47,878 nucleotides of DNA from Deltaproteobacteria bacterium (GTDB lineage: Bacteria > Desulfobacterota > Syntrophia > Syntrophales > UBA2185): assembly GCA_037143735.1 (NCBI GenBank), contig JBAWYD010000003.1, positions 1 to 47,878 of the forward strand, read 5' to 3'. The translations under genes were made by a program, and so were the position numbers. The notes beneath the pieces are model-generated. The model was not told the origin of the DNA. It saw only the letters and a program-made list of their open reading frames with translations, and did no database searches. Of the stretch, positions 1 through 47,878 are shown piece after piece; within the stretch, counting starts at the first letter, position 1; each line of letters opens with the position of its first letter.

Positions 1-800
1 AGTACACTCGCTGATTGCAGCCGCTTGTATTCTATTTCGCTCAGAGGGGCTGGCAGTTTCAGAGCGATTTTCTCGTAATGGCGCGACCCGGGTCGAGACT
101 TGGATTCATAGGTGCAGAGGCGGTCCCGGACGTCATCAAAAGCGCCGAAATCCATTTCGGCAGGCGGTAGCATTTCAACGGCGCCGTTCCCCCACAGGGT
201 TACATGAAATTCTCTCCCGTCGATGAAATCTTCGACCAGAGCAGGCTGACGGAACGTATCAAGAATACAGGCAACGCGATTACGCAAATCCTGCGGCGAC
301 ATGACGACGGCCTCCGTCGTAACACCAAAGCTGCAATGCTCTTTTGCGGGTTTTACGATGGCGGGGAAGCAATCCCAATCATCCGTCTCCGCAGAATCAT
401 AGACCCGCCAGCGGGGCGTCGGTATCCCCCACAGATTCATCAACTGTTTGACTTTCACCTTATCCCAGCAGAATGTCAACACATCGGGCGTCGAACCCGT
501 ATAGGTGAACTTCAAGGCTTCCAGCGTCCGGGGGGGCAGCGCCTCGCTGTGTGGGATGCCGGGAACCTCTTCGCACCAGTTGAACACGATATGCCGGTCA
601 GGATCATACCCTTTAAGGTACGAGGCGAGATCGTCGCTGCGGACCGTTATAGCCACGAGGGGCTGCCCCGTATTCCGGACGGCGGATTCAAAGGCGGCGA
701 CTTCCCGAATGGCCTGCTCGGCTTCATCGGGCTCCCATGCCGGATCGATATTGTGAAGCAACAAGAGCGTGAAACCGGAAATGCTTCTTTCGATAGACAT
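1..800 (-). CDS. D-alanine--D-alanine ligase-like ATP-grasp protein (3' end runs off the window)
   Basis: Not in the ORF track because it has no stop inside the window. Manual translation from ATG at 800 (GAAAGGA upstream) gives MSIERSISGFTLLLLHNIDPAW...IVFNWCEEVPG...FTYTGS...CWDKVKVK...FPAIVKPAKEHCSFGV...LVEDFIDGREFHV, which are Ddl-type ATP-grasp motifs. Confidence 0.8.
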   Translation of the reverse strand, partial: MSIERSISGFTLLLLHNIDPAWEPDEAEQAIREVAAFESAVRNTGQPLVAITVRSDDLASYLKGYDPDRHIVFNWCEEVPGIPHSEALPPRTLEALKFTYTGSTPDVLTFCWDKVKVKQLMNLWGIPTPRWRVYDSAETDDWDCFPAIVKPAKEHCSFGVTTEAVVMSPQDLRNRVACILDTFRQPALVEDFIDGREFHVTLWGNGAVEMLPPAEMDFGAFDDVRDRLCTYESKSRPGSRHYEKIALKLPAPLSEIEYKRLQSASV

Positions 801-824
801 ACTGAACAATATCCTTTCAGGACA

Positions 825-1505
825 TTATTGAACGGTGAGCATCGGGAAAACCAATTCGTCTGTAAGCCACCGGACCCACGCATGAATTCCCTCACCAGTT
901 TTACAGGATACCTCAAATATTTTTATTTTCGGATTCAGATTGAAGACCCTTTCCTTCAGGACATTCATATCAAAATCGGCCACACTCAGGTAATCGATTT
1001 TATTAACCAGCAGCACATCACAGATACTGAACATCAGAGGGTATTTCAGGGGTTTGTCATCGCCTTCTGGAACGCTCAGGATCATGACATTTTTCATGGC
1101 CCCCGTGTCGAACTCCGCGGGACATACGAGGTTTCCGATATTTTCGATCATGATGAGATCCAGGTTCGACAGATCCATCTCTTTCAAGGCCATATCGATC
1201 ATGGAGGCGTCAAGATGACAGAAACCACCCGTTTTCAACTGCACGGCGGGGACGCCTTCCCTGCTGACAATTTCCGCATCAACCACAGAATCGATATCGC
1301 CCTCTATTACCCCGATTCTGAAAACATCCTTTAATTCGCGGATCGTCTGCACGATAAGGCTTGTCTTGCCGCCTCCCGGCGATGCCATCAGATTCAATAA
1401 GAAAACGTGATGCCTTTGGAGCATAGCCCTGATCTCGTCTGCGAGGTTTTTGTTGTCGGACAGGATGTCTTCCTTGATTTCGATCAGGCGTATATCCGCC
1501 ATCAT
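825..1505 (-). CDS. hypB: Hydrogenase nickel-incorporation GTPase HypB (short form, no His-rich N-terminus)
   Basis: P-loop SPGGGKT, IEGD, CHLD, ENIGNLVCPAEFD, PEGDDKPLKYP and NKID. Start moved to ATG 1505 (GAGGTGG RBS, overlaps the hypA stop). Confidence 0.95.
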   Translation of the reverse strand: MMADIRLIEIKEDILSDNKNLADEIRAMLQRHHVFLLNLMASPGGGKTSLIVQTIRELKDVFRIGVIEGDIDSVVDAEIVSREGVPAVQLKTGGFCHLDASMIDMALKEMDLSNLDLIMIENIGNLVCPAEFDTGAMKNVMILSVPEGDDKPLKYPLMFSICDVLLVNKIDYLSVADFDMNVLKERVFNLNPKIKIFEVSCKTGEGIHAWVRWLTDELVFPMLTVQ

Positions 1506-1852
1506 ACCACCTCTATATGCTTTATATAAAACTCGCGGCCGGAAACGAGGACCGCCTTTGCGCCGTCGCATTGACTGCAAACGATTTTCCCCGAATCCTT
1601 CAAAGACACCTGAAACGTCGTTTTGCAGTCGGTGCATTGAAAGACGACGGGGGATCTTTCCATATTCAGCACCGCCCCCTCCGCAATCGTACCCTTGCTG
1701 AGATAGTCAAAATAATGCTGGATATATTCATCGACCAGGTCCGTAAGTTCACCGATTTTAAGATGGATGGTCACGACTTTCTCGACATGATTTTTTTCCG
1801 CATGTTTTATGACGATGTTAAGAATGCTTTCGGTAACAGCCAGTTCGTGCAT
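1502..1852 (-). CDS. hypA: Hydrogenase maturation nickel metallochaperone HypA
   Basis: N-terminal MHE Ni motif, two CxxC pairs (CTDC, CSQC) and a GREFYI C-terminus. The real start is ATG 1852. Confidence 0.95.
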   Translation of the reverse strand: MHELAVTESILNIVIKHAEKNHVEKVVTIHLKIGELTDLVDEYIQHYFDYLSKGTIAEGAVLNMERSPVVFQCTDCKTTFQVSLKDSGKIVCSQCDGAKAVLVSGREFYIKHIEVV

Positions 1853-1858
1853 GATTTG

Positions 1859-1887
1859 ATTATAGAGACAACCCTTCAAAATGGCAA
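1859..1887 (-). promoter_or_regulatory. sigma70-type promoter for hypA (probably leaderless)
   Basis: TTGCCA-17 bp-TATAAT, then 6 nt, then the hypA ATG. No SD sequence. Confidence 0.7.
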
Positions 1888-1944
1888 TCAAAAAGACCGC
1901 CGGGAAAAAGTGAAAACATCGCATGTCGTTATTCTTCTTTGGTA

Positions 1945-1973
1945 TTGACACAATCGTCCCTTTCCTATAGTAT
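1945..1973 (+). promoter_or_regulatory. sigma70-type promoter for dedA (probably leaderless)
   Basis: TTGACA-17 bp-TAGTAT, then 6 nt, then the dedA ATG. No SD sequence. Confidence 0.65.
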
Positions 1974-1979
1974 TGAAAA

Positions 1980-2627
1980 ATGGAATTCATCATCAGCTTT
2001 ATTGATTTTTTTATCCACCTTGACAGACATCTTGCCGAGATGATTCAAAACTTCGGCGGGTGGACATATTTTATTATCTTTGTGATCATCTTCTGCGAAA
2101 CCGGCCTGGTGGTTACGCCGATCCTTCCGGGAGACTCCCTTCTGTTCGGACTGGGCACCTTTGCCGCCCTTGGCGCCCTTGAAATCGAATGGCTGTTGAT
2201 TTTGCTTTCAATTGCCGCTGTTGCCGGGAACATTGTGAACTATGCCATCGGATATCATGTTGGCCCAAAAATTTTTCAAAAGGAAAATGTCCGTTTTTTG
2301 AATAAAGCATACCTGGACCGGACCCATCAATTTTACGAAAAACACGGAGGCAAAACAATCGTCATCGCAAGATTCCTCCCGATCATCCGTACCTTTGCCC
2401 CCTTTGTAGCCGGTATCGGGAAAATGACCTACTCACGCTTTTTCCTGTACAATGTTTTAGGCAGTATATCCTGGGTTGCCATTTTTGTTCTCGGGGGGTA
2501 TTATTTCGGAAACCTGCCTGTCGTGAAAAACAACTTCACCCTCGTCGTTTTTGCAATTATCATTATTTCCATGTTGCCGGTTGTGATTGAATATTTCAGA
2601 CACCATTTTCGATCTTCACAGGTGTAA
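1980..2627 (+). CDS. dedA: DedA family membrane protein
   Basis: FCETGLVVTPILPGDSLLF, FYEKHGGKTIVIARFLPIIRTFAPFVAG motifs. Confidence 0.93.
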   Translation: MEFIISFIDFFIHLDRHLAEMIQNFGGWTYFIIFVIIFCETGLVVTPILPGDSLLFGLGTFAALGALEIEWLLILLSIAAVAGNIVNYAIGYHVGPKIFQKENVRFLNKAYLDRTHQFYEKHGGKTIVIARFLPIIRTFAPFVAGIGKMTYSRFFLYNVLGSISWVAIFVLGGYYFGNLPVVKNNFTLVVFAIIIISMLPVVIEYFRHHFRSSQV

Positions 2628-2633
2628 CGATCA

Positions 2634-3491
2634 ATGATGGACAGAGGAATCGTAAAAAAACTGATCTTTTTCCTGATTGCAGGATTGTTCCTCGGTTTTG
2701 CCTCAACCGTCCGGGCGGAAAGCGCAAATGTCGTAAAAATAGGCAGCGACATAACGATCGAGGAAGGCTCAAAGGTCCGTAACGTCCTGACCGTCGGGGG
2801 ACAGATTACCGTAGACGGCTTTGTTGAAAACCATGTGGTCGCCGTCGGCGGCTCCGTCGTTCTGACACAATCGGCTGTTATCGGCGGAAATGTGATATCC
2901 CTCGGAGGGGTTATTGTCCAGGGGAGGGGTGCAGAAGTTCATGGCAATCTGACAGAGATCAATTCGGAAGATATCTCCGCAGCCATAACAAAAGCCTTAA
3001 GCGATGAATGGGAGGGATGGTCGTGGATTTTTGCCATTGTCTCCGTATCCATTTTTATCGGCGTGCTCCTGCTGACCCTGCTCATCGTTTACTTCATTCC
3101 CAAACCCATCCGTGTTATCTCAACAGCCATCCGGGAGATGCCGTTGAAAGTGACGCTGTGGGGAATTGTGGGATTGATACTGGTCGTCCCCCTGGCTGTG
3201 TTACTGGCTGTTTCAGTCATAGGCATTGTGCTCATCCCCCTGGAAATGACGGTTGTTCTTTTCGCCGTTCTGTTTGGATTCGTTGCCGTATCGCAGCTCG
3301 TCGGAGAAAAACTGTTTACCGTGTTAAAGAGACACGATCACAGCATGGTGAGGGAAACGATCTGGGGGCTGGTTATCCTGTGGCTTATCGGATGGATCCC
3401 GTATGTAGGCTGGATGCTGAAGGTTTTCGCCATTGTCCTTGGTTTGGGGAGCGTCCTCGTAACCCGCTTCGGTACGAGCTACAATCGATAA
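2634..3491 (+). CDS. Membrane protein with signal peptide, bactofilin/beta-helix-like GGxV repeats and several C-terminal TM helices
   Basis: Signal-peptide-like N-terminus, repeated V-x-GG-x-V/I units, hydrophobic C-terminal half ending IPYVGW. Confidence 0.65.
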   Translation: MMDRGIVKKLIFFLIAGLFLGFASTVRAESANVVKIGSDITIEEGSKVRNVLTVGGQITVDGFVENHVVAVGGSVVLTQSAVIGGNVISLGGVIVQGRGAEVHGNLTEINSEDISAAITKALSDEWEGWSWIFAIVSVSIFIGVLLLTLLIVYFIPKPIRVISTAIREMPLKVTLWGIVGLILVVPLAVLLAVSVIGIVLIPLEMTVVLFAVLFGFVAVSQLVGEKLFTVLKRHDHSMVRETIWGLVILWLIGWIPYVGWMLKVFAIVLGLGSVLVTRFGTSYNR

Positions 3492-3513
3492 GACTTTTTT
3501 AGGAATTTCTGCC

Positions 3514-3542
3514 TTGACATTAAAACGTCATTTCTTTAAACT
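3514..3542 (+). promoter_or_regulatory. sigma70-type promoter for the ABC transporter operon
   Basis: TTGACA-17 bp-TAAACT upstream of the AGGAGG RBS at 3581. Confidence 0.6.
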
Positions 3543-3594
3543 TATCAAGGACAATGCTTTTAGAGTTTCTCTAAACAAAAAGGAGGTTAGAGTG

Positions 3595-4791
3595 ATGAAA
3601 AGGTATGCACGGATATTTTTTTGTGTCTTATTTACCATGGGTCTTTTACTCACCGGAGCGTCCCCGGCGGCTGCCGTGAAGGTGGGAATTGTTCTTCCGC
3701 TGACCGGCGCCGAGGCAAAATTCGGCGAAATCGAGAAGAGATCCTTTGAGATGGCAATTACGGAAATCAATAAAAGAGGTGGAGTTAAAGGGGAAAAAAT
3801 TGAACTGATTATCGAAGATGATACGGGACGACCTGATGTTGGGCGGTCCGTGGTGGAAAAGTTGATCACCAAGGATAAGGTCGTCATGATCGGCGGCGGA
3901 TATTCCAGCTCGGTAACCTATGCAGTGGCGGGAGTTGCTCAGCAAAACCGCATTCCATTCCTTGTCAATACGGGTTCGGCGGATAACATTACGACTTCAG
4001 GCTGGGACTATATTTTCCGTTTGAATCCCCCTGTCAGTGAATATGCTGGTGCGATTGAGTCCCTTCTGACCGATATTGTAAAACCGCAAACCGTGGTCAT
4101 TCTCCACGAGAACTCACTGTTCGGGACATCGGGGGCAAAAGCCTTCGAGGCTACCTGCCAGAAATTGGGATACAAGGTTCTGTTAAAGCAGGGCTATGAG
4201 GCGGGCGGCATCGATTTCAAACCGGTTCTGGTCCGTGTGAAGCAGCTCAATCCGGACGTCGTTTATATGGTATCCTACATCATGGACGCCTCTCTGCTCA
4301 TGAAGCAGGCGAAAGAGCTTAAAATAACGCCGAGGATTTTTATCGGTGGGGCGGCAGGTTTCACCATGCCGGAGTTCCGGAAAAATGCGCAAGTCGCTTC
4401 CGAAAAAGTCATCTCCGCCACTTTATGGTATCAGAATCTTAAATATCCGGGTGCCATGGACTACTTTAAAAAATACGTAAAAACATATAAGAGCGAAACA
4501 GAATATCACGGTGCTGAGGCCTATGCGGCCGGGCAAATTATAGCCGACGCCCTGATCAGGGCAAAATCATTTAAACCTGCCGATATTAAACAGGCATTGT
4601 CGGAAACCTATGCGATGACCGTCTTCGGTCCGGTTAAATTCATATCGTACGGGAAGTTCAAAAACCAGAATAAACTGCCTACCTATGTCGTCCAGTGGAT
4701 CAACGGAAAGCTCGAACTGGTCTGGCCTGCAAACATTGCCACCAAAAAATTTGTATATCCCGTTGATTGGCTGAAGACCTGGAAATATTAG
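3595..4791 (+). CDS. Liv-type (branched-chain amino acid family) ABC transporter substrate-binding protein
   Basis: Signal peptide, then VKVGIVLPLTG, EINKRGGVKG, GGYSS. The AGGAGG RBS supports a start at 3592/3595. Confidence 0.9.
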   Translation: MKRYARIFFCVLFTMGLLLTGASPAAAVKVGIVLPLTGAEAKFGEIEKRSFEMAITEINKRGGVKGEKIELIIEDDTGRPDVGRSVVEKLITKDKVVMIGGGYSSSVTYAVAGVAQQNRIPFLVNTGSADNITTSGWDYIFRLNPPVSEYAGAIESLLTDIVKPQTVVILHENSLFGTSGAKAFEATCQKLGYKVLLKQGYEAGGIDFKPVLVRVKQLNPDVVYMVSYIMDASLLMKQAKELKITPRIFIGGAAGFTMPEFRKNAQVASEKVISATLWYQNLKYPGAMDYFKKYVKTYKSETEYHGAEAYAAGQIIADALIRAKSFKPADIKQALSETYAMTVFGPVKFISYGKFKNQNKLPTYVVQWINGKLELVWPANIATKKFVYPVDWLKTWKY

Positions 4792-4804
4792 CCTTAAAGT
4801 CTCA

Positions 4805-4849
4805 TAAGTGAACCGCCGCCGTCAGTCTCTGCCGACGGCGGTTCACTTA
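4805..4849 (+). promoter_or_regulatory. Intercistronic stem-loop after the binding-protein gene (probable mRNA-stabilising or attenuating hairpin)
   Basis: TAAGTGAACCGCCG(CCG)TC...GACGGCGGTTCACTTA inverted repeat, with no U-tract. Confidence 0.6.
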
Positions 4850-4910
4850 CGCAGGACAAAAGTATCATTTTTTGAAACTACTACAAGGATTGTCTTGAAA
4901 GGAACGTCAG

Positions 4911-5786
4911 ATGGACGTCTTGGTCCAGACCATTGTCGCAGGAATTCTAATCGGTGGAATTTACAGTTTAATCGGAATCGGGATGACCCTCATCATGGGC
5001 GTCATGGGTATCATCAATCTGGCTCACGGACAGTTGATGATGGTGGCTATGTACATCACCTTTGTGCTGTCCAGCGTGTGGGGGATAGATCCATACGTAT
5101 CCCTTTTGGTCAGCATGCCGGCATTGTTTCTCCTCGGGGTCATCCTGCAGAAATTCTTTTTGAATCCGTTAATCAAAATTGAATCCATCCTTCCCGAAAA
5201 TCAGGTTCTGATGACCGTGGGCATTGGCATGGTTCTGACGGAAATAGCCCGTTTCATCTTTACATCCGATTACAAGACTGTGGAAACATCTTACAGCTCC
5301 AAGGCCTTATTCATCGGTGACATTTCCTTCAACCAGCCCATGTGCTTCGCTTTCCTTTTTGCCGTCGTCTTTACGGTGATCCTCTTCTGGTTCCTCCTGA
5401 AAACGGATACGGGCCGCTCAATCCGCGCCACAGCACAGGACAAGGACGCGGCAACCCTGATGGGCGTCAACAGCGGCAGGATCACCATCATCACGTTCGG
5501 TCTTGGTTCGGCGCTGGTGGCGTCAGCGGGAAGTCTGCTGATACCGATCTTCTATCTGTTCCCCGACATCGGCGGGCCTTTTACCCTGAAAGCTTTTGTC
5601 ATCACGATCCTCGGAGGTCTGGGAAGCACGGTGGGCGCCATATTCGGCGGACTGGTTCTGGGTATCGCGGAATCGTTGGGCGCTACGTATATCGGCATGG
5701 GCTACAAGGAAATGGTCGGTTTTGTCATATTCGTGCTTGTCCTTGTGTTTTTACCAGGCGGCCTGAAGCGCCTGACTAAAGTGTAG
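4911..5786 (+). CDS. livH: Liv-type ABC transporter permease (LivH-like)
   Basis: [43 protein letters not shown]. Confidence 0.88.
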
Positions 5787-5794
5787 AGGAAATT

Positions 5795-6757
5795 ATGGGG
5801 CAAAAACATCTGACATTAATTTTTATTGGAATCCTGGCTGTCGCATTTCCATTTCTCGTCCCTTCCGACTACTACCTGCACCTGGTCATTATTGCGCTTA
5901 TGTGGGTTGTTATCGGATCCGCATGGAATCTTCTGGCAGGATACACAGGCCAAGTATCCTTCGGTCATGCCATGTTCTTCGGAGTAGGGGCTTACACCGC
6001 CGGAATCATCGTGACAAAGCTGGAAATGTCCGCTTGGTGGGGCATGATGTTCGGGGGTGTCACCGCCATGCTCATCGGCCTTTTCGTAGGGTGGGTCTGC
6101 TTCAGATTGAGAGGTCCCTATTTCGCCCTCGCTACCCTTGCCGGAAGCGAAATCTTCAGGCTCGTTGCCACCAACTGGGAAAGTCTGACGGAAGGGATGG
6201 TGGGTATTCTGATCATCCAGACGTTTACAAGCAAACTTCCCTATTATTACATTGCCCTGACCCTGGCTTTCCTCTGTATTTTTGTCATACACGTGGTGAT
6301 GAAATCGAAATGGGGCTATTATTTTGTTTCCATCCGGGAGGATCAGGATGCCGCGGAATCTATGGGAATCAATACAACCCTTTATAAAAACGTGTCTCTC
6401 CTGATAAGCGCCTTTTTTACGGGCATGGCAGGGGCTTTCTACATGAACTACATGGCATTCATCGATCCTCACGTCGTATTTTCTCTGCACTACATATCCA
6501 TTATGGCGATTCTGGTCGGTATCGTAGGCGGTGTGGCAACCATCATGGGACCCGCTGTCGGAGCATTCATCATGATCGGCCTTCAGGAAACGTTCAGGAG
6601 CGCCTTCTTCGGCCTCGCGCCGGCGTGGACGAGCGAAGCGCACATACTGGTATTCGGACTCCTGGTGATATTTGTAATCCTGTTTCTGCCCAACGGCATT
6701 GTGGGTGACTGGTCGAAAATCAAGCGAAAGCTGTTTAGAATCAAGGCGTCGAGCTGA
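5795..6757 (+). CDS. livM: Liv-type ABC transporter permease (LivM-like)
   Basis: WNLLAGYTGQVSFGHAMFFGVGAY, RLRGPYFALATL, IREDQDAAESMGIN. Confidence 0.88.
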   Translation: MGQKHLTLIFIGILAVAFPFLVPSDYYLHLVIIALMWVVIGSAWNLLAGYTGQVSFGHAMFFGVGAYTAGIIVTKLEMSAWWGMMFGGVTAMLIGLFVGWVCFRLRGPYFALATLAGSEIFRLVATNWESLTEGMVGILIIQTFTSKLPYYYIALTLAFLCIFVIHVVMKSKWGYYFVSIREDQDAAESMGINTTLYKNVSLLISAFFTGMAGAFYMNYMAFIDPHVVFSLHYISIMAILVGIVGGVATIMGPAVGAFIMIGLQETFRSAFFGLAPAWTSEAHILVFGLLVIFVILFLPNGIVGDWSKIKRKLFRIKASS

Positions 6758-6782
6758 AAGATATACATAGGGAGAAAATCAT

Positions 6783-7511
6783 ATGGCACTCCTTGAAGTA
6801 AAAAATCTCACAAAAGCCTTCGGGGGACTCAAAGCAGTCAATGATGTTACGTTTCATGTCAATGAAGGGGAGATCCTGGGTCTTATCGGTCCAAACGGTT
6901 CGGGGAAAACGACCACTTTTAACTGCATCAACAATTACTACACCATCACATCCGGCGATGTCCTTTTCAAAGGGGCAAGTATTAAAGGATTAAAAACCCA
7001 TAAAGTATGCCACCTGGGCATCGGACGGACGTTTCAGGTTGTCAAGCCCCTGGCGAGAATGACGGTTCTTGACAATGTCACGGCGTCCGCCTTCTGCAGA
7101 GCCGGTACCATAAAAGCGGCCAAAGAAGAGGCTTACAGAATCCTGGAATTCAGCGGACTCGTGGAGCACAAAGACAAGCTGGCAAAAAGCCTCCCCATCG
7201 GGGGACGGAAAAGGCTCGAGATTGCCCGAGCCCTGGCAACCAAACCGGAGCTCCTCCTTCTTGATGAAACCGCTGCCGGATTAACGCCTTCAGAGCTGGA
7301 TGAAGCCATAGAACTGATTCAAAAGATCAGGGAAAACGGCACAACCATCCTCATTGTTGAGCATATCATGAAAGTGATTATGACCATATCGGACCGCATC
7401 CATGCAATCAATTTCGGCCAGACGATCGGGGAAGGCACGCCACACGAGGTAGCCAATAACCCGGCAGTGATCAAGGCCTATCTGGGGGAAGCATATGCTC
7501 AATGTAAATGA
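6783..7511 (+). CDS. livG: Liv-type ABC transporter ATPase (LivG-like)
   Basis: Walker A GPNGSGKT, GIGRTFQ, LLLLDE, VIKAYLG. Confidence 0.9.
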   Translation: MALLEVKNLTKAFGGLKAVNDVTFHVNEGEILGLIGPNGSGKTTTFNCINNYYTITSGDVLFKGASIKGLKTHKVCHLGIGRTFQVVKPLARMTVLDNVTASAFCRAGTIKAAKEEAYRILEFSGLVEHKDKLAKSLPIGGRKRLEIARALATKPELLLLDETAAGLTPSELDEAIELIQKIRENGTTILIVEHIMKVIMTISDRIHAINFGQTIGEGTPHEVANNPAVIKAYLGEAYAQCK

Positions 7512-8199
7512 AATAAACGTTTTCTATGGTGACCTTCAGGTTCTCTGGGATGTTTCTTTCGAGGTCAAGGAAAGGGAAATTGTTGTCCTGGTAGGCGCAA
7601 ACGGGGCGGGGAAATCCACCATCTTGAGAACCATATCCTCCCTGCTCACCCCCCAAAAAGGATCGATTGAATTCGACGGAAGGCGCATTGATCACCTGTC
7701 GGCACATAAAATCATTGAACACGGCATCGTTCACGTTCCCGAAGCAAGACGTCTGTTTCCCGAAATGACCGTAGAGGAAAATTTGATCATGGGCTCACTC
7801 TTTGGTGAGGCAAAGCGGAAACGTTTCGAAACAATGGAATACGTCTATTCTTTGTTTCCAAGGCTCAAGGAAAGAAAAAAACAAACGGGGGGGACCCTCT
7901 CCGGCGGGGAACAGCAGATGCTGGCCGTGGGAAGGGGACTGATGTCCTTACCCAGGTTGATGATGCTCGACGAACCCTCCCTCGGTCTGGCGCCGCTCCT
8001 TGTCCAGGATGTATTCAATATAGTAAAGCACATCAATGAAGCAGGGGTTACGATCCTTTTAGTGGAACAGAATGTAAGACAGACTCTGGGGATGTGCAAT
8101 CGCGCCTATGTCCTGGAAAACGGCCGTATCGTGCTCCAGGGGACAGGATGCGAGCTTCTGGAAAATGAGAAGGTGAAGGAGGCTTTCCTGGGAATCTGA
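7495..8199 (+). CDS. livF: Liv-type ABC transporter ATPase (LivF-like)
   Basis: GANGAGKS, LSGGEQQM, DEPSLGLAP, LVEQN. Confidence 0.92.
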   Translation: MLNVNEINVFYGDLQVLWDVSFEVKEREIVVLVGANGAGKSTILRTISSLLTPQKGSIEFDGRRIDHLSAHKIIEHGIVHVPEARRLFPEMTVEENLIMGSLFGEAKRKRFETMEYVYSLFPRLKERKKQTGGTLSGGEQQMLAVGRGLMSLPRLMMLDEPSLGLAPLLVQDVFNIVKHINEAGVTILLVEQNVRQTLGMCNRAYVLENGRIVLQGTGCELLENEKVKEAFLGI

Positions 8200-8200
8200 T

Positions 8201-8737
8201 TCAATGAAACAGGAAAATTGCATCCAAAAAGAAGAATGCCCCGCCGGAAATGAATGCCAGCCCGGCGTAAAAAAGTGGTTTTTTCTTCGTTAAGGCGGAA
8301 ATGGAAGACAACATGATGGATATCTGCAGAAAAATGAGGGCATATCCGAAATTTCCTGCCCGGATCTGAGCATCTTCCTTCGATTTTGCCAGATCATCGG
8401 CCTTTGCCTTGATCTCCTCCTTTTCCTTGTCATAGCGCTTGATCTGCTTATCATAATCGCCCATTATTTTAAGATACCTGTCCGCAAGAGGGCCAGATTG
8501 ACCGGTTTTCAGGGACATCATTTCCAGTTCCAACTTTTGCTTCTGTATTTCATATATGTAGGATTTGATGCTCTTTGCCTGATAGTAGGCCCACTGGCTC
8601 GTTTCCTGTCCCTGGTTTAAAATCGCCCGGGATGAGTATTTCCCCATGTAAAGGGTCGTCACTGCTGCGAAAACAGCAATGATCGCCGTGGCAAGGGCCA
8701 CCCAGGACATCCATTTATCCGGTTTAGATTCAGACAT
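8201..8737 (-). CDS. DUF4337-like membrane protein
   Basis: N-terminal TM helix, QWAYYQAKSIK motif, coiled coil, two C-terminal TM helices. GGAGG RBS. Confidence 0.7.
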   Translation of the reverse strand: MSESKPDKWMSWVALATAIIAVFAAVTTLYMGKYSSRAILNQGQETSQWAYYQAKSIKSYIYEIQKQKLELEMMSLKTGQSGPLADRYLKIMGDYDKQIKRYDKEKEEIKAKADDLAKSKEDAQIRAGNFGYALIFLQISIMLSSISALTKKKPLFYAGLAFISGGAFFFLDAIFLFH

Positions 8738-8789
8738 ACGTCAGACCTCCTGAAATCATGAAATTCGATTTTTTGATTATTTTTATATT

Positions 8790-8821
8790 AAAAAAGGGTT
8801 AGCCGGTTTCAGCCAACCCTT
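8790..8821 (-). terminator. Probable intrinsic terminator after tRNA-Ala
   Basis: Imperfect AAGGGTT...AACCCTT stem followed by a T-run on the minus strand. Confidence 0.55.
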
Positions 8822-8833
8822 AAATATGATATT

Positions 8834-8909
<76 letters not shown>

Positions 8910-8960
8910 GTACCCAAACATATCAATGAGCGTGCAGATTTAACATACCGTTTCAGGGCT

Positions 8961-9003
8961 TGTCAATACATTTTTCTTGACATTTCACCGCCCCTTATAT
9001 AAT
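8961..9003. promoter_or_regulatory. Back-to-back promoters for the two tRNAs
   Basis: TTGACA on the minus strand (8961-8966) and TTGACA on the plus strand (8977-8982), with TATAAT at 8998-9003 (15-bp spacer, shorter than canonical). Confidence 0.5.
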
Positions 9004-9014
9004 CAGAAAGCCTC

Positions 9015-9101
9015 GCCGGAGTGGTGAAACTGGTAGACGCAGGGGACTCAAAATCCCCCGCCCGCAAGGGCATCCCGGTTCGAACCCGGGCTCCGGCACC
9101 A
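9015..9101 (+). tRNA. tRNA-Leu (CAA)
   Basis: GCCGGAGTGGTGAAACTGGTAGACGCAGGGGACTCAAAATCCCC, long variable arm, GGTTCGAACCC, CCA end. Confidence 0.97.
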
Positions 9102-9106
9102 GAAAA

Positions 9107-9144
9107 TAAAAAGGGGCAGACCGATTAAGGTCAGCCCCTTTTTT
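9107..9144. terminator. Bidirectional intrinsic terminator between tRNA-Leu and the thioesterase gene
   Basis: AAAAAGGGGCAGACC-gattaa-GGTCAGCCCCTTTTTT. Confidence 0.75.
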
Positions 9145-9571
9145 ACGATTTAACTTTTGCCTTTTTACTGTCTATGGCGGCATTGAATTTTTCCGCGTTG
9201 ATGACGAATCTGTCATGGGTCGCCTCGGATATCTTTTCAACATCGTCGTAAGCTTCCAGGGAGAAGGTCAGCTTGCGTCCTTCCATTTTCTCAAGTTTCC
9301 CCTTGACGGTGATGGTCATACCCTCCGGCGTCGCCGCCGTATGGGTCATATTCATACCGATTCCCACCGTCTGCTCTTTAGGCCAGTCCAGATGGGGATT
9401 GAGGGCCTTGATACAGGAAAACTCAAACAGTCCCACGAGAAATCCCGTAGCGAAAACCTTCGGCATGACCTGTCCTTCAGGGATATCCGGAAAAAGATAG
9501 GGAACGGTCTTGCTCTCTGGAACTTTATACTTTAAATCAACGATTAGTCCGGGTTTCAGGGTATCTTTCAT
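9143..9571 (-). CDS. Hotdog-fold thioesterase (fluoroacetyl-CoA thioesterase FlK-like)
   Basis: VFATGFLVGLFE, TVG...HTAATPEG, HDRFVI. The AGGAGG RBS supports ATG 9571. Confidence 0.85.
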   Translation of the reverse strand: MKDTLKPGLIVDLKYKVPESKTVPYLFPDIPEGQVMPKVFATGFLVGLFEFSCIKALNPHLDWPKEQTVGIGMNMTHTAATPEGMTITVKGKLEKMEGRKLTFSLEAYDDVEKISEATHDRFVINAEKFNAAIDSKKAKVKS

Positions 9572-9667
9572 CAAACGCCTCCTTTTAATGGTTTTTGAAT
9601 CCGCCATAATAAAACTAAATTTACCGGATAAGTCAAACGTAAAAATAGTTTGTTTCGATATAGAGAA

Positions 9668-10243
9668 TCAGAACTTGACCTGGGGCGCAGCCTTGGCTGC
9701 CGCAGGCGCTTCAAAAAACGGCGCTACCTGGAAACCGAACATCCCCGCCAGCAAATTCGCCGGGAAACTCCTGATGGCCACATTTAATGTCTTGACCGCA
9801 TCATTATAACGCTTTCTCTCAACGGCAATCCGGTTCTCCGTTCCCGCCAGTTCATCCTGAAGCCGGAGGAAATTCTGATTGGACTTGAGATCGGGGTATT
9901 TTTCCACCACGACAAGCAGCCGGCTCAGTGCGCCGGACAACTCGTTATTTGCCTTAATCTTATCGGGTACATTGCCGGCGCCGCCCACTTTCGCTCTCGC
10001 ATTCGTCACCTCGACAAGCACATCTTTTTCCTGTTTGGCATATCCCTTCACCGTTTCAACGAGATTGGGGATCAGGTCATACCGCCGCTGAAGCTGGTTT
10101 TCAACCTGCGCCCAGGAGCTCTTTACGGCTTCGTCGAGAGAAACAAAGGTATTGTAGTTCCCCTTGAAGAAGGAATACAGAGAAAATACAACCACAAGCG
10201 CCACCACAATGGCAATGATCAGATTTCTTTTCCCGCTGGTCAT
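9668..10243 (-). CDS. lemA: LemA family protein
   Basis: WAQVENQLQRRYDLIPNLVETVKGYA, YPDLKSNQNF, LAGTENRIAVER. Confidence 0.95.
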   Translation of the reverse strand: MTSGKRNLIIAIVVALVVVFSLYSFFKGNYNTFVSLDEAVKSSWAQVENQLQRRYDLIPNLVETVKGYAKQEKDVLVEVTNARAKVGGAGNVPDKIKANNELSGALSRLLVVVEKYPDLKSNQNFLRLQDELAGTENRIAVERKRYNDAVKTLNVAIRSFPANLLAGMFGFQVAPFFEAPAAAKAAPQVKF

Positions 10244-10275
10244 GCTGTACCTCCAAATATATGAGATTTTTTTAA

Positions 10276-11007
10276 TTAAATATCCAAACGATCAACCACC
10301 ACGGACAGTTTGGTGATTTCCTTCAGGTAGGCCTCAAAGACGGCCTTCATGTCAGAAGCGGCAATACGGTCGATGCCCTCCTTGATATCAGTACATGTCA
10401 AGAAGATAGCCGGATCAACGGAATACTCCCCGGCGACGGCCTGAATAATCTCTTTCCTGCCCTTGGGGATGTCCATTCCTTTTAAAAACAGGAGGGCTTT
10501 AAACAGGGAGATGAAGGCTGTCAGTGAAATTTTTATCAGTTCCCGAATCGGCTTCGCCCGCCCCTCTGTTTCAAGAAAGCCGCTTCTCAAGTGAAATATC
10601 TTCCCTTTCAGCTCTCTTTCGCACTGTAACCGTAGCGGATAAGCCTTGAAGGATATCCGGCTCAGAATATCCTCGCCATAGACGAGGACATGATTCGCCT
10701 TGATATTGAGAAATTCTATCGGGTATGAATCAAGAGAAGACACCATGTCTTCTTCCGTCATAAAAAGCGGGGTGGCCACCTTCCTCTTTCGCCACCGGGC
10801 GACCGTCTCAAAGGCTTTATCCAGATGATCCATGCCCTCCCCGGTGAGGAGGATAAGAAAATTGATATCCGATTTCCCGGGAATATAATCTCCTGCCGCT
10901 CCGCTTCCATACAGGATCAGAGCAAGTAAATCTTTCCCGAAAATTCCCTTGAAATCCTCCGTAATCGCCGGAAAGATCTCTTCCGGGTTCCTGGGTATTT
11001 TTGCCAT
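10276..11007 (-). CDS. Nucleotidyltransferase-fold (pol-beta-like) protein
   Basis: LYGSGAAGDYIPGKSDINFL, YPIEF, LRLQCERELK. GGAG RBS before ATG 11007. Confidence 0.75.
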   Translation of the reverse strand: MAKIPRNPEEIFPAITEDFKGIFGKDLLALILYGSGAAGDYIPGKSDINFLILLTGEGMDHLDKAFETVARWRKRKVATPLFMTEEDMVSSLDSYPIEFLNIKANHVLVYGEDILSRISFKAYPLRLQCERELKGKIFHLRSGFLETEGRAKPIRELIKISLTAFISLFKALLFLKGMDIPKGRKEIIQAVAGEYSVDPAIFLTCTDIKEGIDRIAASDMKAVFEAYLKEITKLSVVVDRLDI

Positions 11008-11072
11008 TTTCTCACCTGTTATGCGTTCCCCTCCTGCAGTGTGCAAATTCCCGGCAGGGAAGGAACTTATTT

Positions 11073-11870
11073 TTAAAAATCGCCGCCCGCACCGCCGCCG
11101 CCGCTGCCCCCACCCCCGAAGCCTCCGAAACCGCCGCCGCCGAAGCCGCCAAAGCCCCCTCCCCTTCCGCCGCCGCTGCCACTGATGAAAAAAAGCAGCA
11201 ACCAGGGGATCATCTCTCTCCCCTGCCTGGTGCCCAGAATGGGAATCATGATCAAAAGAAGGATAATCAGGGGAATGATATTGCCGCCCCTCCTGGTCTG
11301 TTTTTTTACCGGCTGGTCAGGGGATGGACGTCCTGTGAGAGACACACCGGCGTCTTTCGCTATCACAGTGGATAAGGCCATCATGGCGTTGGAAAGCCCT
11401 TTGCCGTAGTCACCCTGCTTCAAATACGGCGTCACGTATTTGTCGCGAATTTCACCGACCAGACCGTCCGGCAGAATGCCTTCGACGCCGTATCCTGTTT
11501 CGATCCTGAATTTTCTTTCGCCGACAGCAATAAAAATCAGCACCCCCTTGTCTTCACCTTTTTTACCGACTCCCCAAGCCTGGTACAGGCCGTTGACGTA
11601 GTCTTCCGCGTTATTGTCCCCAATGCTTTTTACAGTTGCAACAACAACAGTCGTCCCTGTCTTCTCCAGTACCTCGCGGGCCAGATCTTCCATCCGGGCT
11701 TTGTACTGATCCGGAATCACCCCGGCAAAATCATTGACTGCGCCGACGGGTTTGGGGAAAGTTTCAACCGCCTCCAGAGAAGTAACCGTCAGAAGAAGCG
11801 TCAGGCCACATAATATGAATGGAAGGGTTCTTCTGAAGAAAATTGGACGATGACGTTTTATATCATGCAT
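11073..11870 (-). CDS. TPM domain (YgcG-like) protein with Gly-rich tail
   Basis: [35 protein letters not shown], and a [20 protein letters not shown] tail. The start overlaps the nadD stop. Confidence 0.9.
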
Positions 11871-12513
11871 TTTTGTACAGGTAATTCTTGGCAATATAAT
11901 GCCGGACGGTTTCCGGCACGAGAAATTTAATGGACTTTCCCTGTTTTACCCTCTGCCTGATATCGCTGGATGATATATCCAGGAAGGTGACTTCTCTGAA
12001 AAAAATGACATGACCGGTCGGCCCTCTGAACCCCTTTACGTTATCATCATAGGTAAATCTGGAGGCAAAAGGGGCGGGAAGAATCCCTTCTAAACCTTTG
12101 TTCTCATATCCCGGTCTTGTCATGACAACAAAATTGCAGAGTAGAAGAAGTTTCTCCCATTCCCTCCATGTCTGGATAGCGTGAAAGGCGTCCTGGCCCA
12201 GAATAAAATACAGCTCCAGGTTTTCCATGTATTTTTTCAGAATATATTCGACGGTTTCCACCGAATAGGAGGTGTTTTCCCGTCTTTTTTCCACATCGGA
12301 GAAAGAAAACACCGGGTTCCCCTCAATGGCAAGGGTGATCATCTGCTCCCGATGATGAAAGGATGTGATGTCGCCATGTATTTTGTGTGGAGGTTTTGAG
12401 GCGGGAATAAAGATGATCCTGTTGAGATCGAAAATTTCCAGTATTTCCTCGGCGCACCTCAGGTGACCGGTGTGTATCGGATCAAACGTGCCTCCCAGTA
12501 ATCCCCATTTCAT
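11863..12513 (-). CDS. nadD: Nicotinate-nucleotide adenylyltransferase
   Basis: [27 protein letters not shown]. Confidence 0.95.
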
Positions 12514-13772
12514 GTTCTCACCTGTCCATTTCCATAAATGATAAATTTGGTCGTTGTCAGCTCTTCCAATCCCATGGGCCCGTAAGCGTGCAGCTTCGTC
12601 GTGCTGATTCCGATCTCCGCACCGAGGCCCAGCTCAAAACCGTCGCTGAAGCGGGTCGAGGCATTAACAAGAACCGTGGAAGAGTTCACATCATTCAGAA
12701 ACCGCTGGGCATTCTCATAATTGCCGGTAATGATGGATTCCGTATGCAGGGAACCATACTTTTCGATGTGGTTGACGGCCTCATCCATGCCGCTTACGAT
12801 GCGAACGGATAGAATGAGATCAAGGTATTCACGGTACCAGTCGTCCTCTTGCGCCTTCTCAACATCCGGCAGGATGGACCGTGTTTTATCGCAACCCTTC
12901 AAAACGACGCCGGCTTCCCGAAAACGGCTTGCCATGACGGGCAGGAAACCGCCGGCGATATCCTGATGAACAAGGAGGGTCTCCATGGCATTACAGACCC
13001 CCGGGCGCTGGGTCTTCGCATTCATGCATAACTTTATGGCCATATCAACATCGGCGCTCGCATCCACAAAGATGTGACAGACCCCTTTGTAGTGCTTGAT
13101 CACGGGGATCTTTGATTCGTTCACCACGGCCCTGATCAGATCCTCTCCCCCGCGGGGAATGATCAGATCAATATGTTCATTGAGTTGCAGCATTTCGCGG
13201 ACCGCTTCCCTGTCGGTTGTCTGGATGACCTGGATGGCTTCTTCCGGCACTGCTTCCTCTCTCAGGGAACTCTGGAGGATACGGGCAATGGCGATATTTG
13301 AGTGTATTGCCTCGGAGCCCCCCCTTAATATCACGGCGTTCCCTGATTTCAAACAGAGGGCTGCGGCATCCGCTGTCACATTGGGACGGGCTTCATAAAT
13401 GATGCCGATAACACCGAGGGGAATTCTCATCTTCCCGACGAGCAAGCCGTTGGGCCTACGCCACATGGAGGTGATTTTTCCCACCGGGTCGGGGAGTGCG
13501 GCCACTTCCCGCAGACCCGTCGCCATAGCCAGGACGGTGCTTTCTTTCAACGTGAGCCTGTCCATCATCGATGCGGAAAGACCCTTATCCCTCGCATGAT
13601 CGAGATCCTTTTCATTTTCCCGGATCAGGGCATCCGTCTGCCTGATCAGTTCATCCGCCATATGGAGAAGCGCCCTGTTCTTTACATCCGTGGAAAGGCG
13701 CGCCAGTTTACCGGCGGCTCTTTTTGCGTTTTCCGCGATTTCAATCACGTAAGACCTGACATCCATGATCAT
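12510..13772 (-). CDS. proA: Glutamate-5-semialdehyde dehydrogenase (gamma-glutamyl phosphate reductase)
   Basis: [52 protein letters not shown]. Confidence 0.97.
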
Positions 13773-13889
13773 TTATTCCTCAATCAATGCCGTGTTTCCT
13801 TATCCCTGCCAACAATAGAGATTGACAAAACGGGCCATGTTTAGGTATGAACCGCAAGTTGATAAAAACATATTATTGCTGTTTAATTT

Positions 13890-13918
13890 ACTTTACCCAA
13901 CGTCTTATATAGTGTCAA
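13890..13918 (-). promoter_or_regulatory. sigma70-type promoter for the proA-nadD-TPM-NT-lemA run
   Basis: TTGACA-17 bp-TAAAGT on the minus strand. Confidence 0.55.
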
Positions 13919-13955
13919 GGTCATTTGATGTTTTTTCATGTCATAGTCATCAGCA

Positions 13956-15023
13956 ATGGATAGTATCCGCATAAAAGCTGGAAAGCGGGCCTGTGAGGTG
14001 ATAAGGGACGGCGGCTTTCACTTTGACCGCGTCACGACCTGCTTCGCCCCCGCAACAGGCCCGAGATGGCTCGTCGCGACGGGTTTTGACCTGACCCTCC
14101 TGAAAAGCGGTCTTCTCGAACATTCAAGGCCTGTCACGCTGATTGGCGCATCGGCCGGCGCATGGCGATTTGCCGCATGGGTACAACCGGAGCCCGAAAA
14201 GAGCTATCGCACCCTCATGGACGCCTACATCACGACTTCCTACAAAAGAACGGAAACACCGGCGACCATCCTTAAGTCCATGCAGGACATCATGAATACC
14301 TATCTTGAAGATGATGCACTGCCCTTTGCCCTGGCCAACAAGAAATACCGCCTTGCCATCATCACCGCCCGTGCAAAAAACCTCGTGTCTTCAGAAACAA
14401 AATGGGTACAGCAGATCGGCCTCGGGATTTGCTTTCTGTTAAATGCCGTCAATCGATCCCATCTCTACCACTTTGCAGAACGGGTGGTATTTTACAACGG
14501 GCCCAAACCTCCACACTTCTGCCTGAGACCGGATTTCCGGGGCCGGTTCATCCCGTTAACGGAGATCAATTTCAAGCATGCCGTCATGGCGTCCGGCGCT
14601 ATTCCCGTGGTCATCGCGGGAGTCAGGAATATCTACGGAGCGCCCACCGGCGTCTATCGGGACGGCGGTCTGATCGACTATCACCTGACCCAGCATTACG
14701 CGCCAAAAGACGACGACATTACCCTGTTTTTCAACCACCAGGAGCGCATCGTTCCCGGCTGGCTGGATAAGAAGCTGTCCTACCGCCGTCCACCGGATCA
14801 TATTCTGGACAACGTCCTCATGGCGTATCCTTCCGAGGACTTCATCGCCAGGCTGCCGGGAGGGAAAGTACCGGACAGGGATGATTTTAAAACCTTCATA
14901 GATCACCCTGCCACACGGATCGAAAATTGGCGTCAGTCCGTTCAACTGGCTGAACCCCTGGGAGAACAATTCCTGGAGCTTGTGGAAAGCGGAAAAATCA
15001 GGGATGTCGTTACGAGCTTCTGA
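13956..15023 (+). CDS. Patatin-like phospholipase family protein
   Basis: GASAG nucleophile elbow, ASGAIP, and a catalytic DGG (YRDGGLIDYH). Confidence 0.8.
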   Translation: MDSIRIKAGKRACEVIRDGGFHFDRVTTCFAPATGPRWLVATGFDLTLLKSGLLEHSRPVTLIGASAGAWRFAAWVQPEPEKSYRTLMDAYITTSYKRTETPATILKSMQDIMNTYLEDDALPFALANKKYRLAIITARAKNLVSSETKWVQQIGLGICFLLNAVNRSHLYHFAERVVFYNGPKPPHFCLRPDFRGRFIPLTEINFKHAVMASGAIPVVIAGVRNIYGAPTGVYRDGGLIDYHLTQHYAPKDDDITLFFNHQERIVPGWLDKKLSYRRPPDHILDNVLMAYPSEDFIARLPGGKVPDRDDFKTFIDHPATRIENWRQSVQLAEPLGEQFLELVESGKIRDVVTSF

Positions 15024-15915
15024 CGGCCCCGGCTACAGATTTCATCATCTGCCTGAAAACCCCTTCCAGGATTTCCGGGGCAATGAGGTAGTCCGGATAG
15101 TCCCGGACGAACAGGGCCGTCATTTCCTTTCCTGCAGCGTCTATATCACCGCCGTGGCGGCGACAGCAAGTCTCGAAACGCCCCTTCCACTTCCGGCCCT
15201 CTTCAATGGTTATACCGACGAAACCGGCCGCCTCCTTCCCCGTGATGTATCCGTAATGATCGGCACAGACGCAGGCAACGGGAAGGGGTTTCAGCTTCAG
15301 CAGGCTGTGGAGATACTGATTCACGTCGGTATTCATGGAAGGGAAGGTCATGTCTCTGTACGCGACCCCGATTGCGTCGGAAGCAAACAGAAGCCCCTCG
15401 TCCGCTTCATACGCCGTGATGGAACAATGGGAATGTCCCGGTGTATCCATGATCCCCAGAACGACACCGCCCATATCGATCCGGTCTCCTTCACCGACTG
15501 CCGTTCCCCCGACGTCGCCGCGCCAGTCCATGTCGTAGGCGTCGAGAACACGTTCAACGCCCACCCACTTCGCGCTGATCCGGCTGAAGCGGTTCATGAC
15601 CTCCATCGCTTTCGGCATGGCGAATACCTTCAATGCCGGCGCAGATGCGTAAAACGTGATGTCAGGGCGGGTTCGTCTGAAATAAGGCGCGATGCCCGCG
15701 TGGTCGAAATGGGAGTGAAGGATGAGGATTTTTTTGATTTTCTGTGCGTCTATTTTAAAATCCTTCAACTGCGCGAGCACGTCGGGGAGGATGAAACTGA
15801 AGCCCCCGTTAATCATGATGGAGCAGTCCCTGCCTTCAAGGATATAGACCCCCGACTCTTCGCGTCCCAGGTACCAGAGCCGATCATTGATCTTGCCTGC
15901 CTTGCGTATCCTCAT
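15010..15915 (-). CDS. MBL-fold metallo-hydrolase
   Basis: HSHFDH, TPGHS, ASDA, DHYG. The start could extend to TTG 15939. Confidence 0.85.
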   Translation of the reverse strand: MRIRKAGKINDRLWYLGREESGVYILEGRDCSIMINGGFSFILPDVLAQLKDFKIDAQKIKKILILHSHFDHAGIAPYFRRTRPDITFYASAPALKVFAMPKAMEVMNRFSRISAKWVGVERVLDAYDMDWRGDVGGTAVGEGDRIDMGGVVLGIMDTPGHSHCSITAYEADEGLLFASDAIGVAYRDMTFPSMNTDVNQYLHSLLKLKPLPVACVCADHYGYITGKEAAGFVGITIEEGRKWKGRFETCCRRHGGDIDAAGKEMTALFVRDYPDYLIAPEILEGVFRQMMKSVAGAVRSS

Positions 15916-15965
15916 AAAAACATCCTTCTTTATCGACAATCGCCATAAAAGAAAGCGATATCCTC

Positions 15966-17228
15966 TTATAAATAACGAACCTTTTCCCGTTTGTCCGGAT
16001 AACGCTGCTGGATGAAGTGAATAAATTCAAGACAGGAGAAGAAGATCGCGATCAGATCCGGATCGAATTGGCTTCCCGCCCCTTCCTCAAGGATTTCAAG
16101 AACCTTTGTTTCATCCCAGGCTTCCTTGTAAGTCCGGTCAGACATGAGTGCATCGTACACATCGGCAATGGCAACGATCCGTCCGAAGAGGGGTATCTCG
16201 TCGCGGGACTTTCCCAGTGCCTGTCCGCCGGGGGTCGTATATCCCGCCATGGGCAACGCCGTCCGGATATCCACATGTCCTGGATATCCTTTTCCGTCCC
16301 AGCGCTCATGGTGGTTCAGGGAAACATCCGCCGCGGCTTTATCAAATGCAGAGAACCCGTCCATAAACAGCCTGGCCCCCAGGATCGTATGCTGCTTCAT
16401 GATGACGTATTCCTCTTCCGTAAATTTTGCGGGCTTTTTCAAAATGACATCCGATATGGCGACCTTACCCACGTCGTGAAGCATGGCGGCCATCCTTAAA
16501 ATGTCCCGGTTTTCCGTGATTTCCTTTACATCAACATTTCTGTTTTTTGCCCATCGTTCATAGATCTCGATGGCATAACTGGCCACCCGATTGACATGGG
16601 TCCCTGTTTCATGGGGATCCCTCATCTCCGCCATCCGGACTGTCCGGAGGATGAGATCCCGGGTCAGCTGGGCTCGCTCAAGGGCGATCGCCGCCGCATT
16701 GGCAAAATGGACGAGCATCCGCTCCTCTTCCGGCAAAAAAGAGATCCCTTTGCCATGTTCATCCTGAGCGTTGATGATCTGAAGGACGCCAATCACATCA
16801 CACTGGGCGGTATTGAGAGGAACGGTAAGAACGGACTGCGTTGAATAACCGATCCGTTCATCGAAGCTCTGGTTGAAGTGGTATGGGACGGTCGCCGGCA
16901 ACCTTTTGACGTCGGGGATGTTGAGAATATTGCCCGTTTTTGCAACGAAGCCCGCAATGCTGTTTTTATCGATGGGGATGGTGAAGTTTGCGTAGGCGAG
17001 TTTTTCATTCGGCGGCAGCCTCTGCTGGAGGGTATCGTTCTGAGTGTAAGAAAAGATGAGGGTTTCTCGGTCTTTGAGATATATGGATCCTGCGTCCGCA
17101 TTCACAAAACGCCTGGCCTCCGTCAGGATGTGTTCCATCAGGATATCGAGATCCTTGGAGTGGCCAAGTTCTATACTCAGGCGGAGCAACGTATCCAGTT
17201 TTTCACTCTCTGTCAGCATGCGAGGCAT
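15966..17228 (-). CDS. GAF + HD-GYP cyclic dinucleotide phosphodiesterase
   Basis: GAF region (ADAGSIYL, SIAGFVA, GVLQIIN), then ETGTHVNRV, HDVGK, HHERWDGKGYP, ADVYDAL. Start uncertain (17219/17228/17303). Confidence 0.88.
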   Translation of the reverse strand: MPRMLTESEKLDTLLRLSIELGHSKDLDILMEHILTEARRFVNADAGSIYLKDRETLIFSYTQNDTLQQRLPPNEKLAYANFTIPIDKNSIAGFVAKTGNILNIPDVKRLPATVPYHFNQSFDERIGYSTQSVLTVPLNTAQCDVIGVLQIINAQDEHGKGISFLPEEERMLVHFANAAAIALERAQLTRDLILRTVRMAEMRDPHETGTHVNRVASYAIEIYERWAKNRNVDVKEITENRDILRMAAMLHDVGKVAISDVILKKPAKFTEEEYVIMKQHTILGARLFMDGFSAFDKAAADVSLNHHERWDGKGYPGHVDIRTALPMAGYTTPGGQALGKSRDEIPLFGRIVAIADVYDALMSDRTYKEAWDETKVLEILEEGAGSQFDPDLIAIFFSCLEFIHFIQQRYPDKREKVRYL

Positions 17229-17575
17229 TCTCCATTTTGGCGCGGTGGTCCGGACGTCCCCGGCCCTCTCGCGAGAGAGGTTATCATTGAGGAACGGCGC
17301 CATCCCGGTCTCAGTTTATTAGAGCATAGACCCATGTCGACGTAAAGCTTTTTTTGGGATGAGGTTGATGTGTGATTTCAATCCGTTATCAATGATGTCA
17401 TTTCCTTGAAATTTATGATATGAACATGCCGATCTGATATCAGGTTCTGTAGGGAGAAACAGTACTACTCGACTCAAGGAATGGTGTTTTTTAAACTAAA
17501 GACCTCTCAAGACTTCGTGTCGCAATATATCACTCTCAAGAGTTCCACAAGAGTTCCCGGGACCATAAGGATTTA

Positions 17576-19288
17576 ATGACACTTCTTAACCGACAATGGC
17601 AGTCTGTAGCCGGAACTAGGCATGTCCGCATTTACCCCTACCTCCGGAAACCTGACGTCCTGTCCTCTAATACCTTTCTTATCGAAACGCCGGAACAGCT
17701 CACCCTCATCGATCCGGGGGCAATGGAGGATCAATCACGGGAAATAGAAACGATCGTCCGGAACCTCTTCCTCGAAAAACCCCGCGCCGTTCTGATCTAT
17801 CTGACTCATTGCCATATCGATCACGCCTTCCATGTTCCCCGTTATCTTGCCATACGAGATCAGATCCCTGTCTGGGTTGCCGTGCACCATGACGCTGTAG
17901 AAACCATGATCACCGGTGATCCGAAAAGGACCATTTCGGAATTATATGGTTTTGATTACCCTTGTTTTTCCCCGGATATTTCCCTGCTGCCGCCTCATGT
18001 CCGGGACTCTCTCATGGCCAGGGAGATTTATCTGCCCGACCAGACCCGCATTCCCGTGGAGACGGTGCGTCTTGAAACAACCATCGATGTGCCTTTCTAC
18101 AGGAAGCGCCTGCCTCTGGGCGGCGGAGACGTCCTTGAATGGTTCCCTACCCCCGGTCATAGTCCGGACAGCGTCTGCCTCAGGGTTGGAGAACTTCTGT
18201 TCATCGGCGATATTCTGGCTGCCGTCAATCCAATGGTCGCAGGCATCAGCGGGTGGTCTCAACATGATTATATCCATTCTGCAACCCATCTCATCTGGCT
18301 TTTGGAAAATACCGATATCGCCTGGTGTTGTCCCGGCCACGGCGGTGTGATCTCCTCCCCGCAGGTCATAGATTTTCTCAGAAAGATGCGCTCACAGGCC
18401 GCGCGTCTGGGCGATATCGCAAAAATGGATGCCCGGCGTCTTCGGTACACCACGGAACACGCCTTGGAAATCCTGATAGAGGCCGAAGAGGTTTTTTCCA
18501 CCATTGCCGGTCGCCTCTACTATCTCGCCTATCATCTGGAAAATCTCGAAGAGGAGGATCTCGCCCAGCACTACCGGCAATGCTTGGAAGCAGACAAAAT
18601 CGACGAGTGCCTGCTGAACTTGCGTCTCTTAGCCGATGATTTCCATGCCGGGAAAAAGCTGGAAGTGGAATTCGCCCATCGTGCATTAGGGATCATTCAA
18701 AAGGTACGGATCCTCTTTGATCAGGAAAGGCTCCGCGCCGTTATCCCCGTCACCCTTCTGCATAGGGCAAATCTGCTGTTGATGGATTTTATCAACGCGA
18801 CGAAGGGGTGCAGGAATCTCGATGACATCGTCGCTGCGGATCTCAATCAGCTCATGGAAGACATTCTTCTGGATCTCAAAAAGTCACCCCATGATGACGA
18901 TGCCATCCTGGACGCCGCCAATGACAAGGAGCAATTCCTGGCTGCCCTCGTTTCCCGGATTGTCTACGTCCCACTTTTTGAGGATGTCAAGATTACCTTC
19001 ACGCCCCAAAGTGATCTTCCTCTGACCCGTATTGCCGCTGCCCGTTTTTCCGATACCCTGACCGATTTCCTGGGCCTCCTAACAGTACGAGACTGCAATG
19101 AAATATGCCTTTCCACTGCATGGGAGGATGACCACGGCGAAATACAGGTTTTATGCCCGGGGAAAAACATCAAGGACACTGTAGGCGAGGCAAAGTGGAA
19201 CTCGTTTGCCAGACGTTTCGGGATGTGTGGTTTGGAACTGTCCGCGCAGGGACAGCGCCTGCACCTGTGGAAGATGGGTTGCCGATGA
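17576..19288 (+). CDS. MBL-fold hydrolase fused to a helical region and a degenerate histidine-kinase-like ATPase region
   Basis: THCHIDH, TPGHSPD, FIGD, PGHG. The C-terminal DLNQLMEDIL...DLPLTRIAAARFSDTL resembles the entry to a HATPase_c domain (weak). Confidence 0.7.
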   Translation: MTLLNRQWQSVAGTRHVRIYPYLRKPDVLSSNTFLIETPEQLTLIDPGAMEDQSREIETIVRNLFLEKPRAVLIYLTHCHIDHAFHVPRYLAIRDQIPVWVAVHHDAVETMITGDPKRTISELYGFDYPCFSPDISLLPPHVRDSLMAREIYLPDQTRIPVETVRLETTIDVPFYRKRLPLGGGDVLEWFPTPGHSPDSVCLRVGELLFIGDILAAVNPMVAGISGWSQHDYIHSATHLIWLLENTDIAWCCPGHGGVISSPQVIDFLRKMRSQAARLGDIAKMDARRLRYTTEHALEILIEAEEVFSTIAGRLYYLAYHLENLEEEDLAQHYRQCLEADKIDECLLNLRLLADDFHAGKKLEVEFAHRALGIIQKVRILFDQERLRAVIPVTLLHRANLLLMDFINATKGCRNLDDIVAADLNQLMEDILLDLKKSPHDDDAILDAANDKEQFLAALVSRIVYVPLFEDVKITFTPQSDLPLTRIAAARFSDTLTDFLGLLTVRDCNEICLSTAWEDDHGEIQVLCPGKNIKDTVGEAKWNSFARRFGMCGLELSAQGQRLHLWKMGCR

Positions 19289-19305
19289 TTGTGCGGGAAG
19301 CCGCC

Positions 19306-20559
19306 TCAACCCAACGCCCCGTTCCAGACCTCAAAAGCGTAATCGCCGTTTTCGGAGGGTTTGAAAACCGACACATACGTCAGGACGTGCCAGCCGATAA
19401 ACTCCCTGTTTGCCGGGTCATAAGCAACTTTGTTCCATGTTTTCCGCCACGTGCCGGTGTTGAAGTATATCTTGTCGTGGGTCGCGCCGCTGCCTGTGGG
19501 TACCTGATCCAGGGGAATGATGAGGTGATCGTGGGTATGACCGTACAGGACATAGGACGCTTCGCGGCTGCGCACCCTGGGTTCGGCGAGGGCGTGTTTG
19601 GCGTATTCCTTGTCCCCCAAGCCGGGCATGAACCGCTTCAGCATATCCGCAACGTCTTCCAGAATGAATTTGGAGATACGGGAGGACAGGTGCAACGCCG
19701 CTTCCAGTTGATCGATGGCGTCGGGCCAGAAGGGGACGTCCATTTTTTTGATGAAGGGAATCTCGAAAAGCTCGTCAACGCACCGGGTCCATGTCTCTTC
19801 GATGATCCTCCGGACATGGGCGTTCTCCACACGGTTCATGACCATGAGAACCCAGGAAGGCGCGTCGAGGAGAGGACGGATGTTGTCCAGCTCCTTGAGA
19901 AGTTGTACGATGTCGTCCTGTTCCACCTTGGGAATCGGATTTGTTTCTTTCAGCCCCTTCCTCACTTCTTCGGGGAATTTGTTCAAAAGCTCGATGACGA
20001 CGGCATCGCCGACGGATGAATCATCGCGGTTTCCCCTGTGGTTGAACTTGTCGTATATATCCCCGTGGCGAGCGAAGGCGCTGTAATCCGGTTCGAACAG
20101 TTCGGTGGGAAACGGGTCATTGCCCCGGGTGATGCCGAGGGATCTTGCGACAATGTCCCGGCAGGACGCGTAGCGGTTGATCAGCCAGTCGTGGTTGCCG
20201 ATGACGTAGGTCGTCTGGAATCCGCCTGCCATTTGCCCAGTCAATTCCTCCAGCGAACGTACGTATTCAATGGATTTTTCGTTATTGCTGAGGATGCCCT
20301 GAAGAATTTTTGACACGACCGCTTCCTGTTCAGGACCGGCAGGGTCCCAGGGGCGTACGGTGCCGGTAAGCCATTCCGTGGAGCGGATGAGGTCGAAAAT
20401 ATCCCCGAGGAGCACCACCTTGATCTCCTGAACGGGATTGTTTTTCACACTCTCGATCAGCTTCTTCAGATTCTCGGAAAACACCCTGAAGGCCGTTGAC
20501 TTGATGGTTTCACCAGAAGTGCCGTCTGTAAAATGGACGTCGCTTAGAAATACCAGCAT
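19306..20559 (-). CDS. Calcineurin-like metallophosphoesterase
   Basis: SDVH, LGDIFD, GNHD, HGD, GHTH, NTGTW. Confidence 0.85.
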   Translation of the reverse strand: MLVFLSDVHFTDGTSGETIKSTAFRVFSENLKKLIESVKNNPVQEIKVVLLGDIFDLIRSTEWLTGTVRPWDPAGPEQEAVVSKILQGILSNNEKSIEYVRSLEELTGQMAGGFQTTYVIGNHDWLINRYASCRDIVARSLGITRGNDPFPTELFEPDYSAFARHGDIYDKFNHRGNRDDSSVGDAVVIELLNKFPEEVRKGLKETNPIPKVEQDDIVQLLKELDNIRPLLDAPSWVLMVMNRVENAHVRRIIEETWTRCVDELFEIPFIKKMDVPFWPDAIDQLEAALHLSSRISKFILEDVADMLKRFMPGLGDKEYAKHALAEPRVRSREASYVLYGHTHDHLIIPLDQVPTGSGATHDKIYFNTGTWRKTWNKVAYDPANREFIGWHVLTYVSVFKPSENGDYAFEVWNGALG

Positions 20560-20570
20560 GGCTCTCCTCC

Positions 20571-21704
20571 TTACCGATACATTAGGTCCATCATATCAAG
20601 CATGGGCCCGACCGATTTTTTCTCGATGACCCTGACCGGTGCATGATCATCTCCGCCGATGGTCTGCAAAAAGGTTCCCAGTGCCGCCCTGTCGGGGCAA
20701 CAGCCGGAGCCACCATAGGTGGTGCAGGCGAAGGAAGCCCATATTTCCGCCTCGGTCATTGCCTTATGGAAATCATCAAAGGTGAAAACCTCTTTCCCGT
20801 TGAGCTGAGAAGTCAGACCGGCGGCAAAGGCATCGCCCGCCCCCGTGGGATCCATCACCCTGTCGGGAGGAAGAAGGGGCAGACAATAGATAAGGCCGTC
20901 CCTGCCATCTCCGTAAGTGCCAAGGGCGCCGAACCGATCCATAGTGATAATGCCGTTCATCCGCCTGTCAGTGAACCATTCGACAATCTCCCGTAGAGAA
21001 GGGAATCGTTTTTCTTTTTTCATCAGGTTTTTGAACTCCCACACGTTCATCTGGATAACTGCCGCCTGTCGGAAGGATTCTTCCCAGAACCCGATGCCCA
21101 GTTCGATCTGACTGTGGCCAAGATTGAGAAATACGGGCGCTTTCCCCTGCCAGCGTTCGATGATATAGCGGGTGCACTCACCGGGTACGTGGGGATCACC
21201 GTTATTCTTGTCGCTATAGATATGACCGATCATGACGGCTCCCGGTGTGATCCCGAGGCGGCATTCAATATCGTGGAAGCGTTTTTCAAGATAGCGCCGG
21301 AAGTCCTTTCCCTCGGCGAATTTTTCAGAAAAGACCGTCGTCTGCGATTGGTTAATCAGGATTGTGGAACGGGGGGTTCTAACATTGGGCACAAAGAATT
21401 GACGAGGCGTCAAAAACTTTTCTAATTGGGGGAAAAAAGCGATTTTTTCGGCAGCGGCGGCAATGTTCTGCCGAATCAATTTACCCAGGGAGTCATTGCC
21501 GATGGGAAGGATGGGCAAGACTTCCATGCCGACTGCCAGGAGTCTGAGTGTGTAGTTCAAGCCGCTCCCCCCCAGACTTTCTTCCTGCTGAACGACATGT
21601 TTGCCGCCCAACTGCAGCACGCCGTCGCAACGGAGGATCCTTTCAAAGGCACCACTGCCGATGGCGACAATGGGCGACCGGTTTTTCCTGGATACTGGCA
21701 TCAT
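20571..21704 (-). CDS. PfkB/ribokinase-family carbohydrate kinase
   Basis: GGSGLN, IGNDSLG, NxxE (NVWE), DPTGAGDAF. Confidence 0.85.
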   Translation of the reverse strand: MMPVSRKNRSPIVAIGSGAFERILRCDGVLQLGGKHVVQQEESLGGSGLNYTLRLLAVGMEVLPILPIGNDSLGKLIRQNIAAAAEKIAFFPQLEKFLTPRQFFVPNVRTPRSTILINQSQTTVFSEKFAEGKDFRRYLEKRFHDIECRLGITPGAVMIGHIYSDKNNGDPHVPGECTRYIIERWQGKAPVFLNLGHSQIELGIGFWEESFRQAAVIQMNVWEFKNLMKKEKRFPSLREIVEWFTDRRMNGIITMDRFGALGTYGDGRDGLIYCLPLLPPDRVMDPTGAGDAFAAGLTSQLNGKEVFTFDDFHKAMTEAEIWASFACTTYGGSGCCPDRAALGTFLQTIGGDDHAPVRVIEKKSVGPMLDMMDLMYR

Positions 21705-21726
21705 TTTCCTGTTACTTGAAGTTTCC

Positions 21727-23076
21727 TTATCCGACCGTTTTTTTTACCACTTCCGCCACCTGCCGGCAATATCTCTCCGTTTCCTCGACCGTCGGTCCTT
21801 CCACCATGACCCGGCACATGTTCTGTGTTCCCGAGTAGCGCACCAGGATCCTCCCCTTTTCACCGAGGGCGTATTCCACGGCCTTGATGGCCTTAACAAT
21901 CTCCGGAACCGTATCGATGTCAGGTTTGGACGTTACATCGATGTTGATCAGTTTCTGGGGGAAGACGGTCATGATCTTTGCCAGTTCCGAGAGAGGCTTT
22001 TTCTCCTCCAGCATGGCGATCAGGACCTGGATGGCTGTCAGAATACCGTCGCCCGTGGTGTGTTCCTGAAGGAAGATCAGGTGCCCCGAATCTTCGCCTC
22101 CGATGGACGCCCCCCGTGCCCTCATTTCTTCGAGGACATAGCGGTCTCCCACCTTGGTAGCGATCATGTCGATTCCCAGGGACCTGAGTGCCTGACCAAG
22201 GCCGAGGTTGCTCATCACTGTTGCGACGACCAGATTGTTGGTCAGCTTTCCTTTTTGCTTCATAACCTTGGCGCAGACAGCCATGATCTGGTCCCCCGTC
22301 AGGACATTTCCCTTTTCATCCACAGCGATGAGGCGGTCCCCATCGCCATCGAAGGCAAAACCAACGTCGGCTTTTCTTTTTATCAATTTTTCCACCAGCA
22401 TTTCGGTGTGTTGGGAACCGCAACGGTCATTGATGTTTGATCCATTCGGCTGGTCAAAACGCGCCGTGACCTCCGCTCCAAGCTCCAAGAAGGTCTGGGG
22501 GGCGACGCGATAAGTGGCGCCGTTGGCGCAATCCAGCTCTATCTTCATCCCCTCCAGGGTCAATTCCTTGGGAAAGGTGCTCTTCAGAAAGACGATATAG
22601 CGGTCCCTGGCCCCTTCGATGCGGTAGGCTTTTCCCAATTCATCCGAGGAAGGTTTGAGGGTATACATGACATTTTTAAGGACCAGCTCTTCGATTTCCA
22701 GTTCTGTATCGTCGGGAAGTTTGTAACCTTCATTCGAAAAAATCTTGATGCCGTTGTCCTGGTAGGGATTGTGAGAAGCCGAGATGACAATGCCCGCGTC
22801 GGCCCTCATGCTCTGGGTGAGAAAGGCGATCCCCGGCGTGGGCATGACCCCGACCATGATGGCGTCTACGCCCATGGAGCATATGCCGGAAACCAGAGCG
22901 TTTTCGAGCATGTAGCCGGATATCCGCGTGTCTTTTCCGATGATGATTTTAGGACGGTGTCCCTTACGCTTGAAATGATGTGCTGTCGCCTTGCCGACAT
23001 TCAGAGCAAAATCAGCCGTCATGGGGTATTCATTGGCTAACCCCCTGATTCCATCCGTTCCAAATAGTTTTCCCAT
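21727..23076 (-). CDS. glmM: Phosphoglucosamine mutase
   Basis: FGTDGIRG, GKDTRISG, ISASHNP, DGDGDR, VGDRYV, RYSGTQ. Confidence 0.97.
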   Translation of the reverse strand: MGKLFGTDGIRGLANEYPMTADFALNVGKATAHHFKRKGHRPKIIIGKDTRISGYMLENALVSGICSMGVDAIMVGVMPTPGIAFLTQSMRADAGIVISASHNPYQDNGIKIFSNEGYKLPDDTELEIEELVLKNVMYTLKPSSDELGKAYRIEGARDRYIVFLKSTFPKELTLEGMKIELDCANGATYRVAPQTFLELGAEVTARFDQPNGSNINDRCGSQHTEMLVEKLIKRKADVGFAFDGDGDRLIAVDEKGNVLTGDQIMAVCAKVMKQKGKLTNNLVVATVMSNLGLGQALRSLGIDMIATKVGDRYVLEEMRARGASIGGEDSGHLIFLQEHTTGDGILTAIQVLIAMLEEKKPLSELAKIMTVFPQKLINIDVTSKPDIDTVPEIVKAIKAVEYALGEKGRILVRYSGTQNMCRVMVEGPTVEETERYCRQVAEVVKKTVG

Positions 23077-23166
23077 AAACCGTCTCCTGTGCCCAATGAT
23101 TAAAATCCGGCGTGCGTACTCTGCCCTGTTTTAAAGAGTCGATGGATTTATTTCGTTCTCTGCCAT

Positions 23167-24873
<1,707 letters not shown>

Positions 24874-27800
24874 CTATGGTTGGTCACTGTTTTTCTCAAG
24901 AAACTTTTTTATCCGGCCCGCAATGAACTCCGGAGGTTCACCCAGGAGAACGCCCGACGGGATGGCTTCCAGGTAACAGTCATCCCAGGGGAGATTGTAT
25001 TCATGAATGAGGTTCCGTATATCATTGAACTGATAGCCGAGGACCTCCTTTTTTTCTTTCACGGACAGGGATTCATTGAATTCCACGTGGATCAGGAGCA
25101 GCTTTCCGACACCGGCGCGATCACCCAGAAGGGGGATGATGACAATGGAAGCGCCGTCTAACTTCCCGCGGCCCACATAGACATGACCGGTGCTCACGAT
25201 GGATCGTTTGGTTCCCATGAGGAGGCTTGAGCCTTCCGTCCTCGATGTCATCGCAAGGGAAATGCCGCCCCTCTTTTCAATGGATATGGTCGAATCCTCC
25301 ACAGGATTTCCATAGGCGTCCAGATGATCAATGTCATAAACCGTATATCCATTGATCCTGGATATTGCGGGGTGGATCCTGTCGAGGGTCAGAATATTTT
25401 TCGCTACCAGGGACTTTACGGAAAATTCAAGTTCCCTGAAAAGATCAAAAACAATGCCTCTGAGCGGCTGTTCCTTTCTGCTCGTTCCCACCGTCACTGT
25501 CTTGGCCTGATGTCTGATGGCATCGATTGGTCTGGAGAGTTCGTCGATGGCATGACCGAGGGATATATCAAGGAGGTCGATGGGAGAGGTGAACCCGTTT
25601 TCTGTTTTAAAATCATGCCAGAAGTCATCGAGAGGCAGTTTTCCAGAAGCATACTTCAAAAGGAGAACCATGTCGGAAACAGTCTTCATCGTTGCCAGGG
25701 AGAAGCAATCGTTGATCATATGTTGATGGAACTTTATGGAGAAATCTCCGACCATTCGCTTGAAGCGCCTGTCTGCAATTCTTTCGTAGATGGAATATTT
25801 TTTCCTGTCATGTTCCATCATTTTCCGATTGAGACGACTTCTGAATGCGCGAAGGATTGAGGCGTCTCCGTCAATGCTGCTGGCGGCATAATAACTCCAG
25901 AGGTGTCCCGCCAGCGTGTTGAGAATAACCGGCAGGGGCATGGGCGCTCCGGGAATCCCGATGACCGCATCGGCGATGTTGTTGAACCGCTCTTCGCCCT
26001 CGTCGGCGAAAACAATGACGCCCGCTTTGTGGGCTTTAAAGATGGCCACGTCCTTGACAATGTCGGATATGACCGTTTCCGGATTTCCCGCCGCGCAGAC
26101 AATGATCAGGGGTTCCGCGGACAGGTCGATATGTTTCTTGTTTTCGATGATATCGGAGGATATGGTTTTGTAACACAGTTCACTGGCTTTAATCCTGATT
26201 TCATCCGCCGCCGCCTTGTTCGGTCCGCTTCCCACGATAGCCCAGTATCTCCTCTGTTTGGCCATTTGCGCGGCGGATTGTTTGATGTCATCCCGTTTTT
26301 CCAGGAGCCTTTCCATCATGCGAGGCGCCTGTTCCAGATTGTGAAGTTCCCCCGCAATGAAATCGTCGGAGGCCGTTTTGAGGATTTGGGCAATACACAG
26401 CGCCAGGATATGTCCGGCAACGATCTGGGAGTAGAATGCCTTGGTCGAGGCGACGGACATCTCAATATCTCTCCCGTCGCTCGTGTAAAAGACGCCGTTT
26501 GCCTTGCTTGTAATATCGGACTGTCTCCTGTTGACGACGGCGATAACGGTGGCGCCCCTCTCTGCCGACATGGCAACAGCGCGGTTTGTATCCGTCGTCG
26601 TTCCCGATTGGGTGATGGGAATAACCAGTGTGTCTTTCAGATCGTCCTCGAGGGCGAAACCGCTCAGTTCGGAGGCCACTTTCGCCTCGATACGGATTCG
26701 GGAGTCTTTTAAATACCGGGCAAAACCATCGGCGACGGCCATGCCGGCAACGGCGGCAGTGCCGTGACCGATGACCAGTATCCGCCGTATTTCACCCTCC
26801 ACGAGGGACTTTCTGAACTTTTCCGGTATGATATCGTGGCCTAAATTGAAGGAAACAGCGTACCCCCCCTCCGCGTTTACGGAAATGCGATACTTGCCTC
26901 TCAGGGTTTTCCTGACGGAAAGCATTGATTCGTGTATTTCCTTCATAAAGAAATGGGGGTAGTTCCCCCGGTCGATGTCGCGGGTCGTGATTTCCGCCCT
27001 GTGAATGTCATCTGTTCCGACAATTACGGGGGTTCCGTCATAACAGAGAACCGTTATCCCTGAAACGCCTCCCTGTGAATCTTCGTCGATAACGAATATC
27101 CGGCCTGTCGATTCATGCTTCTCGGGATCGGACGGCTTTTCTCCATCCATCCTGAGGAAAAAAGGAGTGGCTTCCACGATGCCGTAAAGCTCCGAGGCAA
27201 AAACGTATTGATCGGGGGCCAGCCCGACGTAGATGGACTGTCCGCTTCCCTTAAGGGCAAGAAAGGCCTTCCCCGGTTCGGCATTGCTGACCATGGCGAC
27301 GGCGTGAGAACCTTCGAAATCCGAAACGGCCATTCTGAACGCCTCCGTGAGATCGTGGCCTTCAAGGAGATATTGCTCGATTTGCAGGGGGATGATCTTC
27401 GTATCCGTCGTGATATCCGGCGCGATGAAAACCCCATTACCATCCAGATCGTTTCGAAGGCTTTGATAGTTGTCCACATCCCCATTCAGAACCACGCTGA
27501 TGAACCAGTTTCCCTCACCGTAATGGGGATAGTTTTTCATCGTGTTCCCGCTTACTGTATAATTGTTGACGGGATGGCTGTTTTCATCAGTAATGGAGCC
27601 GACAGAAGCCCAGCGCGTATGGCCTATGGATATCTGGGAAACTGTCTCGACCCTGGAAAATTCCCGAAAGACGCCATCCCCGGCAATGTCCTTCCTCAGC
27701 GCCCTTACATTCTGACCCAGTTCGCCGATGATGGAAGATATTTTATACACGAAAGACAGGGTATGTTTTCCGTCGCGGGGCGATGATGCAAAAAGAATGG

Positions 27801-28644
27801 AGCCGTTGATCAGATCTCCGGGACGGACTCTCTTCTGAAATTCATCATACAGACCTTTCTCCTGAAGGATTTTCATGGTTGATTCGAGAGCCACGTCGTC
27901 ATGCATGGTAAAGGATATCTGAATCCCGGCGGAATCTCTTCCCCGGACTTCGAGCCGGTCTATGTTGTTCAGGAGAAAATTGAGTTTTTTGTATTTTTTC
28001 AGTGTTTCAGTTGTGATGCTATCGGTTTGATCCAAACCCGAAAGCTGCATGATTTTTCCGACATTTTCGAGAATATCTTTCTCGATGCTCCAGATGATGT
28101 CCTTTATGAGGATGTGCCTGCTGTTGATGGTTTCCATATCGACTGTGGAGAAACTGCCGGCATTTTCTTCAAGGAGTTTTTCTTCCTCCGAAAAAAAACC
28201 CTTCATGTCTGCCGAAAGATCGGAGAGTTCCGCCGCTTTTCCCGCATCGAAAAAGATCTGCTGAAAGGGGATGTCTTCCTTGAGACGGAGGACGGTTTCC
28301 CCCATTTCTTCCAAGCCCTTCGCGCCATCCAGATAGTGACGGGAAGAGATCGTGCCGGTGAGCAATCGCGCGATGTTTTTCTGTCTCACTGCCTGAAACC
28401 GCCGGATCAGTTGATGAACAGGATCGAACGCGGCCGGCGCACTGTCCCTCTTGACGGCAATAACACCGGCAAAACCACAGAAAAGCACATCGGGCTGAAA
28501 GGGAAAAAGAATCACGGAACAGGCAGGGGCTTTACGGACATCGATCCCTGCATAGATCTTCCATTTTTTCAGAAAATGTATCGTGTTGACGAAATATGTT
28601 CGGAACTCAGCAAACATTTTTTTCCTGTGGCGCCTTTTCTTCAT
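24874..28644 (-). CDS. glmS: Greatly enlarged glutamine--fructose-6-phosphate aminotransferase (GlmS-like, 1256 aa)
   Basis: CGFAG at residue 56, RLEVRGRDSAG, GHTRWAS, NSHP, LNGDVDNY, TDT. SIS motifs TQSGTTTDT, VASTKAF, EIRIKASE, KKH, AKTVTVG. Lies between a glmU-like gene and pyrG/glmM. Confidence 0.82.
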   Translation of the reverse strand: MKKRRHRKKMFAEFRTYFVNTIHFLKKWKIYAGIDVRKAPACSVILFPFQPDVLFCGFAGVIAVKRDSAPAAFDPVHQLIRRFQAVRQKNIARLLTGTISSRHYLDGAKGLEEMGETVLRLKEDIPFQQIFFDAGKAAELSDLSADMKGFFSEEEKLLEENAGSFSTVDMETINSRHILIKDIIWSIEKDILENVGKIMQLSGLDQTDSITTETLKKYKKLNFLLNNIDRLEVRGRDSAGIQISFTMHDDVALESTMKILQEKGLYDEFQKRVRPGDLINGSILFASSPRDGKHTLSFVYKISSIIGELGQNVRALRKDIAGDGVFREFSRVETVSQISIGHTRWASVGSITDENSHPVNNYTVSGNTMKNYPHYGEGNWFISVVLNGDVDNYQSLRNDLDGNGVFIAPDITTDTKIIPLQIEQYLLEGHDLTEAFRMAVSDFEGSHAVAMVSNAEPGKAFLALKGSGQSIYVGLAPDQYVFASELYGIVEATPFFLRMDGEKPSDPEKHESTGRIFVIDEDSQGGVSGITVLCYDGTPVIVGTDDIHRAEITTRDIDRGNYPHFFMKEIHESMLSVRKTLRGKYRISVNAEGGYAVSFNLGHDIIPEKFRKSLVEGEIRRILVIGHGTAAVAGMAVADGFARYLKDSRIRIEAKVASELSGFALEDDLKDTLVIPITQSGTTTDTNRAVAMSAERGATVIAVVNRRQSDITSKANGVFYTSDGRDIEMSVASTKAFYSQIVAGHILALCIAQILKTASDDFIAGELHNLEQAPRMMERLLEKRDDIKQSAAQMAKQRRYWAIVGSGPNKAAADEIRIKASELCYKTISSDIIENKKHIDLSAEPLIIVCAAGNPETVISDIVKDVAIFKAHKAGVIVFADEGEERFNNIADAVIGIPGAPMPLPVILNTLAGHLWSYYAASSIDGDASILRAFRSRLNRKMMEHDRKKYSIYERIADRRFKRMVGDFSIKFHQHMINDCFSLATMKTVSDMVLLLKYASGKLPLDDFWHDFKTENGFTSPIDLLDISLGHAIDELSRPIDAIRHQAKTVTVGTSRKEQPLRGIVFDLFRELEFSVKSLVAKNILTLDRIHPAISRINGYTVYDIDHLDAYGNPVEDSTISIEKRGGISLAMTSRTEGSSLLMGTKRSIVSTGHVYVGRGKLDGASIVIIPLLGDRAGVGKLLLIHVEFNESLSVKEKKEVLGYQFNDIRNLIHEYNLPWDDCYLEAIPSGVLLGEPPEFIAGRIKKFLEKNSDQP

Positions 28645-29903
28645 TAAAACCTGAAGGATGGCAAATGGCTCAGAGAAGAGCCAGTGATGCCGTCAACAAT
28701 GTTCTGTAACCATTGTGTTCCGATGATTGATTCCCCTTTGTCCAGACTTTTAATGACCTGCAGATAGTTCTTCTCGCCCCTGTTGATGTTATGGTGAATT
28801 ATTCCTGTGAAATCATCGCGGTTTTTTTGATCGATCCTTGTTTCATGCCCGCTTTTGAAGCAGGTTTCAATTCCCGGCCAGTTTTCAAGAAATTCCTTTT
28901 CCTGTTTGAGGACGGTCTTTTTATATCGTATTTTTTCTCCCTGGGCTATGGACGCTTCCATTTTTTCGGAAAGGGCCCGAAAGCGGTTTATTCTTTCCCC
29001 GATCATGCTTTCGAGGGCGTCCATCATTCCCATGTACAATCCTTCTCCCATATCCTGAAGCCGGAAAAAAGGCTGCCGGATGTGAATATACCATTCTCTG
29101 AGAGCCAGAAGATTGGCAAGATAGGAGATGTTGTTATAGACCCGTCGGGTGACGTCCCCGTAAAAGCCCGTATGAAAGGTCTTGTCTCTTGCCGCATCGT
29201 TTTTTTCGATTAACAGTTTGCCGCCTTCCGGACAATCTTTGCGATAAACCGTTCCGGCCGCGATGACTGTTCCATACCCGATTCTGACGGGGCCGACGAG
29301 CCCCCCCTGACCTCCCAAAAAAATGGGAGACTGGTTGAGCATCACTCCTCCGGGCACATCACCGACGAGAGATGGCGTTGCCTTATCCTGATTCGGGGTA
29401 TAGTTGAAATGGATATAGGAGCTGCCAACTTCACTGTGATCTTTTCTGCTTGTGCCTCCCGCCATAAAACAGTCGCAAAAATTAATCAGGCTGCCCAGGG
29501 TGACAAAGGGGAAAAGGAGGGTTTGCTTCAATCCGACTGTATGAGCCGCGTTCGCTTGTTCTTCCAGGATGCATCCTTCCCGGACAAGGGCGCCGCTTGA
29601 CAGACTGGATCCTTCAAGGAAGACGGAGGATTTAAAAAAGCCGCCCTTCAATTCCACACGGGGTCCGAGCTGGCAATCAACGACAGTAACCGGTGATTCC
29701 TGGCCCAATCTTGACCCTTTGGAAATCAATGTTTTTTTACCATATATCCTGGTTCCTGAATGGATGATAACATCCTCACCGGAAATCCTGTCGGGATCAA
29801 CCTCATTTCCTATTTCAATAGAAAGGGGGTTGTGAATCCTCACGCCTTTGGCCATGAGTTGCCTGATATTTTCGGATAATCCGGTTGTATTTTCTTTTAT
29901 CAC
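28644..29903 (-). CDS. GlmU-like left-handed beta-helix (acetyltransferase-type) protein lacking the uridylyltransferase domain
   Basis: Begins LMAKGVRIHNP, like the start of the GlmU C-terminal domain. Hexapeptide-like repeats, HFNY, GPVRIGYGTVIAAGT. No LAAGxGTRM motif. Its stop overlaps the glmS-like start (TAATG). Confidence 0.7.
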   Translation of the reverse strand: MIKENTTGLSENIRQLMAKGVRIHNPLSIEIGNEVDPDRISGEDVIIHSGTRIYGKKTLISKGSRLGQESPVTVVDCQLGPRVELKGGFFKSSVFLEGSSLSSGALVREGCILEEQANAAHTVGLKQTLLFPFVTLGSLINFCDCFMAGGTSRKDHSEVGSSYIHFNYTPNQDKATPSLVGDVPGGVMLNQSPIFLGGQGGLVGPVRIGYGTVIAAGTVYRKDCPEGGKLLIEKNDAARDKTFHTGFYGDVTRRVYNNISYLANLLALREWYIHIRQPFFRLQDMGEGLYMGMMDALESMIGERINRFRALSEKMEASIAQGEKIRYKKTVLKQEKEFLENWPGIETCFKSGHETRIDQKNRDDFTGIIHHNINRGEKNYLQVIKSLDKGESIIGTQWLQNIVDGITGSSLSHLPSFRF

Positions 29904-29915
29904 TTCATTTCCTTA

Positions 29916-30227
29916 CTATTTCCCTTGCCGGGATGCTTCACACTGAATACTCATTTTGACCAATTTATTCTGGAAGGTATTTCTATTGATCCCAAGATAT
30001 GTAGCTGCGGAGCTTTTCACATTGTTGGAACGCTTCAGGGCGATCCTGAAAAGACTCCTTTCAACCATGGCCATCACTTCTTCATGGAGCCTGCTTTTCT
30101 CTTTCACGGCAGCGCACAGGATGGTGGCAATATCTTCGAGTTTTTTTTCGATTATGTCTTCCACAGAAGAAGGAAGTAACACTTGAATGTCTTTCTCTCC
30201 AACTATTCCAAGCTTCCTGGGATTCAT
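29916..30227 (-). CDS. Small Fis-family helix-turn-helix protein
   Basis: VERSLFRIALKRSNNVKSSAATYLGINRNTF, a Fis-type HTH. Confidence 0.8.
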   Translation of the reverse strand: MNPRKLGIVGEKDIQVLLPSSVEDIIEKKLEDIATILCAAVKEKSRLHEEVMAMVERSLFRIALKRSNNVKSSAATYLGINRNTFQNKLVKMSIQCEASRQGK

Positions 30228-30270
30228 AATAGACCTGGTTCCTTTCTTGTGTAAAATGTAATAAATCGTT

Positions 30271-30795
30271 TTACGAAGTTATGATTTTGAAGACTATAAT
30301 GGCAACGAGAACCGCCGCTGCAAACCATGTCGAGATGATATCGGATATTTTTTTGACAGGATGTTCAATCTGGTTCCGGACCTCGTCGTCGGTTCTTTCC
30401 CTCTCTACATGATCGGCGATCTCCCGGAGAAGTCCGGGAAATTCACCGTAGGCATTGGTCAGGATCTGGAACCCCTTCGTGGTAGTCAACAGAAGGTACA
30501 CCCGATTCCGCATAACAACCGTTCCCACCTGGGTAATATCTTCCCAGAGAAGTTTCTTATCCCTGAGAAATTTTCTTATGAGAATGCCCTGATCACCCGT
30601 TAAAACCTTCCGGGATAAAGATTCAAGAAAAACAAGGAGGGCGGTTATGAAAATCACGGCAAGAACAAGCCTTTCAAGGGAGGAACCTTTGAAAAAAAGA
30701 GACAGGAGCAGGAGGAGGCATAAAAGGACCACATCAACGAAAAAGGCAACGAGAAACGCCTTTTTTATTTTGAAGGTTTTTCGATACATATACAC
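30271..30795 (-). CDS. Hypothetical membrane protein (two N-terminal TM helices, PH-like soluble region, C-terminal TM helix)
   Basis: Hydrophobicity pattern; sits co-directionally between moaC and the Fis-like gene. Confidence 0.6.
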   Translation of the reverse strand: MYMYRKTFKIKKAFLVAFFVDVVLLCLLLLLSLFFKGSSLERLVLAVIFITALLVFLESLSRKVLTGDQGILIRKFLRDKKLLWEDITQVGTVVMRNRVYLLLTTTKGFQILTNAYGEFPGLLREIADHVERERTDDEVRNQIEHPVKKISDIISTWFAAAVLVAIIVFKIITS

Positions 30796-30806
30796 GATTG
30801 GTTGTT

Positions 30807-31286
30807 TTATTCTTCCCTGGTGAAAGCGCCGCTCTTGCCGCCGCGTTTGGAGATCAATTTAATGTCTGACAGGGTGATATTTTTATCGGCGGATTTGCAC
30901 ATATCATAAATCGTCAGGGCCGCTACACTGACAGCCGTCATCGCTTCCATTTCCACGCCGGTTCTTCCCACTGTTTTTACGACGGCTTCAATGATAATCT
31001 CCCCCGATTCATCGTTTGTCCTGAAATGAATGTCAATGCCTGTCAACTCAAGGGGATGACACATGGGAATCATGTCGCTTGTTTTTTTTGCTGCCATGAT
31101 TCCTGCAATCCTTGCAACACCGAAAACATCTCCCTTGGATATTTTCCCTCCTGTAACGAGAGCGAGAGTGTCCCGGTGCATCACGACCTTTCCCCGGGCG
31201 AGGGCTTCCCGTACGGATGGTTCTTTTACCGTAACATCGACCATCCGTGCTTTGCCTTTATCATCAAGGTGGGATAATGTTGACAT
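30807..31286 (-). CDS. moaC: Cyclic pyranopterin monophosphate synthase
   Basis: LSHLDDKGKARMVDV, AGIMAAKKT, IPMCHP, TGVEMEA, TIYDMCK, KRGGKSG. Confidence 0.97.
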   Translation of the reverse strand: MSTLSHLDDKGKARMVDVTVKEPSVREALARGKVVMHRDTLALVTGGKISKGDVFGVARIAGIMAAKKTSDMIPMCHPLELTGIDIHFRTNDESGEIIIEAVVKTVGRTGVEMEAMTAVSVAALTIYDMCKSADKNITLSDIKLISKRGGKSGAFTREE

Positions 31287-31569
31287 ATATGCGCTTGTCC
31301 CTACTATGAGGTATACTCTGATGCAGGGAAATTATCATAGCCCATCCCCCCAGTCAAGAAGGTTAAAAATATATTTTTTAAAAAGATTTATCTTGATATA
31401 AAGGTTCTGATTCTATAATACTTTTCGCTATTCATATCGATGACGTTTCAGTAATCGGATAACGTTGACCGCTATGTAGCGTTTTGAAAATTTCGTAAAG
31501 ATCCACCTTGATAACAGGTTGTTCCTCTCTTCCATCCCTCGATGAGGAGAGATCTGCAGGGGGCGAAGA

Positions 31570-33102
31570 TTGATTGTAAAGGTCGCAAGCAGTACCGTCA
31601 TCGGTATAGAATCGTATCCCGTTGATGTAGAGGTCGATGTTTCCCCCGGTCTCCCTCAATTCTCGACGGTGGGACTTCCCGATGTTGCCGTCAGGGAGAG
31701 CAAAGATCGCATCAAGGCGGCCATAAAAAATTCCGGCTACGGATTTCCGAAAAATCACGTCACCGTAAACCTTGCCCCCGCTGATATCAAAAAAGAAGGA
31801 ACGGGTTTTGATTTGCCTATCGCCGTGGGCATCCTGGCGGCGGAAGGCTGTATCAGGTCCGAAACCCTTCAGGATTACATCCTGGTCGGGGAATTGTCTT
31901 TAGACGGCAGTATCAAGGGCGTTCATGGCGTCCTCTCCTCGGCGTTTCTGGCAAGAAAGGCGGGCAAAAGGGGAATCATCCTGGCGAGTGAGAACGCCGC
32001 CGAAGGGGCGGTGGTGGAATCCACCGACGTCATACCCGTTGACAGGCTGTCCGATGTCGTGGAGTTTTTTAACGGAAACAGAAAAATAGAGCCGTTCAAA
32101 CTCGACGTCAGGGATGTATTTGAACGGAGCCTCCATTATCCGCATGATTTTGGTGAGATACGGGGACAGGAGCAGGCAAAGAGAGCCCTGGAGGTTGCAG
32201 CGGCGGGCGGACATAATATCATCATGATCGGTCCTCCCGGGTCGGGGAAGACCATGCTTGCCCAGAGGCTTCCCACAATTCTTCCGAAACTGTCTTTTGA
32301 AGAAGCGATTGAAACGACAAAGATATTTTCCGTCGCCGGTATTCACGAAAAAAAGGATATCCTGCTGGGAACAAGGCCCTTTCGGGCGCCTCATCATACC
32401 ATTTCAGCCGCAGGACTCGTGGGAGGAGGACACATGCCCAAACCGGGCGAAATCAGCCTTGCCCACCACGGGGTTTTGTTTTTAGATGAACTTCCCGAGT
32501 TCAGAAGAAATGTCCTTGAATCCTTGCGGCAACCCCTTGAGGACGGATCGGTGACGATCACACGGTCTTCCGTTACGGCTGCCTATCCCTCGGAATTTAT
32601 GCTTGTAGCGGCAATGAATCCCTGTCCATGCGGCTATTACGGCGATACGAAAAGATCCTGCCGGTGTTCCCCGCAACAGATACGGCAGTATCAATCAAGA
32701 ATTTCGGGGCCCCTCATGGACAGAATCGATATTCATATAGAAGTGCCGTCCGTGAAATATCGCGACCTTACAGGCAAATCGGCAGGTGAATCGTCCCGGG
32801 ATATTGCAGAGCGGGTCAACAGGGCGAGAGGGATGCAGGACAGGAGATTTCTTCAGGATAACAACATCCGGTTTAATGCCCGCATGTCCGATAAACAGAT
32901 CAAGGCGTATTGCATCATCGATGACGATTCCCAGAAGCTCATCGAGATGGCCATAGACCGGCTCGGTCTCAGCGCCCGTGCATACACAAAGATTCTCAAG
33001 ATCGCACGAACCATAGCCGATCTGGATGAAGAAGAAGCCATCCGATCCAGTCACGTTGCGGAGGCCATTCAATATAGAAATCTTGATAGAAAGATGATTT
33101 GA
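31570..33102 (+). CDS. comM: YifB/ComM family Mg-chelatase-like AAA+ ATPase
   Basis: VGLPDVAVRES, VNLAPAD, GELSLDG, GPPGSGKTMLA, PFRAPHHT, LFLDELPEF, NPCPCG, SGPLMDRIDI, ARTIADL, EAIQYR. TTG start. Confidence 0.95.
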   Translation: MIVKVASSTVIGIESYPVDVEVDVSPGLPQFSTVGLPDVAVRESKDRIKAAIKNSGYGFPKNHVTVNLAPADIKKEGTGFDLPIAVGILAAEGCIRSETLQDYILVGELSLDGSIKGVHGVLSSAFLARKAGKRGIILASENAAEGAVVESTDVIPVDRLSDVVEFFNGNRKIEPFKLDVRDVFERSLHYPHDFGEIRGQEQAKRALEVAAAGGHNIIMIGPPGSGKTMLAQRLPTILPKLSFEEAIETTKIFSVAGIHEKKDILLGTRPFRAPHHTISAAGLVGGGHMPKPGEISLAHHGVLFLDELPEFRRNVLESLRQPLEDGSVTITRSSVTAAYPSEFMLVAAMNPCPCGYYGDTKRSCRCSPQQIRQYQSRISGPLMDRIDIHIEVPSVKYRDLTGKSAGESSRDIAERVNRARGMQDRRFLQDNNIRFNARMSDKQIKAYCIIDDDSQKLIEMAIDRLGLSARAYTKILKIARTIADLDEEEAIRSSHVAEAIQYRNLDRKMI

Positions 33103-33112
33103 TGTTAAGAAG
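33059..33112 (+). repeat. Left copy (attL-like) of the 54-bp direct repeat; forms the functional comM 3' end
   Basis: CGGAGGCCATTCAATATAGAAATCTTGATAGAAAGATGATTTGATGTTAAGAAG, 47/54 identical to 43375-43428. Confidence 0.9.
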
Positions 33113-33174
33113 ATGCGTCCTACCATGATTGCAAACTTAGCTTCAATAAAGATCGATTCTAAAGGATAATAGCA

Positions 33175-34686
33175 GTGCGAAAGCTTACCGTCAAAACAAT
33201 AAAAATGAGTAAACGCAACCCGGTTGACATTTGCAGATTTTATGACTCTTCATCTCCATGCGGTTGTGAGTTGGAAAATATTATTGACTCATGTCATGAT
33301 GGTATTTTCATAACCGACGGGCAGGGGATCATCTTGAAGGTTAACAGCGGATGGGAGCGAATTTGCGGACTTCACCGAGAATTCATGTTAGGGAAATGCG
33401 CTCAGGATCTCGTAAATGAGAAGTTCTATACGGAATCTTCTGTAATGGCAGCAATAAGGGCGGAAAAACCGGTTACCATAATGCTGGAGATGACTAAAGG
33501 GGAGAAGGTCGGTCAGAAAATAATGGCAACCGCCATACCTGTATGGAACGAAAACGGAGAAATCAAACGAGTGGTTGCCAATATCAGAGATATAACGGAA
33601 ATACTTTATTTAAAAGAATTATTGGACAAAACCCAGCTGTTGAATGAATTATATGTCGCCGAAATTGAGCAGATGCGGCTTAACCAATTTACCAGTAACC
33701 ACGGCTTGATAGCTCGGAGCCCTTTAACGATACGTGTAATGGAAATGGTAGCGCGTGTCGCCAGTTTTGATGTGTTTGTTTTAATCACCGGCGAGTCTGG
33801 TGTCGGCAAGGAAGTGATTGCGAATGCTATTCACAAGCAAAGCCAGCGTTCAAAGGGGCCTCTCATCAAAGTGAACTGCGGAGCGATTCCTGAAAATCTG
33901 CTTGAATCTGAACTTTTCGGGTACAACTTCGGCGCCTTTACCGGCGCAAGAAAACAGGGGAAACCCGGCATGTTTGAACTCGCCGACAAAGGAACCCTGT
34001 TTTTAGACGAAATTGGGGATATTCCATATAACCTCCAGGGCAAGCTTTTAAGAGCTTTACAGGACCGTGAGATCATGCGGATTGGCGGCCTGAAGACCAC
34101 CCCTGTTGATGTGCGCATCATTGCTGCGACAAACAAGAATCTTGAAGAAATGGTAAATAACGGTTCTTTTCGTGATGACCTTTATTATCGCCTTAACGTT
34201 GTTTCAATTGAAATTCCCCCATTGCGTGAACGCAAAGAAGACATCCCTATCTTTGTTATGCACTTTCTGGAAAAGATGAACAAAAAACATCAACGCAACA
34301 AGCGCATTGCTTCAGAGGTTCTTGATAATTTCATGCTCTACTCCTGGCCTGGCAACGTACGTGAATTGGAGAATGTAATAGAGCGGTTGGTTATCATGAC
34401 CGAGGAGGATGAAGTCAACATGAAACATGTGCCAATTCAAATTAAAAGTCAGAATATTCCTGAAACGATGAACATTATCGATGATGTTGGATTTAAAACG
34501 GCAATTGAGCATACTGAAAAACAATTGCTTAAACAGGCACTCCTGAATCACCGGAGTACGAGAGAAATCGCAAAATCAATGAAAATCAATCAATCCACCG
34601 TAGTGCGCAAACTAAAGAAATATAACCTGTCTCCATCCTACAATGGTGAACCACACAAGCCACCAAACCAGGGACAACATGAATGA
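33175..34686 (+). CDS. sigma54-dependent transcriptional activator (PAS-AAA+-HTH)
   Basis: PAS (DGIFITDGQGIILKVN), GESGVGKE, ESELFG, intact GAFTGA, LFLDEIG, WPGNVRELEN, C-terminal HTH (STREIAKSMKINQSTVVRKL). Start GTG 33175 or ATG 33205. Confidence 0.95.
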   Translation: MRKLTVKTIKMSKRNPVDICRFYDSSSPCGCELENIIDSCHDGIFITDGQGIILKVNSGWERICGLHREFMLGKCAQDLVNEKFYTESSVMAAIRAEKPVTIMLEMTKGEKVGQKIMATAIPVWNENGEIKRVVANIRDITEILYLKELLDKTQLLNELYVAEIEQMRLNQFTSNHGLIARSPLTIRVMEMVARVASFDVFVLITGESGVGKEVIANAIHKQSQRSKGPLIKVNCGAIPENLLESELFGYNFGAFTGARKQGKPGMFELADKGTLFLDEIGDIPYNLQGKLLRALQDREIMRIGGLKTTPVDVRIIAATNKNLEEMVNNGSFRDDLYYRLNVVSIEIPPLRERKEDIPIFVMHFLEKMNKKHQRNKRIASEVLDNFMLYSWPGNVRELENVIERLVIMTEEDEVNMKHVPIQIKSQNIPETMNIIDDVGFKTAIEHTEKQLLKQALLNHRSTREIAKSMKINQSTVVRKLKKYNLSPSYNGEPHKPPNQGQHE

Positions 34687-34773
34687 CCCCGCTGGCCATT
34701 CATGTAAACGCCCCACTGACTGACCTGTTGCTACCGCCTTTCTTTAAGAATCCTAAAGCTTGCCCGGCAATGA

Positions 34774-35913
34774 TCACCTTAGAATACTGCCGGCGATAAC
34801 CATGCGCATTGCCTCACTCGTGCCTTCATAGATTTGGGTAATCTTCGCGTCCCGCATCAGGCGCTCCACCGGATATTCGCGGCTATAACCGTAGCCGCCA
34901 AATACCTGGACGGCATCGGTCGTAACGGACATAGCGGTATCAGAAGCAAACAGCTTGGCCATGGCCGCTTCCTTTGCATAAGGCAGATTATTCGACTTGT
35001 TATAAGCAGCTTTCAAGGTTAAAAGACGGGCGGCTTCAATTTTTGTAGCCATGTTGGCAAGCATAAAGCTGATAGCCTGCTGGCTCGCGATGGGTTTGCC
35101 GAACTGAATACGTTCTTTGGCATATTTCATAGCGGCATCCAGGGCGCCCTGAGCGATCCCGACCGCTTGAGCGGCGATACCGATGCGGCCGCCATCCAAA
35201 GCAGTCATGGCAATTTTAAATCCATCGCCTTCTTTACCCAGGAGGTTTTCGGCAGGAGTACGGGCATTTACCATAATGACTTCACGCTGCACCGATGCAC
35301 GAATGCCCATTTTGATTTCTTTTTTACCGAAGCTCAAGCCGGGCGAACCCTTCTCGAGAATTAATGCGCTCATCCCCTTAAGGCCGGCCTCTTTATTTGT
35401 TTTGGCAAAAATGAGTTCGACTTCCGCCTCCCCACCGTTCGTGTTGAAAACCTTGGTTCCATTCAGGATATAGAAATCGCCGTCTCTGACCGCAGTTGTC
35501 GATGCATTGCCTACGTCTGTGCCGGCATTGGGTTCTGTGAGACCAAATGCTCCCACCTTTGTGCCTTGTGCCAACGGTACCAGGTATTTTTGTTTTTGCT
35601 CTTCCGTACCGTATTTAAAGATCGGCCAGGAACACAGGGAAGTGTGCACCGACATACCGATAGAAGTCGATGCGTCCACACGGGAGATTTCCTCAACCGC
35701 AATGGCATAAGCGATGAAATCCATATCGCCTCCACCATACTTTTCAGGAAACGGCAAACCCATCAGGCCCAATTTTCCCATTTCATCAAATATCCCTCGG
35801 TCAAATAGCTCTTTTTCGTCACGCTCTACAATAGTTGTAGCTAATTTCTTCTCGACATATTCCCGCACCATTTTGCGGATGCCTTCATTTTCCGGTGTCA
35901 TAGTGAAATTCAT
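34774..35913 (-). CDS. Acyl-CoA dehydrogenase (butyryl-CoA dehydrogenase/CarC-like)
   Basis: [38 protein letters not shown], catalytic IYEGT. Confidence 0.93.
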
Positions 35914-35983
35914 ACATCACACTCCTATTAACAGTTTTTTTATCATTAATGTCTCGCCGCCTTAAGGACGACGATTGCACTTC

Positions 35984-37177
35984 TTATTGCAAAACTTCCC
36001 TTAACCTGGCAGTCAAAGCCGGCACCACCTCGTACACATCGCCGACTATTCCGTAGGTTGCTACTTTAAAGATAGGCGCATCAGGATCTGTATTGATTGC
36101 AATGATGACATCAGATGTTTGCATACCCGCTAAATGCTGAATAGCGCCGGATATGCCGCAAGCGATATAGATTTTGGGTGCTACCGTTTTTCCTGTTTGA
36201 CCGACTTGGTGCGGATAAGGCTTCCACCCGGCGTCAACCGCCGCCCGAGACGATCCGACCGTACCCTTTAATACTTGTGCCAGTTCCTCAACGATCCGGA
36301 ATCCTTCCGGCTTTCCAAGCCCCCGTCCGCCGGATACGATAATCTCGGCGTCTTCCAAATTGCATGAGAAAGAACAAACCTTAACAACATCGATCAGTTT
36401 TGTTCGAATGTCTTCCTCATTGATCGCCAATTCCTCTCTGATTATTTTACCTGTACGGCTGTAGTCCGGTTCAGGCTTCTTAAAGACCTTGGGCCTTACT
36501 GTACCCATTTGCGGACGGTGGTTTGGACAAAAAATAGTTGCCATAATATTGCCGCCAAAAGCAGGCCTTGTCCACGCTACCAACCGGGTTTCCATATCTA
36601 TGGCAAGACTCGTGCAGTCGGCGGTTAATCCCGTCTTCACCCTGGCGGCTATGCGAGGGCCTAAATCGCGGCCATCGTTGGTTGCACCCAATAATATGAC
36701 AGAAGGAAGATACTTTTTAATCAAGTGCGTAAAGACAATCGTATAGGCATCCGTAGTATAGTTTTTAAAAGCAGTACCTTCCGCCAAATATACGTTGTCG
36801 GCGCCGCTGGCAAACAGATCTTTGCTCATTTCCGCTACTTTATCACCAATGAGAACGGCAGACACTTCCTCGCCAAGCTCTTCAGCGAGTTTTCTTCCCT
36901 CGCCCAGAAGTTCCAGCGATACGTTGCGAATACGTCCATCCCGATGTTCGATAAATACCCATACCCCTTTGTAGGAGCTGATATCTTCCGGCTCTTCCGC
37001 TTTCTCCCGCTCCACGACGATGGCAGAAACGTTACAACTGCTTTCACAAGCGCCGCATGATGTACAATCATCAGTAATAACGGCCTTGTTATCTTTCATA
37101 ACAATTGCACCGTACGGACAACTCTCAATGCACATTTCACAACCAATGCATTCTTCCGATATAATCTTCACAGACAT
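35984..37177 (-). CDS. etfA: Electron transfer flavoprotein alpha subunit with N-terminal 2x[4Fe-4S] ferredoxin domain
   Basis: CIGCEMCIESCP and CTSCGACESSC, then GLTADCT, RPAFGGN, SGGRG, QVGQTGK, GISGAIQH. Confidence 0.95.
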   Translation of the reverse strand: MSVKIISEECIGCEMCIESCPYGAIVMKDNKAVITDDCTSCGACESSCNVSAIVVEREKAEEPEDISSYKGVWVFIEHRDGRIRNVSLELLGEGRKLAEELGEEVSAVLIGDKVAEMSKDLFASGADNVYLAEGTAFKNYTTDAYTIVFTHLIKKYLPSVILLGATNDGRDLGPRIAARVKTGLTADCTSLAIDMETRLVAWTRPAFGGNIMATIFCPNHRPQMGTVRPKVFKKPEPDYSRTGKIIREELAINEEDIRTKLIDVVKVCSFSCNLEDAEIIVSGGRGLGKPEGFRIVEELAQVLKGTVGSSRAAVDAGWKPYPHQVGQTGKTVAPKIYIACGISGAIQHLAGMQTSDVIIAINTDPDAPIFKVATYGIVGDVYEVVPALTARLREVLQ

Positions 37178-37197
37178 ATTTACTGCTTCCTCCTCGC

Positions 37198-37980
37198 CTA
37201 TATTATCTTGGCCTGCATCAACTTATCGACAAGCAAATCAACAGCGTCTTTGCTATCGCCCTGAATGATTTCACCTTGACCGCGCTGCTGCGGGGTAAAT
37301 ATTCGCCGAACCTGAGTAGCTGAACCATTAAGGCCTACGTCCATAGCATCAATGTCAAGGTCGGCAGCGGTCCATACGGGGATCTCACTACGGTAGGCTT
37401 TCGCCGTACCTTTTACCGTGGGAAGGCGGGGGTCGGTGGCCAGTTTGATGATAGTCACCACCAACGGCAGTTTGGCTTCTATTACATCATATCCCTCATC
37501 CTGTTCACGGTCGGCGATGACCCTTTCACCGTCAACTTCAATTTTGCTGACATAAGTAATCTGGCCAATACCAAGATGTTCCGCCATTTCCGGTCCAACC
37601 TGGGCCGTATCCCCGTCAATCGCCTGTTTACCGCAAATGATTAAATCGACGTTGCCCATTTTGCGCACTGCCGCAGATAATGTATAGGATGTAGCCAGGG
37701 TATCCCCACCCGCAAACGCTCTATCACTTAATAAAATGGCCTGATCGGCGCCCATGGCAATACATTCCTTCAGCGCATCCGCTGCCTGCGGCGGTCCCAT
37801 GCTTAATGCAGTAATCCTTCCTCCGTGTTTATCTTTAAGCTGTAGTGCCATTTCGAGAGCATATTTATCAAAAGGATTGACAATGCTCGGCACCCCTTCC
37901 CGAATCAACGTATTGGTATCAGGATCGATTTTTACTTCTGTTGTATCAGGTACCTGTTTGACACATACAACAATTTCCAT
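37198..37980 (-). CDS. etfB: Electron transfer flavoprotein beta subunit
   Basis: CVKQVPD, NPFD, SMGP, DRAFAGGDTLAT, GKQAIDGDTAQVGP. Confidence 0.95.
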   Translation of the reverse strand: MEIVVCVKQVPDTTEVKIDPDTNTLIREGVPSIVNPFDKYALEMALQLKDKHGGRITALSMGPPQAADALKECIAMGADQAILLSDRAFAGGDTLATSYTLSAAVRKMGNVDLIICGKQAIDGDTAQVGPEMAEHLGIGQITYVSKIEVDGERVIADREQDEGYDVIEAKLPLVVTIIKLATDPRLPTVKGTAKAYRSEIPVWTAADLDIDAMDVGLNGSATQVRRIFTPQQRGQGEIIQGDSKDAVDLLVDKLMQAKII

Positions 37981-38090
37981 AATAATTCTTACTCCCGGTT
38001 ATGTAATGATTAAGTGTTTTGTTGCAAGGATACCAGCCGTTTCAGATTCGTTAACATTCACGCTTCATGAAATAAAAGACATTGTTGTTA

Positions 38091-38152
38091 TAGGGGGTAT
38101 GGCATTTCTACAATCAACAAATACCCGGATGTAACTATTTACCATACCCCCA
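38091..38152. promoter_or_regulatory. Intercistronic inverted repeat between the MFS gene and etfB
   Basis: GGGGGTATGG...CCATACCCCC arms. Confidence 0.4.
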
Positions 38153-38177
38153 ATACGGATCATTAAGAATCCGGATC

Positions 38178-39509
38178 TTAAGCCGCTTTCTTGGTTATGA
38201 TTGGTTTCGAATCGGTTGTGAAATACATCGCCACTGCACCGACAATGAGTGATACCATACAGAACAAGAAGGTGGCCTGAAAGGCTGCCACAGGAAATTT
38301 ACCGTCAACCTTCCCGTAGAGATCGAGCACCACGCCCATCAATGCCTGATATAAAGCCCCGCCTATAAAGTACCATATATTCAGCATCCCGTTGGATGTC
38401 GCCATGAAACTGACCGGCTGGCCATCGGCTATGTGTGCGTAATTGGGCACATATGCTCCGCAGAAAAAGCCCATGGCAAATAACAATGGATAAAACATGT
38501 TAGGGGGGATCGATCCGGCGAAGAAAGCTAACGGAATCCAGGTCAAAACGTAGATAATCATGCCGTACAGGGAAGTCTTCCTGCGGGATTTCAGAATACG
38601 GTCGGAACACCAACCGGCCGCAAAACACCCTAACGCCATCCCGATAGGCCAGAACATGAGCATGTTGGCCGCCTGTTGCTTAGGCAAGCCGACTATCTGC
38701 TGCGCATAGGGAATGAACCAGAGCCCCTGGAATCCCATGACCGTACCGTAAATAACAAAAGCGTAGAGTGATATTAACCAATAGTTCTTCATCTTTAAGA
38801 GCTTAAAGAAATTATCCTTAAAGGTCTTCTTCTGATCTGCAGTCTGTGCCGGGTAGTAATCAATGCCGTCAATCTCCGAAACTGTAGGATAACCCATGTC
38901 GCCCGGTTTATTTCGGACGATTATGTAGTCGACAATAGATATGATGACCATAAAAGCGCCTAACCATAAGAATGAATTCCGCCATCCAACGATACCCACC
39001 AGAAACGCAAGCGGCGCGGATGCGAGTATGGCGCCGACATTGCCCCAGGTGAGCATCACACCGGTAAGCGTCGCTAATTCATTCGGCCGGAACCAGTTAT
39101 ACAGGATCTTCATACACGGCATCCATACAACCGCAACGCCCACACCCATTAAAAAGCGGCCTAATATGCACCAACCGAAGGTTGTCGCCAAACCAAAGAG
39201 CGCCGTGCCGATTGCCGCTATGATGAAAAAGGAACTCATTGAAAGTCTGGGGCCAATTTTATCGGCCAGGACTCCCGACGGGAATTGCATCGCCGCATAA
39301 GGATAAAAGTACATCGATGACAAGATACCGAGGGTGGTCGCCGACAGACCAAATTCCTTCATCAGCTCCGGTGCAACAACCGCTGGTGCAACACGGTCGA
39401 AATATACAAAAATATACGTTAACAAGAACATTCCATAAGTAACCCAACGATACGTAAGCATCTTCTTGGCTTTTGCAACATCAACTCCTGCGGCTACCTT
39501 TGCACTCAT
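38178..39509 (-). CDS. Major facilitator superfamily transporter (organic-anion type)
   Basis: About 12 TM helices, YFDRV in TM1, GVLADKIGPR motif A, GWCSDRILKSRR. Confidence 0.92.
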   Translation of the reverse strand: MSAKVAAGVDVAKAKKMLTYRWVTYGMFLLTYIFVYFDRVAPAVVAPELMKEFGLSATTLGILSSMYFYPYAAMQFPSGVLADKIGPRLSMSSFFIIAAIGTALFGLATTFGWCILGRFLMGVGVAVVWMPCMKILYNWFRPNELATLTGVMLTWGNVGAILASAPLAFLVGIVGWRNSFLWLGAFMVIISIVDYIIVRNKPGDMGYPTVSEIDGIDYYPAQTADQKKTFKDNFFKLLKMKNYWLISLYAFVIYGTVMGFQGLWFIPYAQQIVGLPKQQAANMLMFWPIGMALGCFAAGWCSDRILKSRRKTSLYGMIIYVLTWIPLAFFAGSIPPNMFYPLLFAMGFFCGAYVPNYAHIADGQPVSFMATSNGMLNIWYFIGGALYQALMGVVLDLYGKVDGKFPVAAFQATFLFCMVSLIVGAVAMYFTTDSKPIITKKAA

Positions 39510-39660
39510 ATAACTCTCCTCCTCATTAAATTTTTATATGCCTCTTTGCTGCAACTATTCTTTATCTCGGTTCTTTACTGACAAAAAAAATTAGAATCTT
39601 AACTGTGCCTGCCTTGAAAGATCTTTTTCCAGAAATTTGTACGTTTTTTCCTTAGTCGGC

Positions 39661-39683
39661 TGCCCCGCCCTGAGGGCGGGGCA
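39661..39683 (-). promoter_or_regulatory. Perfect GC-rich hairpin just downstream of the dehydratase-like gene
   Basis: TGCCCCGCCC-TGA-GGGCGGGGCA. No U-tract on the minus strand, so more likely a stabiliser or pause site than a full terminator. Confidence 0.55.
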
Positions 39684-39699
39684 ATACGCTCCAGCCTTA

Positions 39700-41169
39700 T
39701 TATTTTTTCTTCTTTTCCGGCTCCGGTATTTCTTCAGTAATACCGGCAATTTTTCTGGCATAATCAGCAAACTGGTCAACGGGAGTCAGAGATCTGACAA
39801 CCAATTTTGCACCATCGGGTGAACCGCCGCCGTGCATACATCCCGGAACGCCTGCGCCAAGGGTCAGCCACTCTGAAAGCCTTGCTGCGCGAGCCCTTGA
39901 TTCAGCGCTGAATTTATCGCAGGCTTTCAAAGCCGATTGAACCATGGCTCCTATTTTTTTGTCATTAAAGTCCTGCGCTGAAGGGAAACATCCTGTTTCA
40001 ACGACACCGCCTCCGATGTCCTGGCAGAGGCGCTTTGTTTCATAAGGAAGAGTCGCCACATGGACTTTATTGGCATGAGCGATCAGGGAATCTGAAACCC
40101 ACATACCGCCGGGCCCCTTTTTTCCTAAAGCCATCGCGCCAATTCCCATTGCGTATGTGGTCTCATTATTAACGGCCATTTCCACCATCTTGCCGGCAAA
40201 TGTGCTCGCCGCCAATCCATTCGTCCTCGCCATAAGCGCCGCAGCGCCAATCATGACGTCTCCCTGACCGGCGACGCAGGCGCCAATGCAAGCACGGTAG
40301 TTGGCTGTAAAATATTCTATAATTTTCCCGGAATACTTGAATTCCTTGCACATGAAAACTCTGTCATTGGGAACAAAGCAGTCTTTGAAAAACAGAAAAG
40401 CCTGGGTGATGCCCGTCTCCGGTATATCGAATCCGCCTTCCATTTCTCTGGTATCGCTTGGCCTGCGCGCCTCCACGATTGTAAGACCTTTTATATCCTT
40501 CGGTACAACGCAGCAAAGGGCGTAATCCTGATCCTCTTCCCTGTAACCGCCTCCCGGTAAAAGAAATATCTCGTTAGAGGCGGCCACACCGCAGATCATC
40601 GCTTTCATTCCGCTGATGACGATTCCATCTTCACGGACTTCTGTAATATGCAGATTGCTGTCCGGATTGGTCTGCTGTGATGGTCTCAGGCTGCGGTCCC
40701 CTTTGGCGTCTGTAAGAGCGCCCGCCACGACGAGACCATTTTGCTGAGAATAGATAATCCATTTTTTGAGACGCTCCTGGTATTTAGTTCCGTATTCCTT
40801 GTCCATAAGCGCCGTGATATTCCACATTACATTCTGGGCGTTCCATCCGACACACACGCCGCCGCTGCAACTTCCCGTAAAGCGGTACATCCACCTCTTC
40901 AGTTTTGAATTAGCCATAATGTCTTCCAGCGTTTCCATCATGGAAGTCCATCTGTGTATTCTTTCACCGCTTGTAAAAGTGGAGTTGGTAGTGAAATCCT
41001 GGGCATATTGCTGATCATGTGATGCGTCAAATGCCCGCGCATGGCTTTCGACAGCCCTCTTTGTCGCCGGATGAGTCGTAACATCCTCAATCAACTCCCC
41101 AAATTTGTAAATATTCGGCCTCATTGCCTTTAATGATTTTTTATAGTCTTCTCTCGTTTTCAGTGCCAT
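39700..41169 (-). CDS. 4-hydroxybutyryl-CoA dehydratase / 4-hydroxyphenylacetate-3-hydroxylase family flavoprotein (divergent)
   Basis: GALTDAKGDRS, DGIVISGMKA, FVPNDRVFM, QDIGGG, MHGGGSP. Cys motifs CSGGVC and RACIGAC. Confidence 0.85.
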   Translation of the reverse strand: MALKTREDYKKSLKAMRPNIYKFGELIEDVTTHPATKRAVESHARAFDASHDQQYAQDFTTNSTFTSGERIHRWTSMMETLEDIMANSKLKRWMYRFTGSCSGGVCVGWNAQNVMWNITALMDKEYGTKYQERLKKWIIYSQQNGLVVAGALTDAKGDRSLRPSQQTNPDSNLHITEVREDGIVISGMKAMICGVAASNEIFLLPGGGYREEDQDYALCCVVPKDIKGLTIVEARRPSDTREMEGGFDIPETGITQAFLFFKDCFVPNDRVFMCKEFKYSGKIIEYFTANYRACIGACVAGQGDVMIGAAALMARTNGLAASTFAGKMVEMAVNNETTYAMGIGAMALGKKGPGGMWVSDSLIAHANKVHVATLPYETKRLCQDIGGGVVETGCFPSAQDFNDKKIGAMVQSALKACDKFSAESRARAARLSEWLTLGAGVPGCMHGGGSPDGAKLVVRSLTPVDQFADYARKIAGITEEIPEPEKKKK

Positions 41170-41221
41170 TTTATCCTCCTGTTACCTTTATCCTTATGGT
41201 TTGAAAGTTCAGGTCCAATAT

Positions 41222-42799
41222 TCAGTTAATGTCTCGTAATATCTCTCTTTTGATGCCCATGGGCGTTTCATGCTGGAAAATTCGTGCATCCATCACTTTA
41301 AGGTTAGGAGCAACGAGAGGCTTGTATTCCATTTGAGCGAATATATCTTTTTCAATATCTACGCCGGGAGCAACCTCCGTCAGCATGACTCCTTCAGGTG
41401 TCAGTTCAAAAACGGCACGTTCCGTCACATAAACGATCTTTTGACCGCTTGTCTGCCCGTACTCACCGCTGAAGGTAATATGCTCCACTTTTTTGACTAA
41501 TTTTTTTATCTTGCCTTCTTTTACTATTTTCAGCTTTCCATCGCCGATCTCTAACTCAAGGCCGCTGGCAGTGAGTGTTCCACAGAACACTACTTTCTTT
41601 GCACTCTGTGAGATGTTAATAAAACCGCCCGCGCCTGCTATCCTCGGACCGAACTTACTTACGTTCACATTCCCGTACTGATCCATTTCCGCCATACCTA
41701 ACACAGCTACATCGAGCCCGCCGCCATCATAAAAATCAAACATAAGGGGATGGTCAATCAACGCTTCCGGATTCACTGCCGTTCCAAAATAGAGCTTGCC
41801 CAGAGGCACGCCGCCAATTGCTCCCGGTTCAACCGTCATTGTCATGAATTCGGTGAGTCCCTCTTCAGCCGAAACCACACCAACACCTTCCGGCATGCCG
41901 ATTCCAAGATTAACGACTGCGTTTGGCACAAGTTCCATAGCGCACCTTCGGCAAACTACTTTTCTTTCGCTCATCGGCAATACAGAAACCTGATTTAGAG
42001 GAACTCTTATTTCACCGCACAGGCTCGGATTGTACTGCTCTGCCATGGGAATCTGCCAGTGGTTCTCAGGCTTTGCAACGACGATCGCGTCCACAATTAT
42101 TTTTGGTATCTTTACCATCATCGGATGAAGCGATCCCGCTTTCGCCACCCTCTCCACCTGCACAATTACTTTACCCCCAGACCCCTTGGCAGCCAACGCC
42201 AGCAAGGCAAATTCCAGGCAAATAGCTTCTTTTTCAATGGATATGTTGCCATTTTCGTCTGCAGTGGTTCCGCGAATAATGGCAACATTTATCGGGATGG
42301 CCTTATAAAACAGGTATTCCTTGCCATCTATTTCCATTAAGCGGACATACTCTTCATGGCTGATGCTGTTTAGCTTTCCTCCGGTTTCTCTGGGATCCAC
42401 AAATGTTTTCAGGCCGATATGTGTAATGATCCCCGGCTTCTTGCCGGCAGTGGCTCTCCATACATGGAGAATTACACCCTGGGGGATATTGTATGCCTCT
42501 ATTTTGTTAGCAACAGCCAACTTGATCATATCCGGCTGCAATGCCCAGTGACCTGAAACGACCTTCTTTAACAGCCCTTCTTTTGCCCAGCGATTCAGTC
42601 CCCAGTTTGATTTCCCGTCATTCTGGCTTGCGCCAAATGTAAGCGTTAAATTATTTGGTTCTCCAGTTTCTAAAAAACTCTTTTCAACCGCCTTTGACAT
42701 TTCTTCCGGATGGCCCATCCCAACAAATCCAGAAGTTGCAACCGTGTCTCCATTTTTGATCAACTTAACCGCTTCTTCTGCAGACATGAATTTTGCCAC
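41222..42799 (-). CDS. Family I acyl-CoA:acetate CoA-transferase (Pct/YdiF type)
   Basis: IGLKTFVDPR, RGTTADENGN, VNLGIGMPEG, catalytic Glu in TVEPGAIGG, FDFYDGGGLD, GAGGFINISQ, YVTERAVF. GTG start with GGAGG RBS. Confidence 0.93.
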   Translation of the reverse strand: MAKFMSAEEAVKLIKNGDTVATSGFVGMGHPEEMSKAVEKSFLETGEPNNLTLTFGASQNDGKSNWGLNRWAKEGLLKKVVSGHWALQPDMIKLAVANKIEAYNIPQGVILHVWRATAGKKPGIITHIGLKTFVDPRETGGKLNSISHEEYVRLMEIDGKEYLFYKAIPINVAIIRGTTADENGNISIEKEAICLEFALLALAAKGSGGKVIVQVERVAKAGSLHPMMVKIPKIIVDAIVVAKPENHWQIPMAEQYNPSLCGEIRVPLNQVSVLPMSERKVVCRRCAMELVPNAVVNLGIGMPEGVGVVSAEEGLTEFMTMTVEPGAIGGVPLGKLYFGTAVNPEALIDHPLMFDFYDGGGLDVAVLGMAEMDQYGNVNVSKFGPRIAGAGGFINISQSAKKVVFCGTLTASGLELEIGDGKLKIVKEGKIKKLVKKVEHITFSGEYGQTSGQKIVYVTERAVFELTPEGVMLTEVAPGVDIEKDIFAQMEYKPLVAPNLKVMDARIFQHETPMGIKREILRDIN

Positions 42800-42885
42800 G
42801 CCCCTACCTCCAACTGAATTTTGAAAATATTCGATCCGATTTATTTTTTTGCGTTGTTTCTCTGTGGTGGTTTACATGTTATGGG

Positions 42886-42900
42886 GCAATTTATATGCCA
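42886..42900 (-). promoter_or_regulatory. sigma54 (-24/-12) promoter of the island operon
   Basis: TGGCATATAAATTGC has exact GG-N10-GC spacing and lies ~90 bp upstream of the CoA-transferase start. Confidence 0.85.
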
Positions 42901-43278
42901 GTAGTACCAACACGGTGTAACGCGTGGTTGCCTGCAATATATGAGTGTACTTTAGTTAACGACCTGATAATCAGACATATATGTTTTATTTTTGATTTCG
43001 AGAGTTGGAATATTTTGAAAAGCCCCAGTGAAAGCAAGAGCTTCTGCATCATCAAACTTCCATGATGTCTACTTTTATATGTCGTTTACTATGGATCACT
43101 CAGCTTTAGAAATGGACATATAAATTCATAAAGAGTTGACGATTAAGCTTATAGAAAAAGTTTATCTCTAATAATATGGATCAATGCGGCAGGATCGACA
43201 ACTGTTAGCTTTTGAAATGATTTTAGACAATACAATAATCATAATAATTACTTGTCATAACTGTAACTGAAAACATTG

Positions 43279-43317
43279 CCGATGCATATCGTCATCGGTC
43301 GATGCTCTATTGCATCG
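43279..43317. promoter_or_regulatory. Twin palindromes, candidate upstream activator sequences
   Basis: CGATGC-ATATCG-TCATCG (43280-43297) and CGATGC-TCTATT-GCATCG (43300-43317), 20-bp period. Confidence 0.6.
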
Positions 43318-43374
43318 CTTAATGGAGATCTTCCAGAAATAACAGAGACTGGACGGCAAATATTAATGATTTAT

Positions 43375-43428
43375 CGGAGGCCATCCAGTACAGAAACCTT
43401 GATAGAAAAATGATTTAATGCTAAGAAG
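43375..43428 (+). repeat. Right copy (attR-like) of the 54-bp direct repeat; orphan comM 3' end
   Basis: CGGAGGCCATCCAGTACAGAAACCTTGATAGAAAAATGATTTAATGCTAAGAAG, which encodes EAIQYRNLDRKMI-stop. Confidence 0.9.
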
Positions 43429-43490
43429 TCTCGCAATGACGTGAGACACGGTTTTTCAAAAGTTCAAGTCTGACGCTCTCGTCAAAAGTC

Positions 43491-43568
43491 GTCATTCCCG
43501 CGTAGGCGGGAATCCAGAGAGAATGTAAATGTTCAAAAAGACTGGATTCCCGTTTTCACGGGAATGAC
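43491..43568. repeat. REP/MITE-like palindromic element (two ATTCCC-N8-GGGAAT units in inverted arrangement)
   Basis: GTCATTCCCGCGTAGGCGGGAATCCAG, a ~24 nt spacer, then CTGGATTCCCGTTTTCACGGGAATGAC. Confidence 0.8.
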
Positions 43569-43605
43569 AGAAAATGGTGTTTAATGAATTCAGGGGGATG
43601 AGTTT

Positions 43606-44682
43606 ATGGAGATCAGGATTGAAAAAATCGAACCGGAGAAGATGAAGTCGAAACCTGTTGATGAGTCCAAGCTCGGATTCGGCAAGATATTTACCGATCA
43701 TATGTTTACCGCGAAATATCATGTCGACCGGGGGTGGCACGATGCTGTGATAGAACCCTACCGGGCCTTATCCCTCGATCCCACATCGATGTGTCTTCAT
43801 TATGGGCAGGAAATTTTTGAAGGGATGAAGGCATACAGGGGTAAAAACGACGCAATATTTCTCTTCAGGCCTGATGAAAACATCAAACGCATGAACGTCT
43901 CCGCGGAAAGAATGTGCATGGCGGCAATAGATGCGGGGATGTTTATGGATGCTTTGAAAAGGCTGATTCTTTTGGAGAAAGACTGGATTCCCCGGGGCAC
44001 AGGAACTTCCCTCTATATCCGTCCAACCCTGATTGCAACGGAGAAGGCTCTGGGTGTGCATCCCGCCAATGAGTACCTCTTTTTTATTGTTGTGGGGCCT
44101 GTGGGGGCATATTATCCGGAGGGTTTCAATCCGACAAAGATGTATGTCAGCGAGGAGTATGTCCGATCGGTGCGTGGCGGAACTGGAAATTGTAAAGCGG
44201 CCGGCAATTATGCCGCAAGTCTTTATGCGAGCAGAATAGCCAATGAAATGGGATATACGCAGGTGTTGTGGCTTGATGCCATTGAAATGAAATATGTTGA
44301 AGAGGTGGGTACGAGCAATGTCTTTTTCGTCATTGGTGATGAACTGATCACGCCTCCCCTGGGTGGGACAATCCTTCCCGGTGTCACACGCGATTCGGTC
44401 ATTCAGTTAGCCAGGAGCTGGGACATTCCGGTGAATGAGAGACCCATATCCATAGACGACGTTTTGTCAGCTCAGGCCGACGGCAGTCTGAAAGAAGCTT
44501 TTGCATCGGGGACGGCAGCCATCGTTTCACCCATCGGGCAGTTTTTTTATAAGGGCAAGGCGTCGGTCATCAATGAAGGAAAAGTTGGCGCCCTGACTGA
44601 AAAATTATATAATGAAATTCTGCAGATTCAATATGGTGAAAATGAAGATCCCTTTGGATGGAGAGTTAAGGTCACAGATTAA
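43606..44682 (+). CDS. ilvE: Branched-chain amino acid aminotransferase
   Basis: LHYGQEIFEGMKAY, LYIRP, PLP lysine in CKAAGNY, EEVGTSN, ILPGVTR, GTAA. Confidence 0.96.
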   Translation: MEIRIEKIEPEKMKSKPVDESKLGFGKIFTDHMFTAKYHVDRGWHDAVIEPYRALSLDPTSMCLHYGQEIFEGMKAYRGKNDAIFLFRPDENIKRMNVSAERMCMAAIDAGMFMDALKRLILLEKDWIPRGTGTSLYIRPTLIATEKALGVHPANEYLFFIVVGPVGAYYPEGFNPTKMYVSEEYVRSVRGGTGNCKAAGNYAASLYASRIANEMGYTQVLWLDAIEMKYVEEVGTSNVFFVIGDELITPPLGGTILPGVTRDSVIQLARSWDIPVNERPISIDDVLSAQADGSLKEAFASGTAAIVSPIGQFFYKGKASVINEGKVGALTEKLYNEILQIQYGENEDPFGWRVKVTD

Positions 44683-44746
44683 GAAAAGGTTATCGGAAGG
44701 GGATATTCTCCTTGATACAGGCACTTGGAACTGAAATCCACAGGCA

Positions 44747-44782
44747 TGTTGAAAAGGTTGTTGATAAGGCTGTTGATAACAA
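44747..44782. repeat. Three DnaA-box-like motifs in tandem with 12-bp period
   Basis: TGTTGAAAAggt / TGTTGATAAggc / TGTTGATAAcaa, each one mismatch from the DnaA consensus TGTGNA(T/A)AA. Confidence 0.55.
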
Positions 44783-44959
44783 CTGTAAGTCTTCAAATGA
44801 TTCATATTTATACCTCATTGCATAAGGTTTGTGCAATCGATAAATGTAATAATTACGGCAACATAAGAAAGCGCCCTTAAATTTCTATGACTTATCGGTC
44901 CCTTCCGGCCAGGTTATGAACTTCGGGAAAAAAATGTGCCATTTCGAGTTGTTTTTGTC

Positions 44960-45660
44960 ATGAAAAAACATAAAAAAATCGTATGCGGGATCTATCCGAT
45001 TCCCCTGATAATCACAGCAGGCATCTTGATATGCCTGCTGTTTTTTCCTGTTCCAGCGGCCCGGGCAGAGCTTTTGTCTCTCAGGGAAGTTGTCACAAAA
45101 ATACAGGAGAGGTATGAAAAAACGGGGGATTTGAAGGCGCGGTTTGTTCAGGAAATCACCATTAAAGCCCTGAAGAAATCGGAGAAGGAAGAAGGGGTAA
45201 TTTATATAAAAAATCCGAAGAGAATGCTGTGGCATTATTTAAAACCGAAAGTAAAGAAGCTGATCATCAATCCCGAAAAAGCGTGGCTCTACGTTCCGGA
45301 AGACAGGGTCGCGTACGTCCAGAATGCCGAGGATGTTCTTAAATCGAAATTGACGGTCAAGCTCCTTTCAGGCATAGGAAAACTGGATGATGATTTTAAC
45401 GTTAGCTTTTCCGGGGAAGGCCCCGTTGATGCAAAGGGCAATTATCTTGTCACCCTGATCCCGAAAGAATCGGGCTTGGGTGTCGACAGGCTTTTTCTGA
45501 CCATCGACAAAGACACCTTTTTGATGATACAGTGCCGTTTTTCCGACATGTATGGCAACGTCACCCGCATTCGATTCACGGATATCAAGACCAATACCAG
45601 TCTCTCCGATCGCCTGTTTGCCTTCAGGCCGCCTCAGGGGGTAGAGGTGTACAACCTGCC

Positions 45661-45664
<4 letters not shown>
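44960..45664 (+). CDS. lolA: Outer-membrane lipoprotein carrier protein LolA
   Basis: Signal peptide, ARFVQE, GVIYIKNPKRMLWHY, WLYVPE, FAFRPPQGVEV. Confidence 0.8.
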
Positions 45665-47655
<1,991 letters not shown>

Positions 47656-47811
47656 ACGGGCTTTTTCGTTTACTTTACACGGTGATTATGCCATTATCCC
47701 GTATCAAGATCGACCACGGGAATAAAGTCTCAATCATCTTCTGAAGCTAACCTCTTTAACAATTTTCAATAGACTGATCGGGCTGTTTGTCGAGAGGAGG
47801 GTTGTGGATCC

Positions 47812-47878
47812 ATGAAAATCCTTATGTTTGGATGGGAATTTCCACCCCATATGAGTGGCGGTCTCGGAACGGCCTGTT
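47812..47878 (+). CDS. Glycosyltransferase family 4 protein (5' fragment, runs off the window)
   Basis: AGGAGG RBS, then MKILMFGWEFPPHMSGGLGTAC. Confidence 0.8.
   Translation, partial: MKILMFGWEFPPHMSGGLGTAC

Follow-up and report, generated by a model that had tools for sequence, protein, structure and literature searches.

The window, meaning the whole 47,878-nt stretch of DNA that was analysed, is one entire contig of a metagenome-assembled genome (MAG) of 2.56 Mb in 262 contigs (G000). Its comM and ilvE genes are separated by an island, and a copy of the comM 3' end lies at each edge of this island. The features of the two edges are as follows.

31570-33102, plus strand: comM in use, 510 aa, with ChlI, Mg_chelatase and Mg_chelatase_C domains (Pfam)
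32975-33058, plus strand: part of comM just before the repeat in which differences from the relative G001 are clustered (alignment)
33059-33112, plus strand: left repeat copy, the imported last 13 codons, TGA and 10 nt; TGA and the next bases agree with the in-use comM ends of relatives that have islands
33113-33135, plus strand: 23-nt left-end motif ATGCGTCCTACCATGATTGCAAA, separated from the stop codon by 10 nt (pattern search, 0 mismatches here)
43375-43428, plus strand: right repeat copy, the orphan native comM end (13 codons, TAA, 10 nt); 53/54 against G001 and continuous downstream
43428-43457, plus strand: terminator-like hairpin behind the native comM end; the same sequence lies 3' of comM in G001
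43606-44682, plus strand: ilvE, encoding a class IV aminotransferase; ancestrally the next gene after comM (Pfam and gene order in relatives)

An earlier note on this DNA had claimed that the end of comM is duplicated, and a repeat search recovered the two copies as a direct repeat of 54 nt (33059-33112 and 43375-43428, 10316 nt apart) with 47 of 54 positions (87%) identical. The remaining direct-repeat families listed for 28000-47878 are of 28 nt or less. When the whole assembly was searched with the right copy, its comM-end part matched the left copy only (E 4.9e-12), and the 20 further matches of this query represent an unrelated dispersed repeat. An Rfam search over 30000-46000 gave two sub-threshold matches only, both on the dispersed repeat at 43470-43586. 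The copies differ at seven positions (33069, 33072, 33075, 33081, 33093, 33101 and 33105), of which five fall in sense codons, one distinguishes TGA from TAA and one lies after the stop. As the note had also stated, the sense-codon changes are all silent (5/5); only 20 of the 117 single-base changes possible in the 13 codons would be so, giving P ~1.5e-4. The restriction to silent differences shows that both copies evolved as coding DNA.

The polarity of the two copies was read from relatives. G001, which belongs to the same genus and has a 99% identical ComM, carries the empty site that was anticipated, with comM followed directly by ilvE; G002 has an empty site as well, and among 40 relatives, 20 have a full-length comM with ilvE 45-228 nt beyond its end. 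The last 54 nt of G001 comM match the right copy at 53 positions, and the match runs on into the right flank of the window. A contig from run X5 joins 32644 to 43377 and continues into ilvE. Given the empty site of G001 and the adjacency of comM and ilvE in the 20 relatives, the right copy is the native host end, as had been proposed, and the left copy is the imported one. These comparisons show that comM and ilvE were ancestrally adjacent, that 10.3 kb of foreign DNA now lies between them, and that the left copy arrived with the insert and keeps ComM full length, all three ComM domains being present in the 510-aa ORF. Base composition is a weak argument for foreign origin: the GC content of the island is 0.463 versus 0.503 in the rest of the window, and the GC3 contrast on which the note had drawn (0.46-0.58 versus 0.52-0.60) is too small to carry weight.

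The comM genes of G000 and G001 were compared in a gapped alignment, the former carrying a 3-nt insertion. Their identity was 98.0% over 31570-32950 (1351/1378) and then 96/108 and 39/44 in the last two segments, with divergence rising from a point some 85 nt left of the repeat (12 of 108 positions differ, versus 27 of 1378). Over 32951-33058, G000 is closer to G002 (100/108) than to G001 (96/108); in the 84 nt next to the repeat G001 also carries clustered changes of its own, so that either genome may be the one altered there. The stretch 32975-33058 is possibly part of the imported tract. The idea that the right copy was kept because it holds the ilvE promoter was unsupported, as a simple sigma-70 scan of 43375-43605 found none.

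The cargo comprises seven ORFs at 33175-42799, followed by a non-coding right end.

33175-34686, plus strand: sigma-54-dependent activator with PAS sensor and HTH (Pfam, NCBIfam)
34774-35913, minus strand: acyl-CoA dehydrogenase; the best NCBIfam match, acryloyl-CoA reductase AcrC, is below its curated cut-off
35984-37177, minus strand: electron transfer flavoprotein alpha subunit with an N-terminal 2x[4Fe-4S] ferredoxin domain (Pfam)
37198-37980, minus strand: electron transfer flavoprotein beta subunit (Pfam, NCBIfam)
38178-39509, minus strand: MFS transporter of organic-anion type (Pfam, NCBIfam)
39700-41169, minus strand: HpaB-family enzyme (Pfam; NCBIfam matches far below cut-offs), with a possible 4-hydroxybutyryl-CoA dehydratase-like role
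41222-42799, minus strand: fused family-I CoA-transferase (Pfam, NCBIfam)
42836-43374, no strand: right end of the island, non-coding; related clusters and islands have no counterpart to it
42886-42900, minus strand: sigma-54 promoter-like site TGGCATATAAATTGC upstream of the operon, with 1 mismatch to the consensus

None of the cargo proteins had an NCBIfam match above the curated cut-off. Sites like TGGCATATAAATTGC are expected 2.67 times per window by chance, so that the site is weak evidence taken alone. The insert makes up one complete predicted regulon, with a sigma-54 activator, a sigma-54-type promoter-like site and six genes, and these six form a putative operon by which a short organic acid would be taken up and oxidised at the CoA level. 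The cargo is syntenic with clusters of the sister genus g5 at 79-90% nucleotide identity, and the flanking core genes are 66-79% identical to those of g5. The g5 clusters do not lie beside comM, the cluster was not found in G001 (95% complete), and none of 60 metagenome loci carrying it includes comM or ilvE. Within the right end of the island, short matches to the g5 clusters are confined to 43051-43089. Synteny and identity together show that the cargo derives from a lineage close to a sister genus in this family. Contigs resembling the island, about 95% identical, also occur in runs X2 and X8, at comM or elsewhere; parts of the island that they leave uncovered were not counted as evidence.

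No integrase had been seen between the two copies, and domain searches agreed: Pfam gives non-recombinase assignments for all seven ORFs, PF00589 and PF07508 have no match on the window's contig, and the contig holds no gene with Resolvase and Recombinase domains, that is, no large serine recombinase of the island's own. PF00589 was also absent from the comM-ilvE regions of ten genomes (G000, G005, G006, G008, G011, G013, G015, G018, G019 and G035), and PF07508 had no match at all in G006, G013 and G163. Among the relatives' island genes scanned with Pfam, a set that covers the small ORFs only in part, there was no site-specific recombinase; an IS3-type transposase fragment in the G177 island is the one exception of its kind. 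No helper recombinase was found on or next to any island examined. The only Recombinase-domain gene of G000 (contig C146) showed no similarity in tblastn to the recombinases of comM-type elements. Given that the assembly holds no relative of these recombinases and that the island has no canonical right junction, the island looks to be now fixed and immobile.

Islands of this kind are not confined to the window. Among 22 genomes of the family, six carry one to three islands with stub comM ends (two to four comM ends per genome; a reversed-pattern control gave 0). Their cargo varies from genome to genome, and G013 holds three islands in tandem. The 23-nt motif follows an island-type comM end in 6/22 family genomes, with one 2-mismatch match elsewhere; the window's motif is 22/23 identical to that of G163, from another family, and viral contigs searched for it gave 0 matches. 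An antisense ORF at 32695-33126, starting inside this motif, was rejected as spurious because it stops after 2 codons in the relatives examined; its counterpart in the second copy of G013 stops after 27 codons.

At the other edge, a right-end module consisting of a small HTH gene and a fixed junction was found in nine of 301 genomes of the order, in three families. The right junction is identical in G006, G015 and both copies of G163, representing two families; G115 has the module with a differing sequence just before comM. The fullest islands displace 160 native comM codons from a TG onward; on their left they bring a replacement for about codons 351-510, with the 23-nt motif behind it. In G035 and G018, proteins of 499-502 aa with Resolvase and Recombinase domains are encoded beside a split comM, at the TG of the island junction; these large-serine-recombinase elements use the TG at codon ~350 and not the position of the 54-nt repeat. 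A stretch of 2677 nt is 95.9% identical in islands from two families, evidence that they moved recently. Measured from the end of the stop codon, the stub starts of the related islands lie at -44, -48, -57, -60, -62, -69, -111, about -128 and -480 nt, and the short stubs of five genomes cluster between -44 and -69. This clustering is not an obvious outcome of independent random deletions.

Compared with the full islands, that of the window is reduced. The displaced native piece is 44 nt up to the end of the stop codon and not ~160 codons, the in-use comM is native to about -128 nt versus -480, and blastn, tblastn and tblastx found no remnant of the right-end module in 42800-43374. The link to the comM-docking islands is drawn from position, the replaced gene end and the 23-nt motif, and in this light the island of the window appears to be a trimmed member, no longer mobile, of a set of recombinase-less islands that dock at comM.

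We infer the insertion mechanism from these comparisons, and a founding insertion by a serine recombinase at the TG, followed by trimming and homologous recombination in comM, is on balance probable. The founding event would have been a site-specific insertion at the comM TG by a serine recombinase acting in trans, as for cis-mobilizable elements. Next, the right-end module and the displaced comM piece except for 44 nt would have been deleted, either here or in a close donor. Homologous recombination inside comM would then have limited the foreign part of the in-use gene to its last ~45-130 nt. The earlier note had left three routes side by side, namely mobilisation in trans, loss of an integrase and homology-assisted recombination; the data favour a mix of the first and the third. 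Several observations weigh against the proposed insertion: the missing helper recombinase, the clustering of short stubs, the lack of a right-end module in the window, and the changes that G001 itself has next to the repeat. In addition, the island junction and the recombinase-bearing elements showed no clear likeness in their element-side half-sites when compared by eye. More tentatively, Syntrophales may harbour so far undescribed recombinase-less satellites of comM-targeting serine-recombinase conjugative elements, with the window's island as a trimmed, locked-in descendant. If so, ComM would be kept by the 160-codon replacement that the island brings, while the helper element would destroy it, and the islands could form tandem arrays and exchange catabolic or defence genes across bacterial families.

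A one-sided homologous recombination, for example after natural transformation, would account for the locus with no site-specific recombinase acting in this genome: incoming linear DNA would be anchored by its comM 3' part, and its far end would be joined illegitimately at a short microhomology within the host's comM, so that the last 44 nt are duplicated. Stub starts that differ from island to island (-44 to -480) are in keeping with this, as are the divergence from G001 that begins ~85 nt left of the repeat, which fits a crossover upstream, the G+C-rich 10-nt identity at the right junction, and the right junction of G008, which lies ~70 nt inside the conserved right module and shows a TCCAT microhomology. 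However, the right junction shared by G006, G015 and, twice, G163 across two families is not expected from illegitimate joining, 10 nt is long for a chance microhomology, and the common 23-nt left motif would require the same kind of donor every time. As a complete account it is rather unlikely, although one-sided recombination could describe the last step into this genome.

If a tyrosine integrase, or one of another type, had acted in the classical site-specific way at the 10-bp CGGAGGCCAT close to the end of comM, either from a gene since lost or in trans, the 54-nt repeat would be an attL and attR pair. The foreign DNA is indeed flanked by direct repeats of the target 3' end with identical 10 nt at their left edge, and the G005 stub begins merely 4-6 nt away. 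Yet no other island has its boundary at CGGAGGCCAT, and the varied stub starts, together with differences from G001 that reach left of it, mean that the 10-bp core of the note is not a conserved crossover core. An integrase is missing from the contig and from the ten comM-ilvE regions searched, and terminal inverted or direct repeats at the ends of the two full islands tested (G163a and G006) scored within shuffled controls. We consider this route improbable.

That assembly or binning wrongly joined the island to comM and ilvE is very hard to credit. The window makes up an entire contig of a 262-contig MAG, and its junctions were checked with contigs and not with raw reads. However, the longest exact run common to both copies is at most 11 nt, a length that would not confuse a k-mer assembler. 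Each junction is crossed by its own Logan contig of run X1 (32605-33512, 0 differences; 39657-43504, 1 difference), although X1 is probably the source sample and hence not independent, and the same architecture occurs in other assemblies, those of relatives.

A founding insertion with later trimming and recombination in comM would explain how a syntrophic bacterium gained a complete, self-regulated short-organic-acid pathway while ComM was not lost. It also marks the comM-ilvE interval as a place to seek strain-specific metabolism in metagenome-assembled Syntrophales genomes. The cases in 6/22 family genomes, and others in two more families, provide natural examples of recombinase-less insertion with the target gene left whole, of tandem stacking and of crossing between families. 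As a set, the comM islands make mobilisation in trans by the serine recombinase of an unrelated conjugative element testable.

Several known systems resemble these islands. Pavlovic et al. are said to have described, in 2004, cis-mobilizable elements (CIMEs) and their tandem accretion at the 3' end of fda in Streptococcus thermophilus. CIMEs are thought to move by the recombinase of a related element. Like them, the comM islands have repeats of the target-gene 3' end at both edges, carry no integration or transfer genes and can occur in tandem; the window's island has these 3'-end repeats, has no integration or transfer genes and occupies a conserved site that is empty in relatives. Unlike the case of CIMEs, a cognate element with matching ends was not found for the comM islands, the window's island appears to lack an intact right att site, full comM islands replace a long stretch of the gene (160 codons), and the candidate enzyme is a serine and not a tyrosine recombinase. 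The AbaR/Tn6022-type islands in comM of Acinetobacter baumannii are Tn7-like: they encode their own transposition, duplicate a short target sequence and leave comM interrupted. They share with the present islands the recurrent use of comM as a target, whereas the window's island has no transposition genes and comM is restored.

For comM of Acidithiobacter ferrooxidans, the accessible text of one report (PMC10322971) gives a 94.9-kb genomic island with an integrase and a 14 bp direct repeat. As far as that text goes, both islands lie in comM with direct-repeat flanks, and they differ in that the window's island has no integrase and a repeat of 54 nt versus 14 bp. The accessible part of McMurdie et al. 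(2011, PMC3146451) describes Dehalococcoides islands that target the tmRNA gene ssrA, with a fixed 20 bp repeat and a CcrB-like serine recombinase, often at the left edge; several have no integration module, and for these the authors proposed cis-mobilisation. Within what that part covers, the comM islands are alike in having tandem copies downstream of a single-copy conserved gene, 3'-end repeats and catabolic or respiratory cargo, and unlike in that comM is a protein gene, the stub ranges from 44 to 480 nt and no recombinase lies in the comM islands examined. In the main texts of the literature, we found no paper on Syntrophales comM islands or on a comM-targeting serine recombinase. The island of the window is cis-mobilizable-element-like and so of a kind already known, of which it is a new member.

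The last codons of comM are present twice in the window as a direct repeat of 54 nt (33059-33112 and 43375-43428), the two copies of which are 47/54 identical and lie 10316 nt apart. No other direct repeat listed between 28 and 47.9 kb exceeds 28 nt, and a search of the entire 2.56-Mb assembly of the window genome, G000, gave a single partner for the comM-end portion of the right copy. Of the 7 differences between the copies, five affect sense codons, and none of the five alters the amino acid; since just 20 of 117 possible single-base substitutions in the repeat codons would be silent (P ~1.5e-4 for all five silent), both copies have diverged while coding. The duplicated comM end of the earlier note is thus real. 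Its recombinase-free interval was also borne out: the 7 ORFs that fill the space between the copies include no recombinase, and searches of the whole G000 assembly for tyrosine-recombinase and large-serine-recombinase domains gave no match on the window contig. The compositional shift expected at the repeats was found for GC content (0.463 in the island vs 0.503 elsewhere in the window), but it is small, and the GC3 ranges overlap.

The window is the complete contig of a metagenome-assembled genome. ComM and IlvE were searched in 40 relatives, with gap counts taken from the match tables, and the proposed empty site was recovered: in 20 of the 40, including the same-genus genome G001 and the relative G002, ilvE lies on one contig with a full-length comM match and begins 45-228 nt past its end. 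G001 is 99% (ComM) and 97% (IlvE) identical to the window genome. Its comM end agrees with the right copy at 53/54 positions and runs on into the same downstream sequence, which marks the right copy as the displaced native end, as the earlier note had it, and the left copy as one that arrived with the insert. A terminator-like hairpin lies directly 3' of the right copy and is also found 3' of comM in G001. Contigs of sequencing run X1, made with a different assembler, span both junctions with 0 and 1 differences; X1 is probably the source sample and not independent. In a contig of run X5, from a separate study, position 32644 is linked to 43377 and then to ilvE, like in an empty-site relative.

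Between the native comM terminator and ilvE, a REP/MITE-like palindromic element of ~104 nt is inserted (window 43471-43573). It was the source of 20 of the 22 matches in the right-copy search of the G000 assembly, neither G001 nor contigs from runs X2 and X8 (which have AAT or ATAG instead) carry it at this place, and Rfam returned only sub-threshold matches for it (WsnRNA46 and FtrB).

The main inference of the earlier note, an insert that repairs comM, stands, though such islands turn out to be less exceptional than first thought. A pattern of the last 21 nt of comM occurs in 2-4 copies in six of 22 family genomes (G000, G005, G006, G008, G011 and G013) and in 1 copy in the other 16; the reversed-pattern control gave 0. 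In each of the six genomes, 1.2-8.1 kb of unrelated genes separate a full comM from a comM-end stub adjoining ilvE, the G011 island being spread over two contigs. G013 carries three tandem islands of 5.6, 4.25 and 4.2 kb between comM and ilvE (L022, C11:125400-142700). A separate comM end precedes each of them, and the first two repeats, of ~155 nt, are 97% identical, including 44 nt past the stop. The cargo of the relatives varies by genome (DEAD-box helicase, sensor kinases, AbiE toxin-antitoxin pair, RtcB, Hsp20, protein kinase, patatin fragment). No recombinase was found among the island ORFs scanned in the relatives, a set that left out some small ORFs, and a search of the comM-ilvE regions in 10 genomes gave no tyrosine recombinase.

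The in-use comM ends have a TGA stop in common. A 23-nt motif lies 10 nt past this stop, G005 excepted, and elsewhere in these genomes it has just one match, with 2 mismatches. Matches to a stricter pattern of the motif among 185,579 species were confined to four of the same MAGs; G163, from a different family, has the motif at 22/23 identity and was missed by this pattern. A stretch of 2677 nt is 95.9% identical between a G013 island and one of G163, in two families with comM ~70% alike, and comM islands have therefore moved recently. The stretch (L022 7700-10373; L122 5297-7972) encodes an AbiEi/AbiEii pair plus one ORF without assignment (267-328 aa), and is located just 3' of a comM end in both genomes. 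No site-specific recombinase was detected among the scanned ORFs of the G163 island (14.6 kb) or of the 19 kb seen of the island in another relative, G177.

A different arrangement, in which comM is split at codon ~350, was observed in G035, from a different family, and in G018, a species of g5, the sister genus of the same family.

Elements splitting comM
G035:C6:499000-532600, loci L040/L041
G018:C207, locus L039

Right by the comM 5' fragment, G035 and G018 encode Resolvase+Recombinase proteins of 499 and 502 aa, which are 75.7% identical despite coming from hosts of different families. A TraG/TrwB-like coupling protein is among the products of the ~30-kb G035 insert, and TG is retained at both insert junctions, within AATCC(A/T)TG|TCCCTGCGG. 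The longest stub, that of G006 (160 codons), begins at the TG where the G035 comM is split and is preceded by a conserved right-end module, in which a small HTH gene is combined with a fixed junction sequence. Of 301 genomes in the order, 9, from three families, have this module (70-90% nt identity), and it abuts comM codon ~351 alike in G006, G015 and twice in G163. G115 has the module, but with a different sequence just before comM, and in G013, G008 and G011 it is truncated. The in-use comM of G006 is foreign from ~-500 nt and its stub stays near the congener G010; the corresponding switch in the in-use comM lies near -400 for G008 and G011. In G163 (L122-L124, C1:262000-321999), two modules, each with a 159-codon stub, are separated by 30 kb and face opposite ways, and ilvE is inverted with respect to comM; the opposed copies together with the inverted ilvE suggest an inversion between two island copies.

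The window's island has the left hallmark, a replaced comM end followed by the 23-nt motif. The right hallmark is absent from it, and its stub is 44 nt only.

Stub starts, counted from the end of the stop codon
-44, G000
-48, G005
-57, G008
-60, G115
-62 and -111, G013
-69, G163
~-128, G013
-480, G006, G015, G163 and G115

Since the stub starts vary among islands, the 10-nt CGGAGGCCAT, put forward earlier as the core, is not a common crossover core. The short stubs by ilvE in G163, G115, G000, G005 and G008, from two families, begin within a 25-nt span (-44 to -69). Differences between the comM genes of G000 and G001 number 27/1378 up to 32950, 12/108 in 32951-33058 and 5/44 in the last 44 nt; in 32951-33058, each genome has its own changes relative to G002, so that either may be the altered one. 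G001 (L009, C74; empty site) shows 7 private changes clustered in 84 nt close to the comM end vs a background of 2% (alignment count), which may be the trace of an island once gained and then lost. At window 32849, G000 has one extra comM codon compared with G001 and other relatives, and X2 and X8 contigs do not have those 3 nt.

Cargo of the window's island
33175-34686, + strand, PAS/sigma-54 activator (domain assignment)
opposite strand, CoA-transferase, HpaB-family enzyme (39700-41169), MFS transporter, EtfB, EtfA-ferredoxin fusion, acyl-CoA dehydrogenase

No cargo protein reached the NCBIfam equivalog cut-offs. 4-Hydroxybutyryl-CoA dehydratase is counted among the HpaB-family members. A sigma-54-type site, weak taken alone, precedes the CoA-transferase gene by 87 nt. 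Clusters syntenic with the entire island cluster are present in 11/11 g5 species (76-86% identity in blast matches, 79-90% per gene) and are not near comM in the g5 genomes where both share one contig. The island-flanking genes are 66-79% identical to g5 and 94-97% to G001. For most cargo genes the window copy falls outside the g5 group; the HpaB-family gene looks like a recombinant mosaic, because the window is closer to G018 (90.0%) than G018 is to the g5 genome G005 (84.7%). G001, which is 95% complete, gave only paralogue-level matches to the cluster, and none of 60 metagenome loci encoding a CoA-transferase relative carried comM or ilvE. Homology with the closest metagenome locus (92.8% nt) ends at 42835, and the cluster proper spans ~33156-42835. 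The last 539 nt of the island had no counterpart in the related clusters, metagenome loci or related islands compared.

The most economical origin for the window's island would comprise three steps: first, a recombinase supplied in trans inserted the founding element site-specifically at the TG; next, a deletion took away the right junction along with most of the displaced comM piece; and finally, comM underwent homologous exchange, either within this lineage or during entry from a close donor. A serious alternative for the last step is homologous recombination on one side combined with illegitimate joining on the right. We take the island to be fixed now, because the sole Recombinase-domain gene of G000 (contig C146; CcrB-like, far under the cut-off) shows no relationship to the comM-type enzymes.

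AbaR elements target comM. Full-text searches of the literature found nothing on comM islands of Syntrophales; elsewhere, comM is known as an island target (PMC10322971). PMC3146451 describes Dehalococcoides ssrA islands with target-gene 3'-end repeats, recombinase-less members and a CcrB-like serine recombinase, as well as cis-mobilizable elements, that is, islands between target-gene 3'-end repeats without a recombinase of their own and sometimes in tandem. The comM islands resemble the cis-mobilizable elements in their 3'-end repeats, the lack of a recombinase on board and tandem stacking. This kind of island is already known; what is new is this family of comM islands with its conserved hallmarks, the lack of a recombinase in any island examined and the long comM end that restores the gene.

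Follow-up and report, generated by a model that had tools for sequence, protein, structure and literature searches.

Reductive 2-hydroxyacid branches are exemplified by the acrylate pathway of Clostridium propionicum (Pct, lactoyl-CoA dehydratase and the acryloyl-CoA reductase AcrABC) and by the Had/Fld operons. The locus described here, located in a 47.9 kb stretch of DNA (the window) from a host that its nearest relatives place in the Syntrophales, shares with them the operon logic of CoA-transferase, dehydratase, acyl-CoA dehydrogenase (ACAD) and EtfBA. As in the acrylate pathway, its transferase is single-chain and Pct/YdiF-like, and the top NCBIfam equivalogs of its ACAD, EtfB and EtfA are AcrC, AcrB and AcrA, each under its cut-off (490 bits against 640 for AcrC). 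However, an HgdAB/LcdAB-type dehydratase and an ATP-dependent activator are absent from the window, and a paralogue of AbfD occupies the dehydratase position.

AbfD itself, from the abfD-abfT-abfH GABA/4-hydroxybutyrate pathway of Clostridium aminobutyricum (PDB 1u8v, 6vjr), has the same HpaB_N + HpaB architecture and the three cluster cysteines, and a crotonyl-CoA-reducing Bcd/Etf comes next in that pathway. The paralogue differs in its replaced catalytic residues, a CX4C instead of a CX3C spacing, an extra Cys394 and its position in a separate clade, some lineages of which carry Etf fusions; moreover, the window has a transferase of another family and no 4-hydroxybutyrate dehydrogenase. CarCDE of Acetobacterium woodii (6fah) resembles the reductase genes: the window EtfA shares the N-terminal two-cluster ferredoxin domain and aligns with CarE over its full length (6fah_A, 473 bits, residues 1-393), while EtfB and ACAD match CarD and CarC with 272 and 351 bits. 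Nevertheless, butyryl-CoA dehydrogenases are the nearer relatives of this ACAD (4l1f, 478 bits), an AbfD-family gene does not occur in the car operon, and the window transferase is of family I, whereas CarA is presumably a family III enzyme.

According to PMC8364193, the bbuA-F (gamma-butyrobetaine) cluster of Emergencia timonensis encodes CoA activation followed by flavin-dependent C4 elimination to crotonyl-CoA, which makes it similar in concept. A BCCT transporter occurs both in this cluster and in three loci of the AbfD-like clade (L025, L065, L123). As described there, however, BbuA is an ACAD-family protein with less than 10% identity to 4-hydroxybutyryl-CoA dehydratase, the bbu transferases are of class III, and the carrier is BCCT rather than the MFS anion-type carrier of the window. 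With regard to regulation, Table 1 of PMC6615313 predicts the Clostridiales sigma54 regulons XcgR (cotY-gntT-bcd-etfAB) and YctR, in which a transferase, a transporter and Bcd/Etf likewise depend on a sigma54 promoter and an enhancer-binding protein. As given in that table, an AbfD paralogue is absent from these regulons, XanR, the regulon listed for abfD, is of canonical layout, and both phylum and activator sites differ from those of the window.

Gene content and conservation of the locus

The earlier note on this DNA had placed six co-directional genes behind one sigma54 promoter and had described the island as devoid of crotonase, 3-hydroxyacyl-CoA dehydrogenase and thiolase. ORF analysis and domain scans recovered all six genes on the minus strand (42799-34774, from CoA-transferase to ACAD) and detected none of the three domain types among the 41 window ORFs scanned, nor an Fe-ADH or aldehyde dehydrogenase within the operon. 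Beta-oxidation genes of the crotonase, 3-hydroxyacyl-CoA dehydrogenase and thiolase types are located elsewhere in the host genome.

41222..42799, minus strand: CoA-transferase, family I, single-chain YdiF/Pct type (525 aa, PF01144; GTG start after GGAGG)
39700..41169, minus strand: AbfD-family FAD/[4Fe-4S]-type protein of a distinct clade (489 aa, HpaB_N + HpaB)
38178..39509, minus strand: MFS transporter, organic-anion type (443 aa, PF07690)
37198..37980, minus strand: EtfB, bifurcating type (by similarity to solved bifurcating Etfs)
35984..37177, minus strand: EtfA with N-terminal 2x[4Fe-4S] ferredoxin domain, CarE-like (Fer4 at residues 3-59, ETF, ETF_alpha)
34774..35913, minus strand: short-chain (butyryl-CoA type) acyl-CoA dehydrogenase/enoyl-CoA reductase (similar to 4l1f, 5ol2_C, 1buc)
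33175..34686, plus strand: sigma54 enhancer-binding protein, PAS-AAA+-HTH, convergent with the operon (Sigma54_activat, AAA_lid_14, PAS, HTH_50)

The intergenic distances from transferase to ACAD are 52, 190, 197, 20 and 70 nt, and additional promoters could lie inside the 190 and 197 nt gaps of the predicted operon. Terminator-like and sigma70-like sites across the region were not more frequent than in shuffled sequences. The transferase aligned with E. coli YdiF (PDB 2ahu) at 451 bits over residues 4-509 and carries a conserved Glu within TVE(T/P)G at YdiF chain position 333, which we take to be the catalytic active-site residue; its fused alpha and beta domains and this Glu assign it to family I, YdiF/Pct type. 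The best NCBIfam matches of the MFS transporter were the PgtP and D-galactonate subfamilies, far under their cut-offs.

In a survey of the neighbourhoods of the AbfD-like protein, as proposed in the earlier note, the genes proved to be conserved as a unit: all eight sufficiently long Syntrophales loci have the order CoAT-AbfD-like-MFS-EtfB-FdEtfA-ACAD and the convergent activator, which is 73-78% identical at the same position. Syntrophobacterales have the order activator-CoAT-AbfD-like-ACAD-(EtfBA)-MFS. Of 51 genome loci with flanks of at least 3 kb at either end, 38 have a same-strand ACAD within 6 kb of the AbfD-like gene and 27 have EtfB plus EtfA, and the metagenome loci gave 10/17 for both ACAD and EtfB plus EtfA. 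As 13 of the 51 loci lack an ACAD within this distance, the partnership is frequent, not universal. MFS orthologues were present in 19 of 51 family loci. Members of the clade are accompanied by different activating enzymes (YdiF-type, 4Hbt-type, AMP ligases, PaaK-like, ADP-forming) and by different transporters (MFS, an 8-TM family lacking a Pfam model, CitMHS_2, BCCT, ABC), which makes a single common substrate unlikely.

4Hbt-type CoA-transferases adjoin the paralogue in L082 (Intestinimonas-type), L054 (Megasphaera) and L083, and a canonical AbfD together with a thiolase does so in four loci (L121, L126, L132, L134), where this AbfD is 59% identical to the canonical representative P0126 and retains the full signature. 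These neighbours in other loci and the butyryl-CoA-type ACAD form a link to C4 compounds.

Promoter and candidate activator sites

The window has a single match to the strict sigma54 motif TGG[CT]A[CT]-N5-TTGC, which precedes the GTG start codon of the transferase gene by 87 nt; in 23/23 orthologous loci (24/24 including the window), one copy lies 82-142 nt upstream of this gene. With its -24 GG and -12 GC elements, an enhancer-binding protein encoded at the locus and rpoN found in the host genome, the components of sigma54-dependent transcription are present.

42886..42900, minus strand: sigma54 -24/-12 promoter, TGGCATATAAATTGC, the single strict match in the window
42960..42977, minus strand: degenerate proximal copy of the activator motif, TGTCTGATTATCAGGTCG, aligned to a proximal block that is conserved in the relatives
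43066..43084, plus strand: candidate distal upstream activator site, TGTCTA-N6-TATGTCG, about 170 nt upstream of the promoter

The distal site is a perfect match and the sole site with at most one mismatch in the 2.56 Mb genome. Nine of 10 Syntrophales relatives have this motif ahead of their transferase gene, and in 8 of 10 it is present as two inverted copies. This suggests that the PAS activator binds the site at 43066-43084. The transferase start region, too, is conserved among the relatives. The proximal copy is a weak call because it fails a scan allowing two mismatches.

The reductase and the AbfD-family protein

Etf-linked enoyl-CoA reduction, as postulated in the earlier note, is supported by comparison with solved structures. 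The ACAD retains the IYEGT motif in the alignment to 4l1f, the Glu of which is presumably the catalytic base, and also matched 5ol2_C (463 bits) and 1buc (439 bits). EtfB was closest to 4kpu_B (276 bits), followed by CarD (6fah_B) and 5ol2_B (259 bits), with non-bifurcating Etfs at about 100 bits; for EtfA, 4kpu_A (371 bits) ranked behind CarE. Non-bifurcating Etfs scored 100-178 bits against the two operon subunits. This similarity assigns the ACAD and the Etf to the electron-bifurcating butyryl-CoA dehydrogenase/CarCDE type.

Since bifurcating Etf complexes are reversible, the operon might instead be mainly oxidative in a syntroph: an acyl-CoA would be dehydrogenated, the CarDE-like Etf would confurcate with reduced ferredoxin onto NAD+, and the paralogue would prepare or isomerise a beta-oxidation substrate. 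The affiliation with Syntrophales and the beta-oxidation genes elsewhere in the genome favour this, but a CoA-recycling transferase in an operon devoid of crotonase, thiolase and 3-hydroxyacyl-CoA dehydrogenase fits a reductive or dismutating branch better, and fermenters, among them Intestinimonas and Megasphaera, also have related modules, so that we regard the oxidative reading as quite unlikely.

The AbfD-like protein (PF11794, 249 bits; PF03241, 138 bits) aligned with AbfD (1u8v) over residues 3-477 with 307 bits (E 1.5e-90, about 40% identity) and with 6vjr at 292 bits. Databases label it 4-hydroxybutyryl-CoA dehydratase. It belongs to a separate, widespread clade, which forms a single group on the tree (support 100, stem 0.63), and on which our literature search found no paper. 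A 51-sequence alignment shows four invariant cysteines, namely C101, C106 and C298, equivalent to the AbfD cluster ligands Cys99, Cys103 and Cys299, and C394, which sits in a two-residue insertion relative to AbfD. The [4Fe-4S] cluster is probably held by these four cysteines, with the role of C394 as a ligand suggested by its conservation.

His292 of AbfD, which from the literature on 1u8v we take to be the fourth, substrate-facing cluster ligand, is replaced by Tyr291 in the window protein and by Tyr throughout the 85 family rows, whereas canonical representatives retain His. Among further positions that we assume to be catalytic in AbfD, Glu257 corresponds to Gln256, Tyr296 to Ile295, Thr190 to Cys193 and Lys300 to Val299, and the four-residue YRTE loop containing Glu455 is deleted. 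All seven catalytic or ligand positions examined are changed in 84 close family rows, with exceptions in one or two rows at two positions. The clade signature is present in 84/84 family rows (at least 56% identity), its core also in the 46% relative P0123. The paralogue is thus predicted not to use the acid/base and His-ligated-iron chemistry of AbfD. Moreover, natural fusions join clade members to EtfA in at least five protein clusters (P0122, P0129, P0273-P0275) and to an ACAD in one (P0271).

These data bear on whether the locus is a plain 4-hydroxybutyrate- or GABA-derived fermentation operon, with the paralogue as a working 4-hydroxybutyryl-CoA dehydratase whose active site has diverged. 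The full-length identity to AbfD, a Bcd/Etf able to serve crotonyl-CoA reduction, the 4Hbt-type transferases beside the paralogue in Firmicutes loci and the database naming agree with this. However, apart from the changed residues, the window contains no 4-hydroxybutyrate dehydrogenase, succinate-semialdehyde dehydrogenase or aminotransferase, its transferase is of the YdiF and not the AbfT type, and a canonical AbfD beside the paralogue in four loci argues for different functions. We consider this reading very unlikely. A match to the characterised 4-hydroxybutyrate/GABA pathway, which the earlier note had named as a refutation, was checked for, and the separate clade, the replaced residues, the Etf/ACAD fusions and the coexistence with canonical AbfD imply that the cluster is not that pathway.

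The missing residues and the fusions suggest that the AbfD-like protein may exchange electrons with Etf instead of acting as a redox-neutral dehydratase. It could then be a second Etf-dependent oxidoreductase, with electrons passing from Etf via an all-cysteine [4Fe-4S] cluster and FAD to the acyl-CoA, in a reduction or oxidation beyond ordinary acyl-CoA dehydrogenases such as 1,4- or gamma,delta-reduction of a dienoyl-CoA, and the Bcd-type enzyme completing saturation. Loss of the His ligand, gain of a fourth invariant cysteine and replacement of polar catalytic residues by Met, Ile, Cys, Gln, Tyr, Ile and Val are consistent with this, and E. coli 2,4-dienoyl-CoA reductase also uses a flavin and a [4Fe-4S] cluster. 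However, the paralogue has the AbfD/HpaB fold and no similarity to FadH-type reductases, a dienoic-acid-specific gene is absent, and an EtfA fusion need not mean electron transfer, as the fused genes are already neighbours in the order EtfA-AbfD-like. We regard such an oxidoreductase as unlikely.

Proposed pathway

The scheme of uptake, activation, elimination and reduction put forward in the earlier note stands with respect to gene set, promoter and reductase type and is plausible overall; the evidence lends no support to its elimination step in the form given, in view of the lost AbfD residues and the fusions. We favour, with about evenly balanced confidence, a substrate-inducible catabolic operon for one small carboxylic acid, controlled by the sigma54 promoter and its own PAS activator. 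The MFS protein would import the acid, and the transferase, as expected for its family, would form the CoA ester with the end-product CoA ester or acetyl-CoA as donor. The non-canonical iron-sulfur flavoenzyme would convert this ester to a short-chain, probably C4-C5, enoyl-CoA, a step proposed by analogy, as the AbfD residues assigned to proton abstraction and hydroxyl activation are all missing. Homology, gene fusions and gene order suggest that this enzyme may be in physical contact with the Etf/dehydrogenase pair. As in the solved bifurcating complexes, the butyryl-CoA-dehydrogenase-type enzyme and CarDE-like Etf would reduce the enoyl-CoA with NADH, possibly also yielding low-potential electrons, and some enoyl-CoA may enter beta-oxidation encoded elsewhere in the genome, leading to dismutation. 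The foremost candidate substrates are butyrates or valerates that bear a 4-hydroxy, 4-amino/onium or 2-hydroxy substituent as leaving group.

The six genes form a predicted, tightly regulated set for acid uptake, CoA attachment and product reduction in a strictly anaerobic host. The clade might also represent a new kind of radical acyl-CoA enzyme within a bifurcating Etf/Bcd complex, which we consider unlikely, in one of two versions. It could be a C4 amine/onium lyase acting directly on esters of the 4-aminobutyryl-CoA or gamma-butyrobetainyl-CoA type, which would be the direct route for GABA termed hypothetical in PMC8364193. Alternatively, it could be a dehydratase whose all-cysteine cluster is charged by a low-potential electron from Etf bifurcation. 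If true, such charging would substitute for the ATP-driven activator known from 2-hydroxyacyl-CoA dehydratases, and product reduction would power substrate activation.

Organization and upstream region of the operon

A domain scan of 41 ORFs of the window detected no crotonase, thiolase or 3-hydroxyacyl-CoA dehydrogenase domain and found the gene set and order listed below, so that the earlier note was correct in describing six co-directional genes without these three functions. Genes of these kinds are present elsewhere in the genome, e.g. in an acyl-CoA dehydrogenase (ACAD)-thiolase-crotonase group on contig C116.

Genes of the operon and its putative activator
42799-41222, minus strand: single-chain family I CoA-transferase (451 bits against E. 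coli YdiF, PDB 2ahu)
41169-39700, minus strand: AbfD-family protein (HpaB_N and HpaB domains), here termed the paralogue
39509-38178, minus strand: MFS carrier
37980-37198, minus strand: EtfB
37177-35984, minus strand: EtfA with an N-terminal two-cluster ferredoxin domain
35913-34774, minus strand: ACAD
33175-34686, plus strand: PAS-AAA+-HTH enhancer-binding protein, converging on the operon end

In the 2ahu alignment, the transferase conserves a Glu at the residue aligned with position 333 of the YdiF chain. No substrate could be assigned to the MFS carrier, for which NCBIfam matches lay far under the cut-offs and an Atlas search returned generic MFS names only. An Rfam scan identified no riboswitch in the operon, its sole match being the tRNA gene at 8837-8909. 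Further features were recorded in the window.

Other features of the window
9143-9607: small thioesterase of the fluoroacetyl-CoA-specific (FlK) family, adjoining the tRNA gene
19306-20559: 417 aa ORF without Pfam match, flanking the 1256 aa protein
24874-28644: 1256 aa protein, with glutamine amidotransferase and SIS as the only recognised domains
28644-29903: 419 aa ORF without Pfam match, flanking the 1256 aa protein

The strict sigma54 motif TGG[CT]A[CT]-N5-TTGC has a single match in the window, on the minus strand at 42886-42900 (TGGCATATAAATTGC), and the GTG start of the transferase gene follows 87 nt later. A looser sigma54 pattern allowing two mismatches gave 35 matches in the window versus 40 expected, which is not above chance, and the case for the promoter therefore rests on position and conservation. 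Exactly one strict motif was found 82-142 nt upstream of the transferase gene in all 23 orthologous upstream regions analysed, from 10 Syntrophales and 13 Syntrophobacterales loci (24/24 counting the window), and the genome contains rpoN.

When the Syntrophales upstream regions were aligned, conservation was seen at the ribosome-binding site, GTG start and promoter and in two additional blocks, which are inverted copies of TGTCTA-N6-TATGTCG. The copy at 43066-43084 of the window is perfect, and the 2.56 Mb assembly has no other site with one mismatch or fewer. The 500 nt preceding the transferase gene contain the motif in 9 of the 10 Syntrophales relatives, in two copies in 8 of them, and lack it in all 13 Syntrophobacterales loci, whose activators are just 61-68% identical. 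Upstream DNA contained 17 sites in 11.5 kb, compared to 8 in 441 kb elsewhere, and 6 of these 8 sit just past the dehydrogenase gene of the same operon. With N7 spacing only chance matches were obtained, N6 being the right spacing. Altogether, this distribution marks the blocks as candidate binding sites of the activator. Six Syntrophales relatives carry a third perfect copy between operon end and activator gene (L003:16868, L004:17126, L005:17014, L006:17056, L024:17132 and L037:14453, in locus coordinates); the window has none at this position.

The operon is likely co-transcribed. Terminator-like and sigma70-like matches in the operon region occurred at the same level as in shuffled sequences. 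This strain was found in no RNA run, and two RNA runs of the possible source study contained almost nothing. In metatranscriptome runs X18-X20, contigs matching portions of each of the six genes represent RNA of 90-99% identical relatives; one such 293-nt contig from X19 extends from the 3' end of the AbfD-like gene into the spacer ahead of the MFS gene, which is no proof of co-transcription.

Farther upstream, a 27-nt inverted repeat with 85% complementarity (43491-43568) lies just ahead of an ilvE-like gene at 43606; each arm is a GC-rich hairpin (ATTCCCGC...GCGGGAAT), and the repeat resembles a REP-type element or a pair of terminators. In the related loci L001-L008, L024 and L037, a second ACAD-EtfB-EtfA set (53, 32 and 33% identical) is situated directly upstream of the operon, a place taken in the window by the ilvE-like gene. 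This second set is accompanied in the close relatives by a FixC-like flavoprotein gene and a MobA-like gene.

The AbfD paralogue and its putative reductase partners

The paralogue aligned over its full length with 4-hydroxybutyryl-CoA dehydratase (AbfD, PDB 1u8v) at 307 bits, and likewise with its archaeal counterpart 6vjr at 292 bits. In AbfD numbering it retains Cys299 as well as Cys99 and Cys103, the latter two with one added residue between them. His292, Tyr296 and Lys300 are replaced by Tyr, Ile and Val, Glu257 by Gln, and His188-Gln189-Thr190 by Met-Ile-Cys, while the four-residue loop carrying Glu455 is missing. The functional roles of these residues in AbfD are those given in the literature on 1u8v.

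Loss of this catalytic set extends beyond this one gene: the loop is absent, and the three C-terminal positions read Tyr, Ile and Val, in all 84 family rows of at least 56% identity (the query, 80 locus proteins, P0103, P0121 and P0122), with Gln at the Glu257 position in 83 and Cys at the Thr190 position in 82 of them. The 46% identical relative P0123 shares the core of this signature. Among canonical representatives, P0126, P0127 and P0143 carry the AbfD signature in full, Glu455 position included, and P0137 has a different loop at that position and keeps the others. On catalytic features, both in the alignment to 1u8v and across the family rows, the paralogue thus fails as a member of AbfD, and it is quite improbable that the cluster is an ordinary 4-hydroxybutyrate operon, as full-length similarity might suggest.

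In a 51-sequence alignment cysteines C101, C106, C298 and C394 are invariant, C394 lying in a two-residue insertion absent from AbfD, and C193, C294 and C444 are nearly so. We infer from this pattern that the cluster of the paralogue is bound by four cysteines.

A search of 1.84 billion representatives returned relatives at 60, 53 and 46% identity, followed by full-length proteins at no more than 37%. In a FastTree phylogeny of 84 rows, the clade formed a single group (10/10 rows, SH-like support 100, stem 0.63) outside but adjacent to the canonical group.

The dehydrogenase is nearest to butyryl-CoA dehydrogenases (Bcd), with 478 bits for 4l1f, 463 for 5ol2_C and 439 for 1buc, among them the enzyme of the solved bifurcating complex, and it retains the IYEGT motif. 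EtfB scored 259-276 bits against its counterparts from bifurcating complexes and about 100 against non-bifurcating ones, and EtfA, ferredoxin domain included, aligned over its full length with CarE of caffeyl-CoA reductase (473 bits). Since all three proteins match relatives from bifurcating complexes, the ACAD/Etf half is of the ordinary bifurcating short-chain enoyl-CoA reductase type, an activity predicted from these similarities.

Neighbourhoods, fusions and variation across the clade

The earlier note had called for a survey of gene neighbourhoods of the AbfD-like protein, and the partnership proved frequent but not general. The survey used 51 genome loci flanked on each side by 3 kb of sequence or more. 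Of these, 38 have a co-directional ACAD gene no farther than 6 kb from the paralogue and 27 have EtfB plus EtfA in that range; a YdiF-type transferase was found in 23, an orthologous MFS carrier in 19 and a sigma54 activator in 16. Dehydrogenase and Etf were present in 10 of 17 metagenome loci selected by the same flank rule.

Five family proteins are paralogue-EtfA fusions (P0122, P0129 and P0273-P0275), the last three on contigs that reach 171 kb in length and carry the labels Elusimicrobia and Eisenbacteria, and P0271 joins the paralogue to an ACAD. These fusions and the EtfA-paralogue gene order of many loci suggest that the paralogue sits on the Etf/dehydrogenase complex. The fusions also give room to the main rival explanation, that the paralogue itself is an Etf-dependent oxidoreductase, which we consider unlikely. 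In P0272 (936 aa, from a cluster of 3 member sequences) the paralogue is fused to an O-acetylhomoserine sulfhydrylase/homocysteine synthase (735 bits, cut-off 726).

The activating enzyme is of the YdiF type in Syntrophales and Syntrophobacterales and of the 4Hbt/Cat2 type in L082 (Intestinimonas-type, its paralogue 100% identical to P0103), L054 (Megasphaera cerevisiae) and L083; other loci of the clade use an AMP ligase, a PaaK-like ligase or an ADP-forming synthetase. Intestinimonas 4Hbt-clade transferases are reported as undetected under the two growth conditions used by Bui et al. 2015 (PMC4697335). Carriers vary likewise: a protein of 454-478 aa that has eight or more hydrophobic segments and matches no Pfam model in Intestinimonas and Desulfofundulus, CitMHS_2 in rumen Bacteroidales, BCCT in L025, L065 and L123, and a peptide/opine-type ABC system in marine loci. 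Such diversity among carriers and ligases speaks for a clade acting on a class of related esters rather than on one compound. In Firmicutes-type loci the 454-478 aa membrane protein stands in for the MFS carrier beside the paralogue and shows weak similarity to Xan_ur_permease (L161:483-1847, L083:5821-7191, L035:16393-17778, L039:8971-10407).

Marine and sediment loci encode a homocysteine S-methyltransferase domain protein (PF02574; L092, L107, L111, L121, L133 and L134), a cysteine-rich QueG/reductive-dehalogenase-like protein (247-289 aa; L025:2613-3437 and relatives), an amidohydrolase and a TetR regulator. Together with the occasional BCCT, the first three of these hint at a methylated onium or amide precursor.

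Four loci carry both AbfD forms, with the canonical gene divergent beside an ACAD-EtfBA-paralogue cluster and a thiolase gene nearby.

Canonical AbfD genes beside the paralogue (full signature, 59% identity to P0126)
L121:3187-4632
L126:4028-5473
L132:6667-8190
L134:1295-2773

This coexistence argues that canonical AbfD and the paralogue do different things within C4 metabolism.

Proposed pathway and distribution of the clade

The sequence evidence is consistent with a route along the lines of the earlier note, in which an acid would be taken up and receive CoA from the transferase, the paralogue would turn the CoA ester into a short-chain enoyl-CoA, and Bcd/Etf would reduce this product, CoA being recycled. 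Dismutation via host beta-oxidation may also occur. That the operon runs mainly oxidatively appears rather unlikely; this reading overlaps the others, direction being an issue of its own.

The logic of the operon is like that of reductive 2-hydroxyacid branches, and its Etf is similar to CarDE. Predicted Clostridiales sigma54 regulons comprising a transferase, a transporter and bcd-etfAB (PMC6615313, Table 1) are alike in logic, and the idea of C4 elimination is shared with AbfD and BbuA (PMC8364193). No published study of the paralogue clade was found in the full-text literature available without subscription. 5-Aminovalerate/5-hydroxyvalerate was considered as substrate and is not favoured, the classical 5-hydroxyvaleryl-CoA dehydratase being a 42 kDa flavoprotein unlike an AbfD-size protein. 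A paper on these compounds (PMC8473912) gives no genes.

The genome (96% complete, 262 contigs) contains one AbfD-family gene, and no canonical AbfD was detected in this assembly at E 1e-10. Nearest relatives, at 89-92% identity, are Syntrophales/Syntrophaceae MAGs of fens, bogs and freshwater. The gene was detected in 12 of 21 sampled genomes of the same family, with 10 of 11 in one genus and none in the single genome from the genus of the window; the 19 genomes sampled from the order's other families yielded 0. Such patchy occurrence, along with 70-76% identity between the paralogue and Firmicutes proteins, fits an accessory catabolic module.

Hosts of the clade comprise peat and freshwater syntrophs, marine sulfate reducers, rumen Bacteroidales, Anaerolineales and gut or food Firmicutes; given this range, its reaction may be a widespread, unrecognised step of anaerobic carbon flow. 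Thousands of these proteins carry the database name 4-hydroxybutyryl-CoA dehydratase and may be tallied as markers of the 4-aminobutyrate/succinate route to butyrate, and such tallies could be inflated because the clade lacks the AbfD catalytic residues. The ties of the paralogue to a bifurcating Etf provide a concrete test case for how flavin-based bifurcation could couple to radical acyl-CoA chemistry. Cultured carriers, namely Intestinimonas butyriciproducens, Megasphaera cerevisiae DSM 20462, Desulfopila aestuarii DSM 18488, Desulfofundulus thermosubterraneus DSM 16057 and Neomoorella sulfitireducens, make the reaction of the clade directly testable.

Follow-up and report, generated by a model that had tools for sequence, protein, structure and literature searches.

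One gene in a 47,878-nucleotide stretch of DNA from a Deltaproteobacteria bacterium of the Syntrophales (contig JBAWYD010000003.1; the whole stretch analyzed is called the window) encodes a homologue of 4-hydroxybutyryl-CoA dehydratase (AbfD). Very few enzymes pair a flavin with an iron-sulfur cluster for radical dehydration, and AbfD is among them. Its gene serves as a marker for the 4-hydroxybutyrate CO2-fixation cycles and, in gut metagenomes, for the butyrate route from 4-aminobutyrate or succinate. The locus raises the question of whether this protein, AbfDl (P0001), performs the reaction of AbfD or a different one. Our tentative prediction is that AbfDl is an intact FAD- and [4Fe-4S]-containing enzyme of a distinct AbfD sister clade, and not a 4-hydroxybutyryl-CoA dehydratase.

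Table 1. Genes, promoter and active-site motifs of the AbfDl locus (window positions)
Feature	Positions	Strand	Basis or remark
PAS and sigma54 enhancer-binding protein	33175..34686	+	convergent with the operon
Short-chain acyl-CoA dehydrogenase, Bcd/AcrC/CarC type	34774..35913	-	catalytic-Glu motif IYEGT
EtfA with N-terminal 2x[4Fe-4S] ferredoxin domain, CarE-like	35984..37177	-	Pfam Fer4, ETF, ETF_alpha
EtfB, bifurcating type	37198..37980	-	best PDB matches 4kpu_B, 6fah_B (CarD), 5ol2_B
MFS transporter, organic-anion type	38178..39509	-	Pfam MFS_1; every NCBIfam match below cut-off
AbfD-like Fe-S flavoenzyme AbfDl (P0001), 489 aa	39700..41169	-	Pfam HpaB_N, HpaB
GCMHGGGS, loop without Glu455; Cys444 at Ser456 position	39820..39843	-	HMMER alignment, translation
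ETGC, Glu391 and Cys394 both invariant	39988..39999	-	clade alignment, translation
YRACIGAC: H292 to Y291, S295 to C294, Y296 to I295, C299 to C298	40276..40299	-	alignment, translation
TQAF, Gln256 replacing Glu257	40396..40407	-	HMMER alignment, translation
KAMICG, C193 at AbfD T190 position	40588..40605	-	HMMER alignment, translation
CSGGVC, Cx4C for AbfD C99-x3-C103	40852..40869	-	HMMER alignment, translation
Family-I CoA-transferase, alpha/beta fused, YdiF/FadX type	41222..42799	-	Pfam CoA_trans; PDB 2ahu YdiF, E 4e-134
Sigma54-type promoter TGGCAT-N5-TTGC	42886..42900	-	87 nt upstream of the CoA-transferase GTG

Fold and active site of AbfDl

The solved structure closest to AbfDl was 1u8v (HMMER against PDB, E 1.5e-90). 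The AF2 model of AbfDl had a pLDDT of 92.1, and Foldseek superposed it on 1u8v with a TM-score of 0.93 and an rmsd of 1.8, as the structural comparison proposed in the initial annotation had called for. The Pfam domains and the model both showed the acyl-CoA-dehydrogenase-like HpaB_N/HpaB fold of AbfD, at sequence identities of 35% and 33%. The oxygenase component of 4-hydroxyphenylacetate 3-monooxygenase, HpaB, shares these Pfam families and gave PDB matches at E 1e-21, but HpaB has no cluster cysteines, and AbfDl reached 110 and 74 bits against the NCBIfam HpaB models, in comparison with cut-offs of 480 and 885. No second AbfD-superfamily gene was found in the genome that carries AbfDl.

Residue equivalences were taken from the HMMER alignment to 1u8v, with the numbering verified by counting. 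Conservation was counted in 189 clade sequences, a set that mixes database clusters with locus ORFs, contains some duplicate rows and excludes two distant paralogues. The four motifs on which the claim of a rewired active site had been based, CSGGVC, YRACIGAC, TQAF and GCMHGGGS, were all recovered by translation of the minus strand, and the scaffold motifs said to be intact were indeed shared with AbfD (Arg90, T-D-x-K-G-D-R and MHG-x-GSP).

Three of the four cluster ligands of AbfD, Cys99, Cys103 and Cys299, had equivalents in C101, C106 and C298, each present in 189/189 sequences. One residue was inserted between the first two, which changes their spacing from Cx3C to Cx4C, and G103 within this motif was found in at least 98% of the sequences. 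The fourth ligand, His292, was replaced by Tyr291 in all 189. According to a preprint that cites earlier work, Thr190, Glu257, Tyr296 and Glu455 are needed for dehydration by AbfD, and the T190/E257 pair protonates the flavin semiquinone in the internal redox cycle (bioRxiv 10.1101/2020.02.05.935528). The alignment showed that AbfDl retained neither His292 nor any of these four residues. The positions of Thr190, Glu257 and Tyr296 were taken by Cys193 (183/189), Gln256 (186/189) and Ile295 (188/189), and Glu455 fell in a 4-residue deletion ('yrte'). The motif GCMHGGGS lies where the initial annotation had placed it; in one detail the HMMER alignment differs, as it puts Glu455 in this deletion and not opposite Gly443. 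This block was also that of lowest model confidence (pLDDT 65). In addition, Lys300 of AbfD was Val in AbfDl, and hhalign placed C193 opposite the Ser/Thr of the acyl-CoA dehydrogenase motif K-x-F-I-S/T-N.

Two features had been missed earlier. One is the change of T190 to C193; the other is C394, an invariant cysteine within the inserted 2-residue 'GC' of ETGC. Among the 80 rows of superfamily representatives, only P0001, P0122, P0123 and P0124 carried this insertion; AbfD lacks both C394 and Glu391, which lie in or beside it. Four cysteines, C101, C106, C298 and C394, were thus present in 189/189 sequences. On this conservation pattern, the cluster would be ligated by these four residues, with C394 as the leading candidate for the place of the lost His; possible alternatives are an iron site left open or ligation by C294, which precedes C298 by one helix turn. 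An all-Cys ligation, which had been suggested, is still plausible, but through a residue other than the new cysteines that had been flagged: C294 was found in 184/189 sequences and is Ala in EtfA-fused and deeper-branching members, and C444 was also found in 184/189, with Phe or Thr in a few members.

A total of 123 positions were conserved in at least 98% of the 189 sequences, which come from many phyla, and these included the four cysteines and the new active-site residues. Judged by this conservation, the changes in AbfDl are not chance drift, because the replacements are near-invariant across the clade. The clade signature, C-x-G-G-x-C, K-x-M-I-C-G, T-Q-A, Y-R-x-x-I-G-x-C, the E-T-G-C insertion and G-C-M-H-G-G-G-S-P-D-G-A, was complete in P0001.

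An acyl-CoA-dehydrogenase-type base in the clade was also considered. The idea was dropped, as the profile-profile alignment to Bcd-type enzymes covered only the middle beta-domain (probability 82%). From its position near the C-terminus, Glu455 of AbfD appears a likelier equivalent of the catalytic Glu of acyl-CoA dehydrogenases than Glu391.

Phylogeny and distribution of the ETGC clade

The tree with AbfD (FastTree, 98 rows) placed P0001 in a clade of its own, the ETGC clade, which was monophyletic with an SH-like support of 100, a stem of 0.5 and short branches inside; the canonical AbfD group (P0127, P0128), which contains the characterized enzymes, branched apart. A comparison with 1.84 billion representatives yielded no more than three full-length clusters above 45% identity to P0001, and the next was at most 37% identical. 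Carriers included Syntrophales, Syntrophobacteraceae, Bacillota (Desulfofundulus, Neomoorella, Megasphaera, Intestinimonas), rumen Bacteroidales, Anaerolineae and one archaeal MAG, and the nearest loci were in metagenome-derived genomes labelled Syntrophales and Syntrophaceae. Several carriers are in culture: Desulfofundulus thermosubterraneus DSM 16057, Neomoorella sulfitireducens, Megasphaera cerevisiae DSM 20462, Desulfopila aestuarii DSM 18488 and Intestinimonas butyriciproducens. A canonical AbfD, with 53-66% identity to P0127, was also present in 10 of 30 carrier genomes, among them that of M. cerevisiae, which has two copies.

The ETGC clade is a widespread, unstudied sister group of AbfD found in many phyla; a literature search of full texts, largely outside subscription journals, found no published characterization of it. 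A paper on a benzene consortium cites AbfD only as a mechanistic analogy (PMC13101534). Source annotations and automatic Atlas names label the clade as AbfD. This name is almost certainly wrong, because the clade has swapped out all AbfD catalytic residues and works beside ETFs, and such genes would therefore appear as false positives for AbfD markers.

Operon and gene neighborhoods

AbfDl is the second gene of a six-gene operon in the order CoA-transferase, AbfDl, MFS transporter, EtfB, ferredoxin-EtfA and Bcd-type dehydrogenase. The CoA-transferase scored 429 bits against NCBIfam FadX, under the cut-off of 750. EtfB scored 259-276 bits against bifurcating ETFs in comparison with about 100 bits against non-bifurcating ETFs, and the ferredoxin-EtfA matched CarE (6fah_A) over residues 1-393 (E 4.5e-141). 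The top NCBIfam models for the dehydrogenase and both ETF subunits were those of acryloyl-CoA reductase (AcrA, AcrB and AcrC), but none of the scores reached the cut-off. Among bifurcating complexes, these three proteins were nearest to Bcd-EtfAB (5OL2/4KPU) and CarCDE (6FAH). With both ETF subunits closest to proven bifurcating ETFs and the catalytic Glu present in the dehydrogenase, electron bifurcation is predicted from sequence. In the caffeate system, too, a CoA-transferase gene is joined to dehydrogenase/ETF genes.

The promoter in Table 1 has the GG-N10-GC form, and with an enhancer-binding protein gene nearby this points to a sigma54-dependent operon. The same motif lay upstream of the CoA-transferase gene in 23 of 26 related loci, with 0.04 matches expected per 850 nt, and an orthologue of the enhancer-binding protein was present in 26 of 80 related loci. 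Three matches were found window-wide, which is the chance level, and the sigma54 case therefore rests on position and conservation. RNA-library contigs from three studies, 90-97% alike, mapped to the operon including the AbfDl gene; they come from relatives and are weak evidence. No gene for an AbfT/Cat2 transferase or a 4-hydroxybutyrate dehydrogenase was found in the window.

We compared the neighbors in 80 related loci with those at 20 canonical-AbfD places, drawn from 10 of the same genomes. The related loci contained acyl-CoA dehydrogenase (55), EtfA (32), EtfB (30), CoA-transferase (26), sigma54 activator (26) and MFS transporter (25) genes. At the canonical places there were 1 ETF and 4 acyl-CoA dehydrogenase neighbors, and a Cat2-type transferase occurred at 6 of 20 of them but in 2 of 80 clade loci. 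The Fisher p values for ETF, acyl-CoA dehydrogenase and Cat2 were 0.003, 0.0001 and 0.0007, which overstate the case since the loci are related. Genes for acyl-CoA dehydrogenase and ETF accompany the clade much more often than they accompany canonical AbfD, and in several lineages EtfA is fused to the clade enzyme. No acyl-CoA neighbors were found for some members (Syntrophomonas; L010, L011, L029). The alignment, the separate clade, the co-occurring canonical AbfD and the different neighborhood all bear out the earlier view that AbfDl is not a canonical 4-hydroxybutyryl-CoA dehydratase, and we infer that its substrate or chemistry differs from that of AbfD.

A Glu-less dehydrogenase with EtfBA elsewhere in the same genome (contig C55) was considered as an obligate partner of AbfDl. 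No AbfD-like gene adjoins this pair, and it was therefore rejected in that role.

Proposed function and rival readings

I read AbfDl as a non-AbfD Fe-S flavoenzyme step within an ETF-linked short-acid CoA pathway. A small organic acid would be imported by the MFS transporter and activated by the YdiF/Pct-type CoA-transferase. AbfDl would then use its Fe-S cluster and flavin to catalyze an elimination or a double-bond shift in the CoA ester, with an acid-base set unlike that of AbfD, for which Tyr291, Glu391 and Cys193, Cys294 or Cys444 are candidates. The 2-enoyl-CoA product would be reduced by the CarCDE-like dehydrogenase/EtfAB with NADH, ferredoxin being reduced alongside, and the transferase would reuse the CoA to activate a further molecule of the acid. 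The ETF and AbfDl would probably form one complex.

The activating enzymes varied by lineage (YdiF-type and Cat2-type transferases, PaaK-type and FadD-type ligases), as did the transporters (MFS, BCCT, CitMHS_2), which may mean that substrates differ within the clade. Our guesses include 5-hydroxyvalerate or 5-aminovalerate and lactate; betaines, given BCCT neighbors in four loci (L032, L054, L055, L068); 3-methylthiopropionate, given a DmdB-like ligase, below cut-off, in L054; and arylacetates, given a PaaK-like ligase in 14 loci. The BCCT neighbors also recall BbuA, the gamma-butyrobetainyl-CoA trimethylamine-lyase of the acyl-CoA dehydrogenase family. BbuA and AbfDl are flavoenzymes that belong, broadly, to one superfamily, and BbuA catalyzes a redox-neutral C4 elimination on a CoA ester to give crotonyl-CoA. 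It has no Fe-S cluster and, as its preprint reports, is about 10% identical to AbfD (bioRxiv 10.1101/2021.01.25.428109). In contrast, the transporter of the window operon is MFS and not BCCT.

Somewhat unlikely, although the strongest of the rivals, is that AbfDl is itself an ETF-dependent oxidoreductase that takes the place of Bcd in Bcd-EtfAB, exchanging electrons with the EtfA flavin for net redox on a CoA ester, for example a reductive gamma-elimination or a dienoyl-CoA reduction or desaturation, with the [4Fe-4S] cluster as a relay or substrate-binding site. Cluster representatives of different phyla, at least five in number (P0123, P0130, P0274-6), had EtfA fused directly to the N-terminus of the clade enzyme, and in one case the clade enzyme was fused to an acyl-CoA dehydrogenase (P0272). 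Such a fusion shows a functional link, not direct electron transfer, and certain clade members have no ETF nearby. The EtfB of the fusion-bearing lineages was likewise of the bifurcating type, and their neighboring dehydrogenase lacked the catalytic Glu, so that another subunit must do the chemistry there; however, the dehydrogenase of the window operon, the usual ETF partner, is of the Bcd/CarC type and complete, with IYEGT. The loss of the T190/E257 pair, which the preprint describes as protonating the flavin semiquinone, also fits an oxidoreductase. We know of no bifurcating dehydrogenase/EtfAB complex with an AbfD-family subunit or with an EtfA fused to one.

Neighboring dehydrogenases without the catalytic Glu (IYEGT changed to PS[AG]GT) were found in Desulfobacterota, Anaerolineae and Bacteroidota. 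They sit badly with a simple scheme there in which a dehydratase feeds a reductase.

That AbfDl acts like AbfD on 4-hydroxybutyryl-CoA is improbable. All five residues reported as necessary for dehydration are swapped, with invariant replacements; canonical AbfD co-occurs in a third of the carrier genomes; neither 4-hydroxybutyrate dehydrogenase nor succinate-semialdehyde dehydrogenase was among the recurrent neighbors of the clade loci; and the clade stem is long. These points outweigh, in our view, the identical fold with its three retained cluster cysteines, the Cat2/But-family CoA-transferase that adjoins the clade gene in Megasphaera cerevisiae (L041) and L021 as abfT adjoins abfD, and the fact that a transferase, a dehydratase and Bcd/Etf are just what a conversion of 4-hydroxybutyrate to butyrate would require.

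Slightly less probable again is that the clade represents a new kind of radical enzyme, in which a low-potential electron from the bifurcating ETF, itself covalently fused to the enzyme in some lineages, and not ATP, primes an all-Cys [4Fe-4S] cluster next to FAD and so starts a ketyl-type reaction of a CoA ester. The pathways of the 2-hydroxyacyl-CoA dehydratases (lactoyl-, phenyllactyl- and 2-hydroxyglutaryl-CoA) combine a CoA-transferase, a radical Fe-S dehydratase with an ATP-dependent activator, and an acyl-CoA dehydrogenase/ETF reductase. The operon has the same pathway shape, but the enzyme fold is unrelated, and neither the window nor the neighborhoods of the related loci revealed a gene for an activator ATPase. 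The reaction could be a dehydration of the lactoyl-CoA to acryloyl-CoA type, otherwise known only from these ATP-activated enzymes. In rumen Bacteroidales no dehydratase gene is known for the acrylate route to propionate, and this reading, if true, would supply one.

It is very improbable that AbfDl is catalytically dead and serves an ETF/dehydrogenase complex as a scaffold or in a regulatory role, as the loss of every known catalytic residue and the partner-subunit fusions might suggest. Against this stand the 123 conserved positions and the fixed new active-site set, unexpected of a dead enzyme, the short branches within the clade, and the Fe-S assembly genes (Mrp/NUBPL and NifU) that follow second copies of the gene in L010 and L011.

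More generally, the clade may represent a new class of partners for bifurcating ETFs, and it offers a natural experiment on what His292 and the acid-base residues contribute in AbfD.

Active site and clade of the AbfD-like protein

The AbfD-like protein, P0001, is encoded in a genome of 2.56 Mb (262 contigs, 96% complete), of which the window is contig C3 in full. The closest solved structure was C. aminobutyricum 4-hydroxybutyryl-CoA dehydratase, AbfD (1u8v, E 1.5e-90), followed by the N. maritimus enzyme (6vjr, E 4.5e-86), and solved HpaB monooxygenases matched far more weakly (E 1e-21). The superposition called for by the initial annotation was made with a predicted model (pLDDT 92.1), which matched 1u8v with a TM of 0.93 and an rmsd of 1.8.

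Equivalent residues were counted along the HMMER alignment of P0001 with 1u8v, which reproduces the AbfD numbering (C99, C103, E257, H292, Y296, C299 and E455). AbfD C99, C103 and C299 were paired with C101, C106 and C298, with one added residue between C101 and C106, while T190, E257, H292, S295, Y296 and S456 were paired with C193, Q256, Y291, C294, I295 and C444. E455 had no equivalent and fell inside a four-residue deletion. According to a preprint on the archaeal enzyme (bioRxiv 10.1101/2020.02.05.935528), C99, C103, C299 and H292 are the cluster ligands, T190, E257, Y296 and E455 are also important for dehydration, and the flavin semiquinone is thought to be protonated by the T190/E257 pair. 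With T190 represented by C193, and given the other equivalences, P0001 therefore retains neither the His ligand nor any of the four catalytic residues. These swaps exchange polar or charged groups for hydrophobic or thiol groups (KAHQTG to KAMICG, Y to I, E to Q and K300 to V), and Tyr291, Glu391 and the cysteines are the remaining candidate catalytic groups.

The peptides quoted in the initial annotation were recovered by translation at its coordinates, and its changes of Cx3C to Cx4C, His to Tyr, Tyr to Ile and Glu to Gln agreed with the alignment, in which no equivalent of H292, Y296, E257 or E455 was conserved. In the last loop, the loss of Glu455 and the new Cys444 held, but the pairing of that Glu with Gly did not, as HMMER places E455 in the deletion.

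A word-indexed search returned 120 clusters 67-90% identical to P0001. When 1.84 billion representatives (clusters at 50% identity) were searched exhaustively, only three full-length clusters were more than 45% identical to P0001, namely P0122 (60%), P0123 (53%) and P0124 (46%); the next full-length match was at most 37% identical, the level of canonical AbfD types. In a quick FastTree analysis of 98 rows (SH-like supports, no bootstraps), P0001 and its relatives formed a single branch with support of 100, a stem of 0.5 substitutions per column and short internal branches (0.1-0.2), and canonical AbfD formed a separate neighbouring branch, so the tree proposed earlier sets P0001 apart from AbfD. 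Among 189 clade sequences, which include some duplicates between sources and leave out two distant paralogues, 123 positions were at least 98% conserved. P0001 thus belongs to a true clade and is not a drifting AbfD copy. Members came from Thermodesulfobacteriota, Bacillota, Bacteroidota, Chloroflexota, Ignavibacteriota and one archaeal MAG, and are named 4-hydroxybutyryl-CoA dehydratase or HpaB-domain protein in the source annotations and Atlas. A full-text literature search, which left most subscription journals uncovered, found no paper on the clade, and a description may exist. A close homologue was present in 25 of 201 sampled genomes of the order, including 12 of the 19 from the same family, and was absent from the one other genome of the genus; this patchy distribution resembles the pattern of an accessory gene.

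Cysteines C101, C106, C298 and C394 were invariant (189/189 each), and C193, C294 and C444 occurred in 183, 184 and 184 sequences. C394 lies within E-T-G-C, in which the two residues 'GC' are inserted compared with AbfD; among 80 rows of superfamily representatives this insertion was present in P0001, P0122, P0123 and P0124 only. P0124 keeps the four invariant cysteines and lacks C193, C294 and C444; position 294 is Ala in P0122 and in the forms fused to EtfA. On the simplest reading, we infer that Cys394 takes the place of His292 as fourth cluster ligand; ligation by C294, one helix turn ahead of C298, or an open iron site is possible. Other uncharacterised superfamily clades also lack His292 (P0140, P0143, P0145, P0155, P0157, P0160, P0163 and P0170), of which P0140, P0145, P0155 and P0160 also have Cx4C and none has the ETGC insertion. 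Since His292 was lost in several separate clades, His-less cluster sites seem to have more than one origin.

The operon and a proposed reaction

Behind a sigma54-type motif, six genes follow in the order CoA-transferase, AbfD-like gene, MFS transporter, EtfB, EtfA and acyl-CoA dehydrogenase, with no convincing terminator on their strand within the operon and a PAS/sigma54 activator gene convergent with it. The promoter pattern occurs three times in the window, the number expected by chance, but it also stands upstream of the transferase in 23 of 26 related loci, where 0.04 occurrences per 850 nt would be expected. Metatranscriptome contigs 90-97% identical to the operon (three libraries from three studies) covered parts of it, the AbfD-like gene being covered by two to three; coming from relatives, they show that such sequences occur in RNA libraries but do not reveal how the transcript is built.

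The transferase is of the fused family-I type (YdiF 2ahu, E 4e-134), and the dehydrogenase is short-chain with the catalytic motif IYEGT. EtfB and EtfA matched ETFs with demonstrated bifurcation far more strongly than they matched non-bifurcating ETFs, and EtfA, which has an N-terminal two-cluster ferredoxin domain, matched CarE of caffeyl-CoA reductase over its full length, that domain included. We tentatively favour an Fe-S flavoenzyme other than AbfD: the neighbouring transferase would make a CoA ester, the AbfD-like enzyme would convert it to an enoyl-CoA, and a CarCDE-like bifurcating reductase would then reduce this product, the cluster being held by four cysteines with C394 among them.

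The closest relatives (L001-L008, L034 and L077) carry an extra unit ahead of the sigma54 promoter, upstream of the transferase, with a MobA-like protein, FixC, FixX, a second dehydrogenase and FixAB-type EtfB and EtfA; in the window an aminotransferase gene stands there instead.

Positions of features in the window, in contig C55 of the same genome and in a related locus
Feature	Sequence	Position	Strand	Remark
AbfD-like gene	window	39700-41169	-	489-residue ORF product P0001; Pfam HpaB_N and HpaB
Sigma54-type motif TGGCAT-N5-TTGC	window	42886-42900	-	87 nt ahead of first start codon
Class-IV (branched-chain) aminotransferase	window	43606-44682	+	
1256-aa ORF	window	24874-28644	-	sole Pfam match SIS domain, residues 620-748
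419-aa ORF	window	28644-29903	-	after the SIS-domain ORF; no family
Hot-dog thioesterase	window	9143-9607	-	FlK (fluoroacetyl-CoA thioesterase) Pfam family
Thiamine-diphosphate (TPP) enzyme	C55 (L082)	7374-9065	-	
Glu-less dehydrogenase	C55 (L082)	6131-7267	-	77% identical to Desulfopila one
EtfB	C55 (L082)	5309-6109	-	downstream of Glu-less dehydrogenase
EtfA	C55 (L082)	4158-5204	-	last of gene row
Gene pair at second AbfD-like copy	L010	11587-13201		likewise in L011

Fusions, neighbourhoods and alternative functions

A complete EtfA is fused N-terminal of the clade enzyme in P0123 (825 aa), P0130 (incomplete sequence) and P0274-P0276 (876-877 aa; labelled Elusimicrobia and Eisenbacteria), and in one case, P0272, the clade enzyme precedes a complete acyl-CoA dehydrogenase. 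These fusions show that the clade enzyme and ETF are closely connected in function, and the two probably share a complex. The main rival, that the AbfD-like enzyme is itself an ETF-dependent redox partner, is the less probable explanation, and fusions alone do not demonstrate direct electron transfer to or from ETF. In one further case, P0273 (936 aa, three member sequences), an AbfD-like domain precedes an entire PLP enzyme of Cys/Met metabolism, similar in type to O-acetylhomoserine sulfhydrylase. Taken with the three additional cysteines of the active site, this single architecture hints at sulfur chemistry.

ORF clustering over 80 loci from named genomes placed near the clade gene an acyl-CoA dehydrogenase (55 loci), EtfA (32), EtfB (30), a YdiF-type transferase (26), an activator (26), an MFS transporter (25), FixC (17) and a PaaK-like ligase (14). 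At 20 canonical-AbfD places (52-66% identity to P0127, of the canonical group) in 10 of these genomes, ETF lay within 8 kb at one (p 0.003 against the clade), a dehydrogenase at four (p 0.0001) and a Cat2-type transferase at six, compared with two of the 80 clade loci (p 0.0007); because the loci are related, these Fisher p values make the contrasts look stronger than they are. An isofunctional AbfD is unlikely: 10 of 30 carrier genomes have both enzymes, which argues against the same job for the two. The window's genome has the AbfD-like enzyme only. The view that P0001 is not a canonical 4-hydroxybutyryl-CoA dehydratase gains from this co-occurrence, the replaced residues, the separate clade and the different neighbours. 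In the boldest reading, which is also improbable, a bifurcating ETF would supply the low-potential electron that primes a radical enzyme, as an ATP-free counterpart of 2-hydroxyacyl-CoA dehydratases; a dead subunit is very improbable.

Four gene orders were found repeatedly. Syntrophales loci resemble the window, plus a FixCX-dehydrogenase-FixAB unit upstream. The Syntrophobacteraceae order is activator, transferase, AbfD-like gene, dehydrogenase, then Fix genes and MFS transporter; that of Desulfobacterota/Anaerolineae is TetR, dehydrogenase, EtfB, EtfA, AbfD-like gene and ligase; and that of Bacteroidales is AbfD-like gene, dehydrogenase and CitMHS_2 transporter. The catalytic Glu is missing from the dehydrogenase next to the AbfD-like gene in the layouts of Desulfobacterota, Anaerolineae and Bacteroidota, where IYEGT is PS[AG]GT (L042-L047, L051, L053-L058, L060-L063, L065-L068, L070, L072, L074, L080 and, in L033, one copy of two), and Glu is absent too from the alternative isovaleryl-CoA-dehydrogenase position. 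In the genome of the window, C55 carries a Glu-less dehydrogenase together with EtfBA, and no AbfD-like gene is nearby; the TPP enzyme there reached 546 bits with an acetolactate-synthase-like model, whose cut-off is 587, and 377 bits with 2-hydroxyacyl-CoA lyase. Activating enzymes and transporters vary between lineages, and Syntrophomonas and some second copies lack acyl-CoA neighbours. These four points count against a neat story, so it is unlikely that context could prove a single substrate common to the clade.

Recurrent neighbours of the AbfD-like gene in L032, L054, L055 and L068 are a BCCT transporter and a conserved protein of some 280 residues. For this protein, Pfam gave no match at E <= 0.01 with the L032 sequence and nothing beyond weak ferredoxin-like matches with that of L054. 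The genes that follow the second AbfD-like copy in L010 and L011, from two metagenome-derived Syntrophales genomes, are not acyl-CoA genes; they encode an Fe-S carrier ATPase of the Mrp/NUBPL type and a scaffold resembling NifU.
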